A stretch of DNA of 64,000 bases from Pachysolen tannophilus NRRL Y-2460 (taxonomy: Eukaryota). The position numbers and the translations under genes are program-made. The notes below the pieces were generated by a model. The model was not told the origin of the DNA, searched no databases, and saw only the letters and a list, made by a program, of their open reading frames with translations. Where the stretch lies: contig KV454011.1 in assembly GCA_001661245.1 (NCBI GenBank), positions 1,776,041 through 1,840,040 of the forward strand, given 5' to 3'. This document shows positions 1 through 64,000 of this stretch, one piece after another. Positions within the stretch are counted from its first letter, which is position 1. Each line of letters opens with the position of its first letter.

Positions 1-189
1 AATAATCACAAATACTTATAACAGTAAGAGGATGAAGCAAAATATCAGAATCTGAGGACATACAGCCAAAAAAAAAAACCCAAATCAATAATTACTATTA
101 ATATTATTATTAGTTTGTACCTGATTGTAAAGTAATTTATTCACTAATGAATTTGTAAATAAAAAGAGAGAAAAAAAAAAATTAACAAG

Positions 190-261
190 GGGGCGAGCTG
201 GGAATTGAACCCAGGGCCTCTCACACCCAAAGCGAGAATCATACCACTAGACCACACGCCC
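190..261 (-). tRNA. tRNA-Pro(UGG), intronless
   Basis: Reverse complement reads GGGCGTGTGGTCTAGTGGTATGATTCTCGCTTTGGGTGTGAGAGGCCCTGGGTTCAATTCCCAGCTCGCCCC (72 nt). It has A and B boxes and anticodon TGG, with a T-run terminator downstream on the - strand. Confidence 0.96.
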
Positions 262-618
262 TCGAGATAATAAAAGGTTCCTTCGCGAAACAAACGTAAG
301 ATGCCAGAAACCACCCAAATCAGCCTAAAAAATGGCAATGAAAAAAAAAAACACCCCCAATAAATCTCAATTAACACAATTCAACTAATACTATTGTATA
401 CAAGAACAGAAATAGATTTTTTGAAAAGAAGAGAAAAAAAAAATAGAAAACAAATTAAAGGTTTACAAAGATCTGCTTTTCGATTTTTTTAACATTCACA
501 ACATTGGGAAAAAGAGATTACCATTTCATTTCGTTCCGTTTACAAGTAGAAAAGAAGAAAGAACAAAAGGTCGTGGACCAAAATTTAAATTGGGGAAATT
601 AATTAGCTTGACGATGTT

Positions 619-627
619 GGTGGCAAT
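619..627 (+). promoter_or_regulatory. PACE-like (Rpn4) proteasome-gene element
   Basis: GGTGGCAAT is an 8/9 match to GGTGGCAAA and lies ~110 nt upstream of the RPT2 ATG. Confidence 0.6.
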
Positions 628-733
628 CAACAATAATAATATAATAAGTTTTTACACTTGTTATATAAGTAAAATATAACTATTATAATTTATTCTGAAA
701 TTATAGAAAGATAGTTGGAAGAAAAAAAAAAAA

Positions 734-2053
734 ATGGGTCAAGATGCATCAATGCCGGGCGGCAATAAAGATAGGAAGAAAGATGATAAGAAGAAAGAAA
801 AGCCAAAGTATGAGCCGCCAGTTCAATCCAAATTTGGTAGAAGAAAGATAAAAGGACCTGCCACAGCAGCTAAATTACCAAATGTATATCCTAATACTAG
901 ATGTAAATTGAAATATTTAAAAATGGAAAGAATTAAAGATCATTTGTTGTTGGAAGAGGAATATGTTACAAATCAAGAGAATTTTCAACCAACAGAGGCA
1001 AAACAAGCTGAGGAAAGAGAAAAAGTTGATGATATTAGAGGAACGCCAATGTCAATTGGTACTTTGGAAGAAATCATTGATGATGATCATGCTATTGTTT
1101 CTTCATCTTCAGGCCCAGAGTATTATGTTTCGATATTGTCATTTGTTGATAAGGGATTGTTGGAACCAGGTTGCTCAGTATTGTTGCACCATAAGACTGT
1201 TTCAATTGTTGGTGTTTTACAAGATGATACAGATCCAATGGTATCAGTTATGAAATTGGATAAATCTCCAACAGAATCATACTCTGATATTGGTGGTTTG
1301 GAATCACAAATCCAAGAAATTAAAGAAGCAGTCGAATTACCCTTGACACATCCAGAATTGTATGAAGAAATGGGAATTAAACCTCCTAAAGGTGTTATAT
1401 TATATGGTTCTCCAGGAACTGGTAAAACATTATTGGCTAAAGCTGTTGCAAACCAAACAAGTGCAACATTTTTAAGAATTGTTGGATCTGAATTAATTCA
1501 AAAATACCTTGGGGATGGTCCTAGATTATGTAGACAGATTTTTAAAGTTGCCGCTGAACATGCACCATCAATTGTGTTTATAGATGAAATTGATGCTATA
1601 GGTACAAAGCGTTATGAGTCAACTTCAGGTGGTGAAAGAGAAATCCAAAGAACTATGTTGGAATTATTAAACCAATTGGACGGTTTTGATGATAGAGGAG
1701 ATGTTAAAGTTATTATGGCCACAAATAAAATTGAAACTTTAGATCCTGCTTTAATTAGACCAGGACGTATAGATAGAAAAATTTTATTTGAAAATCCAGA
1801 TCCTACTTCCAAGAGAAAAATTTTGAATATTCATACAAGTAAGATGAATTTATCAGATGATGTCAATTTGGAAGAATTGATAAACGCAAAAGATGATTTA
1901 TCAGGTGCTGATATAAAAGCAATATGTACTGAAGCTGGGTTATTGGCATTAAGAGAAAGAAGAATGCAAGTAACAGCTGAAGATTTTTCATCTGCAAAAG
2001 AAAGAGTTCTTAAAAATAAAGTTGAAGAAAATTTGGAAGGTTTATATTTGTAA
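734..2053 (+). CDS. RPT2: 26S proteasome regulatory AAA-ATPase subunit 4
   Basis: MG N-terminus, Walker A GSPGTGKT, Walker B FIDEID, second-region-of-homology [11 protein letters not shown]-terminal HbYX tail EGLYL. Confidence 0.98.
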
Positions 2054-2401
2054 ATTTTTAAAAAAAATTTCTATTTTTTTTTTTTTTTTCAATTCACATA
2101 GTATGTTCCACTTTGTTAGATGAAATTAAATATATAATAAATCCATCAATTATTTACTGCTTCATTTACTAGCTTATATAGCTAATCATATCTACACTCT
2201 TTTCATATGTAGTTTCATTAAAAAAAAAAAAAAAAAAGAAAAAAGAAAAAAGAAAAAAATAATTGAAATTAATGATAAAGAATAATAAAAGAAAGTACAT
2301 AAAACAAAGACAAAAAATCAAAAATCAAAAATTAAAAAAATAAAACTAATTAAACCTTCGCCAGTGACCCAATATTTCACAAAACCTTAAAACACTTATT
2401 A

Positions 2402-4651
2402 TTAACCTCCCATAACTCCAGGAGGTCTTGGACCTTCTCTTTGAATAACCAACTTCTTACTGAGTAGTCTCCTTAAATCGTCACTAATAGGATTTTCCTC
2501 ACTATTATCACTAGTACCACTATTTTTTTTGTTACTCAGTTCTCTATCAATGATATCCACCATTTTTCTAAATCTTAAAAATAATAATTCACTTCTAACT
2601 AATAAATCATCCAAGTCTATCATCATGGATAGGTCGTTAAAATATTTTAAGACTTGATCAAACTGATCCAAATGCTTCATAATGATCTTTTCATGTTTTG
2701 AAAGTAAACCCAAACAAATGCATAAATGAAACTGTGATGAATAATAATCTGTTAATAATACTTCCCATAACTTTAGAACATCATCATATTGAAATTCACG
2801 TTTAAACCAAACCAAGAGCATTCTAAAGAAAAAAAATAAATTATTTGAATCAGCTTTTTCTAAATGAATATATAATTCAGGGAGCATAAACTGAACCAAT
2901 TCATTTAGTGTGTTCATTTGCAGTCTCATACCTGATTGGTCTCTCAAAAAATTCCTTTCCATTCTAATCATAAATTTAGTAAAACACCAAAAACTTAAAG
3001 ATTCATCTCTTAGTATATAATAAATTGGAGCCAATAAATCTGTCATGCCTTGAACATATCCAAGATTCTGATTATATTCGTTGTATGTAATTAAAATATT
3101 TCTCAAAATTTTCAAGTGTGGATTTTTAATATTTGTAATATCAACATCCTCATCATCTTCATCATCAATTCCATCAGAATTTTTATTATTTTCATCTGGT
3201 TTTTCACCAGATTCTGTATTATATTTGAAAATTTTAATATTTCTATCGCACCTATTAATATCTTTATCAATTCTAAATTTTTGATCTTGCCAAAAAGCGT
3301 CTTCTTCTTGTAATTGAAAATTATCTTCCCATTGATTTTTAAACCTACTATAGACAATGAAAAGATTTTTCCTAATAGTGGTTCTATCTAAGCGTGATGA
3401 ATCCCAAGGGTATACTTCAAACAAAAATAACCAAACTTCTGGTCTAATTTCTTCATCAACTCCACCATGGAAAATTCTTTCTTTAATTTCATTAACAGTA
3501 ATGAAAAATCGACCTGTATGATCAAAAAAAGATTCCCATTCAACTTTTGAAATTGGCTTTATTCTACGTGTCCTACTAACTTCTTCAGGACTCAATGCAT
3601 TTTTAAAATCTTCCGTACCAAGTTCATTTTTAAGCATATTAGTATAATAATCATCCAAGATGACTTTCTTTCTAGATCTTTCAGCTTCTTCTTGAACCCC
3701 CATTGCCCATTTTGCCAAATAAATCTTGGAACTATCAAAATCATCTACAATTTGTCTAACTTCAGGTTTTAATAACATCAGTTTTATAGGTTCTGGTGCT
3801 TCGTCAACAGCATCTTTCACTGAATCTCTTGTTTTATTTGTTACATTTGCCAAAGTCTCCAATATTTTCCATTTAGCATTGTTTAAAAAAGTATTAAAAT
3901 TAAATTTTTCTTTCTTGGAAGATTGAACTGGTGGAACAAAATTAATCATATCTTCACTTGTTGGATTAACCAAGAATACTGTATTTTCTAAAGATGATTT
4001 TTCCAAGACACAATATTTTTTCAAAATTTTTAAAAATTGGTCTCCACCCCAAAACAATTCATTAGTACCGTTTTCAGAGCTAAAGATATTAAAATCTTTA
4101 TTTCTTAATTCTTGTTCTTTTATAGTACTTGGAGATTCATCATCATGGAAAAACACAATTGGAATTTTTTCCATAGATTTTGAGTTAAATATAATGGACC
4201 CCCACCACCAACCAACTGATGGAGCTCTCACTTGAACCGAATATATATTTGAGATTGTAATACCAAAAGAGTAAGAAGTAATTGATGAAACCAATGGCTT
4301 ATTAATATAAACAACATTTTTTTTTGAATTGCTACTGTTGTTGCCACTATTATCAGTACCATCGTGTTCCGAGATTGTTGTATCAATCTGCATATCAACT
4401 TTTTCATAAATCAGTCTTTCTTCATCTGAAAGCAAATTTTCTGGAACAAATGAAATGACAATGTCGATATTGGATGTATTTGAAGGTTGTCTAGTTAAAG
4501 TTAAAAAACCTGGGATATTATCTTTAGAAGATGAGGTTGGATGTAAGTAACATTTTGATTTACAATATAGTAACTCTACCCTCATTCCATCTATTGAATA
4601 ACTTCTTCTTCTCGAAGAAGAAGAAGGAGTAACCTGATCACTTTCTTCCAT
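2402..4651 (-). CDS. GYP7: Rab GTPase-activating protein (TBC domain)
   Basis: N-terminal LLYCKSKCYLHPTSSSKDNIPGFL; TBC motifs IDKDINRCDR, GYVQGMTDL, FFFRMLLVWFKREF. Start moved to ATG 4651 because the upstream ORF part is a (TA)n microsatellite. Confidence 0.93.
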   Translation of the reverse strand: MEESDQVTPSSSSRRRSYSIDGMRVELLYCKSKCYLHPTSSSKDNIPGFLTLTRQPSNTSNIDIVISFVPENLLSDEERLIYEKVDMQIDTTISEHDGTDNSGNNSSNSKKNVVYINKPLVSSITSYSFGITISNIYSVQVRAPSVGWWWGSIIFNSKSMEKIPIVFFHDDESPSTIKEQELRNKDFNIFSSENGTNELFWGGDQFLKILKKYCVLEKSSLENTVFLVNPTSEDMINFVPPVQSSKKEKFNFNTFLNNAKWKILETLANVTNKTRDSVKDAVDEAPEPIKLMLLKPEVRQIVDDFDSSKIYLAKWAMGVQEEAERSRKKVILDDYYTNMLKNELGTEDFKNALSPEEVSRTRRIKPISKVEWESFFDHTGRFFITVNEIKERIFHGGVDEEIRPEVWLFLFEVYPWDSSRLDRTTIRKNLFIVYSRFKNQWEDNFQLQEEDAFWQDQKFRIDKDINRCDRNIKIFKYNTESGEKPDENNKNSDGIDDEDDEDVDITNIKNPHLKILRNILITYNEYNQNLGYVQGMTDLLAPIYYILRDESLSFWCFTKFMIRMERNFLRDQSGMRLQMNTLNELVQFMLPELYIHLEKADSNNLFFFFRMLLVWFKREFQYDDVLKLWEVLLTDYYSSQFHLCICLGLLSKHEKIIMKHLDQFDQVLKYFNDLSMMIDLDDLLVRSELLFLRFRKMVDIIDRELSNKKNSGTSDNSEENPISDDLRRLLSKKLVIQREGPRPPGVMGG

Positions 4652-4674
4652 TTTGATTCCTTGATCTTTAAATT

Positions 4675-4709
<35 letters not shown>

Positions 4710-4826
4710 TCGATGGATTTAATTAAAATTGTACGCCTACATATAAAATATGTACTAATTAAAATCATTTTTTATTTTTTTATTTTATTTATTTTTTATT
4801 ACTATAAAATTAAATGATCTATTTTT

Positions 4827-6080
4827 TTACAAGACATCGGGTACAATCAATTGGAACTTATCCTTTGTGGATCTCCAAGAGATCAATGCTTTATGTTGTA
4901 AAACTGGTCTTCTGGGTTTATCTAAAATACTTGGTTTATCTTCATCATTTAAAGATTTAATATCTCTAACTTTATTTGCTCTTCTTTTCAACAATCTATT
5001 TAAAGTATCTTGTTTTTCTTCTTCTAATCTTCTTTCACTAAGATTTTTTCTTTTTCTTGCAGTTTCTGCTCTACGTAATTGTAATTCTTCTTCCGTATAA
5101 ACTTTTTTCTTTGTTGGTTCATTAGATAATTCCAAAAACCCATTTGAATCTGAATCAACTGAATATTTTGAATTTTTAACATCTAAATTTTTATTTTCTT
5201 CAAGAAATTTTGCTCTTTGTCTTTCAGTCATCTTTGAAATGTCCTGTTTTGGGCCTGACAATTCCCATTCTTCTTCATCGGTAAGCAAGAGATCTTGATC
5301 AATATCCAGCTGCCCTTCTTCTTCTTCTTCCTCTTCCTCATCTTCTTCTTCATCATTAAGTTCATTAGATTGTTCACGTTTCGCACCACCGGATTTCTTG
5401 TTTGTAACATTTCTAGAAGATGTCACCGCAGAACTCGAAGATTCACTTTCAATATTCCTTAATATCTTTTTAGGAGCATTGAGTTTAAGACTAATTTTAC
5501 CCTTTTTAGGTTCTTCCTCTTCTTCGTCTTCTTCTTCCTCATCATCATCATCTTGGTAATCTTTTTGGTGATTTCGCAACTTTGGAGCTTGTTTGACCTT
5601 CCTACCGCGCTCAACTTTCGGGTACTCCTTCTCCTCAGATAATTCATCTTCCTCATACGCCTTTGGCTCAAGATCAAAATCATCATCATCATCGTCTCCA
5701 TCATTTTGAGGCATTTGTAAATCATCATCTGGATTCACCTCTTCTTCGGAATTATACTCATCCTCTTCTTCTTCTTCTACTTCTTCTTCTTCCTCATCAT
5801 CCTCATCCTCATCTTCTTCTTCACCGTCATCCTCTTGCTGATTTTCCAATTCACTCAATTCATCACTCAACATTTCATCATCTTCCTCTCCATTATTCTT
5901 TTCTGTAAAATCCAAACCAAAAAAAAAGAAATATAATTTCAAGTAAAAACCAGTTAGTAAGAAAAATAAAAAAATTTGTATAGTAGTAATAAATAATTTA
6001 TACTAACCCGTTTCAGATAACTCTTCTTCATTCGATAAAATCTCTGATAAATCAGAATCACCACCTTCAGATTCAGACAT
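4827..6080 (-). CDS. IES2: INO80 complex subunit (PAPA-1 domain); two exons 6080-6008 and 5902-4827
   Basis: Acidic N-terminus, KMTERQRA, and LRRAETARKRKNLSERRLEEEKQDTLNRLLKRRA. The exon join G|AA keeps the frame. Confidence 0.9.
5903..6007 (-). other. Spliceosomal intron of IES2 (105 nt)
   Basis: 5' GTTAGT, branch TACTAAC (~5953-5959), T-rich tract, 3' TACAG; phase-1 join is in frame. Confidence 0.88.
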
Positions 6081-6484
6081 AATTTTCCGAATCCAAATCC
6101 AATTAAACAATTAAATATACCTTATATATATATATTCTTCTTTTCTTCCCTTGTTACATCACTTTGTTTTTCTTATATTTTTTCCCCCTATTAAATAAAT
6201 AAAACACTGTAAAACAGCTAGTCGTGCACAAAAATTACAAAAAAAACATTTCTGTCGTTTTTCAAAACCATCAAATTTTTTGTGTCAACAATAAAAGGTG
6301 TGGCCAGCAAAAATGGTTTTAAGAGCATTTTAATAAAATATAAACAAAAAATTAATATTATTTTAAAAGTTAACGGTTCTCTTAGTATTGACACGGATAA
6401 TTCAATCGATCAGTCAATAGTAAGTAAATAGTATTTTGATATTAGTATCATTTTTAAAGGAAAAAAAAACTATTTAAGGATAAG

Positions 6485-8346
6485 ATGTCATCGTCGTTAG
6501 AGGAGGATAAGAGTCTTGGTAGTCATTATGATATTTCGTTGGTGAGTGCGGAAATTGCAGAGATTCAACATCAACAAGAACAACAAGAAGCTGCTGCTGC
6601 TCAAGAAGCTCAAGAAGCTCAAGAAGCTGCTCAAGAAGCAGCAGAAGCCGCAGAAGCAGCAGAAGCAGATGCTGCCGCATCTGCTTCTTCTATTGCTAAC
6701 AAGAACACTAATAGTGGTGGAGTGCATGAGCGTTCAGATGATGGTGATACTGGTGGCAGTGGTGGTAGTGGTTTAGTTTCAAAACAAATGAGGAAAAAAA
6801 ACAACCATTAGTAGATAGTGATGGAATTAAAAAATGTTCAAGGTGCCGTGTTAAGAGAACAAATGAAAGTGAAGAATTATTGAGTAAATATGCTACTTGT
6901 ACAAATTGCAGAGAAAAAAGAAGAATAGATAATAAAAAACATGGAAATTTGAATAGTTATCTGTTACCTTCACCTGAAGCTACTGCAAATGCCATTAATG
7001 CTGCTATTAATGCAAGTAAAAATAATAATAATAATAATAACAATAATGATACAAGTGATGTGGATCCAAATATTATGGGTCATGGCGGCCATAATTCTTC
7101 TACGGTTCCAGTGGAAGGTTCAAGCTCTAATCTTGGTCCTGGTGCACCTCCAACTATAAGTGCAACTCAAACATCAACTTCAACTGTAAATGCAACCGCA
7201 ACTGCAACTGCAAATGCAACCGCAGGTTCTGGTTCTGGTACAGTTGGTGATGAAGATTATGATTTAAACAAGAAAAGAGGAAGAAAACCAAAATTGGATC
7301 CTCATCATCATACTCATATGGTTTCCTCGTTAGGTATGTCTGATGAAAATGGAGTTGCAATAGCAGCAGCAACAGCTGCATCTTATAAGAGAAGAAAATT
7401 AAAAGATATAGAACATTTACCAAACTTGTTTACAAATTATGACGATTTCCTTGAAAGAATTAGATATAATACTGAAAATGATATTTATGATCATCATTTT
7501 AGAGGTTTATCAGATCCAAATATTTTTCCCAGGTATAAATTAGAAGATGTTAATGCTGATGTTTTCCATGTAACTTCAAGAAAGATAATACAATCTTATA
7601 TACAACCAATGATGGATCTTACTGGTTATAGATTTCCTGTTAGAGATTATCATAAAGGTGGTACAAAATCAAAAAAAATTACTTTTATGTTTATTTGTTC
7701 TCAAGATAAATCAAAACAAAGAAAATCAAGATCTAATGATCAAAGAAAAATTACAAATCGTTTAAAAACTGTTGATTGTGATTCTAAAATTACATTGAAT
7801 TATGATCTTGTTACTGGTGATTTGAAAATAAATTTTCAACATAGATCTCATACACCATATATTTGGAAAATGAATAGTACGGCTCTTCATCAAAATGATG
7901 CAGATGATGGTTCATTACCTCTAGGATCTACATCTTCAGTACATCACCACCAGCATCATCTCCAGCATCAACACCAAGGAGGACCAAGAGGTACAGCATC
8001 GTCTTCTGCTGTTACAGCTGCTGCTAATGCTGCCTTGGCTCATATAGATCTTTCTGCTATAAATTATCTTCATGAACATCAAATAGAACAACAAGTTCAA
8101 GATGCAGCTAATCACTTCTTACAACAGGCTGCAGAAGCAGAAAAGGAACAACAACAACGTGAAGGAAGGCATGAAGTTGGAGATGAGGATAATGCTCATG
8201 ATGACAATATCAACAGTTCTAGAGGTGGTGATAGAAGTAGTGGCAACAACAACGACGACAACAACAACAACAATAATAATAATAATAATGAACAAGATGA
8301 GGATGACGTTCAGCAAAATATTGATGAACAATTGTTAAATATGTGA
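6485..8346 (+). CDS. Putative zinc-binding transcription factor, split by a -1 frameshift near 6770-6802
   Basis: The ATG ORF 6485-6811 overlaps a second frame open from 6769. That frame encodes CSRC-x16-CTNC, an AT-hook-like KRGRKPK, a C..C..HxxH region (FICSQDK..VDCDSKITL..HRSH) resembling WRKY/GCM1-type domains, and N/Q/H/A low-complexity tracts. Confidence 0.65.
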
Positions 8347-8649
8347 AATAGTAAAGGTATAATGGATCCGTTATATTTGTTTGAATTGTTTTTTCTTTTT
8401 GGTTTTTCTTTTTTTTTTCTTTGTATTGAGTTTTTTCCTTTTTTTTTTATTATTATCATTATTATTTTGTATTGTTTCTAATATACGTTTATAATTGAAT
8501 ATTAAATACTACGATTATGTTTTAAATATCCAGAGAACTAGAATTGAAAAATAATAAATAATTGTGTAATAACTAAAGTGAAAAAAATAAAATAGGCCAA
8601 ATAAAAAAAAAGAGAGAAACTACTATATAGAAAAGATATACAGATTTAA

Positions 8650-10272
8650 TTATTCTTCTTTAAACGTTTGATCAATGTTGTTTAAAGCAGCATCCAAAAC
8701 TTCATCATTATCTTCACTACTCTTCATTATAAAAGTTCTTCTACCTCTAACTAGCCAATAAGCAACGGACCATGTAATCCATACGGCAAGAACGACAGAA
8801 GCGTAATTCATGTTACCAGCAGTTACAGGCATATCCATTGGGAAGCAAAAGAAACATAAGGCAAATATTGTCCACAGTAATACAACTATATTTGACACTA
8901 ATCCAATTTTACCTAACCAGAAAGGTCCATGTCTAATATTATTTCTACCTTTGTATAATAAGCAAGCTACTGGGATAGAATATGATAATAATAATAATGT
9001 AATACATGCTGTGACCATTGCATTATAGGCTGTGGTTGAACCCAAATAAATACATCCAATAACAACAACCCAGAGACAACTCATTAAATGAGCATAGAAT
9101 GGGACTCCTGTTCTCTTATCAATCTGAGAAAAGTAATGAGATCCCCATAAACCTCTATCTCTAGCAAAAGACCAACATAATCTTGCTTGCCAAGTATGAG
9201 AAGCAATATTACAACCAATAGCTGTTAAGAAGACTAATATACCAAGGAACACAGCACCACCTTTATTTTGTAAAGCTTGGTTATAAATATCGAATATAGG
9301 GACACCAGTGTTTGAATCTAAAATATCTTCCAAATTTCTTATTGAAAAAAACATTGCAATTGCATAACAAAAACTTGTTACGAATCCAATAGCTACAGTA
9401 CCCATTATCAGTTTTGGAATAATAATTTCTGGAGAAGCACATTCTTCAGCCATGTGAGTCAGTGAGTCAAGACAAGAAAATGACCAAGCAGGATTGATAA
9501 GACCAACAATGAAAGCAATACCAGAAGATGACCAACCTGTTGCATTATCAAACTCTGAAAATACAAAACTTGCAGATTGATAATTTCCTCTTGAACAAAT
9601 CACCACTGTAATTGTTATCACAATGAATGAAAGTAATGATGTATATAATGCCAAAGATCCCACAACAGGAAGCCATTTATCATAACAATTGAATAAGAAT
9701 ACAAAAATATTTATCAACTGATAAGCAACAAAAACATGCCAAGTCTTTACTGTAAAATCAGGATGAGTTAAAGCATAAAATCCTACAGCTTCTTGAGCAA
9801 TACCAACAGTGACAGATGCACTAGTAAATACAGATCCAGCCCAGGCAAAACCTCCACAGGTATAACTAAGAAAAGGAGCTAATTTCTTTGGGGCCAATAT
9901 TTTGGTCCATACATATTGTCCACCAGCAGATGGATATGCACTAGTTAATTCTGAAAGAGTTATACCAATACAAGTGGAAATACAAGCAACAATAATAATA
10001 CCATAGACAATCAACATTGGTCCACCAGAAGAGATACCAGTGACCAAAGAAGCCGATATACCAAACCATGAATTTGTTAAACCAAAACCAATCCCCAATA
10101 CTGCCCATATAGAAAAATTTCTTTTCAACTCTTGTTGATAACCCATAGCTTCTAATTTCGCAGCATCTCTATCCACCACTTCACCATGAGGATTCCCTTC
10201 GACATTCGAACTGAAAGAAGACAGATCATTCTGCTGGATCACCTGAGTCGCAAATATTTTTTCTTCACTCAT
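8650..10272 (-). CDS. HNM1: Choline/ethanolamine permease (APC family)
   Basis: ELKRNFSIWAVLGIGFGLTNSWFGISASL, ELTSAYPSAGGQY, WQARLCWSFARD, ~12 hydrophobic segments, and an ICRE upstream. Confidence 0.85.
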   Translation of the reverse strand: MSEEKIFATQVIQQNDLSSFSSNVEGNPHGEVVDRDAAKLEAMGYQQELKRNFSIWAVLGIGFGLTNSWFGISASLVTGISSGGPMLIVYGIIIVACISTCIGITLSELTSAYPSAGGQYVWTKILAPKKLAPFLSYTCGGFAWAGSVFTSASVTVGIAQEAVGFYALTHPDFTVKTWHVFVAYQLINIFVFLFNCYDKWLPVVGSLALYTSLLSFIVITITVVICSRGNYQSASFVFSEFDNATGWSSSGIAFIVGLINPAWSFSCLDSLTHMAEECASPEIIIPKLIMGTVAIGFVTSFCYAIAMFFSIRNLEDILDSNTGVPIFDIYNQALQNKGGAVFLGILVFLTAIGCNIASHTWQARLCWSFARDRGLWGSHYFSQIDKRTGVPFYAHLMSCLWVVVIGCIYLGSTTAYNAMVTACITLLLLSYSIPVACLLYKGRNNIRHGPFWLGKIGLVSNIVVLLWTIFALCFFCFPMDMPVTAGNMNYASVVLAVWITWSVAYWLVRGRRTFIMKSSEDNDEVLDAALNNIDQTFKEE

Positions 10273-10654
10273 ACCGTAAACCTTATTTAACCTTAATACA
10301 TAAATAAAACGAAAAAAACGTTAAAAAAAAAAAAACAAAAATAAAAGAAAACGTTAAAAAGAAATCACTTTATCTTTATATATAATAAAAAGAGTGAAAA
10401 AAAAAAAAAAAAAAGATGCTAAAATGATTCTTGAAAAAAAAATATGAAAAGAATTTAAAATATCTATTTATCTATCTCTCTATCTATCTATCTATCTATA
10501 ATTTTGATTTATCTATTTGTCTATCAATTTTTCGTCCATTTATTGCTTATATTATCTTATTTAGTACACTTTAACTAATAAAATGGGTCAAAAAAAGAAA
10601 TGGTTGGAAAATTTTTTACGGTATTAAAAACGTATTTTTTTGCCCTTTTTTTGA

Positions 10655-10664
10655 CATGTGAAAT
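10655..10664 (+). promoter_or_regulatory. ICRE/UAS-INO (Ino2-Ino4 site)
   Basis: Exact CATGTGAAAT ~380 nt upstream of the choline permease ATG; GATAAG motifs nearby (~10700, ~10750). Confidence 0.7.
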
Positions 10665-11223
10665 TTTTTTATCTTAAAGCGGAAATGTTGTTACGTCGAG
10701 ATAAGAGAGTGTTTTTTACCCGAAAACAATTAAAGTAAGAGAGGTTAAAGATAAGTGTTGATAATAGAGACTTATAGAGAGGCTATAGCCCCTGAATTGG
10801 AGAGGGGTTTTTTTCTTCGTTATTTCGGTGCTTTGGTCACACTACTGTTTATGTCCGCATCACATCACTTTTAAACTACTGTTGGACATATTTAACGTTT
10901 TCGGATGTTTTGAGTGTGAATGCACTATACTTATAATTACACGACTTTCTGTTTTTTTTTGTTTTTTTGTTTTTTTGCAAATTCTTTGTTTACATTGTTT
11001 AACGATGTAAACAAACACAAACAGAAACACAAAGACAAAAGACAAAAGACAAAAGAGAAAACAGAAAAGATAAAAGAATCAGTTATACTGTTGTTCTTGT
11101 ACAATCTATATATATATATATATATATACTTATATTTATATATAAGCGGTTGATTAAATTTCCCACTGCTTTGATTTACTTACTGATTGCTTTTTCCCTT
11201 GTGCTGGTTTATGGCTATTTACA

Positions 11224-12990
11224 ATGGTGTTTGATCTGAGATCTGCTAGACAGAATGGGCATGGGAATGGGAATAGGTATAATCCGGGAAACGATTATGA
11301 GATAGATGATTATGGTCTTGATAGTGATGACTCGATAGAGGTTGGTAGAAGTAGGCCACAATTTGAAGAGAGAAGTTTTTTCAAGATGGATGATATTTTT
11401 GCAAAAGATAAAGAAAATTATTTAAATAGAGATTTGGATATTACAGATAAATTACGTTCAAATACTCACAAGATTGTTGAAGAATTACCCTCATCTGTGG
11501 CTTCAAAGTATGGTGAGATTTTAACTTCATTGACTGATCAAATCATAAGAGAGTATAAAGATTTGAAAAAAAAATATAAACTTTTACAGAGACAAGTGTC
11601 TAATAACGCGGCAGCAGCAACGGCGGCTAATAATAATCACAACAATGCTATGACCAATGGTAATGGTAAAGTTGATGATTTAATAATTGCAAAATTGCAA
11701 GAAAAATTGAAAAAATATAGAAATGAGTCGATGGATTTGGAGAAAAAAGTATCACTTAAGGATAAAGAAATTGCTCTATTGAAATCAAAACTACAGAAAC
11801 AAGAGAAACAAGAGAAACAAGAGATGCAAGAAAAGCAAGAGAAACCGCTGGTGTTGCTGGAGCCTCAGGAACAACCATTATCGGCTAACAAACTGTTGAT
11901 TAACGAACCATTGGATAACGATTCAGATACAAATTATTCATTTTTAATTGATCAATTGAAATCAGAAATCTCCAATTTGAATCTTGCGAAAGAACTGGAA
12001 ATTAGAAAAAAAAATCAAAAAAGAGAATATGAAGAATTACAAAAACAATTTGAACATTTAAAAAATCAACAAAAACACGTTTCTTTAAAAGATTTGGATG
12101 ATTTTAAAAAAAATATAGATTCAAACTTGGACTTGAAAATTAATTTATTGGTTGAAGAGATTCAAAAATTGAATCAGCAAAAATTTGAATATCATGAACC
12201 TGAATCTAAACTTGAAAATGAAAATGAAAATGAAAATGAAAATAAGAATGAGAATGAAAATGACACTGCAAAAGAAAAAGAAAATGAAAATGAATATTCT
12301 TCAAGAATTGATGCAAAATTGGACAAGATTTCAAAAGCTTTATACCAATTGTCCCACATGAAAAACACAATTACAAATCAATCAGATTTACCATTGCGTG
12401 TACCATCGCATGTACATTCACATTCACACTCACACTCACAAAAACAATGCAAATTTTGTCATAATGAAAGTGATGATGAAAATCATGAAACACCTTGTTC
12501 GATGTCGGCCTCAGAACTTATTCTGCAACCTTTGAAGGAACCAGTTAATAAATCATTACCAATTCTCACATCACCACCATCTTCAAGCCATAATTCTCGC
12601 TACGATAAAAAAAGTTTCTTAAAATATCAAATTGAATATTTAACTAAAGAAGAATCTAAATTAGATACTCAATACAGAGAACTCGATAAAGAAGATAAAT
12701 ATTTCAAGAATAAATCCATAATGATGGATATAATGGAAAAAAGTTTTAAAATTAAAGAAGAATTGGCTAAGAAAAAACAAGAATTGAAACAACAAGAAAA
12801 ACAAGAAAAAGAACAAGAACAAAAACAAGCTAAAGAATTGAATGAAAATGATGATGGGAATTGTACAATTAATTTGGTAAAAGATCACAAGAGAAATTTT
12901 GGTATACCTTTAAAAGATATCACTAATAAATATGGAGGGTCATTCCAATTCAACCCTGATAATAAAGGAATTCATTTCGAACGTCATTAG
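11224..12990 (+). CDS. Coiled-coil protein of unknown function, possibly spindle-pole-body (Ppc89/Cep57-like)
   Basis: 588-aa ORF with long heptad stretches, an (EN)n repeat, and a His-rich HSHSHS-QKQCKFCH motif before a C-terminal helical segment. The family call is tentative. Confidence 0.7.
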   Translation: MVFDLRSARQNGHGNGNRYNPGNDYEIDDYGLDSDDSIEVGRSRPQFEERSFFKMDDIFAKDKENYLNRDLDITDKLRSNTHKIVEELPSSVASKYGEILTSLTDQIIREYKDLKKKYKLLQRQVSNNAAAATAANNNHNNAMTNGNGKVDDLIIAKLQEKLKKYRNESMDLEKKVSLKDKEIALLKSKLQKQEKQEKQEMQEKQEKPLVLLEPQEQPLSANKLLINEPLDNDSDTNYSFLIDQLKSEISNLNLAKELEIRKKNQKREYEELQKQFEHLKNQQKHVSLKDLDDFKKNIDSNLDLKINLLVEEIQKLNQQKFEYHEPESKLENENENENENKNENENDTAKEKENENEYSSRIDAKLDKISKALYQLSHMKNTITNQSDLPLRVPSHVHSHSHSHSQKQCKFCHNESDDENHETPCSMSASELILQPLKEPVNKSLPILTSPPSSSHNSRYDKKSFLKYQIEYLTKEESKLDTQYRELDKEDKYFKNKSIMMDIMEKSFKIKEELAKKKQELKQQEKQEKEQEQKQAKELNENDDGNCTINLVKDHKRNFGIPLKDITNKYGGSFQFNPDNKGIHFERH

Positions 12991-13276
12991 ATTTCATTTT
13001 TGGACCTTTTATTGAACATTTTTTCCATAGTTTACGTTTATATATATATTTATTATTTTTAATATTAATTGTTAATTAGCATTAGTTAAAATAAAGAAAG
13101 AAAGAAAAGTAGTGCACGGAAAACTCAATTAAATTTAAAAATTGAGAAATGAAAAAAAAAAAAAATACTTTTTTTTTTTGTGTTTTTTTCAATTTTCATT
13201 CAACGCTATCCTATTCATCTTTAAAGAAGAACAAAAGATAAGCTTGATATTTAATTTTTTTATTTCAATTAAAATC

Positions 13277-13930
13277 ATGACTAGAAATATATCGGTAGAT
13301 GCTTTTATAGAGCGGTCGATAAGACTTCTTGAGGCCAATGCTTCTACAGCTCATGTTTCAATCACGTATGGTTCCAATTTGAAAAAGCATAACAAGAAAC
13401 AAAAATCAGAATCAAAAAAAGAGCAAAATGATCATAATAATAAGATCACCAAAAATTTTGTTACTGTCAAGACATATGATCCAGTTACTGGGACATGTTT
13501 GAAGATCGAAGTATTCAAGATGAAAGAGTTTTCTAGGATTTTGTCATCATTAGGTCCTAGGTCTATAAATTTTACTAAAAAGAGAAGAATAAATAATAGT
13601 GAGTTTGAACAAATGGACACTACAGAAGATGAGATTAATAATAACAACAACAACAAATTGATTAAAAGAGAAAAACTTGAATCATATACTGTGACAAAAA
13701 GAGGTATGAGTAGTATAATGTCCAATAAAGAATTTGAAAAACAGGAAGTACCTATTGTACCTACTGACCTGGAAGTTACTGGCGCTGGTAAAAATATTAT
13801 CAATTCTATGGATACCTCAAAAGAAAATAATTCAGTTACTGACTCCCAGGATAAATTGCTGTCACAGTCACAGAGTAATTCTGGTAAAAATTCAGGAAAA
13901 AAGAATAAGAAGAAGAATAAAAAGCGTTGA
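13277..13930 (+). CDS. SRP21: Signal recognition particle subunit SRP9/21
   Basis: VDAFIERSIRLLEAN, VTVKTYDPVTGTCLK, FSRILSSLGPR and a Lys-rich tail; first ATG is at 13277. Confidence 0.85.
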   Translation: MTRNISVDAFIERSIRLLEANASTAHVSITYGSNLKKHNKKQKSESKKEQNDHNNKITKNFVTVKTYDPVTGTCLKIEVFKMKEFSRILSSLGPRSINFTKKRRINNSEFEQMDTTEDEINNNNNNKLIKREKLESYTVTKRGMSSIMSNKEFEKQEVPIVPTDLEVTGAGKNIINSMDTSKENNSVTDSQDKLLSQSQSNSGKNSGKKNKKKNKKR

Positions 13931-14397
13931 ATTGTATATAGTGTTTACTATGAACAGAAAAAAAAGTTACTTTTTATTAAAAAAAGAATTTTTGTTCTTT
14001 TCCCAGTTAATAATAATTAGAATCAAAAATAAATATCTATGACAAAAGCAAAATGGAGAATTGAAATTATTATATAAGAATATAATCAGAGGTAGAGCCA
14101 GAGGAACTGATTGTGAAATCACAAGATAATATTAATACAATTGTAGATAGTTTAGACAGAGCTTGTTCTTCCTCTAATGCTGCTACTAGCGCAAACGTTA
14201 TTTCTGGACGGAATAATAATAATGACAATGCTTCAGGAAGCATTTTGCCTAAAAAAATGAATAAAAAGAAAATAAAAGTTCAAAAGAAGAAGTTTAATTT
14301 TTTTTTTNTTTTTTTTTTTTGTTAATTTCATTTCATTTCATTTCAAAAGAGGAGGAAAAAAAAAGTTCATTTCATATTCCCAAGACCTGTATTGATT

Positions 14398-16170
14398 TTA
14401 GAACTTACCAGTTTCTACAACTTCATCTGGAATATGTTGAAAACCTTCACCTTCGTTTATATCTGTATTATTTTTTGAATTATTGCTAGCCATTAACAAG
14501 TTTGTAATTTGTGAGTTTTGCTGTTCATTGTCGTCACTATCAATGTTAACATCTCCATTTTCATTTCTATCAAAATCTGAAGATTTGTGTTCATATATAC
14601 GTTCATTTAAAGTCAATAGTGAATCGGGGATTTCCTGTTGATTTTTCAAGTCTTCATTTTTGCGATTCAAAATATCTTGGATTTTTTGCTTCTTTTTCTT
14701 GGTTGATGACTTTGATGAAGATGCAGAAGAAGAAGGTTGAGATGAATTCACTTCCTCTGATAATTTTTCTCCAGATTTATAAGAAGCATTTGATTTATAA
14801 TTTGGAGGGTTATCTGGAATCATTTTTAATAGATGTTGTGATTTTTCCAGTGATGGTTGTGATTTATTTCTAGTTTCTAATAATGCTTTTGGTCCGAAAA
14901 AAGTTTCTTCATCTATAGGATATTCTGGAGGTAGAGCCTCACCCTGTTGTAATATTACATCACCTGCATTTCCTTCTTCAGCGGTGTTATTATTACCAAC
15001 ACCCAGGTGATTACTTCTCTCAATTTTACCAGCAACAACATCATCGTAAAAAGGTGGTGCACCAAGATGTCCTTCATTATTATTTTCACAAAAACCTAAT
15101 CTTTTAACATTGGCTTCTATGAAAACAAAACCTGAATCTCCCAAATTGACTTGAACTTTACAAGGAGCACCAACTGCACCAATACAAGGATATAAATCTG
15201 TTTTCAATTTTTTCAATATATCTGCAACTTTTTTACCATTATGTGTGACAAAAACTGTTCCTGAATTACTTTTAAAACCTATTCCAATAACGTCTCCTTG
15301 GATAAGTTGTGGCGTAAGTACAGAAGAATTCAATTCATCATTGAATGGGTTATTAATTTTAAGAAATCCAGAAGTTTCAACACCAAATGAATAATAATAT
15401 TCTCCTGGAAGTCTAAAATTTGGCAGTGGTTTTGTTGATAAACCAATATTTATCTTAGTTGTATTATAATCAAAATCAAAAAGTTTAACTTCAAAATAGA
15501 CTGTATCATTATTTCTATTTTTAGTGGGAAGTGGTAAATTTAAAATTGTTGTTGATGGGTTATCAGTTAAAAATGTAATATCAGTTTTATCTTCCACTAT
15601 ATAAGGTAGATCATTACCGAGACCGCTAATACTTCCATAATATGTGTTTGTAGTTAATGAATTATTAATCATTGGAGTTGTTTCAGAACTATTATTATTA
15701 TCATTATTATCTTGTAAAAGAGAATCTATTTGATCCACATATTGTTCAAAATAAAATACTTTAATTCCTCTATCCCTAATTAAAAGTTCCACATTTAAAT
15801 CAATACCATTACCCATTGGTTTTAAAATAGGTTTATATAATTTTTGAAATTTTTTACCTAAATTATAATAAAACAATTGATTCTTATTAAAATTTTTTAA
15901 ATAAATTGATTCATTCTCTAATATTTGATTTTCATCATAATTAAAATTATCTGGAATATTAAGAATATTACCATTTGCTGAATTATGACCAAAAAATTCT
16001 GATGATGATGAAAAATCATTAAAAAATATATAATAAATTGATAATATTAACAAGATCAATAAAACAAATGATAATGTTGATGATAATCCAATTAAAAATG
16101 GTAAATTCAAATCATCCGGACCACTATTGATAGGATCTCCTATATTGATCTCATGTGCTAACAGCAGCAT
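14398..16170 (-). CDS. SSH4: Rsp5 adaptor with transmembrane helix, SPRY domain and PPxY motifs
   Basis: N-terminal TM, YFEVKLFD..IGLSTKP..FRLPG, GDVIGIG, VNLGDSGFVFIEANVKRLG, and PPFY/PPEY/PPNY. Lies next to SRP21, as SSH4 does in S. cerevisiae. Confidence 0.85.
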   Translation of the reverse strand: MLLLAHEINIGDPINSGPDDLNLPFLIGLSSTLSFVLLILLILSIYYIFFNDFSSSSEFFGHNSANGNILNIPDNFNYDENQILENESIYLKNFNKNQLFYYNLGKKFQKLYKPILKPMGNGIDLNVELLIRDRGIKVFYFEQYVDQIDSLLQDNNDNNNSSETTPMINNSLTTNTYYGSISGLGNDLPYIVEDKTDITFLTDNPSTTILNLPLPTKNRNNDTVYFEVKLFDFDYNTTKINIGLSTKPLPNFRLPGEYYYSFGVETSGFLKINNPFNDELNSSVLTPQLIQGDVIGIGFKSNSGTVFVTHNGKKVADILKKLKTDLYPCIGAVGAPCKVQVNLGDSGFVFIEANVKRLGFCENNNEGHLGAPPFYDDVVAGKIERSNHLGVGNNNTAEEGNAGDVILQQGEALPPEYPIDEETFFGPKALLETRNKSQPSLEKSQHLLKMIPDNPPNYKSNASYKSGEKLSEEVNSSQPSSSASSSKSSTKKKKQKIQDILNRKNEDLKNQQEIPDSLLTLNERIYEHKSSDFDRNENGDVNIDSDDNEQQNSQITNLLMASNNSKNNTDINEGEGFQHIPDEVVETGKF

Positions 16171-16449
16171 CACACTATACCTAACTTTTTTTAAATGATT
16201 TACCCCTAGCCTATATTATTTATTCTTTATTAAAATTAATGAATGATGATAAATAAATTAATATAATTTTAAAATCATGAAATGATTTTATTAATTTAAT
16301 AAAAATAAAATATTAAATTTAAATATATATTTAAATGATTTTAATTATAAATAATAATAAATATTTATTTATTTATTTAATAAGTTAATTCTTATCTAAA
16401 TAATTGACTATTTCAAACTATATATATATATATATATATATCAATTTGA

Positions 16450-17094
16450 TTATTCGAGAATATCGGTCAATGCCGATATTCTTGACATTTTATCAACCAT
16501 TTCGTTATAACCAGCAAAGAGCAGTTTCTTTTTTTCTTCTATTATCTTATGTTGACATTTAAATTCTTCAATCTTTTCACTATTTCTTTGTTCTACAACA
16601 TAATGAAGGTTACTAATAATGTTTTGTATAGCATCTTGATAATCAGTTACTAATTTTAAACAATGCTTATTATAATTTATTTTATCTTGTAATAATTTCT
16701 TTAAATAAAAATTCTCTTTTCTTAAATTGAATAATTTCAATTCTTTACCAGTTAAATGAGTTTCTTTAATTGAATATGGGAAGATTTGTTCTAAAGAAAT
16801 CATTTCATTTGTATATTTTAATTTACTTAAAAGATAATCTTCTTCTTCTTCTTCATCATTATTACCAACATCATTAATATCTTTCACCTCATGTCCGCCA
16901 GCAGAACATGAATTTTTAATCTCAAGCTGAAGTTGTAAATACTCAGCTTCTTGTAATATCTTATTCTTTAATAATTTATTCTCATTGATCTTATCGTTCA
17001 ATTGATCTAGTAATTGAAATAAGCATGTATAATCTTCGGTCCTATACAAATACTTTAACTGCTGGTACGGATTATTGCTATTATCAGAAACCAT
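16450..17094 (-). CDS. Small coiled-coil protein, possibly Far3/Far7 (STRIPAK)-like
   Basis: 214-aa ATG ORF with N-terminal LFQLLDQLNDKINENK and C-terminal LRKENFYLKKLL..LVTDYQDAIQNII coiled coils. Family resemblance is weak. Confidence 0.6.
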   Translation of the reverse strand: MVSDNSNNPYQQLKYLYRTEDYTCLFQLLDQLNDKINENKLLKNKILQEAEYLQLQLEIKNSCSAGGHEVKDINDVGNNDEEEEEDYLLSKLKYTNEMISLEQIFPYSIKETHLTGKELKLFNLRKENFYLKKLLQDKINYNKHCLKLVTDYQDAIQNIISNLHYVVEQRNSEKIEEFKCQHKIIEEKKKLLFAGYNEMVDKMSRISALTDILE

Positions 17095-17436
17095 TCCCCA
17101 AAAAAAAACTATTCAAACTATAAAAACAATTAAATACAATATACCGCCTATCCACTTCCTCTTCTCCTTTTCCTATCCTCTTCTTCTTCGTCGTTATCGT
17201 TATCGTTGTCTTTGTCTTTCTTTGTCTTTGTCTTTGTTGTTTTAAAAGTGATTCAACTTTTTTTGGTGGTCGTGCTCTCGAAATCAAAACGTTTTATAAC
17301 CAAAAAAAGAAGGAGATGATGATGATGAAGAAGAAGAAGTTTAGTATTAAATAATAATAAGAAGAATTGAAACGGTATTTGGTGATTAAATTATACTTTT
17401 TTTTTGCTTTCTTTTTTTCTGCTGTTAGATGCTATA

Positions 17437-20187
17437 ATGGATGTGCTGACACAGCCTAATGTTAGCGCTGGTGGTGGTGTAGGCAGAAATGGGAGTGGAG
17501 GCCATAGAAATAAAAATCATAACCAGCAGTCAGCGGTGATGGTTGCAGGAGATTCTGTGAATTTACAGAGTTTACAAAGTTCACAAAGCTCACAAAGTTC
17601 AAAGAGTACTAATGCGAAACAGCAATCTACTTCATTGTCATTTAGTTATCTCATACCTTCACATCCGTTTATAGATACTTTGGCGCTTTTGGTTTTGTTT
17701 TCAATTTTACCAACTTCGATGGCGTGCTTTATATTTATACTTAATATTTCATCAGATTCTTCAGTGTTTTTGTTGGGTAAGTTTTTATCAGGGGTTTTCA
17801 AGAAGATTAACGGAGCTGGAGAGCATAATCACAATAGTAATGGAAATGGAAATGGAAATAGCGAACCATCATCTTCATCTTCATCATCACAAGGCGCTAA
17901 TTCTACTTCGTTTGCAACAACAAATAGAAGTAATGGTGGCTCTATTGGTCTTTTCAATAATTCTGCTCTTTTACATGAAATAGTACGACCTTTGTTATTA
18001 TCATTATCCATAGATGCGTTTGTTGTTTGTGTTTTATTGTTTTTTTCACCAGGATTATTGAAATTTAGTTATCATTTATCAAAACTGTTTATTGCTTCAA
18101 ATTTATCTAGTTATAGATCAAGTTCGAATTTAAATGCTTTTGCTTCATTTTTAAGTCTATTGGCTATTGGATATTTATTCAATATGACAATGAGTTATTT
18201 TGATATTTATTATTTCCCATTAAGTTCTTCATCGTTATCATTAATAACTGCTGGTAACACAAGTATTCAAAACCGCGGCGATAACAGTGATAACGCAAAA
18301 AATGTTTTATCTAATTTATCTTCATCATTATCATCCCCGTCTTTTATCACATCATCAGAATCAATTATTATGAGATATTTCTACAGACTTCATAAGACTT
18401 TTGTGTTTTTAATTTTAAATAATTCCAAAAATTATAAAAATTGGACTTTTCTATTTTATTTCATCCAACAAACAATATACCCAGTTTTATCAATTCATAC
18501 CATTATTTTAAATATTAAACCTTTTTTGAAAAAAAATTCAGGTTTTAGTTTATTTTTCACAAAATCTTTGGATCAATTTTCAAATATTACTTTTAATTAT
18601 AATTATGCTATAACAAATACAAATATAAAATCTAAAAGAGGAACTCTAAATTATGCAGAACAAGAAATTCCAACTGTTAAAGTTGATTATCAAATTTCAA
18701 AATCTTCTTGTCCATCAATAATTGAATACTTGAATAATTCAGAAAATGTCGATCAAAACAATAATGATAGATATGAAGCTCCAGCTTCTTTCCCGAGTGA
18801 TCAATTATCAAACATAAGAGATATTTCAACAGCATTTGCCGTTGTATCAGAGAATTTCATGAATTATTGTATTCAACCATTTTCTTCGTTATCATCTAAT
18901 TGTTCTACATTTTATCCTCTGCAACAACAATCGCAGTTGCCTTCTTCTCCATCATTAAGTCAATCAATTAAAAAATCAACACTTTCTTCATCAAACGCTA
19001 CTACAGCAACATCGACTACATCATCATCATTATTATCAACAACAACAACAATAAACTCAACAAATAATAAAGGGAACGAAAACGTTAGATTCCATCAACC
19101 TTTATGGTCATTAATTGCTGCAGCAAAGACAATGTTTTCAAGACTTGATTTGTATTCAGGTGAAAGTGTTTGTCTTGACAGTAGTGATGGAGCCTTGGTT
19201 CATAATAAAAACGAATTCACCAGAAATTTAATAAATGATCCAGTTCAATGTTTTGTATTTTTAACTGGTGAAAATGATATTGGATTAGAATTATTTGGTG
19301 CCATAATTAATACCATCTTGATAAGAGTTAATGGGGTTGCTTGGTATCAAATAGTATCAGGAGTCGCCAATGATGTCGATTATGTATTTATTAGAGGATT
19401 AACTCCACTTTCTCAATACGATATTGAAGTTATTAATGTCAATAAACGTAACGAAAAAGAATTATTATGTCATTCAATTATTAGTACTACTTCAAATAAT
19501 TCAATGTTGATACATTCAAAAAAATCAACTCCTTTAGATACTTTACAACAAAGTCTAGCAACAACAAATAATAATCTTAATCGTGAAAAATTAAAATTGA
19601 AGAAACAAAAAAAGGATTATTCCAAAAAAATTCATTCTTACAAAAGTGAAATTGAAATATTGAAGAAAAAACTTTCAAATAATGATAAATCTGATGAAAG
19701 AAATTTTAGAAAAATATGTTTCTTACGTCAAACTTTAACTTCTTTGGAACAAGAATATTCAAAGATTAACGATGAAATATTGAATATTTATAATATTGAA
19801 AATGAATTACATGAGAAGTATCTTCAAGAAAAGAAAATATTCGATAAACAATTTAGAAAATTGACTAGTTTTGAAAATGATTATAATATGAAGAAAAATT
19901 TGAAATTAAACAAAATTTTAAGTTTACAAAATGATCTTAGTACTCTAAACCTGAAAAATGAAAAGTTGATCAAGAAGAAATTGAAAATTGTGGAAGAATT
20001 GGACCTGTTACAAGAATATATTAATAATTTGAAAATTGAAGATGTGGAATTCAGATTATCTAAAAGAAAAGATAGAGAATCAAATAGACTGAAAAGTTTA
20101 AACAAGTTTGGTTTGGAAATCTCAAAATTGGAAAAAGAAAACGAAGGACTAAAAGCCAAGAATATAAGACTACGGAACCAATTATGA
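17437..20187 (+). CDS. Membrane protein with FN3-like and coiled-coil regions (Nnf2/AcrB-like)
   Basis: N-terminal TM helices, HQPLWSLIAAAKTMF, IRVNG..IRGLTPLSQYDIEV and a long C-terminal coiled coil. Confidence 0.75.
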   Translation: MDVLTQPNVSAGGGVGRNGSGGHRNKNHNQQSAVMVAGDSVNLQSLQSSQSSQSSKSTNAKQQSTSLSFSYLIPSHPFIDTLALLVLFSILPTSMACFIFILNISSDSSVFLLGKFLSGVFKKINGAGEHNHNSNGNGNGNSEPSSSSSSSQGANSTSFATTNRSNGGSIGLFNNSALLHEIVRPLLLSLSIDAFVVCVLLFFSPGLLKFSYHLSKLFIASNLSSYRSSSNLNAFASFLSLLAIGYLFNMTMSYFDIYYFPLSSSSLSLITAGNTSIQNRGDNSDNAKNVLSNLSSSLSSPSFITSSESIIMRYFYRLHKTFVFLILNNSKNYKNWTFLFYFIQQTIYPVLSIHTIILNIKPFLKKNSGFSLFFTKSLDQFSNITFNYNYAITNTNIKSKRGTLNYAEQEIPTVKVDYQISKSSCPSIIEYLNNSENVDQNNNDRYEAPASFPSDQLSNIRDISTAFAVVSENFMNYCIQPFSSLSSNCSTFYPLQQQSQLPSSPSLSQSIKKSTLSSSNATTATSTTSSSLLSTTTTINSTNNKGNENVRFHQPLWSLIAAAKTMFSRLDLYSGESVCLDSSDGALVHNKNEFTRNLINDPVQCFVFLTGENDIGLELFGAIINTILIRVNGVAWYQIVSGVANDVDYVFIRGLTPLSQYDIEVINVNKRNEKELLCHSIISTTSNNSMLIHSKKSTPLDTLQQSLATTNNNLNREKLKLKKQKKDYSKKIHSYKSEIEILKKKLSNNDKSDERNFRKICFLRQTLTSLEQEYSKINDEILNIYNIENELHEKYLQEKKIFDKQFRKLTSFENDYNMKKNLKLNKILSLQNDLSTLNLKNEKLIKKKLKIVEELDLLQEYINNLKIEDVEFRLSKRKDRESNRLKSLNKFGLEISKLEKENEGLKAKNIRLRNQL

Positions 20188-20484
20188 ATTTGCAAAAACT
20201 TTCTATATAGCTTTGTCATTGTCGTTGTTGTCGTTGTTGTTGTTTGTATATAACTTGTAAAATGCTAAAAAAAAAAATAAAAATAAAAAAATAAAAATTA
20301 TCGCGTTTCAAAAATTAACCCAAATGTTCCCATAATCTATATCATCTTTTTATTACAATTCCTAACATCTTATTTATAATGTATGAAAGATATTTTGATG
20401 ATAATAGTATGAGGCTTCAAATGCAAATGATTATAATAGGGATAAGGATGTCAAAGAGATAATATAACATAAACATCTAGGACA

Positions 20485-21879
20485 ATGCAACCATTTAATA
20501 ATAATAGTAATAAACCAAAATTTCGAGTAGTTGATAGACCACTACCATTAAACCATATAACTAGTGCTAGCGATGAGCAAAACGATGTTCTCGAATCACC
20601 TAATCTTAATGACTCGTGGAAGATTAAAAATGACCGGCTTCTAAGATATAAGAAATTGAAAGAGTCTAGGGATAGGTTGATTGGTAGTAAAGACCATAAT
20701 GATAAAAAGCAGAACAATAGTATACTTGAACCAAAGTTGGATATTGAAAGACTACTACATAATAATAATAATAATGATAATAATAGTATTGATAAAGCAC
20801 ATATCAAAGAAATAGTACCCCATATACAAAATAATAATAGTCATTTGAACGCTGATAGAGGTGAGAAATTACAGTTATTGAAAACATTGATTAATGAGGC
20901 TAGGAGGAAAGTTGAATTGGAGCAGCTGAAATATGATGCTGAATTACAAAAATATTTAATTGAAGAAGATTATGAAAAGTTGCAACAAGATGAAGCTAAT
21001 AAAATTGGAAAAGGAATGGACATAAATTTTAAAATTCATGATAAAGATTTAGAAAAAAAAGATGAAGAATTGATAGTTGAGGAATCGTCTTCTCGTAGAA
21101 GCAATAGTAATAGAAATAGAAATAATAGGAATAGGAATGTTTTACAGCCATTAAAGACAATTTCATTATCACCACCATCTCCTTTACCACCATTGGCTCC
21201 TTTAGCTCCTCAGCCGAAACCTTCGTATGCTCAACATGGTGAATTACATCCATCTACGGAACCCGCAGTGAACAATAATTTTTTTTTGAGAAGACCATCT
21301 CAATCTCATTCCCCGAGAATTCCTTCAAAATTATCACAAACAGTAACCCCAGATGATCTAGAGACTCCTCCTCCTACTTTCCCTTCAAGTCAAGAAGAAT
21401 ATGATCAAGAAAATGGAAGAAAAAACAAGATTAAAGATGAAATAAAAGAAAATCTAGATGATAATATTTTCTTGGATACAGGAGAAAGAAAAAAGGAAAT
21501 AGATGATGTGATTGATGATTTCTTGGAGGTTATGGTTTCAAATGAATTTGAATCGGAAAAAAAGGAAAATGAAGTATCAATTGAAAAAGACAATTTAAAA
21601 TCAAATGTGCGAAGAAATCAATTGAGTAAAAAAGAAGAAGAAATTCAAAAAATGGAAAAGGATAACACATACGCTTATCATAATGATAACGAAGATGATG
21701 ATGACATTAACATTATATTTACATATATTTCAACAAAACTAGATGTTGTTCTGAACAAACTTACAGATCTTGAGCAAAAAAATTCCAAAACTTCACCTAA
21801 TGCTGATCATTATAAATGGACAATTGTAATTTTATTAATCGTTATATTTCTGATGTTCTCGTATATTGTCTCAGACTAA
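20485..21879 (+). CDS. Tail-anchored coiled-coil protein, unknown function
   Basis: 464-aa ORF with a coiled coil, a Pro-rich linker and a single C-terminal TM (WTIVILLIVIFLMFSYIV). Confidence 0.75.
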   Translation: MQPFNNNSNKPKFRVVDRPLPLNHITSASDEQNDVLESPNLNDSWKIKNDRLLRYKKLKESRDRLIGSKDHNDKKQNNSILEPKLDIERLLHNNNNNDNNSIDKAHIKEIVPHIQNNNSHLNADRGEKLQLLKTLINEARRKVELEQLKYDAELQKYLIEEDYEKLQQDEANKIGKGMDINFKIHDKDLEKKDEELIVEESSSRRSNSNRNRNNRNRNVLQPLKTISLSPPSPLPPLAPLAPQPKPSYAQHGELHPSTEPAVNNNFFLRRPSQSHSPRIPSKLSQTVTPDDLETPPPTFPSSQEEYDQENGRKNKIKDEIKENLDDNIFLDTGERKKEIDDVIDDFLEVMVSNEFESEKKENEVSIEKDNLKSNVRRNQLSKKEEEIQKMEKDNTYAYHNDNEDDDDINIIFTYISTKLDVVLNKLTDLEQKNSKTSPNADHYKWTIVILLIVIFLMFSYIVSD

Positions 21880-22099
21880 AAAAATTGGAGAAGAATGATT
21901 AAAAAAAAAAACTGAAGACATATTTCATTTGAGAATTCCCAATCCTCATGTAATTTTAATTTTGTATGCTGAATCCGAATATAATATAAGTGTATAATTT
22001 TGTATAATCATTATAATTTAATTTTGTATCATTATAGTTTTAAAAAGATGATGCTGTCGTAAAATAATGCGGATAACTTTTGTTTGTAATATAATACAT

Positions 22100-22768
22100 T
22101 CATAAGACTTCTTTTAGTATGTCACCAATTGTATGGAAACTTTTGTTAAAGTACAATAATCCTCCTGTTTTCTTTTGCAGTTCATCATTTATCAAGATAT
22201 CCTCAACTTTACCTATCCAAATTTCATGATTTTCCACTTTAAACACTTCTTTCTTTTTACAAATAAGTATTCTTTCAGCTATATTCAAAAGTGGGAGACT
22301 AATATTTTTAACTTTGCAATTGTAGAATTTATAATCTCTTATACTGTCTAAATCAGCAAATGGTTTTGTATGGATGATATTGCCCATTTGATCCCTTTTA
22401 GGTCTAGTACCACCTGCAAATACTCTTGCTAACCAAGCAGATCTTTCTAAAGGTGGTAATACATGAATAGCAAAATAATTTAATCTGTGCAAATACTCTG
22501 ATGTTATAGAGGGAACTTGGAGATTAAACTGCACCAACGGCTTGGGATAAACACACAAAGAACAAACTGATGACATGGTCATTCCATGTAAATCAAGCAG
22601 AGATCCTTCTCCTTCAAAAGGTGCTGTTACGATCATTGCCTGAGATCCAAAAGTAGACATGGTCTCTTTAAAAACATCATGATGAGCCTGTTGTACTATA
22701 CTTCTGCTATGAATAAATCTCTTCAACATAGAACCAGTAAACAACTTCGTGGTAGCTATTTTGACCAT
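22100..22768 (-). CDS. Flavin reductase-like FMN-binding protein, probably mitochondrial
   Basis: FKETMSTFGSQAMIVT, HGMTMSSVCSL, FAIHVL, NHEIWIGKV, GGLLYFNKSF; basic N-terminal presequence. Confidence 0.85.
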   Translation of the reverse strand: MVKIATTKLFTGSMLKRFIHSRSIVQQAHHDVFKETMSTFGSQAMIVTAPFEGEGSLLDLHGMTMSSVCSLCVYPKPLVQFNLQVPSITSEYLHRLNYFAIHVLPPLERSAWLARVFAGGTRPKRDQMGNIIHTKPFADLDSIRDYKFYNCKVKNISLPLLNIAERILICKKKEVFKVENHEIWIGKVEDILINDELQKKTGGLLYFNKSFHTIGDILKEVL

Positions 22769-22938
22769 CTTTCTATAAGCTTATCCTTTGTGATAAATTT
22801 ACCATTATTTTGCAAAAATCAAATATCTCTCTTTTGTCTTTTCGTTTTATATGCAAATACAAAATGTTGAAAAAAAAATATGAAAAAATTAATTGGTGAA
22901 ATATTTAATTTTATTGTTAAACTTTCTTTGTTGAAGTG

Positions 22939-23889
22939 ATGCCCAAATATTTGAAACCATTCAAGATAAAAGCTTTGTCAAATGATGCCTCAGTGAAGTC
23001 TAGTTATATTCCTAAGAATTCCAAGCCATTAATTGTTGATAATTCAGTTATCAAATCACCAGTATTGGAAAATTTTCATAAATACTCTGGTAAGCTACGA
23101 AAATTATCAAACACATTCAGGATATCAGAATCAAATGTAGCTGATTTAAATAAAAATATTTTTGCAAATATGTTGGCTTCTCCCTTGAGACAAGATAGAG
23201 TTTCGAGGTTGAGAGTGCCTAAAGATTTTCTATTGCCTATGGTATTTGTTGAAGATCAAATCAAGAGTGATGAGGAGAAAGAATATATCTATAGACCAAC
23301 TGTGAATATACTTGGCAAAGACAATTCAAATTCGATAACCAAATATAACAAGTCTTATACAAGCAATAATTCCAAATGCTTGCATTTCTCTTACAATTTC
23401 CATAAGAATAGTAATATGAGTAATAATAATAAATCGAAGCTGTTTATAGTAAATTTATTACCTTCGGAACTGGTTCAAAAAAAATTGATTAACTTCAAAA
23501 AAGTTAAAGGGCCAGATAATGCGAGTTTTACAGGCTTGAAAGAGTATCATTCCCAGTTACTCAAGTTGTTGGAAGTCAGTGATTTAAGTGGATTTAGAAA
23601 AATTAAGGAACCTGTTGAAATCGATCAAGATGGAATCTTCTTATCGTTCAATAAGAATACACAAGACATAATTTCTTTAATTGACGCAGGCTCTAATTCT
23701 GATAAAAAATTAGGCGTTGTGAATATTTATTTCATATTGAAGAATAATGAAAAGTTATTAAACGAATTTTATCGAAAATTTGGTCTCAACGATAATGCTA
23801 ATGATGAGTTTATGATATTTATAAAATATAATGATTCTACACTGGATTTTTTAAAAGGTTTGTATAAATATGCATTGTTTATAGAATAA
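22939..23889 (+). CDS. RRG8: Required for respiratory growth protein 8-like
   Basis: SPVLENFHKYSGK..NIFANMLASPLRQDRVSRLRVPKDFLLP resembles the Rrg8 conserved core. Confidence 0.65.
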   Translation: MPKYLKPFKIKALSNDASVKSSYIPKNSKPLIVDNSVIKSPVLENFHKYSGKLRKLSNTFRISESNVADLNKNIFANMLASPLRQDRVSRLRVPKDFLLPMVFVEDQIKSDEEKEYIYRPTVNILGKDNSNSITKYNKSYTSNNSKCLHFSYNFHKNSNMSNNNKSKLFIVNLLPSELVQKKLINFKKVKGPDNASFTGLKEYHSQLLKLLEVSDLSGFRKIKEPVEIDQDGIFLSFNKNTQDIISLIDAGSNSDKKLGVVNIYFILKNNEKLLNEFYRKFGLNDNANDEFMIFIKYNDSTLDFLKGLYKYALFIE

Positions 23890-23972
23890 TCTTATTGCAG
23901 ATGCAAGACATCGCTTACTGTATTATTATACTAATTATTATTTTGTTCTTAAAAAAACTTACCTTAGATCTC

Positions 23973-26900
23973 CTACCTTAAATAATATGGCAACCCATAA
24001 ACGATAGGAGCAGATCCATTCAAATATTTTAAATGACAAACATCCCTAGATGAAGAAACTGCTTGACATATGTTCTCGCTTTTCACATTATTTTCAAATA
24101 ATCCCCATTTCTCAAAAACTGATAAACTAAATTTATCAATGTCTTTATCCGTAACATCCCATAAATTCACCAACACCATAGGAGACCCACCGATAAGATA
24201 ATTAAAAACAGTACCATAAGGTTCTAGCATGCCATTATCCTTTAGCAAACCAGACGAACAACCCAATAATAAACTTGGTGGACAGTTTGATAATTCTTTT
24301 AATGACTTTGATCTGATGTACTGGTCTCCACTACCATGACCTAAATAAACAAACAAATCAGAATCTCGCAAGCCTTTTTGAAACTCTATCTCTTCCGGTC
24401 TTCTTCCTATAATGCCTTTCCAATTTACCAACGCGGCAAACTTAGATTTGAAATTTTGCTCTGTTCTTATTAAATCACCACTAGGATTCAAAATATAATA
24501 TCCATTAGTTTTTTCCAAGAGTAATTTCTTACTTGTATCACCTAGCAACTGTGACTCCAAATGATTCAATAGCATTTGCAAAGAAGGTGTTCTTGATATT
24601 GAGCAATCTCTCAATGATGGTAATGACTCCCATGGGAATTGTTGGCAACTTTTCGATACAACTAAGACTGTGTGTGTGAAACTGTCAAAGTTATCAAAGA
24701 AATTATCAGTATGATAATTATCTAGTAACTCTTCAATTTCAACGTACATTTGATCAATATCAATTTCGTCAAACGCATTTTCTTCTCCGTGAAACAACAA
24801 AATATCTAATACAAAGTATATCAAATCCTCTAGTAATTCAGTGCTAGACAAATTTGAAGGATGTCCCAAGCTTGCAAATAACTCCAAGACTTTATCATCC
24901 ACTTCAACGATATTGGAAGTCTTATTTCTTAGTCTCAGCTTCTTTCTAGAAGGCAAGTATCTATTCAATATATTAGTAAATTTGTCTTTAAACTCCCCCA
25001 TTAGGGTCCTATTAACTCTTTTTTGATTAAATATTCCTTTAAACCCACCTAACCAACAATATTCTGCGTCGGACATTAACTTTCCTAACTTTGAATCCAA
25101 TTCTTTTCTCTCGTTCCACCATGTTTCTTTGTCAGCACTGGTAACAATAGTAGAAGTTCTATCAATCTTTGTTGTGGCGTCACTGTCGTTTATAATGATC
25201 TTCAATTCTTTCAATGCATCATCAAATGTAAATGATTTTTCGCAGAGATCTCTTGCTGAGTGTCTATTTAGTGGAAGTCTGATTATAAATGGAGTTGTTG
25301 AATTTCTCTCCAATCTTGTTAGCAATAAATCGCCGTTATAAGGGCAAACATCAATTGTTATAACTAACCAATTCAGCGGAAGATATGATCGTATTTTTTT
25401 GAAAAAAGAAGTAGAGTTTTCAGCAGCCAGTATACTATTCTGTTTTTGTATATTATCATCTGGAAGCAACTTCTTTGAGTCTTCAGTTAGATCAACTAAT
25501 TTTTTCTGAAACATAAATGGTAAAAATCGTGGAACTTCATCTTTGAAGTATATATCCTGTAACAAATCAACTCTTATTTGTGAGGTAGATATTGCTGACA
25601 AAGTTGACAACGAAGCCATTAATGTTTTGTTTAAGTCATACAATTCGTAAATTTTAAAACATTGCAAAGCTTTTTCAAACGAGTTAACAACCAAGTCTCT
25701 TGATTGGGTCAAATTTTTCAATGCCTTCTTAACGTTGATATTATTTGAATATACAGCTGTTAGTCTTTTTGATACTTCAGGGGAATGAATCAGATTATCA
25801 ATCAACTGCATCATAGTTGACGGTAACAATATCGCGGAGTCATCTAAGCCAGATAATACAGGGTCAGTCGATAATGACTTCTTGGCAATAGCCAAATTTT
25901 TCTTAGAACCAATTACATTGTTTATCAACAAATCATATTGAAAGTGAAGTTTATGATCACTATTCGTGAGCTTCGCATTAAGTATCCTTCCAGTATCATC
26001 GCTCATATTCAACTTCAATAATTTTCTATGCTCAATTTGTAATTTCATTCTTGCAAATAACTGCAATTCGTCACTATGCATATTCCATATCGAAGAAACT
26101 GAATCATTTAACGAAAAAGTTTTGATATCCCGTGAGTTAACATCATTTTTGTAATTATAGGATTTAAATAGCTTTTCGAACAAAGTATCAACCATATCAT
26201 AATATATCTTTTCGTTCTTGTCATCCTCTATAGTTTGCATATAAAAAGCATGAGATGCCGTTCCTTTCAACTCTAAATATTTATCAGAGAAAATTAATTC
26301 GTTGTAGATTTCATCTCCTTTTACCATTAGTTGATTCGCCTTTAGTTTTTCACCACAAAGCAAGTAGAACTCAGCCGTAAAATAATAGACGTCACACTGA
26401 ACTAAAGGTATTCTATCGTTAAATTCCATGAATTTCGCAAGTTCCTCCAAATAGTATACGGCTTCTTTGGTCAAACCGCAATGAACCATAACTTCGACAA
26501 TGCATTTGTAGAAACTAATCGTCATGTGAGTTAGTTCCCATTTTATATTATTATATTGTACAATGTCAATATTAGTAACTCCTGTCATAAATTTTTTCAA
26601 AATCGATTGCGATATTCTGATAGCTCTTTTAACATTTAGTATCGATTCTGAAAAATTGTTTAATTCAAAATTCAAAAGACCAGATAAATAGGAGAATTTG
26701 GAAAATACTGTTAGTATTTTAATTACCTTAAATTTAGTTAGTTCACTCGTTAATTTGAAATCTTCAGATATCTGCAATGCTCTTAGGATTGTGGAATATT
26801 TTTCTCTAGCATTTGATAAGTTACCAATTAATAGACAATATTCAAATTGTAATAGTTTCCATTTAATAGTTTCAAAAATTGCTGATTTATGATCTTTCAA

Positions 26901-29600
26901 TATCGAGCCTATTGAGGTTAGTTCATTTGATAAGCGTTTAGAAAATTTTATGAAACTGAATGATTCGCAAAGTTTAAATTCCAAAAATAACGATTGCTCA
27001 TGGTTTATAAGTAAAGTCCTGGACTGCTTGTAGGTTTTCACTATGAATATCAAATATGAATTTAACTTCTGATACTGTAAGTAGCTTATCAAATATTGTA
27101 AAAATTCAAATTCAAATTCAATGAGTCTTTCGTTATTACTTATTGTTGAAGTTGGTTTTTTATTCAACCATTTAACAAAAAGTTCCAAACAACTCATAAG
27201 GATAGCTTGATTAAACTTTCTATTAATGGAATACTGTAAATAATTATAACAAACAATCAACTCTTTGCAATAATAAATACAACTGTCCACCGGAAATTTT
27301 TTCTCTTGGAACTCTTCATAATTGATATGAATAAATGATTCAAGCCCGGAAATATTATAATAACTTATCAAACAATATTGATATAGGCCTCTATCTATTA
27401 CTGTTTGCTTCAATTGTTCCATCAAACTATTAACTAGCGATGTCTTCTCTTCTGCAGAATATATTGAAAGCGCCTTAAAAATATTTGTGACAATAAATGC
27501 TTTTAAAAATTCATCTTCTTCGAACATGCTCAAATCAATTTTCTTTGATAACACCACTGATTTTATTAAAAGCTTAATGGTGACTGATAAATCTTTATTG
27601 AATCTGTTTTGTAATGTGAAAAAACCGTCACTTTTATTAATCTCAGGGTTACTTAAGTTCATGTAACATTTAAAAACTTTGGAAAGAAATAACATAGATT
27701 CAGAATAATTTCGATTTTCAATTAACAAGTTTGTAATTCTATCTATCTTAGTTTGGAAAAATTCAAAATTTTTCATTTTATTTTCAATTTTGTCATTAAT
27801 CACAATGCAGTATTCATAATTGATAGAGTTCATCCAATGATTCAATGATTCCCTAAAATTTTTTGTTAATAATTTACCTCCTGAATTAAATAATAGGTTT
27901 GAAAGGTTTCGTATTTTATTAAACTGCAAGTATTGTTGAGGACGGCTTTCCGATTTGAATATTTGGAACAATAAATCCAATGAAGAGTCTATTAATTTAA
28001 AATCTTGTACTGGATCCATTGCTTTGATTAGAAGAACAATGGAATCAAATAACAGAAAATGATTTTTGGATAAAAGGACTTCTGATTGTTTGGTTACCTT
28101 GACAAAATATTCTAATATCGAAGTTATCAAAGCCTTTGAATCCTGTAATTCATTATTTATCATTAATTCTATGATACTTGAGAGTTTCCTTAAAAAAAAA
28201 TCTTCATTCCAATATGATAATAAGTCCTCTGTTGGTTCATTTAAAATATGAATAATTTTATCACAAATAAAAGAGTCGTCCTTTACCGATATATCATCCA
28301 TCAACAAAATAATATCATCATCAAAATCATTATTATTATTTTGATTAGAATTCTGATTTATCAACCCACTATCTTTAATAATTAGGTTCCAATCTAATTT
28401 ATCTGTATCAAAGTCCGACTGATATTTTAATTTTATTCTTAAATATCTTTCTATCAATTTTAAGCAATAATTATCACCAGTGTGAATTAATAAATGTTTC
28501 TTTCCATTTATCAACTCATACACAAATGCAGAAGTATATTGATAAACCATTTTATCATCTTTGGTAATCATTATATTTAAATTATAATATAATTCGCGTA
28601 GTATTGAGTTATTCTTATCATGCTGTTGCTTTTGAAAATCTTGTTCAGATTGAAACTCGATAGCTTTTGACAAAAACGCCAATTTTAAAACTGTTTGAGT
28701 GTTCACTGAAAACGAATAAAGTATTTTGGATAAAGTAACCATTTTATTTAACTTTTGAGAATCTGTTAAATGAGAAAACCAACTAGAAAAATTGGAACTA
28801 GCTTTAACTGAGAATAAAATATCCTGGGAAGAAACAAATTTTTGTTGCTGTTTAGCATTTGTTTGTTGCAATGATTGATTTTCATGATTGTATAAAGCTT
28901 GAAGTAAAAGTATATGATTCGAAGTAATTATATTGCAGCACTCCTGAGGTAGATAAGGATTATAAGTTAAACCAGTCAACATTTCTTTAATCCCAGGGGT
29001 TATGTTCTCAGTGCTATACTTTTCAATTGTTTGAAAATGATCATCAAATTTAAAAGACACCAACTTTTTCAAGATTCGATATACATTCAGTATTTCATTT
29101 ATGCAAAGTTCATATTTTGATAAATCCATTAATTGAATAATGAAAGTTTGAGTTTTTTTACAAAAATTCAAAAAATGATCATCTATCAGATCAATATTAT
29201 TAGAAATAGTGTTGAAATTCAAATCAAACAATACTTTTAATGCAGTAACTGCTAATGATATTAAAGTATCCAATTTTTTCTTTTCATTTTCATCATTCTT
29301 CAAATTTTCGAGGTATGTTTGAATAAACCGAATCGAATACTCTATAACTTTAATACATTGATCTCGTATCACTTCCTCTTTAATGTTATCATTTATAATC
29401 TGATTATTATTTAACTCTCTTTGTTGTAAAACTTTTCTCTTGTTAATGAAAGTACGCCTTGTTGAATGACCATTTTTAACTGAAAAGGAGGACACAGAAC
29501 CGATCTGCGATAATGATGTCAAATAACTCTTAAAAAGCCTCTTCAGCTGTGGAATATTTATAACTAAATCATCATCTTCATCACTATATGATATTGGCAT
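23973..29600 (-). CDS. ESP1: Separase (peptidase C50)
   Basis: 1875 aa; WWNERKELDSKL, FPWESLP, YILNPSGDL, catalytic YLGHGSG and LLGCSS, NLWDVTDKDID, YLNGSAPIVYGLP. Confidence 0.97.
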   Translation of the reverse strand: MPISYSDEDDDLVINIPQLKRLFKSYLTSLSQIGSVSSFSVKNGHSTRRTFINKRKVLQQRELNNNQIINDNIKEEVIRDQCIKVIEYSIRFIQTYLENLKNDENEKKKLDTLISLAVTALKVLFDLNFNTISNNIDLIDDHFLNFCKKTQTFIIQLMDLSKYELCINEILNVYRILKKLVSFKFDDHFQTIEKYSTENITPGIKEMLTGLTYNPYLPQECCNIITSNHILLLQALYNHENQSLQQTNAKQQQKFVSSQDILFSVKASSNFSSWFSHLTDSQKLNKMVTLSKILYSFSVNTQTVLKLAFLSKAIEFQSEQDFQKQQHDKNNSILRELYYNLNIMITKDDKMVYQYTSAFVYELINGKKHLLIHTGDNYCLKLIERYLRIKLKYQSDFDTDKLDWNLIIKDSGLINQNSNQNNNNDFDDDIILLMDDISVKDDSFICDKIIHILNEPTEDLLSYWNEDFFLRKLSSIIELMINNELQDSKALITSILEYFVKVTKQSEVLLSKNHFLLFDSIVLLIKAMDPVQDFKLIDSSLDLLFQIFKSESRPQQYLQFNKIRNLSNLLFNSGGKLLTKNFRESLNHWMNSINYEYCIVINDKIENKMKNFEFFQTKIDRITNLLIENRNYSESMLFLSKVFKCYMNLSNPEINKSDGFFTLQNRFNKDLSVTIKLLIKSVVLSKKIDLSMFEEDEFLKAFIVTNIFKALSIYSAEEKTSLVNSLMEQLKQTVIDRGLYQYCLISYYNISGLESFIHINYEEFQEKKFPVDSCIYYCKELIVCYNYLQYSINRKFNQAILMSCLELFVKWLNKKPTSTISNNERLIEFEFEFLQYLISYLQYQKLNSYLIFIVKTYKQSRTLLINHEQSLFLEFKLCESFSFIKFSKRLSNELTSIGSILKDHKSAIFETIKWKLLQFEYCLLIGNLSNAREKYSTILRALQISEDFKLTSELTKFKVIKILTVFSKFSYLSGLLNFELNNFSESILNVKRAIRISQSILKKFMTGVTNIDIVQYNNIKWELTHMTISFYKCIVEVMVHCGLTKEAVYYLEELAKFMEFNDRIPLVQCDVYYFTAEFYLLCGEKLKANQLMVKGDEIYNELIFSDKYLELKGTASHAFYMQTIEDDKNEKIYYDMVDTLFEKLFKSYNYKNDVNSRDIKTFSLNDSVSSIWNMHSDELQLFARMKLQIEHRKLLKLNMSDDTGRILNAKLTNSDHKLHFQYDLLINNVIGSKKNLAIAKKSLSTDPVLSGLDDSAILLPSTMMQLIDNLIHSPEVSKRLTAVYSNNINVKKALKNLTQSRDLVVNSFEKALQCFKIYELYDLNKTLMASLSTLSAISTSQIRVDLLQDIYFKDEVPRFLPFMFQKKLVDLTEDSKKLLPDDNIQKQNSILAAENSTSFFKKIRSYLPLNWLVITIDVCPYNGDLLLTRLERNSTTPFIIRLPLNRHSARDLCEKSFTFDDALKELKIIINDSDATTKIDRTSTIVTSADKETWWNERKELDSKLGKLMSDAEYCWLGGFKGIFNQKRVNRTLMGEFKDKFTNILNRYLPSRKKLRLRNKTSNIVEVDDKVLELFASLGHPSNLSSTELLEDLIYFVLDILLFHGEENAFDEIDIDQMYVEIEELLDNYHTDNFFDNFDSFTHTVLVVSKSCQQFPWESLPSLRDCSISRTPSLQMLLNHLESQLLGDTSKKLLLEKTNGYYILNPSGDLIRTEQNFKSKFAALVNWKGIIGRRPEEIEFQKGLRDSDLFVYLGHGSGDQYIRSKSLKELSNCPPSLLLGCSSGLLKDNGMLEPYGTVFNYLIGGSPMVLVNLWDVTDKDIDKFSLSVFEKWGLFENNVKSENICQAVSSSRDVCHLKYLNGSAPIVYGLPYYLR

Positions 29601-30343
29601 TTTTCTTGTTTTTTTGTGAATTGTTGCATTAAAAACAAAATTAAATATAAAATGATAACTGCAAAAAAAACCGGGAAAGTTAAGACTAGGTTTTTTAAAC
29701 TTCTATTTACAGAATAATGAATGAAAAGCAGTCTAGCAAATGTCTCAATGACTAAAAGTATAACTATCCAATTTTAATGTTTAGCGCCGTTGGGAAACTT
29801 CAATGATCAAATCAAATCAATAAAACTCAAAAAAAATAACAAATGCAAAAATTAACTCAACCTAAACCTCAACTCAAAATCAAAAGTAAATTCTTCAGAT
29901 ATATGTAATGGCAATGTCTCCACTCTAACCGCTCTAGCCTCTCTAATGTCCAACTCGCCCTCTTTACACTAAATGTTTCTAATACGAAAAATAATATAAA
30001 TAAATTATCAATTCCAGTCTTTTCTTTGTCTTTTCTCTCCTCTGTTTACCTTTCTTCTTTTTTGTGTTTACCAAAACAACAAACTAGGGCGGTCTTCGAG
30101 TGACCCAAAACGTCAACAATTTTAACAGCCCTGGAACTTGGAAGAGGCTTCCATACCTGTGTGTGTTTTAACCGATGATATATATATATATTTATATAAT
30201 TAATTGTTTTAATTCATTTCTAATTAGATCAATTAATTATAGAGTCATTTAGCTGGTGGATTCAGGTAGTTTTGGAGGTCTTGGAATTGATTAAGACTTG
30301 ATTTAAATTTTTTTTTTTTTATTTTTTCTGATTGGTTTATAAG

Positions 30344-30997
30344 ATGTCATCAAGTGAAATTGAAGAGGTTAAAACTCCAAAGGCATTTCCATTACCAAGT
30401 CCATTTTGGAATGTATCATCGGGGCCAAATAAGGCATACCAGCCAGTTGATCCATTTTCCAATGCTTCCAAGCTTTTTATTGGAACAGGTGTTTTCGTTG
30501 TTGGTATGCATTTTAGAAGACTTTTACAACGTAAAAAGGGATCTGCTAGACCTGGTTTAGCGAGATATTTAGAAATGTTTGAAATGACAAAACTGCACCT
30601 TATTGGTATTCCTCTTGGTGTCTCCAGTTATTCTTTTTTACATGATTGTTTACAGAATGTTTATGAAAAGGAAACAGCTTTTAATGAATTTTTGTCTTCA
30701 GGGATTGCTTCGTTTATTGGTGTTTCTATTATTAAAAATAATAGAAAAATTGGTACTAATGTGGGTACTGCACTTGGTATTGGGCTCATGTTTGCTACTA
30801 TGAGATGGGCAGGTGGGTTTGCTGGTCTTGATAAAAACTCGCATCGTCAAGTGGATAGCGCAGGACTTTTACTTAAACAAGAAGATTCTAGAGATATCAA
30901 GACAGAGAGACAAGGTTTTTGGGATTTAACGTATAGAAGACCATTGTCTCAAACTATTGAAGATTTAGGTGAAGGCCGTGGTATTTTAAGGCCATAA
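30344..30997 (+). CDS. Complex I accessory subunit NDUFA11/21.3-kDa (Tim17-like fold)
   Basis: AYQPVDPF, several TM helices, C-terminal RRPLSQTIEDLGEGRGI. Confidence 0.75.
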   Translation: MSSSEIEEVKTPKAFPLPSPFWNVSSGPNKAYQPVDPFSNASKLFIGTGVFVVGMHFRRLLQRKKGSARPGLARYLEMFEMTKLHLIGIPLGVSSYSFLHDCLQNVYEKETAFNEFLSSGIASFIGVSIIKNNRKIGTNVGTALGIGLMFATMRWAGGFAGLDKNSHRQVDSAGLLLKQEDSRDIKTERQGFWDLTYRRPLSQTIEDLGEGRGILRP

Positions 30998-31059
30998 GTA
31001 ATCTTACTAGTTCCAGTAATTTATTTATTTATTTATTTTATCTATCTATTTATTTATTT

Positions 31060-31090
<31 letters not shown>

Positions 31091-31217
31091 TTAATTCATA
31101 TTTATTAAAAGTTTTTACATGTAGTCAGTAATTTCTATTACTAACGTAGTACTCGTTTTTTTGATATTTTCACATAGTTTGACTTTTAAAAAGAATTCAG
31201 TTAAATCTCAATATAAA

Positions 31218-31250
<33 letters not shown>

Positions 31251-31335
31251 TAATCAAATCAAAAATTCAATAGAAAATTCTATTTCATATATAGATGTTT
31301 AAAAAAAAAGTATATATTCTATTATTCAATGGAAC

Positions 31336-33507
31336 TTACAAAACTTTTCCAACTGTGCTTCCCATAGAATGATGTTTCTCAGTATCAGAAACTTTCTTTA
31401 AGCTCCTACCACCTTGAATTTCTCCTAAAAGTGCAGAAATTGGTAAGCCAGCAGAAGGAGATGGTGCCGATGGTGCAGCTTCCGATCCGTTGCCATTAGA
31501 CATTGAAAAGGATGGCAGAGGAGGTGCTGGAGGGGCTGGTGGTGCTGCTGGTGCTGCTGGTGCCGACATTGATGGCAACGCCGGTGCTGGAGGTGCGACA
31601 GGAGGTAACGGTGGCAGTGGTGGTGCCGGTGGTGCAGCATTTGTTGGTAGTGGTGGTGCCAACGGTGGCGCCTGTGGTGGCGGAGGTGCTGAGTCACTTG
31701 GTAGAGGAGGAGCAGGAGGAGCGGGAGGAGCAGAATTAGTAGGTAATGGCGGCAGAGGTGGTACCACATTTGACGGAATTGGAACCTCAGCCGGTACCGA
31801 TTCGTTTGGAGTCGGAACGGAATTCAAGGTTGTGGTAGCACTAGTTTCTGAAGTAGGCAATTCTGGAACTGGTGGTACCACTGGTTCTTGTAATTCGGGA
31901 GCGTCTGGCGTCGAAAGTGATTCATTCACCAAAGGAGAGTTAGCATCTTGAACAGAAACGTACGAACTTGTTGTTGCTGTTGAATCATTATCCGAACCTT
32001 CTTTTTGTGGTTGTTGTGGTACTTGAGGCAGCTGTTGTGGTGGATTGACCGCTTGGTCTTTAGCTAGAGAATTTCCAGAATCAGTTCTGCTAACAGTAGG
32101 TACCGATGCAGAACTACCACCAAAAAGTAAGCTTGCCAAATGTGCAGGACCTCTTAAAGGAATAGCATCATCTTCATCCTCATCAGAAGTCGGTTCATCA
32201 CCCCAGTCATCATCATCATTGCCTGCTCCTCCTCGTTGTGCTTTTCTTTGAGCTTCAATAGCCTTTTTATCGAATACTTGTTGAGGTTGCTTCTGAGAAG
32301 CTGAATCAGTTGCAGGTGCCTGTGGTTTGAAAAATGGATTGTTGGCAGAAGGCAGCGCAGGAGCAGGAGTGATAGCTGCAGAAGGTGATTCCAGTTTCTG
32401 CAGTTGTTGAAAACCAGTGAAAGGATTATGAGAATGTGGTTGATATTCTGAAGAAGAGACCGACGACAGACCATTTACCGTTGCTGGCAGGGATTTTTCA
32501 GTCTCCACCTGCTTATTTGTGGAGAGCTCCGCATTCTGCTCTTTGCCTTCATTTTCAGTTGCATTTTCTCTTTCTTCCTTTTCTTTCAAAGCTTTCATTT
32601 CGGCTTTTAGTCTCTCAATTTCGGCTTTCCGTTCAGCCCTCTTCTTTTTCTTTTCTTCCTCTTCTTTCTCTAATCTGGCTTTTTCCCTTAACAATTCCGC
32701 AAGTTCTTCTGCTTCATCATCTGAATCATCTTTCTGTTCGCTTAAAGGTGCAGCAGATGGGGCAGGTTTAGGGATTTCCGAAATGGCAGGTGAAGATGTG
32801 GGTCTATTATTGTCCTCAATCTTTGACGAACTCTCGCTTACATTTTCTTTCCTTTGCAAAGTTTCAACTGGCGTTCTTAAATTATTATTGGAAACAGCTG
32901 CTTGTGAGTTGGTATCAGTCTTAGCAGGAACGGCAGATAGCTCTGGAGATTTACTCTCGACCGGTGGAGAATTAACACTACTTGCAGAAGTAGTGCCACG
33001 TCTGGAGATACCAAGCTTAGCGAGCCTAGCATTCATTCTTTCTTGTGCTTGTCTCTTGATATAAGCAGCTCTGTCCTCGGGTGATTGGTAACTAGAATAA
33101 GTTGACCCACCAGTTGACTGAGGAGAAGCAAAAGATGAACGGTCCAGTGATGAATTGAAATTATTAGTAGCAACATTTGCAGTTGATGAATTCAGTGCTG
33201 ACAATGTTTTGGGTTTCAAACTATTTAACAAATCAATAAAATTCTTAACTTCATAAGTGGAAATTCCTTCTCCCTTTTCAAATTTATTGTAATCAACTTG
33301 TTCTGTATTCGAAGTTTCTAAATGTGATCTGACGTTTGACGCTAATTCATTAACTGAAGTTTCAATATCTTTAATGATGGCCTTCTCAGACATAATCTTC
33401 TTATCGATATTCTCAATTTCAAACAGTAACTTAGACTCACCGTCTTCAAACTCATCCATTGAGGGAGCCTGCTGTCCAGTCAATGCTGCCATTTTCTGTC
33501 TTAGTAA
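31336..33507 (-). CDS. PAN1: PAN1 3' segment (coiled coil, acidic, Pro-rich, WH2)
   Basis: LRQKMAALTG, EDRAAYIKRQAQERMNARLAKLGI, NPF motifs, poly-Pro, ALLGEIQGGRSLKKV. Confidence 0.9.
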   Translation of the reverse strand, partial: LLRQKMAALTGQQAPSMDEFEDGESKLLFEIENIDKKIMSEKAIIKDIETSVNELASNVRSHLETSNTEQVDYNKFEKGEGISTYEVKNFIDLLNSLKPKTLSALNSSTANVATNNFNSSLDRSSFASPQSTGGSTYSSYQSPEDRAAYIKRQAQERMNARLAKLGISRRGTTSASSVNSPPVESKSPELSAVPAKTDTNSQAAVSNNNLRTPVETLQRKENVSESSSKIEDNNRPTSSPAISEIPKPAPSAAPLSEQKDDSDDEAEELAELLREKARLEKEEEEKKKKRAERKAEIERLKAEMKALKEKEERENATENEGKEQNAELSTNKQVETEKSLPATVNGLSSVSSSEYQPHSHNPFTGFQQLQKLESPSAAITPAPALPSANNPFFKPQAPATDSASQKQPQQVFDKKAIEAQRKAQRGGAGNDDDDWGDEPTSDEDEDDAIPLRGPAHLASLLFGGSSASVPTVSRTDSGNSLAKDQAVNPPQQLPQVPQQPQKEGSDNDSTATTSSYVSVQDANSPLVNESLSTPDAPELQEPVVPPVPELPTSETSATTTLNSVPTPNESVPAEVPIPSNVVPPLPPLPTNSAPPAPPAPPLPSDSAPPPPQAPPLAPPLPTNAAPPAPPLPPLPPVAPPAPALPSMSAPAAPAAPPAPPAPPLPSFSMSNGNGSEAAPSAPSPSAGLPISALLGEIQGGRSLKKVSDTEKHHSMGSTVGKVL

Positions 33508-34606
33508 CCAACAAACTGGCTTCACATCCGTTTTAACCAATCAAACTGGTATTCAACCTCAAGCAACAGGATTCAATCCAATTTTAGCGCAAGCCACCGG
33601 TTTGGGACAGCCGACAGCATTACCTCCTATGCCAACAGGAGGTTTGGTTCCACAGAAAACTGGAGGGTTGACAAACTTTTACAATAATTTTGTACCAAAT
33701 AATTCAGCAAACACTGTTACTTGGGCCATCACTAGAGAGGAAAAAGCAATTTTTGATGGTATTTACAATAATTGGGACAAGGATCACAAAGGCTATGTTG
33801 ATGGTAAAACAGCAGTCCAAATTTTCAGTCAATCAGGTCTAGCAAGACCAGATTTAGAGAAAATCTGGACTTTAAGTGACATAAACAATAGAGGAAAATT
33901 AAATAAAGATGAATTCGCAGTTGCCATGCATTTGGTCTATAGAAGATTGAATGGTTTGGATATTCCAAACTACTTACCCCAGGAGTTAATCCCTCCATCT
34001 ACTAAGGTATTGGACGATGTGAAATCTTCATTGAAAACTTCCACTTATGCTAAGAAACCCACCAAGTTACCAGCATCTATATCTTCAAATTTCAAAAACG
34101 ATGATAATGATGGATCTTTTTACGTTAGCAGAAACAGAAGAAAGAATACTCCTGAGAGAAAAGATGGACCACCAAGCTCAGACTCACAATCTAGTGATAA
34201 TCTGAATATGTCAATAGAAGACTTGAAGAAATCAATTCGTGAAAAACAAATTTTGTTGGATGCTATTGATGCTAAGGATGAAGATCAAGCTGTTAACAAC
34301 AATTATTTACTGCAGAAAAATTTGAATGAGATTGAAACCTTAAAAGTGAAGATTAGAGAGGCTCAAGATAAATTAATTTCATCTCTGACATCTTATTCAA
34401 TGGATAATCAGGAAAAAAATCAATTATTATCAAGGTTAAACTCTTTAACTGACAAACTTCCAAGGCTTTTATCTGAAGTAACGGCTGTGGATGAACAAAT
34501 CAGAAATTTAAAGATTGAAAAATTCAAGAAGCAGTTACAAAAAGAATCACCACATATCAAGTTTTTCGGATCAGAAGAAGAAAAACGTAAGGCAAAATCA
34601 AAATTA
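33508..34606 (+). CDS. PAN1: PAN1 middle segment (QxTG repeats, second EH domain, coiled coil) in inverted orientation
   Basis: The + strand encodes QQTG/QATG repeats and WAITREEKAIFD..QSGLARPDLEKIWTLSDINNRGKLNKDEFAVAMHLV, then SIEDLKKSIREKQILLDAID, ending at KRKAKSKL. Confidence 0.9.
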
Positions 34607-36006
34607 GGCTGTAAACCACCTGTTCTTTGTGGTTGTAAGTTTGGATTGTATCCTGTAGCTTGTGGAACCAACAGATTCTGACCACCAAAAGAGGTAGGTT
34701 GAGGAATCAAACTTGGATTATAACCTGTTCGCTGAGGGACTAATCCACCTGTCCTTTGAGGTTGCAATGAAGAGGTATTATAACCTGTTTGCTGAGGAAT
34801 TATCTGCTGCTGCTGCTGCTGCTGTTGTTGTTGTTGTTGTTGTTGTTGCTGAGGTACACTTCCAGTATTAAAAGATGTGGCTTGTGGTAAAATTCCAGTC
34901 TGTTGTGGAACCAATGCGCCCGTTGTTTGTGGTTGTAATCCCTGGTTGAACCCCGTTTGCTGGTGTGTCATTGCCCCAAATGAAGTAGTTGGAGGCAGTG
35001 GTATTAAATTTGCATTGAATCCTGTTTGTTGTGGAATTAAACCACCTGTTCTTTGAGATTGTAAGCCTGTTGCAAAACCAGTTTGTTGTGGTTGAATATT
35101 GAAACCTGTTTGCTGAGGTTGTTGAAATCCTGTTTGCTGAGATTGCATAACACCACCTGTTCTTTGCTGTCTAATATCATTACTGAAAGGAGTATTATTA
35201 GGAGGAGGATTACTCTCAGATCCTTCTCCAACACCAAAACTAATAAGATCAACAAAACTGCTGATTTCATTTTTCATCTTTGTTGGTAACTCGAACGGAA
35301 GTTTTTCACCTTTCAAGACAACATTACATAAATGTAACGCCAAAGCAAATTCAGGAAATAACAAATGACCCGATCTCGTTGTATCTGATAAAGCCCATAT
35401 TTCAGCCAATTGGGTCAGAGGTAAATTTGATCTCATCAAGATATCTCTTGCAGTGTTACCATCTATTGAATTTTCTCCCTTTGGTACAGATATCCTAAAT
35501 AAGTGTTCAAATTTTTGTTGGTCCTCAGGCGTAATGAACGAAATACGAATAGCTGGAATTTTCAACTCCGTATTTTCAACCTCTTGATATTGCTGTTGAT
35601 TTTGTTGTTGATTACCAAAAGTAGGTACTTGAGTTTGATATGACGCAACAGTATAGCCAGTAGGTTGGAACCCCAATAATTGATTCTGTTGTTGGGGCTG
35701 CTGCTGCTGCTGCGGCTGCTGTTGAGCATAACCAGTTGCCTGGCCACTCAATTGATTAAAATTATTGAATCCGCCGCCAATATTATTATTAACAGGATAT
35801 CCAGTAGGCTGAGAATTTAACGGTTGAAAATTATTATAACCCGTTCGCTGAGCTGTAATAAATCCAGTTTGTTGAGCATTCAATCCTCCAAAATTTTGCT
35901 GTACGGGCGCGCTTTGAAAATTAGTAAAGCCAGTTGGCTGTGATTGTAAAGGCGGTTGTTGCTGCTGATTATTGTTATTGAAACCTTGTTGTTGATAAGG
36001 AAACAT
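34607..36006 (-). CDS. PAN1: PAN1 5' segment (QxTG repeats, first EH domain)
   Basis: MFPYQQQ start, many QPTG/QRTG/QQTG repeats, IPAIRISFITPEDQQKFEHLF..LAEIWALSDTTRSGHLLFPEFALALHL. Confidence 0.92.
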
Positions 36007-36514
36007 ATTCAATTGCTAATTTTTTTTTAATGAAAACAAAAATAAATAAAAAACAAAAAAAAAAACAAAAAAAAAGAAGAAAAAAAAAAAGAAGAAGAAA
36101 TTAGAGAAACAGGTGAAAAAAAGATGCTGAATGAGCTTCGAAGTTGATAGAAAATAGTTTTAATTATATTATAAAATATATTAATCAATTCAATAGAATT
36201 GATCAACCTACATGATCAAAAATGAAATTCAAAAATAGCCAAGAGTCGTTAAGATACATGGGAGCTTTTTTGATTTATCGTACACGTCCACGGTTGTTAG
36301 CACCATTTTAGAAGAGAAAGATGGAAATAATCAAGAATGTTAACCGGTAAGAGGTTAGTTGACTGATGCCAGAAAATGTTAGATAAGGCTGAAGAGTTCA
36401 AGACAATGTGAGATCTTTAAGTTGAATCAATTGAGCTTATGGGTATTAATTGAAGCTTAAAAACTTGTTATTAAAACATATATATATAGCCGAAAGAAAA
36501 AAAAATAATGTAAT

Positions 36515-36604
36515 TGCGAATTCTGTGGATCGAACACAGGACCTTTAGATTGCAGCGCTTAGCACGTCTTCAGTCTAACGCTCTCCCAACTGAGCTAAAT
36601 CCGC
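36515..36604 (-). tRNA. tRNA-Phe(GAA) with a 17-nt intron (36551-36567)
   Basis: GCGGATTTAGCTCAGTTGGGAGAGCGTTAGACTGAAG-[ACGTGCTAAGCGCTGCA]-ATCTAAAGGTCCTGTGTTCGATCCACAGAATTCGCA; intron at the canonical 37/38 position. Confidence 0.97.
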
Positions 36605-37147
36605 TATACATTAGGTACAGTTTGCGCAGCTAATGTTTTTCACTATTCGATGATGTATATTTCTATCTATAGCTCATCTGCAGATGAGGACATAAAGCTG
36701 AAAAATTCAGTATTATTCATCACATTACTATGACAAGTGGGTTCTTATTGTCCTCATTGGGTTTCGTCTCCTAGGTAGTTTCACAAGTTAAGCTCTTGAA
36801 TTTTTTCCTTTTTCTTTTTTTTTTCTGAAAGATTCTGTCTGGAGATATAGATTTAGGGGTTTTTCCTTGCTTTGCTTTGGTAGAAAATAATGTTCGAAAT
36901 TAACTGTTTGAGAAACCACAATAATAACTTTTGATGTAGAAATATATGCTGCATGGAGTAGGAGAAGTACTCAGAGTACTTTAATTATCCCGCATGGTGA
37001 TAGAATACTAGATATGTGGTGGATTTAGTATCAGTTAATGAGAACCTAAAAGATAGTCTTTACAGTCAAAATATTTTTTATTTTTTGTTTTTTGATTTCG
37101 CCACAAGTGACAATAAACTTTACCAAAAACAATTTTTTCTATTTTCA

Positions 37148-38515
37148 TTATACATCAACTATTACTGGCTTGTAGTCATCATCATCTTCGTCATCTTCGT
37201 CATCGTCCTCAACTTTAATAAACATATTGAATTTAGAATTCAACACTCCTAGTAACTTTAAGGTCATTTTTTGGATCTCTTTTATTTCCTTGTCATTGCT
37301 TTCAATGTCATAAAATATAAATCTTTTAAAGTTATTGAATGTAGTTGTTAAACTTTTCAATTTCAAAATCAGTTCTTGTTCTTGTTCTCCATCTTCGACT
37401 AATTCAACTGGTAATTTGTTTAATTGTAATAATAATTTTTCTAAAAATAATATGTAAAAAATTTGATTTTCTTCAATAGCATTAAAACTCATCAAAATTA
37501 ATTTCACTAAATTAATCCATTGTTCTCCTGAGTTGAAATTATTCAAAATACATAAATTAATAAACGCAACTTGTAATTCTCCAATTAACCTATTCCAGCC
37601 ATATCCGCCAAACTGAGTCTCAACAAGATTCTTCAAATACCATGATTTATCCAAAGAATCTGCTGTTACTTGTTGTAATGAAGCATTTGGTCTTATAGTT
37701 TTCTTGAATTCTAAAGTTGTATATCTAAGTTCATTCGCTACTTCTGATTTCAAAGCTTTAATCATTGGATCATTTTCTAAATCCAGTGACAGTTGTTTAG
37801 TATTTACGTTATTTAATCTTTCGGAAGCAGAGTTGTATAAGGCAGTTAACAATTTTTCATTTTCTTCCTTGGAAGCATCCAATGTTGATAAAATACTACT
37901 AACTTGATTATTAAAAGTTGGTCTTCCTTGTTTAGGGAAAATTTCATTTATCAAGTCCATTGAAACATGAGAAATTTGTGATTTCCAATCTTGATTAGTA
38001 AAATTTTCCTGATTTGATAAAGTTGAATAATTAATCATGTATGAATAGTCATCTAACACATCTTTTTTCCACATTGTAAAATTTAATGAGTATTCATCTA
38101 CATCATCATCAACTTGTTCTATTTTCCTTTTATTTGTCTTAGTATTATCAAAAATCAACTCATTTTTTTTATCAAAAAGAAAAACTTTAAATTCTTCTAA
38201 ATTATTGTCCCATTGAAAGATGAACAAATCTCCTTCATGACAATTAATATAAAACCCAGCTCTTATTCCTAAAGACGTATTGACATAGTGAATAAAGTGC
38301 AAACCGGAATCTATTAACTTAATTCCTTTTAACTGTGTTAATTTTGAATTATTGGTTGTTGTAGATGAGCCTAAATCAAAAAAATTAAAATCAATGCCTA
38401 TTGCAAACGGAGCAAGAGTTTTTTGATTATCCAAATCATGAACAGCTGGTAAATTTTTTAACAAAATAGTTGTCCCCGGTAGGATATTATATCCGGAACT
38501 TGAAGATGGGCTCAT
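37148..38515 (-). CDS. AAR2: U5 snRNP assembly factor
   Basis: IGIDF..LKGIKLIDSGLHFIHY, VTADSLDKSWYL, LIGELQVAFINLCILNNFNSGEQW, acidic tail ending EDDDDYKPVIVDV. Confidence 0.88.
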   Translation of the reverse strand: MSPSSSSGYNILPGTTILLKNLPAVHDLDNQKTLAPFAIGIDFNFFDLGSSTTTNNSKLTQLKGIKLIDSGLHFIHYVNTSLGIRAGFYINCHEGDLFIFQWDNNLEEFKVFLFDKKNELIFDNTKTNKRKIEQVDDDVDEYSLNFTMWKKDVLDDYSYMINYSTLSNQENFTNQDWKSQISHVSMDLINEIFPKQGRPTFNNQVSSILSTLDASKEENEKLLTALYNSASERLNNVNTKQLSLDLENDPMIKALKSEVANELRYTTLEFKKTIRPNASLQQVTADSLDKSWYLKNLVETQFGGYGWNRLIGELQVAFINLCILNNFNSGEQWINLVKLILMSFNAIEENQIFYILFLEKLLLQLNKLPVELVEDGEQEQELILKLKSLTTTFNNFKRFIFYDIESNDKEIKEIQKMTLKLLGVLNSKFNMFIKVEDDDEDDEDDDDYKPVIVDV

Positions 38516-38558
38516 TATCAAAAAAATAACGAGAAGAGTACTAATACATTTTTAAATA

Positions 38559-38592
<34 letters not shown>

Positions 38593-39222
38593 CGGTTGAG
38601 CCTCACACATACATCATCATGTTAAAATAGAAATCAACTAATAAATTACAATACAACATTACTTAAAAAGAAAATCTACTTGGTTTAATTTGTTTTCGAT
38701 TGGAACTCTTTTTTTATTAACTGAAAAAAAAAAGATAGAAAAATAAGAGAAAGTATTAAATCAAAATAATTATAAAAAAATATCAATTTAATCACCTTAC
38801 CAAGGAAAAACTTGTTTGAAAATAAAAAGATAAACCGATATTAGAAAGCTCTCTCACCTTCTTTCTAAAACCAATTGATATCAATTACTCTCAGTAGTAT
38901 CCTAAGCAGTTGATTAAATTGTGAAATTAAACAATTAAAATGGTTGTCGTTTGCTGTTGTTATCATTGTTGGTCTTTTTATCCTTAAAACGGGAAAAAAA
39001 TGTTTCTTCAAAAAATTGAAAGAAAGGAAAAAAAAAAAAAAAAAATATAATAAAATTATAAAATTATCTATTAAACTGGTGGTTCGAGATATCACTCTTT
39101 CTTCATTCACTTCTAAATCATTCTTCTTCTTCTTCTTCTTCTTCTCCTTATTATTATTATATTATTATTATTATTATTATTATAATTATTAAAACACAAA
39201 AGCTAAATTTCTCTCTTTATAT

Positions 39223-39909
39223 TTACATTAATAACATCACACCGACTGCAATGGCTGAACCCAAAGTCAATCCGACGGTGCCTTCATGTAAACCAGCAGC
39301 TCCTGCGGAAGAAGAAGCAGAAGCAGAAGCAGAACTGGAAGAATTGCTACTTACAGAAGCAGCATAAACTTGCTTAAAGACAACTTCATCTGCTTCAACT
39401 TGTGGAGTGACTTGAACATAAACTGTTGAAGTTGAAGGATTCTTTGTATGGTTGAATTTACCATATTTATGAGTACCTGTAGAACTTGAAGTTGAAGACA
39501 GCTTTGTATGGTTAAATTTACCATATCTATGAGTTCCAGTTGAACTTGAAGTTGAAGACAGCTTTGTATGATTAAATTTACCATACTTGTGAGTACCTGT
39601 AGAACTTGAAGTTGATGAAGCCTTTGTATGATTAAATTTACCATACCTGTGTGTTCCAGTTGAACTTGAAGTTGAAGACAGCTTTGTATGGTTGAATTTA
39701 CCATACTTGTGAGTACCTGTCGAACTTGAAGTTGGAGCAGCTTTTGTATGATTGAATCTACCATATTTATGGGTATAAGAAGCAGCAGTTCCAGTTTTAG
39801 TAACTGTAACTACTATCTGACCATCTCCCGCTGGTGCTGGGGCAGCTAAAGAATTAGCAGCATTAAGTGCAATTACACCACCAACAATAGCAACTGAAGA
39901 AACTTTCAT
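39223..39909 (-). CDS. GPI-anchored cell-wall hydrophilin (YNL190W/Pga14 family)
   Basis: Signal peptide, six THKYGKFNHTK-type repeats, and a C-terminal GPI signal (AGAAG..TLGSAIAVGVMLLM). Confidence 0.88.
   Translation of the reverse strand: MKVSSVAIVGGVIALNAANSLAAPAPAGDGQIVVTVTKTGTAASYTHKYGRFNHTKAAPTSSSTGTHKYGKFNHTKLSSTSSSTGTHRYGKFNHTKASSTSSSTGTHKYGKFNHTKLSSTSSSTGTHRYGKFNHTKLSSTSSSTGTHKYGKFNHTKNPSTSTVYVQVTPQVEADEVVFKQVYAASVSSNSSSSASASASSSAGAAGLHEGTVGLTLGSAIAVGVMLLM
39440..39775 (-). repeat. 60-bp coding tandem repeat, about 5.5 copies
   Basis: Sequence lines 39481-39780 align with period 60 (gaacttgaagttga..ctttgtatg..aatttaccata). Confidence 0.95.
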
Positions 39910-41377
39910 TTCCCACTATTCACACAACTCACTCAACTTCTAATTAGATTAAAAAGAAGAATGATTGATGGATTGATCGAAACAAAGCCCAACAAGAAGA
40001 TTTTGACAATATTTAAAAAAAAAAATAAAAAAAAAAAAAAAATAATAATAATAATAAGAATAGAAAAAAAAGAAAATTAATTCAAAATTATAATGATTAT
40101 ACTACCATGTACTTTTTGTTATTATTTTGGTTTTCCATCTTGTGGAAATTTTACCTGCTTGGGCGAAATTGGAATTGAGAAAATTTTCACCTTTTCGTTA
40201 AAATTAAAAAATAAAAGGGCAAACAGTCGGGCGGCAGAAAATAGCAGAAAAAAAAAAAGAGAAAAAAAAATTTTTTTCCCGCAAAAATATATAGTAAAGT
40301 AAAGAAAAAAAAACGGAAATAAAGCTTTTATTTCCTAATTTGGACTTAAGTACGAAATTTTTTTATTTTTTTTCTTTTTTTTTCTTTTTCTTCTTTAGCA
40401 ATGGGCAAAACGGGAAAAAACGGGTCAACAGTGGACCGTAACCATTTGTTGACGAGAGGACTAATTGGGAAACGGAAACGACCAGTACTAATTTTCTATT
40501 TCAAACAACAAAACAAACAAAACAAACAAACAAACAAACAAAAACAATATGGGTAACAATTTGTAACAATGTATTTTGTTCGTCCGGCACTACTTTCTTA
40601 GCTTTGCTTACCCTACAAAGCTGGCTAGAAAACTAGCTTTCTAGCTAGCCCTAAAAAAACAAGAAAAAGGGATAGTCAGTTGACTTGACTTGACTTGACT
40701 TTACTTGACTTGAGTTTTTTTCTTTCTACGCACTACCTGGCTTGCACTACTACTACTACTACTACAAAAAAAAGAAAACAGCCCAAACCGGTTGAATTCA
40801 TTATCTATAATGCTAAAAAAATAAACCCCAACAATGCTTTGCTTAGTCCTCCTACCTAATAGTTACAAAAGGGGTAAACATTTACAAAAAAATTAAAATT
40901 AACAAAAAGAGGAAAAAAGACAAGAAAAAATAAATATGTATATAAAATGATATGTGTAAAAAGGAAAAGAGAGAGAAAGAGAGAATAAAGAGAAAAAAAG
41001 AGAGATAACAAATGACTAAAAAATGATAATAAAAAGTTCTTGGAGAGAGAAAAAGAAAAAAAAAAAAAAAAAAAAAATTAAAAAGATTAAAAGATAAGAG
41101 TAATGCTAAAAGAGATTTTAAAATGAAAAGAAAACTAAGAAAATAAAAAAAAAAAAATAATAATAATAGTAATAAAAATAATAATAAAAAAAAAAAAAAA
41201 AAAAGAAAAAGATAACGACAACCACTCATACATACAACAACAACAAGCATACCTCTTTCACCACAATCAAACAGAAAAGAAATTTTTTTATTTCAATAAA
41301 CCCACTTAATCTTTTAAAAAATTAAAATTCAATTTCAAAAAAAAAAGGGGCAAAATAGAAAAATATAAATTTAAAAA

Positions 41378-43015
41378 TTAATTAAAATCAAAGTTTCCTT
41401 GACCTTGTTGTTGAACACCAAATCCAAAGGTATCACCACTTTGTTCAGGAGCCAAGTTTACATCTTCTAAATCACCATCTTCTTCACTGAAATATTTTTC
41501 TATAATGTTATAGGCCTTTTCATAAATCTTTTCATTTTCATTATTTTGACAATCAAAGATTTTTTCCATTCCTCCAGCTTCTTCAATATACATTGCATTT
41601 TCATTAATTGTTGAGCCTCTAGCTTCTTTATCCATTTCACCCATCTTCAAAATATTTTCTAATGCATCTAATGCAACTTCAATGATTCTATTATCTGCTA
41701 CAGATAATAAATCACATAATGGTTTTATACAACCTTGACTTACTAAATAACGAATTTGATCAGGTCTTGATAGTCCACCACTTGATGCATTAGATATAGC
41801 CCAACAAGCTTCTTTCTTAGTTTTATAATCACCTGTAGCAAGAGCTCTTATAACTGGAGGAATTAAATTACTATCAATAACTGCTTGAATTTGTTCAGTA
41901 TTACCTGCTGTAATATTTGAAATTGTCCAACATGCTTCTTTTCTAATAGTTTCCTTTGGAGAACTTAATAATGGTAATAATGCAGGTAAAACACCACAAT
42001 TAATAACAATTTGAGTTTGCATATCATTACCAGTGACAATATTACCAACAGCACGTAAAGCTGGAGTTTGAACTAAAGTTGATTCATGACCTAATAATTC
42101 AACTAATCTTTTAGGAATTCTAGCATCAACAACAGCTTGAATTGCTTCAGTAGGACCATCTGATAAATATGAAATTGCCCAACAAGCATCAATTAAACTT
42201 TCAACATCTACTGAATAAATCAATTTTGCTAAAGTAGGTAAAGCAGCACTAACAATATTCCAATCTGGTGGTGGATTATTACCTCTACATAAATTTGATA
42301 AAGTCCATGTTGCAGTTCTAATCAATGATGTCTTTGCAGAAGAAAATAATGATAAAACAGGTCCCATAGCACCACAATTTAAAACATAATCTCTATAATT
42401 TGTAGAATCACCAGAAACATTACCAAGAGCCCAAATAGCTTGTTCTTTAACTTCCATTGAAGGTGAATATAATAAATTAACAATGATTGGTACAGCACCT
42501 GATTCAACAACAACTTTTGTTTGATCAGAACTACCAGAAGCAATATTTGTTAATGCCCAAGCAGCTTCTAATTGTAATAATTCTCTTTGATCTTTCATCA
42601 ATTCAACCAATATTGGAACCACTCCACTCTGTATAACTAAATCAATTGGTGGATTATGCTCCCTAGATAAAATTTGTCTAAATTTAACAGTAGCAGCTAA
42701 TTGATTATCAAATTCACTTGAAGTAATTTGTTCCATCATTCTTGGTAATTCTTGTTGTAATTGCTTATAAAACGCGTTATCATCATTCAAGTCACTTTCA
42801 TCTTCCGAATCATCTCCAGTGGATGAAGCAGCAACAGAATGATTAATCAAGTTTCTTCTCTTTGCTAACGCCTTTTCATCTCTTTTCTGTTTTCTTAATT
42901 CAACCAGCTGAGTTTCTCTACGTCTTCTTAATTCATCTTGCATAAATCTATTCTTATTTTTAAAATTCGTCCTCCTATATTCTGGAACAAATCTGGACGT
43001 TGTATCTGAATCCAT
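41378..43015 (-). CDS. SRP1: Importin alpha (karyopherin alpha)
   Basis: IBB domain [19 protein letters not shown] and ARM repeats [37 protein letters not shown]. Confidence 0.98.
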
Positions 43016-43473
43016 CTTGTACTTATTATATTATATTATATTATATTATATTGTATTGTACGTTATACCTTTAATTGATGATGGCAAAAAAAACAAAAAA
43101 AAAAAAAAAAAATTAAAAAAATTAAAAAAAGAGCAAATACAAATAAAACAAACTGAAACTGATTTAAAAGAGATTGATTAAACCTAGTTGAATTAATTGA
43201 AATCAATAAACAAACAAGAAAATAAAACACTAGATCCCACTTCAGATTGTTATAAGATAAAATATATATATATAATAAAATTAAAAAAAGAAAAAACAAA
43301 AAAAAAAAAAAAAAATTCAACTGAATAAAATATATAATATAATTAACGCTGATGCTTTTTTTTTAATAAAAACAATATTTTATTTGTAGTCTTTTTTGTT
43401 AAAATTTTTATTTTCTTTGTGATTAATCGAATTTTTTTTTCTTTTTTTTTCTTTTTTTTTTTTTTCTTTACAA

Positions 43474-43517
43474 TTTTAGGGGGCTTTCTTTAGAGATTGT
43501 TTTAGGGCTTTCTTTAG
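43474..43517 (+). promoter_or_regulatory. Duplicated TTAGGG-containing motif (Tbf1-like) in a divergent promoter
   Basis: TTTTAGGGGGCTTTCTTTAG and TTTTAGGGCTTTCTTTAG in direct repeat beside a poly(dT) tract. Confidence 0.4.
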
Positions 43518-43922
43518 TTCTGGCTTTGATTAACTGACTGATTGACTTTTTACTCAGGAGTCTAGTAATAGTTAAATTACTGGTTCTTAAAGGAGAGTAG
43601 AATAATCGTATATGTAAAATATAAAAGTGTTTTTCTGATGATAATCAATAATGATTTTTGCCATCTTTATTTGTCTTGATAATTGGTTCAAGTTATTTTT
43701 TCTATTCAATAAGGAACTTCTGGGGCTGTATGAAGTTTTTCTTGGCCAAAAAAAAAATCAATTAATGGCTGTCTGGCCGCCCCTTTTATTCATTTGCATT
43801 ATAAAGATAAGTAAGGTCAAAATCATTCATTTATATTGGTATTTAATATATTTTTCAACTATAAGATTTAACGGATTAATAAGTGTTTTTTTTTTTAAAA
43901 AAATAAAAAAAAAAAATTCTCA

Positions 43923-44729
43923 ATGTTTTCTAAAAGTGTATGGCTTGAACTGAGATTAGGGTCAGGGTTATTTCCATCAACTTTACAAACTAGGGTTTTT
44001 CCACCAAAAATTGGAATTTTAAAATCATGGTTTCATTCAAGTTTTATAATTAATAAATCTGTATCGGCGTCTAAGGATATAGAATTAGATTCTGATGATT
44101 TAAAATATGAAATTTCTCAAAAAAAGGAAATTGTAGCTTATAAAACAGCAGGTTTAAATATTTTCAATACTAAAAAATTACCTCTGAATTTAAGGAAATC
44201 ATTTGAACCAATTTATATTGGACCATTAAGTAATTTTATTGCAACTTCTAAAAGAGTTTCAATTGTATTTGGTATAGTTGGATTATATTTATCTAAATTG
44301 ATGTTAGATATTGGTATTTTCAATGAAACTTTAATTTACCTGATGGCAGGATTTAGTTCTTTACCTTACCCTTTGGTCCAATATTTAACATCATCTTATG
44401 TATCAGCAATTTATAGAATTTATGATAAGACTAAACCACAAACTTTAGAAAATTTAATAACTAATGAAATGCTTATATTTGAAAAAATAAATTGGTCAGG
44501 AAGAAAATCTTTTAATAATTTAGTTAAAGTTGATGATAGAAATTTTAAATTATTAGAAAAGGAGAATACAAAATTTGGTTGGTGTAATTGGCAATCAACA
44601 GACCCAGATAATGGTATATTAAGAAAATATTACATTACAGATGATGTTGGAGGAATTAAAATGGATAGAATATGGGGCATTGTTGAAAGAAATAGTGGAG
44701 TGGATAACGGAAGAACTTTTGAAAAATAA
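43923..44729 (+). CDS. Probable mitochondrial inner-membrane protein, possibly TMEM70-like
   Basis: Presequence-like N-terminus, PIYIGPLS..KRVSIVFG, two TM helices, YVSAIYRIY, GGIKMDRIWGIVE. Confidence 0.7.
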   Translation: MFSKSVWLELRLGSGLFPSTLQTRVFPPKIGILKSWFHSSFIINKSVSASKDIELDSDDLKYEISQKKEIVAYKTAGLNIFNTKKLPLNLRKSFEPIYIGPLSNFIATSKRVSIVFGIVGLYLSKLMLDIGIFNETLIYLMAGFSSLPYPLVQYLTSSYVSAIYRIYDKTKPQTLENLITNEMLIFEKINWSGRKSFNNLVKVDDRNFKLLEKENTKFGWCNWQSTDPDNGILRKYYITDDVGGIKMDRIWGIVERNSGVDNGRTFEK

Positions 44730-44743
44730 CTTAAAAGCAACAC

Positions 44744-44783
<40 letters not shown>

Positions 44784-44949
44784 TTCTATTAGTATTTAAT
44801 ATATTAGAGATTACCTCAATTTTGTAATTTAGTAGTATCAACTGATTTACGTGCAAAATTATATATATATATATATATGTATATTTTTTTTGGTACAATT
44901 TGAACTTTTCATGAATATTACCGTTTATCAAAAATAATTAATAAAGAAT

Positions 44950-45435
44950 ATGAAGGTGGTGATCCAAAAAGTTAAAAGAGCATCTGTGACAGTTGATAAA
45001 CAGATTATATCTTCAATTCAAAAAGGGCTTATGCTTTTGGTTGGTATTTCCACTGAAGACACTGCAGAAGATGTTGATAAATTATCATCCAAGATTTTGA
45101 AATTAAAATTATTTGAAGAACAAGTAGCTGGATCTGATGACGTTCCTGCTTCATTTAAGGCTTGGTCTAAATCTGTGGTAGAAACTAAAGGTGAAATACT
45201 TTCTGTATCTCAATTCACTTTATATGCAAACATTAAAAAAGGTTCTAAACCAGATTTTCATAAAGCTCAAAAGGGACATGTTGCAGTAGAATTGTATAAT
45301 TTATTCTTACAAAGATTAAGAGAAGGCATGCAAGATGAATCCTCAGTTAAAGATGGGAAATTCGGTGCTATGATGGACGTTGAATTGGTTAATGATGGTC
45401 CAGTTACAATTGTCTGGGATACCAGAGAAAAATAA
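44950..45435 (+). CDS. DTD1: D-aminoacyl-tRNA deacylase
   Basis: MKVVIQKVKRASVTV, SQFTL, KGSKPDFH, FGAMMDVELVNDGPVT. Confidence 0.97.
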   Translation: MKVVIQKVKRASVTVDKQIISSIQKGLMLLVGISTEDTAEDVDKLSSKILKLKLFEEQVAGSDDVPASFKAWSKSVVETKGEILSVSQFTLYANIKKGSKPDFHKAQKGHVAVELYNLFLQRLREGMQDESSVKDGKFGAMMDVELVNDGPVTIVWDTREK

Positions 45436-45535
45436 ATTATCTTTGTACATTTGTGTTAATATAAATATAGAAATAAATTAGAAAAAAACTAAAAACAAAA
45501 AACAAAAAACCAGTATCTTACACCAGGCCCAAGGG

Positions 45536-47278
45536 CTAGGCCTTATCCTTTCTCCATCTTCCAAAGGGAGATAATGATCTAACTGGAGAAAATCCACCGC
45601 TAGTAACACTTTTCAAAGGATTATTGCTAATTACTGGACTTATTGTACCACTAGTATTCTCTGTTCGTCCACTAGGAGAAATTGTTGATTTAAAAGACAG
45701 CTTATGATGTTTATTGTTATTTTCAGGTATACCTGAGTTAAAGTCTGCCAATAATTTGAAAAAATATTTTTCATCTATAATGACTTCTTCTACTTCTTTG
45801 TCATTATCTTGATCGTCATTTTTATTTTTGTCATTGTTTGTATCTTTATCTGGAGAAATAACACTGTCTATACTTTCTTCATGTGATATTCTTCGTCCTA
45901 TTCTCTTTTGAACAGATATTATATAATCTTTAGTTTCTTTATGTGTTGGTATATAATTAGGTTTTACCACAACTACTGGAACTTCACTGTATTGTAAACA
46001 ATATTTGGACATTGACTTTGGAGGTATAATAAGATTTTTAAATGATTTTTCACTAGAATGCTCAGCACCAACAACAAGCAACGATGGATCATAATCATTG
46101 ACTGATTTTAAAATTTGTTCAGATACTTTTGAAGATATCACCAATTCAAAAACTACAGCAATTTTTTTATTATTATTGTTTAATTTCATCATATTTTCAA
46201 GAATCTTATAACACTCTTTTTTAATATCATCATTTATTGTTAACGTAGTTGAATTTTTTTTAGAATTTTTCTTATCCTTTAAATTTAGTACTTTTAAACA
46301 AACAACTGTATCTCCATCATCCATTAGTTCATCAATACACCATTTTAACGCTATTAATGAACATTCATACTCTCCATATCCGCATAAAAAGGTTCTTGAT
46401 ATTCTTGAAAATTTATAACCTTTATGCCTTGTTTTTAATATTAATGATGATTTAGAAGCTTGATCATTTGACAAAGTATCAAAAGCTACACTTTTTTCAT
46501 AATTAGAACTGGTATCGGAATTTTTTGAACCAGGGACTGTAATTTTTAAAGCTGAATTTTTTAATAATGAAGAAACTTCTGACGACTGTGATCGTGATGG
46601 AGATGATGGAGATGGGCTCTTTAATGGAGGCACTGCTTGTACCAGTGGCATCAGTGGTACCGCTGTTGTTGCCGTTGTTGCCGTTGTTGATGATGATGAT
46701 AATACCGGAGAGGGGAATCTTAAAGCGGGGAAATTTTTGGAAAAAGTTGGTGATACTGGTGAAAGTGAACAAGATGGTGAAATTGGTATTGCTGACATTG
46801 ACAGGTCATTAACAACTTCATCAAGACTTAAAGAAGATGTAGAAAGCATCAACCTATAATTCTCCTTCAACTGTTCTTCTTTTTTCAAATCTTCTTCGGA
46901 CATAACAGTGATATTTGAATTATTTAAAATTGATTCACCTTCTTTATCATATAAAGTTGCATTAAATCTAGTATTTCTTGTTGTCTCGTCTTCTAATATA
47001 AATTCTGGATCTATAAATTCTTTTATAAAACTTTTTGAATTTTTATTAAGATCAATTAATTTTTCTTCTTTATTAGAAATTAACCCTAATAAAATTTGAT
47101 TATCCGAATAATGATGCACCTCGTAACCATCTTCTACTTGGTCCTCCTCATCGAGTTCATTTTCGTCGGATGATGACACAATAACGGATACGGGATCTTC
47201 AAGTTTCGAATCTCCAATATCCCGATTTTCAGTCACTATTTTTCCTTCTCCTAAACCCGACCCAACTATAGATTCCAT
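45536..47278 (-). CDS. Universal stress protein (Usp) domain protein
   Basis: KSVAFDT..HKGYKFSRISRTFLCG..SLIALKWCIDELMDDGDTVVCLKV, YDPSLLVVG, SMSKYCLQYSEVPVVVVKP. Confidence 0.85.
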   Translation of the reverse strand: MESIVGSGLGEGKIVTENRDIGDSKLEDPVSVIVSSSDENELDEEDQVEDGYEVHHYSDNQILLGLISNKEEKLIDLNKNSKSFIKEFIDPEFILEDETTRNTRFNATLYDKEGESILNNSNITVMSEEDLKKEEQLKENYRLMLSTSSLSLDEVVNDLSMSAIPISPSCSLSPVSPTFSKNFPALRFPSPVLSSSSTTATTATTAVPLMPLVQAVPPLKSPSPSSPSRSQSSEVSSLLKNSALKITVPGSKNSDTSSNYEKSVAFDTLSNDQASKSSLILKTRHKGYKFSRISRTFLCGYGEYECSLIALKWCIDELMDDGDTVVCLKVLNLKDKKNSKKNSTTLTINDDIKKECYKILENMMKLNNNNKKIAVVFELVISSKVSEQILKSVNDYDPSLLVVGAEHSSEKSFKNLIIPPKSMSKYCLQYSEVPVVVVKPNYIPTHKETKDYIISVQKRIGRRISHEESIDSVISPDKDTNNDKNKNDDQDNDKEVEEVIIDEKYFFKLLADFNSGIPENNNKHHKLSFKSTISPSGRTENTSGTISPVISNNPLKSVTSGGFSPVRSLSPFGRWRKDKA

Positions 47279-47919
47279 TTAATGACTGAAAAAATTTACT
47301 TATACAGTATTATTATTCCACTTATTAATTATTAATTCCGAACTACTATTAAATATTCATCTACTTAACTACTATTCATTCAACTATTACAAAATAACTT
47401 TTAACTAGTTTTGCTTAGCTCAGCTTAGCTTACTTTAGCTTAACTTCTTTCTATGGCGGGCTTTGTCCGAATAAAGAAAAACGTTTTCTTATCGGCGAAA
47501 TTGGAAAATCACTTGAAGAAGCCGTGCTTTTCAAAGGGTAAAAAAAAGAAGAAAAAAAAGAAGAAAAAGAAGATTCAAAGATCTAAATCTGACATTAGCG
47601 CAACATTACGGCAGGTGAACTCAAAACTACTATAATGGATAATGTAATATAATATGATATAAGAAAATAATATTAAAAGATAAATTAAATCAACCTTATA
47701 AGAACCCAACAATCGTTAAAAGAAAGAGAACAAGAAAAAAAAAAAATTACCTTATTAAATAAAATACAAAAGTTGTCAATATGTTATTATTATATATATA
47801 GTCAAAAGACAAAACGTAAACGCGGTTACGATTATCCAGTAATCCACCTCACCTATCAGTCATTGAATAAACCTTATTCATTATCAAAAACACCTTCTTC
47901 ACTTCTTGATTTTATCTAG

Positions 47920-48258
47920 CTAGCTATTTGCCTTGACTTGACTATCTTTTTCAACGAAAAATGGCCATTTCAGATTATTCATTGTTGTAAGTAAAGATAC
48001 TGAATCTTCTGGTAAACTGAATGAAAATCCAGTTATAGTTAAAGAATAATCATATGTGATCTTACCGCCCATATCGATGATCTTACTTCTAACTTGTTCG
48101 ATTCTATCCTTTGGAGTTAAACTACCAGATTCAAATACTAAAATATAATCAGAAGCTCTATTATATAATGACCCAAATAATGGAATTGCAAGAGCGTCTG
48201 TTATAAACAAAGATAAAAATAACAATACAAATAAATTTAAAAACTTGAGTACCTTCAT
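47920..48258 (-). CDS. Peptidase inhibitor I9 (Pbi2-like) with a signal peptide
   Basis: YILVF..IIDMGGKITYDYSLTITGFSFSLP..VEKDSQVKA with a hydrophobic ~24-aa leader. Confidence 0.8.
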   Translation of the reverse strand: MKVLKFLNLFVLLFLSLFITDALAIPLFGSLYNRASDYILVFESGSLTPKDRIEQVRSKIIDMGGKITYDYSLTITGFSFSLPEDSVSLLTTMNNLKWPFFVEKDSQVKANS

Positions 48259-48770
48259 CTTAAAATTATTGCTTATTACTTGATCTATTAAAAAAACAAA
48301 ATAAAATTCTTTATAATGGATTGTTTTTAATATATATATATATATATTAAATATTAATAAAAAGTCTAAGCTAATTTAATTCAATAGTTTACGTTACCTT
48401 TGAAATCGGATGCCTATATTATTAATAATATGTATTTATGTATTATGTTAGAAGATGACAAGCATTTTAATATTCGGATCCAACTTTTTTTTTTTTTTTT
48501 TTTGTTTTTTTGTTTTTTACAAGGTTTTCTACGTAAAGTGGCGGGTAGCTGCCACTGATTACAACGTGATGCTTAGCTTTAAAAAAAAAAGATCAAACAA
48601 AAAAGGTACTAAAAAAATTTAAAAAAGATAAAAAAATAAAAAAATAAAAAAATTTTATTTTTTTTGTGTGTTGTGCACACGCACTTTCTGCAAACGCATG
48701 ATATTATGATATCATAAGGGGAAAAAAAAAAGGGAAAAAAAAATGTTTTTTCTTTTTTAAATTCTTATCA

Positions 48771-50645
48771 TCATCTCCTTAAGGTTTCCTCGATTTTACT
48801 CAAGATACCAACACCATCAACATATTCTTCCCATTCATCTTGAGTTTCCAATTTTTCAACTTCTTCTTCCCAGTTAAGCCTATTATTCAACCAAACATGG
48901 TAGTTTCCTGTTTTTTCTGGGTCTTGTTGATATTCATAACTCCATATGGATCTATAACAACCACCTAAAGCACAAGCATCTGTAAGATCAATTCTGTAAT
49001 TTCCGTGTAAGGCACCCAATATTGAAGAAAATTTACGAACAATTGCAATATTTTTAGAAGCACCACCAACATAGAAAACTTTTGAAGGATGTGAAAGTAA
49101 TGAATGCATTGATTGTTCAATACCATCGGAAGAAATTTTACCAAATTTACCAAATTTGTCCACGGTTTTCTTCTCCGTCTTGGAGAAGTTTCCCAGATCC
49201 TGTTCTTGTTTGCTACTACCTGTTGTAGAAGCTAACATTGGACCTGCTCTTAATCTACAACTTAATGCCTGACTTTCAACTATTGCACTAACATCTTTTT
49301 CAATATTCCATGAATCTAATTCAACAAGTTTATTTTTTTCAGAATCAAATTCATATCTTCTAGTTTGAGGTAAACAATTTGGAACAATTTCTCCTTTTGT
49401 AAAATAAACTCCTAATTTCATTTCTCCTTGTAATGGATCGGATTTTTCCAATATTTCATTAAATTTAGACCAATCATGTGAATCTTTTATATTATATTTC
49501 TTATTAATCTCATCTTTAATAGTTCCTCTTGGTAATGCACCATTACAATAACAAATCATACCCATATAAGAACCTGAAACTGTTGGATGCTTAAAAATAT
49601 GATAACTTGGTGAAGGAACATATTGATCTGTAACTAATAATACCGTAGTTGAAGTACCAAGGGAAACTAAAATATCACTAACCAGTAATGGTAAAGATAA
49701 GATGGTAGCCAAATTATCACCGGTAAATGGATATATTTTACAATTCTTATTGAATCCAAATTTGGAAACATAATAATTGGAAATACAACCAATATCAGAA
49801 GCTCCAATAGGGGTTGGTGTTCCTAATTTGGATTTCAACTCTTCAATACCTTCTTCATATTGAGTCTTTGAATCAACTTTATCAACTTTTGGGTGAACCC
49901 CAGCAGCTACAGCCAATAATTCATCACTCCATTCTCTTTTTTCAATATCATATAAATTCATTCCACAACCATCAGCTTCATCAATTTCACATAATTTACC
50001 ACACAAGACACTTGCTAAAAAACTTGAAACTAATGAAATCTTAAAAGTCTTGTGATAAAGTTCACGGTTTATTCTAGTAGATAATTTCCTAATTTGAGTA
50101 CCAGTAAATCTATAGTGAGCTCTTGATCCAGTAATTTTACTTAAATTTTCAGCACCACCAACAGCTTTTTCAAAAATTTCTAATTCAGGTCCAGTAGAAT
50201 GATCTTGCCAATTTGGAGAATTTGGGAAAGTTAAAGCTTCGGGACATAATTGTTCTTTCAATGTCTTTGAAGACGATAACCCACCTAATAAACTCTCTGC
50301 TTTAGAAGACCAATAAACCGATCCATGTTGTTGACAAGATCCAGAAATCCCTTTAACTCTATTAAAGGGAAATTCATCCTTTAACATCTTATCAAAAATT
50401 AAATCCAATGCCTCAATCCACATCTCAACTGGAGCAAAAATTTCACCCTTTTCTTCAACAGTCAAGACACCATCTTTAATACCATAATGACCCAACTCTT
50501 TATCAAACTCAACTCTGTAAAGTTTGAAATGTTTTAAATTAGCATGGGTTGCAACTATTTTCAAAGTTTGTGTTGATAAATCAAATCCAAGAAATAAATC
50601 ATCATTCTCGTTATCAATAGTATTATTGTTATTATTTGCTGTCAT
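48771..50645 (-). CDS. XKS1: Xylulokinase (FGGY family; XYL3)
   Basis: LFLGFDLSTQTLK, ISGSCQQHGSVYW, PNWQDHST, TGSRAHYRFTGTQIRK, FTGDNLATI, SLGTSTT, YVGGASKN. Confidence 0.96.
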   Translation of the reverse strand: MTANNNNNTIDNENDDLFLGFDLSTQTLKIVATHANLKHFKLYRVEFDKELGHYGIKDGVLTVEEKGEIFAPVEMWIEALDLIFDKMLKDEFPFNRVKGISGSCQQHGSVYWSSKAESLLGGLSSSKTLKEQLCPEALTFPNSPNWQDHSTGPELEIFEKAVGGAENLSKITGSRAHYRFTGTQIRKLSTRINRELYHKTFKISLVSSFLASVLCGKLCEIDEADGCGMNLYDIEKREWSDELLAVAAGVHPKVDKVDSKTQYEEGIEELKSKLGTPTPIGASDIGCISNYYVSKFGFNKNCKIYPFTGDNLATILSLPLLVSDILVSLGTSTTVLLVTDQYVPSPSYHIFKHPTVSGSYMGMICYCNGALPRGTIKDEINKKYNIKDSHDWSKFNEILEKSDPLQGEMKLGVYFTKGEIVPNCLPQTRRYEFDSEKNKLVELDSWNIEKDVSAIVESQALSCRLRAGPMLASTTGSSKQEQDLGNFSKTEKKTVDKFGKFGKISSDGIEQSMHSLLSHPSKVFYVGGASKNIAIVRKFSSILGALHGNYRIDLTDACALGGCYRSIWSYEYQQDPEKTGNYHVWLNNRLNWEEEVEKLETQDEWEEYVDGVGILSKIEETLRR

Positions 50646-50647
50646 TT

Positions 50648-50899
50648 TCAAACTTTTTTAGTATTCAACCAAGTAACTTTATCCTTGTTATAAATACTCC
50701 ACGGAGGTAATGTTACTATCGCAAGCACTATAATTGTACTAAAGAAAGAAATAAATGTAAATGATATATCTTGAAATAAAAACCCAATTATAAAGGAAAT
50801 TATACCTCCTATAGTTAAAACTTTTTGAATAAGGCTTTCAACTTTTAGCTGACCTACGAAATCAATTGGGCCCTCCAACTTCAGTAAAAAAGAATCCAT
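50648..50899 (-). CDS. SPC1: Signal peptidase complex subunit 1 (SPC12)
   Basis: PIDFVGQ, two TM helices, LPPWSIYNKDKVTWL. Confidence 0.9.
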   Translation of the reverse strand: MDSFLLKLEGPIDFVGQLKVESLIQKVLTIGGIISFIIGFLFQDISFTFISFFSTIIVLAIVTLPPWSIYNKDKVTWLNTKKV

Positions 50900-51478
50900 G
50901 GAATAACTTTAAAAAAAAATTTTTAATTTAAAAAATAAATCTTCTGATTTATATAACAAAGAAAAAAAAAAATTAAAATAAAAAAAAATAATGTGTTTAA
51001 AACGAATAATAACTTTTTTGTCAATCAGTTATTCGGAACGCTCTCAAACAATTATTAATATTTAAAAGTCTTTGGGTTATTTTTTATACCGATGTGTTAT
51101 TTCTTTTTCTTTCTTTTTCTCTTAATTTGGTCGTTAAAAATATTTATTTTTCCGTGCTAAAGATATGGATTTTATTTGGAGGGATCCATTCCGAAAATGG
51201 GACTTGAAACTTACCCCACAGTCCGATCAATTTTTCATAAATTTTCAGGATCTACCTTACTTTGGACATATACATTCTTTTTTTCTACTACTACTCCTTC
51301 TTAAGCTTTTTAAATAATCTGGAAGGTCAGTCAAATTAAAAAATAAAAATTGGTAAGCATATTCTCATTCATTAAGATAATACCCGCGGGTTCTGTATAT
51401 AATAATAATAATAATATGAAATAAAAAGTTAAAAGGGAGAAGGAAATATAATAAAACTAAATAGTTAGATAAAATTTA

Positions 51479-52582
51479 TTAATTATCATCTGGGCCTTCA
51501 GGACCATCTACCATGACTTTGATGGCTTCACCACTTTCAAGAGCCTCGTAAGCTTTAACCACGTCTTCGAATTTATATCTGTGGGTGATTAAAGGTTTAA
51601 CATCGACTTTACCTTCTGCAATCAACAACAGAGAAGTTGCGTAATCATCTGGACCATATCTGAAACTACCTCTTATCATCAATTCTTTTTCATTGACTGC
51701 ACCTATTGGGAAATTGTTGATATGACTTGGTCCCATACCTACTTGGATATATCTTCCTCTACCTTCTAATAATTGAATGGCAGCTGAAATACATGGTGGG
51801 ATACCAGTACAATCTAAGGCAACAGTGGCACGTTTATTATCAAACGCTTTTAATTGCAGTTCTAAAATTTCTTCAGGTTTTAAATTTCTATCATTTTTAG
51901 AATTATAAGTATGAGTAACAACTTTTAAAGTTTCTTTTGCAAATTTCAATTTTTGATCAATAATATCAATAATTAAAATTTCAGTTGCACCAAACAGCTT
52001 AGCAACCATTGCAACCAATAAACCAATGGTACCAGCACCCATAACAACAACTCTATCACCAAATTTGATATCAGCCAATTTACAAGAGTGAACTGCAACA
52101 GAAAGTGGTTCAAAGACAGCACCTTCTTCTAATGAAACATTATCTGCTAATTTAACACAGAAATCTTCAGGTAAACAGTAATAACGACATAAAGTACCAT
52201 CAATTGGTGGGGTGGCTGCAAAAATCATTTCAGGGCAAAGATTATAAATACCTCTCTTGTATTCTTGAGAATATCTTGATGGAACACCTGGTTCACAAGC
52301 AACACGATCACCAACTTTTAAATTTTTAACTGCATCACCAACTTCAACAACAATACCACTACTTTCATGACCTAAAACCATTGGTTTTTTAACAACAAAT
52401 GAACCACATTGGAATTGTTCAAAATACAAAACATCAGAATGACAACATCCAGTTTTCTTAACGGCAATCTTGACAAAATGTGGATCTGGAATGCTTGGAA
52501 CAGGTCTATCTTCAATCTTGACTTGTCTAATACCAGTTAAAACAACCGATGGATTGATCATATCTCTTGTTTGAATGGTCAT
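51479..52582 (-). CDS. Xylitol/sorbitol dehydrogenase (MDR family, XYL2-like)
   Basis: NPSVVL, KPMVLGHESSG, GDRVACEPGVPSRYS, FAATPP, EPLSVAVH, GAGTIG, GSFRYG, LITHRYKF. Confidence 0.9.
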   Translation of the reverse strand: MTIQTRDMINPSVVLTGIRQVKIEDRPVPSIPDPHFVKIAVKKTGCCHSDVLYFEQFQCGSFVVKKPMVLGHESSGIVVEVGDAVKNLKVGDRVACEPGVPSRYSQEYKRGIYNLCPEMIFAATPPIDGTLCRYYCLPEDFCVKLADNVSLEEGAVFEPLSVAVHSCKLADIKFGDRVVVMGAGTIGLLVAMVAKLFGATEILIIDIIDQKLKFAKETLKVVTHTYNSKNDRNLKPEEILELQLKAFDNKRATVALDCTGIPPCISAAIQLLEGRGRYIQVGMGPSHINNFPIGAVNEKELMIRGSFRYGPDDYATSLLLIAEGKVDVKPLITHRYKFEDVVKAYEALESGEAIKVMVDGPEGPDDN

Positions 52583-52813
52583 TTTCAAATTAAATATAAA
52601 CGCTATTTATGTAATTTATTTAAAAAAAAATAAAATAAAATAAAACTTTTTTTTTATTTTTGCTTTTCTTTTTTCTCTTATTTGATTTAAAGATATAAAT
52701 TAATTTTTATAAAAAAATGGGAAATTGAACAAGAATTTATACCTGGAATTTAAAAGTATTTGTCACTTAGTTGTAAGAACTATTTTAAAAACTTTACATT
52801 GACAATAACGAGA

Positions 52814-52825
52814 TAAAACCTGGGG
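52814..52825 (+). promoter_or_regulatory. Mig1/CreA-type glucose-repression site
   Basis: AT box plus SYGGGG (TAAAACCTGGGG) ~240 nt upstream of the dehydrogenase ATG. Confidence 0.5.
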
Positions 52826-53739
52826 TAAAACCTGAAAATTTCGGGTTTCAGTACATTCCTTCGAAAAATCTCATTACTACAAAATCAAAATACTAAAATA
52901 ATAATAGTAACACATGTAAGTTAAAATTCAAGGGAAAAAGTGGATAAAAATAAAGAAGGTAGAACCTTTTACACATATAAAATATATAAAATAGATGCAT
53001 GCAAGTTTTTCCATCTTGACAGAGAAAGCAGGTCGAAACTAAGAACCTAAGAACTTAGCTGAGTAAAATCTTCAGAACATGGATAAAATTTTCAGAATTC
53101 AGAACCGATATGTAAACTCAAAAATTTAAGGACTTATTGTTCGGTCGTGCATATTCCCCATTTTGTCCTAAAAACTTTTTTTTTCTTTTTTTTTTGATAC
53201 ATCAGTAACTACTGCCGGTATTAAACCGCGAGTAGCTAAATTTTCCGGTTTTCTGGATTTTCAGTTTTTTTTTTTAGTTTTTTGAGTTTTTTGGAATTGT
53301 GCAAAAACTCTTAAAATCGGGAAAAAACTCCGGCTTTAAAGCTCCGGAAATTTTACAAAAACAAGCCCTAAATATTTATTTTGAAGGCGGTAGCGGCAGC
53401 AGTATCAACAGAGGTCGAAAAGACAGACAAGGTCGACCAGGCGGACACGGCGGACACGGCGGATACCGCTGCCACACCACGCCCGGCAACCTTCAAATTC
53501 TGCCCGATACAGGTGGGTTATTTACCGCTCAAGATACCGCTTATTTTCTAAATTTTTATTTTTTTTATTTTTCTCTTTTCTTTTGACTCTTTCTTTCAAT
53601 TAGGTACGCCCAAAAAAGTACCTCTAAACTGAAAAATATTAGTACTGCTTTTTTTTTTACTATTTAGATAAGCTGATTTCTTATCTGTAATTGATTTCTA
53701 TTTAATTATTTATTTTTTGTTGTATTTATTTTCTGAAAG

Positions 53740-55593
53740 ATGAATCGTCCGTTGAATCTGAATGATTCGTCGGTACAAAACTCGAAGCATCAGTTCCATG
53801 TGACAAATTCGGAGAGAAGAGCTTCCGTGATCATCGGGTCTGCTGGCAGGGCCGGTTTATTTATACCATCCGAATTTATAGATAGAGGAAGCGCTTTGTT
53901 GGATGATGAATTAAGTAGCGACGAGGAACAGGAAAGTGATACTCAATCTCAATCTCAATCTCAAGAAGAAGAAGTGATTAGCTCTGGCGGTAATAATAGC
54001 GATACTTGGAGTGGTACTAGTATTAATCCAAGTATATTAAGAGAAGAACAACGATTATTAGATGAAAATAATATCCCAATAAAGAATAAAACTACTGATT
54101 CTTTACGTTATGGAAGTATAAATAGTGATTTAGATAATAGCATTGCAGTAGTGGAAACTTGGGAAGAAGCCGTGGAACTGGGTAAAGTTGTCAAAATTTC
54201 TAAAACTGCAGAAACAAAAGCTTTGACTTTATCGTCAATACCTTTAATGGTGACTTTTGTATTACAAAATTCACTTTCAGTGGCCTCAGTTTTTTCTGTG
54301 GGTCATTTAGGTTCAACAGAATTAGCTGCTGTTACAATAGGAGCAATGACTGCAAATATTTCTCTGTATTCATTAATTCAAGGTTTAGCAACTTGTTTAG
54401 ATACATTATGTTCTCAGGCTTATGGTGCCAAAAAATATCATTTAGTTGGAATGTATTTCCAAAAATGTACTGCTTTAATTTTCACAATTTTTTTACCAAT
54501 ATGGCTTTTCTATATTTTTTTTGGTGACTGGTTATTGGGTAAAATGATTCCTGATCCTTTAAGTGTTAAATTAGCTGCTAATTATTTACGTGTTATATCA
54601 TTAGGAATCCCAGGTTATATTTTATTTGAAACAGGGAAAAGATTTTTACAAAGTCAAGGGATTTTCCATGCTTCAACTTATGTTTTATGTATTTGTGCTC
54701 CTTTAAATGCTCTTATGAATTATTTGTTTGTTTGGAATAAACATATTGGTATCGGTTATATAGGAGCTCCATTAGCGGTGGCTATTAATTATTGGCTTAT
54801 GGCTATTTTACTTTTCTTATATACAATAACTACAAAATCAGTTAAAAATCCAAGGAAATGTTGGAAAGGTTTCCAATTTTATAAAAGTTTCCGTGGTTGG
54901 TCCAAGCTTTCAAAATTGGCATTACCAGGTGTTATAATGATTGAAGCAGAGTTTTTAGCTTTTGAATTGTTAACTTTATTTGCAAGCCATTTAGGAACAA
55001 ATACTTTAGCTGCTCAATCGGTTGTAACTACAATGGCATCATTAACCTATCAAGTTCCATTTGCCATCTCCATTGCTTCTGCAACAAGAATTGCAAATTT
55101 TCTTGGTGCATCATTACCTCTGTTAGCTGAAAATTGTGCTAAAGTTGGTTTAGTTTTCGGTTTACTGGTTTCTGTTTTAAATTTTTCATTTTTATTTTTT
55201 TTCCAAAAAAGTATTGCTCATGGTTTTACATCCGATGAAAACGTGGTTGTAATCGTGGCAAAGATCTTACCCTTGGTTGCATTCATCCAAATATTCGATG
55301 CATTAAATGCAGTTAGTGCTGGTTGTCTTAGAGGTCAAGGTTTACAAAAAATAGGTGGTACCGTTAATCTAATATCTTATTATATTATAGGATTACCTGT
55401 ATCATATATTTTAACCTTCCATTATGGTTTAGGACTATACGGATTATGGCTTGGTACTGGCTTAGCATTGTTTATAATAGGGGTCGTCCAATCTTTCTGC
55501 ATCTTGACTGCAGATTGGGATTTATTGGTAAGAGAAGCCCGTAGACGTAATTCAGAAAGTATTCCAAGTAATAGATCATCATCGGCTGTATAG
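53740..55593 (+). CDS. MATE efflux transporter (Erc1/ethionine-resistance-like)
   Basis: SVFSVGHLGSTELAAV, GLATCLDTLCSQAYGA, FETGKRFLQSQGIF, EFLAFELLT, GCLRGQGLQKIGG. Confidence 0.92.
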   Translation: MNRPLNLNDSSVQNSKHQFHVTNSERRASVIIGSAGRAGLFIPSEFIDRGSALLDDELSSDEEQESDTQSQSQSQEEEVISSGGNNSDTWSGTSINPSILREEQRLLDENNIPIKNKTTDSLRYGSINSDLDNSIAVVETWEEAVELGKVVKISKTAETKALTLSSIPLMVTFVLQNSLSVASVFSVGHLGSTELAAVTIGAMTANISLYSLIQGLATCLDTLCSQAYGAKKYHLVGMYFQKCTALIFTIFLPIWLFYIFFGDWLLGKMIPDPLSVKLAANYLRVISLGIPGYILFETGKRFLQSQGIFHASTYVLCICAPLNALMNYLFVWNKHIGIGYIGAPLAVAINYWLMAILLFLYTITTKSVKNPRKCWKGFQFYKSFRGWSKLSKLALPGVIMIEAEFLAFELLTLFASHLGTNTLAAQSVVTTMASLTYQVPFAISIASATRIANFLGASLPLLAENCAKVGLVFGLLVSVLNFSFLFFFQKSIAHGFTSDENVVVIVAKILPLVAFIQIFDALNAVSAGCLRGQGLQKIGGTVNLISYYIIGLPVSYILTFHYGLGLYGLWLGTGLALFIIGVVQSFCILTADWDLLVREARRRNSESIPSNRSSSAV

Positions 55594-56093
55594 ATAAGTA
55601 GGAAATAAGTAGAAACACAAAGTAGTGCGGTATGTATTAATTAATTAAAAAAGAGTGTTTATTCCATTTTTTGTTGTTGCTCATTTTCTTTTTAAATAAG
55701 AAACAAAAGAGAGAAACCCATGTATTTTGATTACAGATAGATAAAACTAAATAGAATTAGTTAAATTAGTCTTTATTTTATTTTGTCTGTCTGTTTCTTT
55801 AGCAGTGATTTGATTAATTTTTCTATATGAGTCTCTGCTTTGAAATTGGACTAAGAAAGAACTTAAATAATGAAAAAGAGAAGTTGGGGAATTACAAGAG
55901 GTAATAGAAATGTAGGTATTTATTATAATATTTGTACATTTCGATAAATCTTTTAATTTTTCTTTCTACTCTTTCTTCATTTCCCTTTTAATGGAGTTTA
56001 ACATAATGAAAAAAAAAGAAAAAAATACTTATATTAAACTAATGGCATAGGGAGACATATCTGTAAATAAATAAATAAAAAAAATATGAGAAT

Positions 56094-56124
<31 letters not shown>

Positions 56125-56175
56125 AATAAATGTATTTACATAGATGGGGGTATATTTTTATTGGAAATCTTTTGT

Positions 56176-56827
56176 TTATGCCTTTTCCGAAGTTTTGCCC
56201 TCACTGCTTATTTCCTCTTCTTCAGCTGGAACTAATGCATTGGCCTTCTCCAATAAATCCGCCAATTCTCCAGATTGACTCATTGACATTATAATATCAC
56301 AACCACCAACAAATTCTTTATCAACGTACAACTGAGGGATGGTTGGCCACTGGCTAAACTCCTTAATTCCTTCTCTTAACTCGTTATCTTCCAATACATT
56401 ATAAGCAGCAAATTTTGCAGGATCAACACCTTGTTGACCCAAAATTTGAATTGTTGCTCTTGAAAATCCACAAGCTGGAGCTTCAGGAGTACCTTTCATA
56501 AACAACACTACCTTTGCTGAACCTACTGCTTTTTCAATAGCATTCTTGATTTCAGTTGAAATAAATCTTGTCATTAATGGCTGCCTAGTAGCCATAAAAG
56601 GAGTTATCCTATTAGCATGATGAAAACTTGGACGAATCTATTCAAAACAAAATACAATAATTTTTTTAGTTAGTAAAAAGAAATAATTAAATTGAAAATT
56701 AAACGGAAAATAACCCTTTTCCTCTTCCCCTTTCCTTCCCTTCTCTTCTCTTCTTTTCCCTAAAACTTCACTCTCTTATATAAATACTTACTGCTTGAGA
56801 TGTTTGTGAAAAAATTCTTGCAAACAT
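56176..56827 (-). CDS. GRX5: Mitochondrial monothiol glutaredoxin; exons 56827-56792 and 56637-56176
   Basis: VVLFMKGTPEAPACGFS, WPTIPQLY, FVGGCDI. The upstream exon MFARIFSQTSQA joins in frame and supplies the presequence. Confidence 0.94.
56638..56791 (-). other. Spliceosomal intron of GRX5 (154 nt)
   Basis: 5' GTAAGT, branch TACTAAC (56675-56669), 3' TAG; phase 0. Confidence 0.9.
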
Positions 56828-59711
56828 TGTTTTTAATTCCTATTTAAATGATAATATTACTAATAATTTTATAAAAAAATAGTTGGTTTTAAGTTTTGAT
56901 CTTTAGTATGAAGAAATAGAAGAAAAAAATTAAAAAGCAAAACCAAAGTAGTGTAGAGCAAACCAATCGAATTTCTTTTTTTTTCTCTGAAAAACTAAAA
57001 GTAGTGTCATATGGTATCATTTTCCAAATGCAGATTATTGTGTTATAACCACACTACCATGGTTTTGATCAATTAATTTTTAATTGTTAAAATATTGTTG
57101 ATCCCAATGGTAAGGTAAAAAAAAATTCAAAATCTTTATAGTATCAACTTTTTAAAAACTGCTACTCCAGGAAAAGATATTTGGAAATTTCCACATTTGA
57201 ATCAGTAAAAAAAGCAAAAAAGACATATTTGTAAATTTAAATTGACATCAGGAAATTAGAAAACGGAGTTTACCAATTCAAGTAAAGTAATGAAACGCAT
57301 TGCTTATATATGCTGCATGCTTTGCTTTGCTTTGCTTTGTTTTTTCTTCTTCTGATCTTGATTGTATGTATTCCTTAAGAAAATAATACAACATCTTTTT
57401 TTTTTTATTAGAGTTTTAATTTTTTTGATTTTATAGAAATCTAAAAGTTTATAATTGATAATGATAATTTTTGATAAACTTCGCCTAGTATTTAAAAAAA
57501 CTGTGTTAATCTGAATATTAATAATTTTTGAAAAATTAATTGAAAAAAATATATTTAACCGCAACTACAATTAACTATTAATCGGTATTTCCTGCCTCAA
57601 AACCAAGGCTTTTTACAAAGTGAGCAAACCATGTAAGTAATATAAGCCTATTGCTTCTCTGTGTGTATGACTGACTACTTCCAGAGAATATATTATGTTT
57701 GCTTGATTTGATTATACCCTCTTATTTGCTAGAATCTGTATAAAATTGTAAGAAAAGCCATGTAAATAAATTTGTTTCCTAGGAAATAATTTCTACAATT
57801 ATAAAGTGAAAAAAAATTAACTTCTCCACTTAATTTATCTTTTTCGCTTTTTGGAAAAATTTTTGGTAGAAAAACCTCTGCTAAAAATTTTTAGAAAGTT
57901 TATTTATCTTTTTTGTTTTTTAATTTCTTTAATTAATAAAGTAAGATGCATCTGAAATGGTCTTTGCATGAACATTTCCCGATAAATTGGAAAACTTTTA
58001 TCGATCCATACCGAACCACTTTTAGTTTCAAAAAAAAAAAAGAAAATGGAAACGGCACGTTTAATTGATACTCTATCTATATCGATTATTTAAAATTTTA
58101 GTTTAACGATTAAAGAATTTTGACTAGTGGTGAATGCATAAATATTCTTTCTCTTTTATTCAATTTACTCTTTGTCTAGGCTCCATACAAAATATATATT
58201 ATATATATATATATCGCGATTATTTTATTAGAAAACCCCCCCCCCCTTGTAACCTTTATCGTGAATTCGTGTATGTAATGTGTGTATGTATATCACGAAG
58301 TCGATAAATTATCTCCCCTCCGCGAAAATCTGCTACAGGATTATTCGGGAAAAAAAAAAAAAAATTTTTTTTATTTTATTTTTCTTAATTTATTTAGCTG
58401 GCCCGTAGAGGCAAAGTAGGACCAGAGACCGTATAAACAATTCACCGTACAGATTTCCCGTACCGTACCCGCGCAGATGAATGTGTAATGTGTAATGTTA
58501 AATGTGTTGTGGTTTTTTCCAAAAACTTCTCCAAACTCTAAATACATGACGCCAAACTAATGAAAACTTTTTTCCGCTATCCACTGAATCTCTAATTTCT
58601 TCTCCGAAAAGTCTAATAATAGGAATAGAAAAACAAAGAACCTGTGTTATCTGATGTTTTTTTTTTTGCTTTCTTTTTCTTTTCTTTTTTTTTTTTTTTT
58701 TTTGTTTTTTTTTACTGTTCTTCAGAGTGAAAAAGGCCGGGCAACCGAGAAACTGGTCACTAAATTTTTAATATTTACCGCCATCGCCGCCAATGCCACT
58801 GAATTTTTTGGTAACCACAAGTTACCATTTAAAAAAATTTCTTCTATGAAATTCTAATTGCAATACCGGTGTCACGTTACCTGTGGAACTTAACTCACTT
58901 TACTGCAAGCAATAAAGACAAAAATTCTCAATTAAGAGAGTGTATGTAAAACCATAAATCTCTCAACATGTATAGGGAATTAACTGACTCTATAGTAGGA
59001 GAAAGAAATAAGGTCTTAAACAATTGTATAATATGTGGTACATAAGAATTACCAAGGAAAAAAAAACACGAAAAACTGGAGAACTTTTTCTTTTCAAAAA
59101 AGACTAGGCCACCGTTTATTATATGGGAAGAACTAGACGGCCCATTAATCGTGTGTTTCGCAGCGGTATTAATTATTTCAGAAGCAGGAGAAATTCTTTT
59201 ACACACAAAAAAGAAATCTTCTCCGTCTTCTCGAGTATTTTAAGTTTAAGCGGTACTATTGTACGTGTATATGCATTTCTATCGAGAACCTTGCATGAAA
59301 CCTTAAACTTGTATTTCCTTTTATAGTTAAGTAATTGATTCGACGAACTTCTAATAAAAGAAACAATCGTTAATTTAAACTTACAAAAACCTCTCTTGAA
59401 AGTAAATTAATTATAGATTTCTTTATGGAAATAAATAATAATAATACCGAACCTTTTCTAGCGATCTATATAAAGGAAGGAATTCTTCCACTTTTATCAG
59501 AGTTTTCTTACTTTTCTTTTTTCTTTTTTTTTTTTTTTTCAGATCATTATCAAAACTAACTAACTAGTTAATTTCTTATTATCTTAATTGGTTGATTTGT
59601 ATTGTTTAATTATTCGTTCGCTTGTTGATCAATATTTTCATCTTAGATTGTTAATATAGTAAACAAATAAATCCAAAAACAAAAAAAAAAATCAAAAGAA
59701 TTATATAAAGC

Positions 59712-60695
59712 ATGAAATTCAGCACTAGTGTTTTAATTTCAGTCGCGTTAGCTTCTCAAGCGTTAGCTGCTTATGTTCCATCTGAACCATGGACAACATT
59801 AACTCCATCCGAGCCATACTTGTCGGGTGCTATCACTGATTACCCATACAGTTTCGGTATCGCTGTTAACAGACTTGGTTCTTCTACTACTAGTGCAGCC
59901 AGTTCTGCAACTAGTGCTGCTTTGAGAAAGAGAGCAGTTACTCAAATTGCTGATGGTCAAATTCAAGCTGCAACTTCAACTGCTTCCACTTCATCATCAT
60001 CTTCTTCTAGTTCTTCTGAGAAGGTCACTACAACTGTTGAAGCTGTTTCTCAAATCACTGATGGTCAAATCCAAGCTGCAACTTCAACTACTACTTCTTC
60101 TTCTAGTTCTTCTAGCTCTGAGAAGTCTACTTCAACCGTTGAAGCTGTTTCTCAAATTACTGATGGTCAAGTCCAAGCTGCTACTTCAACTTCCAGCTCT
60201 GAAAGTTCTACCTCTACCGTTGCTGCTGTATCCCAGATCAGTGATGGACAAGCTCAAGAGGAGACTTCAACTACTTCAGGCTCTACAACTGCCTCTGCCA
60301 CTGCTTCATCTACTGCAAGTGACTCTGAATCCACTTCAAGTTCAGCTATTGAAGATGTTGAAGGTGATGAAGTTGAAGATCCAGTTACCGAAGTTTCATG
60401 TGCTTCAGATGATACTTTAACTTTACATTTAAACAGTTCGATCTTGACAGATGCCAAAGGTAGAATTGGTTCTATTGTTGCAAACTATCAATTCCAATTT
60501 GACGGACCTCCACCTCAAGCTGGTGCCATCTACGCTGCAGGTTGGTCCATTACTGATGACGGTCTTTTAGCAATTGGTAACAGCACTACTTTCTACGAAT
60601 GTTTATCAGGTACTTTCTACAACTTGTACAGTGAAGATATCGGAAGTGTTTGTTACGAAGTTGAATTGACAATTGTCGATTTAGAAACTTGTTAA
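59712..60695 (+). CDS. PIR-family cell-wall mannoprotein
   Basis: Signal peptide, [13 protein letters not shown], Kex2 site LRKR, four (S/T)QIxDGQxQ repeats, and the 4-Cys domain [31 protein letters not shown]. Confidence 0.95.
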
Positions 60696-60928
60696 GAAGG
60701 AGGGATCAAGGTTATCTATCATCTATTAACATTTAATATTATTTAAGGGGGAAAAACGCGTGTTTTAAGGGGAAGCGCGTCTGTTAAAAGATTTTTTTTG
60801 TCTAAACTTTATTTTTATTTTTATTTTATTACTTTTTTTTTTTTTCTTTACAAACTATACCTTAGGGATATTTTTAATGAAAGGTTCAACTGTTGTCTTT
60901 TTTATTTTTGCAAAAAAAAAAAAAAAAA

Positions 60929-61215
60929 NNNNNNNNNNNNNNNNNNNNNNNNNNNNNNNNNNNNNNNNNNNNNNNNNNNNNNNNNNNNNNNNNNNNNNNN
61001 NNNNNNNNNNNNNNNNNNNNNNNNNNNNNNNNNNNNNNNNNNNNNNNNNNNNNNNNNNNNNNNNNNNNNNNNNNNNNNNNNNNNNNNNNNNNNNNNNNNN
61101 NNNNNNNNNNNNNNNNNNNNNNNNNNNNNNNNNNNNNNNNNNNNNNNNNNNNNNNNNNNNNNNNNNNNNNNNNNNNNNNNNNNNNNNNNNNNNNNNNNNN
61201 NNNNNNNNNNNNNNN
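60929..61215. other. Assembly gap (287 N)
   Basis: Run of N after a poly-A tract. A single N also occurs at 14308 in a poly-T tract. Confidence 0.99.
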
Positions 61216-61920
61216 CTTTCTTTTACGTTAGTCTATTTCTTTTTTCTTTAATTTTCTTTTTTTTTTTTTTTTTTTTTTAGTATTTTTTTTCAATATTTTT
61301 TAAATCAAAAAGTTGATATGTATCATTTTACAGTGATGCAAAGAAGAAAACAGAGAACAAAATAAAAACTTTTTCTCTTTGATCACTTGTAACTATATCA
61401 ATCATATTTTAATTTATAAGTCGCTCATTTATAGAAATTTTATTGTGAAAATAAATGTAGAAAAATTTTAAGAGATCTTTTTTTATGTACTAAAATGGTT
61501 AGCGCGATGGCCTAAAACGCGTAGTATTATTTATTTCCTGTTTTGAAGGTTAAAATAATTTTTTAAATATTCGGTACTATTGTTGTATAGTAGTGTAATA
61601 ATAGTCTAATAGTGTAGTAGTCTAGTAGTGTATTGCTTACCCAAGCAAAGCAATAAGAGAAGAGGCCATATACAGTAAATCATAAAACAGTGAATCCAAA
61701 CTACTATTATAATAGTCGCGATTAACGCACCTCATGTTACTTTACCTCCGAATAGAGAGAGAGGCTGCCAGAGTAATCATTAATATTTAATAAATTAAAA
61801 TACAAATAGAAAAATATTATCTATCGGGGAAGAGAACAAAAATCATTATGGGTTTCTTCTATTTTTTTTTTTAAATTTTTTTTAACTTTTTTTTTTTTTT
61901 ATACAGCGAATAAGCTGATG

Positions 61921-61951
<31 letters not shown>

Positions 61952-62672
61952 TTCTTTTAATAAAAAAAAAAAAAATGTATTTTTGGCGAACAAAATTTTT
62001 TCTTTCCTAGTTATTAGTACCAAATGATGATTTTTTTTTTCTCATGCAGGATCAAATGATGGTTTTTTTTTTTAACTTTTTTTTACTTTTTTTGACTGTT
62101 TTTTTTTTGCCTTTTACTTTTCGGAGGCGCTCTATCTAAAAATCTACCGGAAAACAAAATTCCACTTAGTTACATTGGCAGTAAATGGCCATCGGCGGTA
62201 AATAACGGTGAGACTTTCTCGAATCGGTAGTAGAATTTACGTAGTAAAAATGCGCGATTAAACCACAAGTGGAAACAAAAAAAAAAAAAATTAAGTGGCA
62301 GCAACGTTGCGTTGTATAGTTAAAAAAGAGGTGAAAAAATTAAGTGGTAAGTGGTAAGTGAGTGGTTATATGTAAAAAAAATAAGATCATCACTTGATAA
62401 ACGGATGTCATGTTAGCTTGCACGATTTGCTTAATTTTTCCGAATAAATTAATATTTATTATGGATTTAAATTTATTATAAATTAAATGATTGAGCAGCT
62501 TTCTTTTATGAAACAATATAAATTAAATTAGATTATATTATTTTATTTTTTATTTTCTTTTTTTATTGCTTCATAGTAATAAATAATTAATTTAGTTTTA
62601 GTATAGGTTGATTAATTATTATATAATAATAATTATAATTATAATAATAGTAGCAATAATAATAAGAAAAAA

Positions 62673-64000
62673 ATGTCTACTATTACTTTAGGTCAATATT
62701 TGTTTGAACGTCTTCATCAATTGAAGGTTGATTCTGTCTTTGGTGTTCCAGGTGATTTCAATTTAAGATTATTGGATGATATCGATGAAGTTCCAGGTAT
62801 GAGATGGATTGGTAATGCCAATGAATTAAATGCTGCTTATGCAGCAGATGGTTATTCAAGAGTCAAAGGTTTAGGTGCTCTTGTCACCACTTTTGGTGTT
62901 GGTGAATTATCTGCCTTGAACGGTATTGCCGGTGCTTATGCTGAACATGTTGGTTTGATCCATATTGTTGGTGTTCCAGCGGTTTCTTCTCAACAAAAAC
63001 AATTGTTGTTACATCATACTTTAGGTAATGGTGATTTTTCTGTTTTTTATAGAATGTCAAAGGAAATTTCACATGCTTCTAGTTTCTTAAAAGATGCTGC
63101 TTCTGGTCCTTCTGAAATTGATAGATTATTAAGAGATGCTTATATTTATCAAAAGCCAGTTTATTTGGGTTTACCAGCTAATTTGGTCACCGCCCCAGTT
63201 GAAAGATCTTTATTGGATACTCCAATTGATTTAGAATTACAACCTAATAATCAAGAAGTTGAATCTGATTTCATTGAAGATATATTAAAGATGATTAAAG
63301 ATGCTAAGAACCCAGTCATCTTGGTTGATGCTTGTGCTACAAGACATAGTGTTAAACTTGAAACAAAACAATTAATTGAAGCTACAAAATTCCCTGTTTT
63401 CGTCACACCAATGGGTAAAGGTGCTGTTGATGAAAATAATCCAAGATTTGGTGGTGTTTACGTTGGTTCATTATCTAACCCAGATGTTGGTCAAGCTGTT
63501 GAATCTGCCGATTTGGTCTTATCTGTTGGTGGTTTACTTTCAGATTTTAACACTGGTTCTTTCTCTTATTCATACAAGACTAAAAATATTGTTGAATTCC
63601 ATTCTGATTACTGTAAAATCAGATCAGCTGTTTACCCAGGTCTTCAAATGAAATTTGTTTTACAAAAATTATTGAAACTCGTTGGTGCCGCAGCTAAAGG
63701 TTACACACCAGTACCTGTTCCATCAGTTAAATTGATCAACACTCCTGCACCACAAGGTACCTTGTTAAATCAACAATGGTTATGGACTAAAGTTTCATCA
63801 TTCTTCAGAGAAGGTGATATCGTTATCACTGAAACAGGTACTTCAGCCTTTGGTATTGTTCAATCAAGATTCCCAAAAAATACTACTGGTATCTCTCAAG
63901 TCTTATGGGGTTCCATTGGTTACACTGGTGGTTCAGTATTAGGTGCTGTCTTGGCTGCTCAAGAAGTTGACCCAACCAAGAGAGTTATATTATTCATTGG
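62673..64000 (+). CDS. PDC1: Pyruvate decarboxylase, 5' part (runs off the window; missing from the ORF track)
   Basis: MSTITLGQYLFERLHQLKVDSVFGVPGDFNL, GNANELNAAYAADGYSR, TTFGVGELSALNGIAG, LLHHTLGNGDF, ETGTSAFG, SQVLWGSIG; strong codon bias. The paralogue number is uncertain. Confidence 0.92.
   Translation, partial: MSTITLGQYLFERLHQLKVDSVFGVPGDFNLRLLDDIDEVPGMRWIGNANELNAAYAADGYSRVKGLGALVTTFGVGELSALNGIAGAYAEHVGLIHIVGVPAVSSQQKQLLLHHTLGNGDFSVFYRMSKEISHASSFLKDAASGPSEIDRLLRDAYIYQKPVYLGLPANLVTAPVERSLLDTPIDLELQPNNQEVESDFIEDILKMIKDAKNPVILVDACATRHSVKLETKQLIEATKFPVFVTPMGKGAVDENNPRFGGVYVGSLSNPDVGQAVESADLVLSVGGLLSDFNTGSFSYSYKTKNIVEFHSDYCKIRSAVYPGLQMKFVLQKLLKLVGAAAKGYTPVPVPSVKLINTPAPQGTLLNQQWLWTKVSSFFREGDIVITETGTSAFGIVQSRFPKNTTGISQVLWGSIGYTGGSVLGAVLAAQEVDPTKRVILFI

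Follow-up and report, generated by a model that had tools for sequence, protein, structure and literature searches.

Conservative reversal of a block of DNA is the outcome of the site-specific inversion switches, among them Flp/FRT of the 2-micron plasmid, Cre/lox, the SCRaMbLE system of synthetic yeast with its loxPsym sites, and the Hin/Gin type of invertase. Micro-inversions made by replication template switching usually span tens to a few hundred bases, with microhomology or small losses at their ends. Inversions are also a class of misassembly in draft genomes, and those introduced by an assembler normally are bounded by inverted repeats or coincide with contig joins that are marked by Ns or overlaps.

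Here we describe a reverse-complemented block inside the PAN1 gene of a budding yeast, as written in a 64-kb stretch of DNA that was analysed as a whole and that we call the window. This block resembles the product of a site-specific switch in outcome only, being a conservative reverse complementation. It differs from such systems in that its ends bear neither recombination sites nor inverted repeats, the 64 kb contain no recombinase gene, and the contigs show no second orientation. With "inversion"-class misassemblies it shares a record orientation that is contradicted by read-derived contigs, as well as an origin in a draft that contains gaps (an N at 14308 and a stretch of 287 at 60929-61215), but its joints are seamless and in 4/4 runs the contigs pass through them along an unbranched path.

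The gene itself belongs with Pan1 of budding yeasts, an Eps15-related endocytic scaffold. Like these proteins, it encodes two EH domains within Q-rich DUF1720 repeats and a central ...MAALTGK... motif, and it differs from them in that its middle is flipped in the window; its C-terminus is proline-rich, with a hint of a WH2-like motif. In S. cerevisiae, amino acids 402-855 of Pan1, comprising EH2 and part of the central region, are reported to be necessary for growth and viability (PMC4454182), and the essential function of PAN1 in endocytosis is known for S. cerevisiae only (PMC4454182).

PAN1 Is Written in Three Pieces on Alternating Strands

A first-pass annotation, made from the letters of the window, had described PAN1 as cut into three pieces on the minus, plus and minus strands, and both the positions of the open reading frames (ORFs) and the Pfam matches agreed with this description. 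The features of the locus, with the coordinates of EH domains 1 and 2 computed from Pfam residue ranges, are:

34606..36006, minus strand: codons 1-467 of the PAN1 orthologue (from ORFs and Pfam, with the edge between 34605 and 34606 taken from the contig pieces)
35290..35535, minus strand: EH domain 1 (PF12763, E 2.1e-13; residues 158-239 of the N-terminal piece)
34605..34606, no strand: junction 1, very probably artefactual, exactly between codons 467 and 468; opposite-strand joint in 4/4 runs
33509..34605, plus strand: inverted block of 1097 nt, on the strand opposite to the remainder of PAN1 (contigs of 4/4 runs)
33731..34012, plus strand: EH domain 2 (PF12763, E 5.3e-19; residues 75-168 of the middle piece)
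33508..33509, no strand: junction 2, very probably artefactual, inside codon 833; opposite-strand joint in 4/4 runs
31336..33508, minus strand: PAN1 orthologue from the third base of codon 833 through its stop codon (from the ORF and single-HSP alignments reaching residue 1556)
31390..31437, minus strand: weak WH2-like motif (PF02205, E 0.0044, 17.1 bits; residues 691-706 of the C-terminal piece)

The N-terminal piece, which holds Q-rich long repeat 1, EH1 and the start of long repeat 2, lies in a minus-strand ORF at 34420-36015 (531 aa from stop to stop, 528 aa from the ATG at 36006), and DUF1720 (PF08226) matched three stretches of it at E 4.6e-20. Past codon 467, the frame as written continues for 61 nonsense codons before a stop is reached at 34420-34422. 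The annotation's reading of the written locus as an EH1 fragment of ~528 aa with a nonsense tail was thus accurate, the predicted product consisting of 467 Pan1 residues followed by 61 nonsense residues.

The inverted block carries codons 468-832 plus bases 1 and 2 of codon 833, and so contains the end of the Q-rich repeat, EH2 and the first part of the central region. It is held in a plus-strand ORF at 33293-34681, in which we found an EF-hand_1 match inside EH domain 2 and a DUF1720 (PF08226) match at E 1.1e-4. The C-terminal piece, in a minus-strand ORF at 31336-33540, comprises the remaining part of the central region, an acidic and K/E-rich stretch, the proline-rich C-terminus and the WH2-like motif. 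No Pfam family matched this piece at E<=0.001, and the WH2-like motif, whose 17.1 bits fall short of the curated cut-off (23.1), is a hint only; a proline-rich tail is visible in the translation. An exact look-up in a protein collection recovered none of the three ORFs in the form that they take in the window (528, 435 and 718 aa; 0/3), a result that is uninformative as to whether a public record carries the flip, since the neighbour-gene controls likewise gave 0/2.

PAN1 was the only broken gene that we saw in the 64-kb window, which has a GC content of 30%. At E<=1e-5, Pfam placed 17 of the 26 other ORFs of at least 150 aa in housekeeping families (proteasomal AAA ATPase, RabGAP, separase, AAR2, importin-alpha, D-Tyr-tRNA deacylase, MatE and PIR, among others), and these family-matched genes look intact. 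The remaining nine matched no family; eight of them lie at 7075-8346, 11224-12990, 16450-17094, 17437-20187, 20485-21879, 30344-30997, 39223-39909 and 43923-44729, and these eight include one of 916 aa and one of 588 aa. Near the stop-codon end of PAN1, two ORFs away with 30344-30997 between, is a separase (Esp1-like) gene at 23973-29600 on the minus strand, an intact ORF of 1875 aa with a C-terminal Peptidase_C50 domain (E 7.8e-143). The sole tRNA that ARAGORN detected in the 64 kb is a tRNA-Pro (anticodon TGG) at 189-261 on the minus strand.

Read-Derived Contigs Carry PAN1 in Collinear Order

Five public runs contain the stretch, four of them from one sample and study (P1) and one from a second study (P2). 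Four runs were placed on positions 31000-36500, namely X1, X3 and X4 (one sample, P1) and X5 (second sample, P2), the last of which bears a flag to the effect that it "may be" the source of this DNA. The evidence from these runs consists of Logan contigs, which show what is present and from which rare variants are dropped, so that a minority inverted form could escape them.

We found that in 4/4 runs a single contig of 3610 nt covered 31260-34793 with 0 mismatches and 0 gaps. It did so in three contiguous segments (contig positions 41-228, 229-1325 and 1326-3574), of which the middle one matched the strand opposite to both flanks. This middle segment corresponds to window positions 33509-34605, which is to say that the contig carries a collinear PAN1 in each of the four runs. 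The opposite-strand joints fell at 33508/34605 and 33509/34606 in 4/4 runs, with 0 letters common to both sides, and no contig of the four runs bridged either junction in the orientation of the window. The annotation had proposed that support for the collinear arrangement alone would mark the inversion as an artefact, and at the level of contigs this arrangement alone was seen, in 4/4 runs from two studies. The word depth of the 3610-nt contig (177, 60, 117 and 118 in the four runs) was close to that of a neighbouring contig (172, 62, 118 and 102), as expected of a locus in single copy. Of the sampled words, a share of 0.97 was found in 5/5 runs, a value that fits absent junction words and an uncovered 65-nt gap equally.

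Contig cover was lacking in some or all runs at 31000-31108, 31201-31259, 34794-34858 and 36028-36105, and X3 and X4 had none beyond 36027 either; these stretches were skipped as repeats or filtered and have no bearing on orientation. Two loose ends, at 35056 and 35925, were considered as further junctions and rejected, the contig of 11-12 kb that meets them sharing only 19 + 27 letters of Q-rich repeat with the locus. That contig comes from elsewhere in the genome, where it probably holds another Q-rich repeat gene, and it matches 35038-35056 and 35925-35951; the matches of 19 and 27 letters are due to chance or to a paralogous repeat.

The contigs also fix the limits of the flipped block, at exactly 33509-34605 (1097 nt), with no microhomology at the joints. 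The annotation had offered two nearly equivalent flips, and of these 33509-34605 is the one that fits the contigs, whereas 33508-34606 would put other bases at 33508 and 34606; the protein that results is identical for both. Its further solution, which made use of a TAA/TTA inverted microhomology, is contradicted by the contigs, which fit 33509-34605 with 0 other letters. Under that flip (33505-34606) the peptide would differ, with an N inserted after GGLQP and one L lost, and we rejected it on the same evidence.

Since the contigs carry the collinear order and match the window in all other respects, the flip very probably belongs to the record and not to the organism. A real chromosomal inversion fixed in the sequenced isolate or clone, arising from two breaks and end-joining with no loss of bases and disrupting PAN1, is nonetheless what the window sequence itself depicts. 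Clean two-break inversions are physically possible, and the flagged run only "may be" the source. Yet the window equals the contigs of two studies at every covered base of 31260-34793 except in orientation, which indicates that they come from the same strain, and the flagged run is itself collinear at a word depth of ~118x. The joints are without microhomology, indel or repeat. By homology, the locus as written would also lack, in cis, the region that is needed for viability in S. cerevisiae (PMC4454182), which speaks against such an inversion being fixed in a viable haploid. Taken with the orientation of the contigs, this makes a fixed inversion very unlikely. Given that Logan contigs drop rare variants, an inverted form might be present in the cells at low frequency or in a particular clone, or as one state of a process that is independent of repeats, and the assembler behind the record would then have taken it up; we regard this as extremely improbable.

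The Restored Gene Aligns with Pan1 Orthologues Across Both Junctions

When 33509-34605 was reverse-complemented by script, a single ORF of 4671 nt encoding 1556 aa was obtained, in which the junction peptides read ...GGLQP/QQTGF... and ...KAKSKL/LLRQKMAALTG.... The uninterrupted ORF and the junction peptides given in the annotation were thereby reproduced.

A search with the middle piece among longer proteins yielded 899 relatives at E<=0.001, of which the best 120 were listed; among these best 120 of 899, the proteins with a descriptive name went by Pan1 or by actin cytoskeleton-regulatory complex protein. Of the matches listed, the nearest was a Logan protein with 54% identity over the middle piece. 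From the 120, we compared 11 proteins (P0001 to P0004, P0006, P0007, P0009, P0016, P0027, P0043 and P0069), picked for the top of the list and for named yeasts. Seven of the 11 carry an organism name, and two of these, from Candida railenensis and Yarrowia lipolytica, are named Pan1/PAN1 by their source. The best-matching organism-named proteins among the 11 were those of Kuraishia capsulata (973 columns at 45% identity) and Komagataella kurtzmanii (1306 columns at 41%).

The alignment of the re-inverted ORF to Pan1 orthologues had been put forward in the annotation as a check, and in 11/11 cases a single HSP spanned both junctions. Each of these long HSPs crossed residues 467/468 and 833, with bit scores of 471-920; examples include residues 142-1556 of the restored ORF against P0001 and 34-1556 against P0016. 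Junction 2, in the restored gene, lies within a K.K..L.Q.MAALTGK motif that MAFFT alignment showed to be continuous in 11/11 orthologues. Junction 1 lies in repeats of the QQTGF type, where P0001 is likewise continuous: PQQTGFTSVLTNQTG (MAFFT).

The end-to-end alignment of the restored ORF with Pan1 orthologues places the observation of a PAN1 with a flipped middle far beyond chance. Because the alignments are continuous over both junctions, the collinear order is, judging from these comparisons, the ancestral and functional order of PAN1. Full-length collinear similarity of the script-flipped ORF in 11/11 comparisons joins it to Pan1 of budding yeasts, while it differs from the 11 orthologues in having just 35-46% identity over the long HSP, and from Pan1 relatives in its length of 1556 aa, somewhat longer than most (1255-1675 aa among the best 60 of 899). 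The gene is a new, though ordinary, Pan1 family member from a low-GC budding yeast.

No Repeat, Recombinase or Recombination Site Was Found to Account for an Inversion in the Cell

Within ±60 nt of the two junctions, the best inverted-repeat alignment between them scored 13, against 9.4 ± 1.7 in shuffled sequence, with 26/500 shuffles reaching 13; the alignment in question is a Q-repeat unit that lies off the break. The best direct repeat between the junctions (±60 nt) scored 7 against 8.7 ± 1.5, which is nothing beyond chance. None of the 25 longest inverted pairs in 33000-35100 joined one junction to the other, and these pairs turned out to be Q-repeat units that were inverted by the flip itself. 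The core motifs of loxP, loxPsym and FRT were absent from the window, and at E<=1e-5 none of the 26 other ORFs of at least 150 aa in the window matched a family of recombinases, integrases or transposases. The annotation's observation that there is no longer inverted repeat and no recombinase nearby was therefore borne out by both the shuffle test and the Pfam search. A second orientation of the block was not found in the contigs of 4/4 runs, from which a rare form could be dropped.

These results bear on a heterozygous or switchable arrangement, in which a recombinase would invert the block within the gene and both orientations would coexist in the culture. Apart from the fact that the orientation of the window differs from that of the contigs, nothing that we observed speaks for such an arrangement. 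A mix of the two forms at comparable frequency should break the contig at its branch points, but the contig was unbroken in 4/4 runs. The ends of the block bear no inverted repeats, no recombinase family occurs in the 26 ORFs, and no loxP, loxPsym or FRT site is present. Moreover, the flip ruins the reading frame and gives no alternative product. We therefore consider a heterozygous or switchable inversion highly improbable. The annotation had kept a real or switchable inversion as its alternative, and this found no support in the contigs, the repeats or the recombinase search.

A replication template switch, leaving a micro-inversion by a four-point switch as a structural allele, would be expected to leave another kind of trace. 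The block, which is 1097 bp long and shows neither microhomology nor loss of bases, is unlike what this process usually makes, and the contigs of 4/4 runs lack the inverted form; the odds of such an origin are very small. All three of these accounts (a fixed inversion, a switchable one and a template-switch allele) predict reads across the inverted junctions, and none was seen at the level of contigs.

The Flip Is Very Probably an Artefact of the Record

We conclude that the flip of 33509-34605 is, in all likelihood, an artefact of the sequence record and not a chromosomal inversion in the yeast. The organism would carry an intact, collinear PAN1 of 1556 codons, which encodes two EH domains in Q-rich repeats as well as a central region and a C-terminus rich in proline, and the reverse complementation of the 1097-bp block would be confined to this sequence record. 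It would have arisen after sequencing, through an error of assembly or finishing or through an in-silico rearrangement of the sequence. Mis-assembly or artificial rearrangement was the cause that the annotation had ranked first, and the collinear contigs of 4/4 runs support it.

Between these sources, we lean slightly towards a computational operation on the finished sequence over an assembler error associated with a repeat or gap, since the flip is seamless, has no repeat, N or microhomology at its ends, and lies inside one unbranched contig. There are no Ns near the PAN1 locus, the window's only ones being at 14308 and 60929-61215, and no repeat, gap or contig end that would explain an error at the breakpoints was found when Ns, junction alignments and contig joints were checked. 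As for the Ns themselves, the single one at 14308 sits inside a poly-T tract (T10 N T12) and probably reflects an ambiguity of homopolymer length in the draft. The run of 287 Ns at 60929-61215 follows directly on a poly-A tract, ~230 nt downstream of a gene for a PIR-repeat cell-wall mannoprotein (59712-60695), and represents an assembly gap or a withheld stretch.

By homology with S. cerevisiae (PMC4454182), the locus as written would probably be a null allele of an essential gene. A seamless flip that restores the reading frame can be quickly settled by placing public runs on its junctions, as was the case here. No new biology follows from the PAN1 flip, and its value lies in flagging an error of the record. 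As written, this record would lead annotators to a PAN1 pseudogene or to three fragments, though the read-derived gene is intact, and analyses of gene loss or synteny that use it would be wrong at the PAN1 locus.
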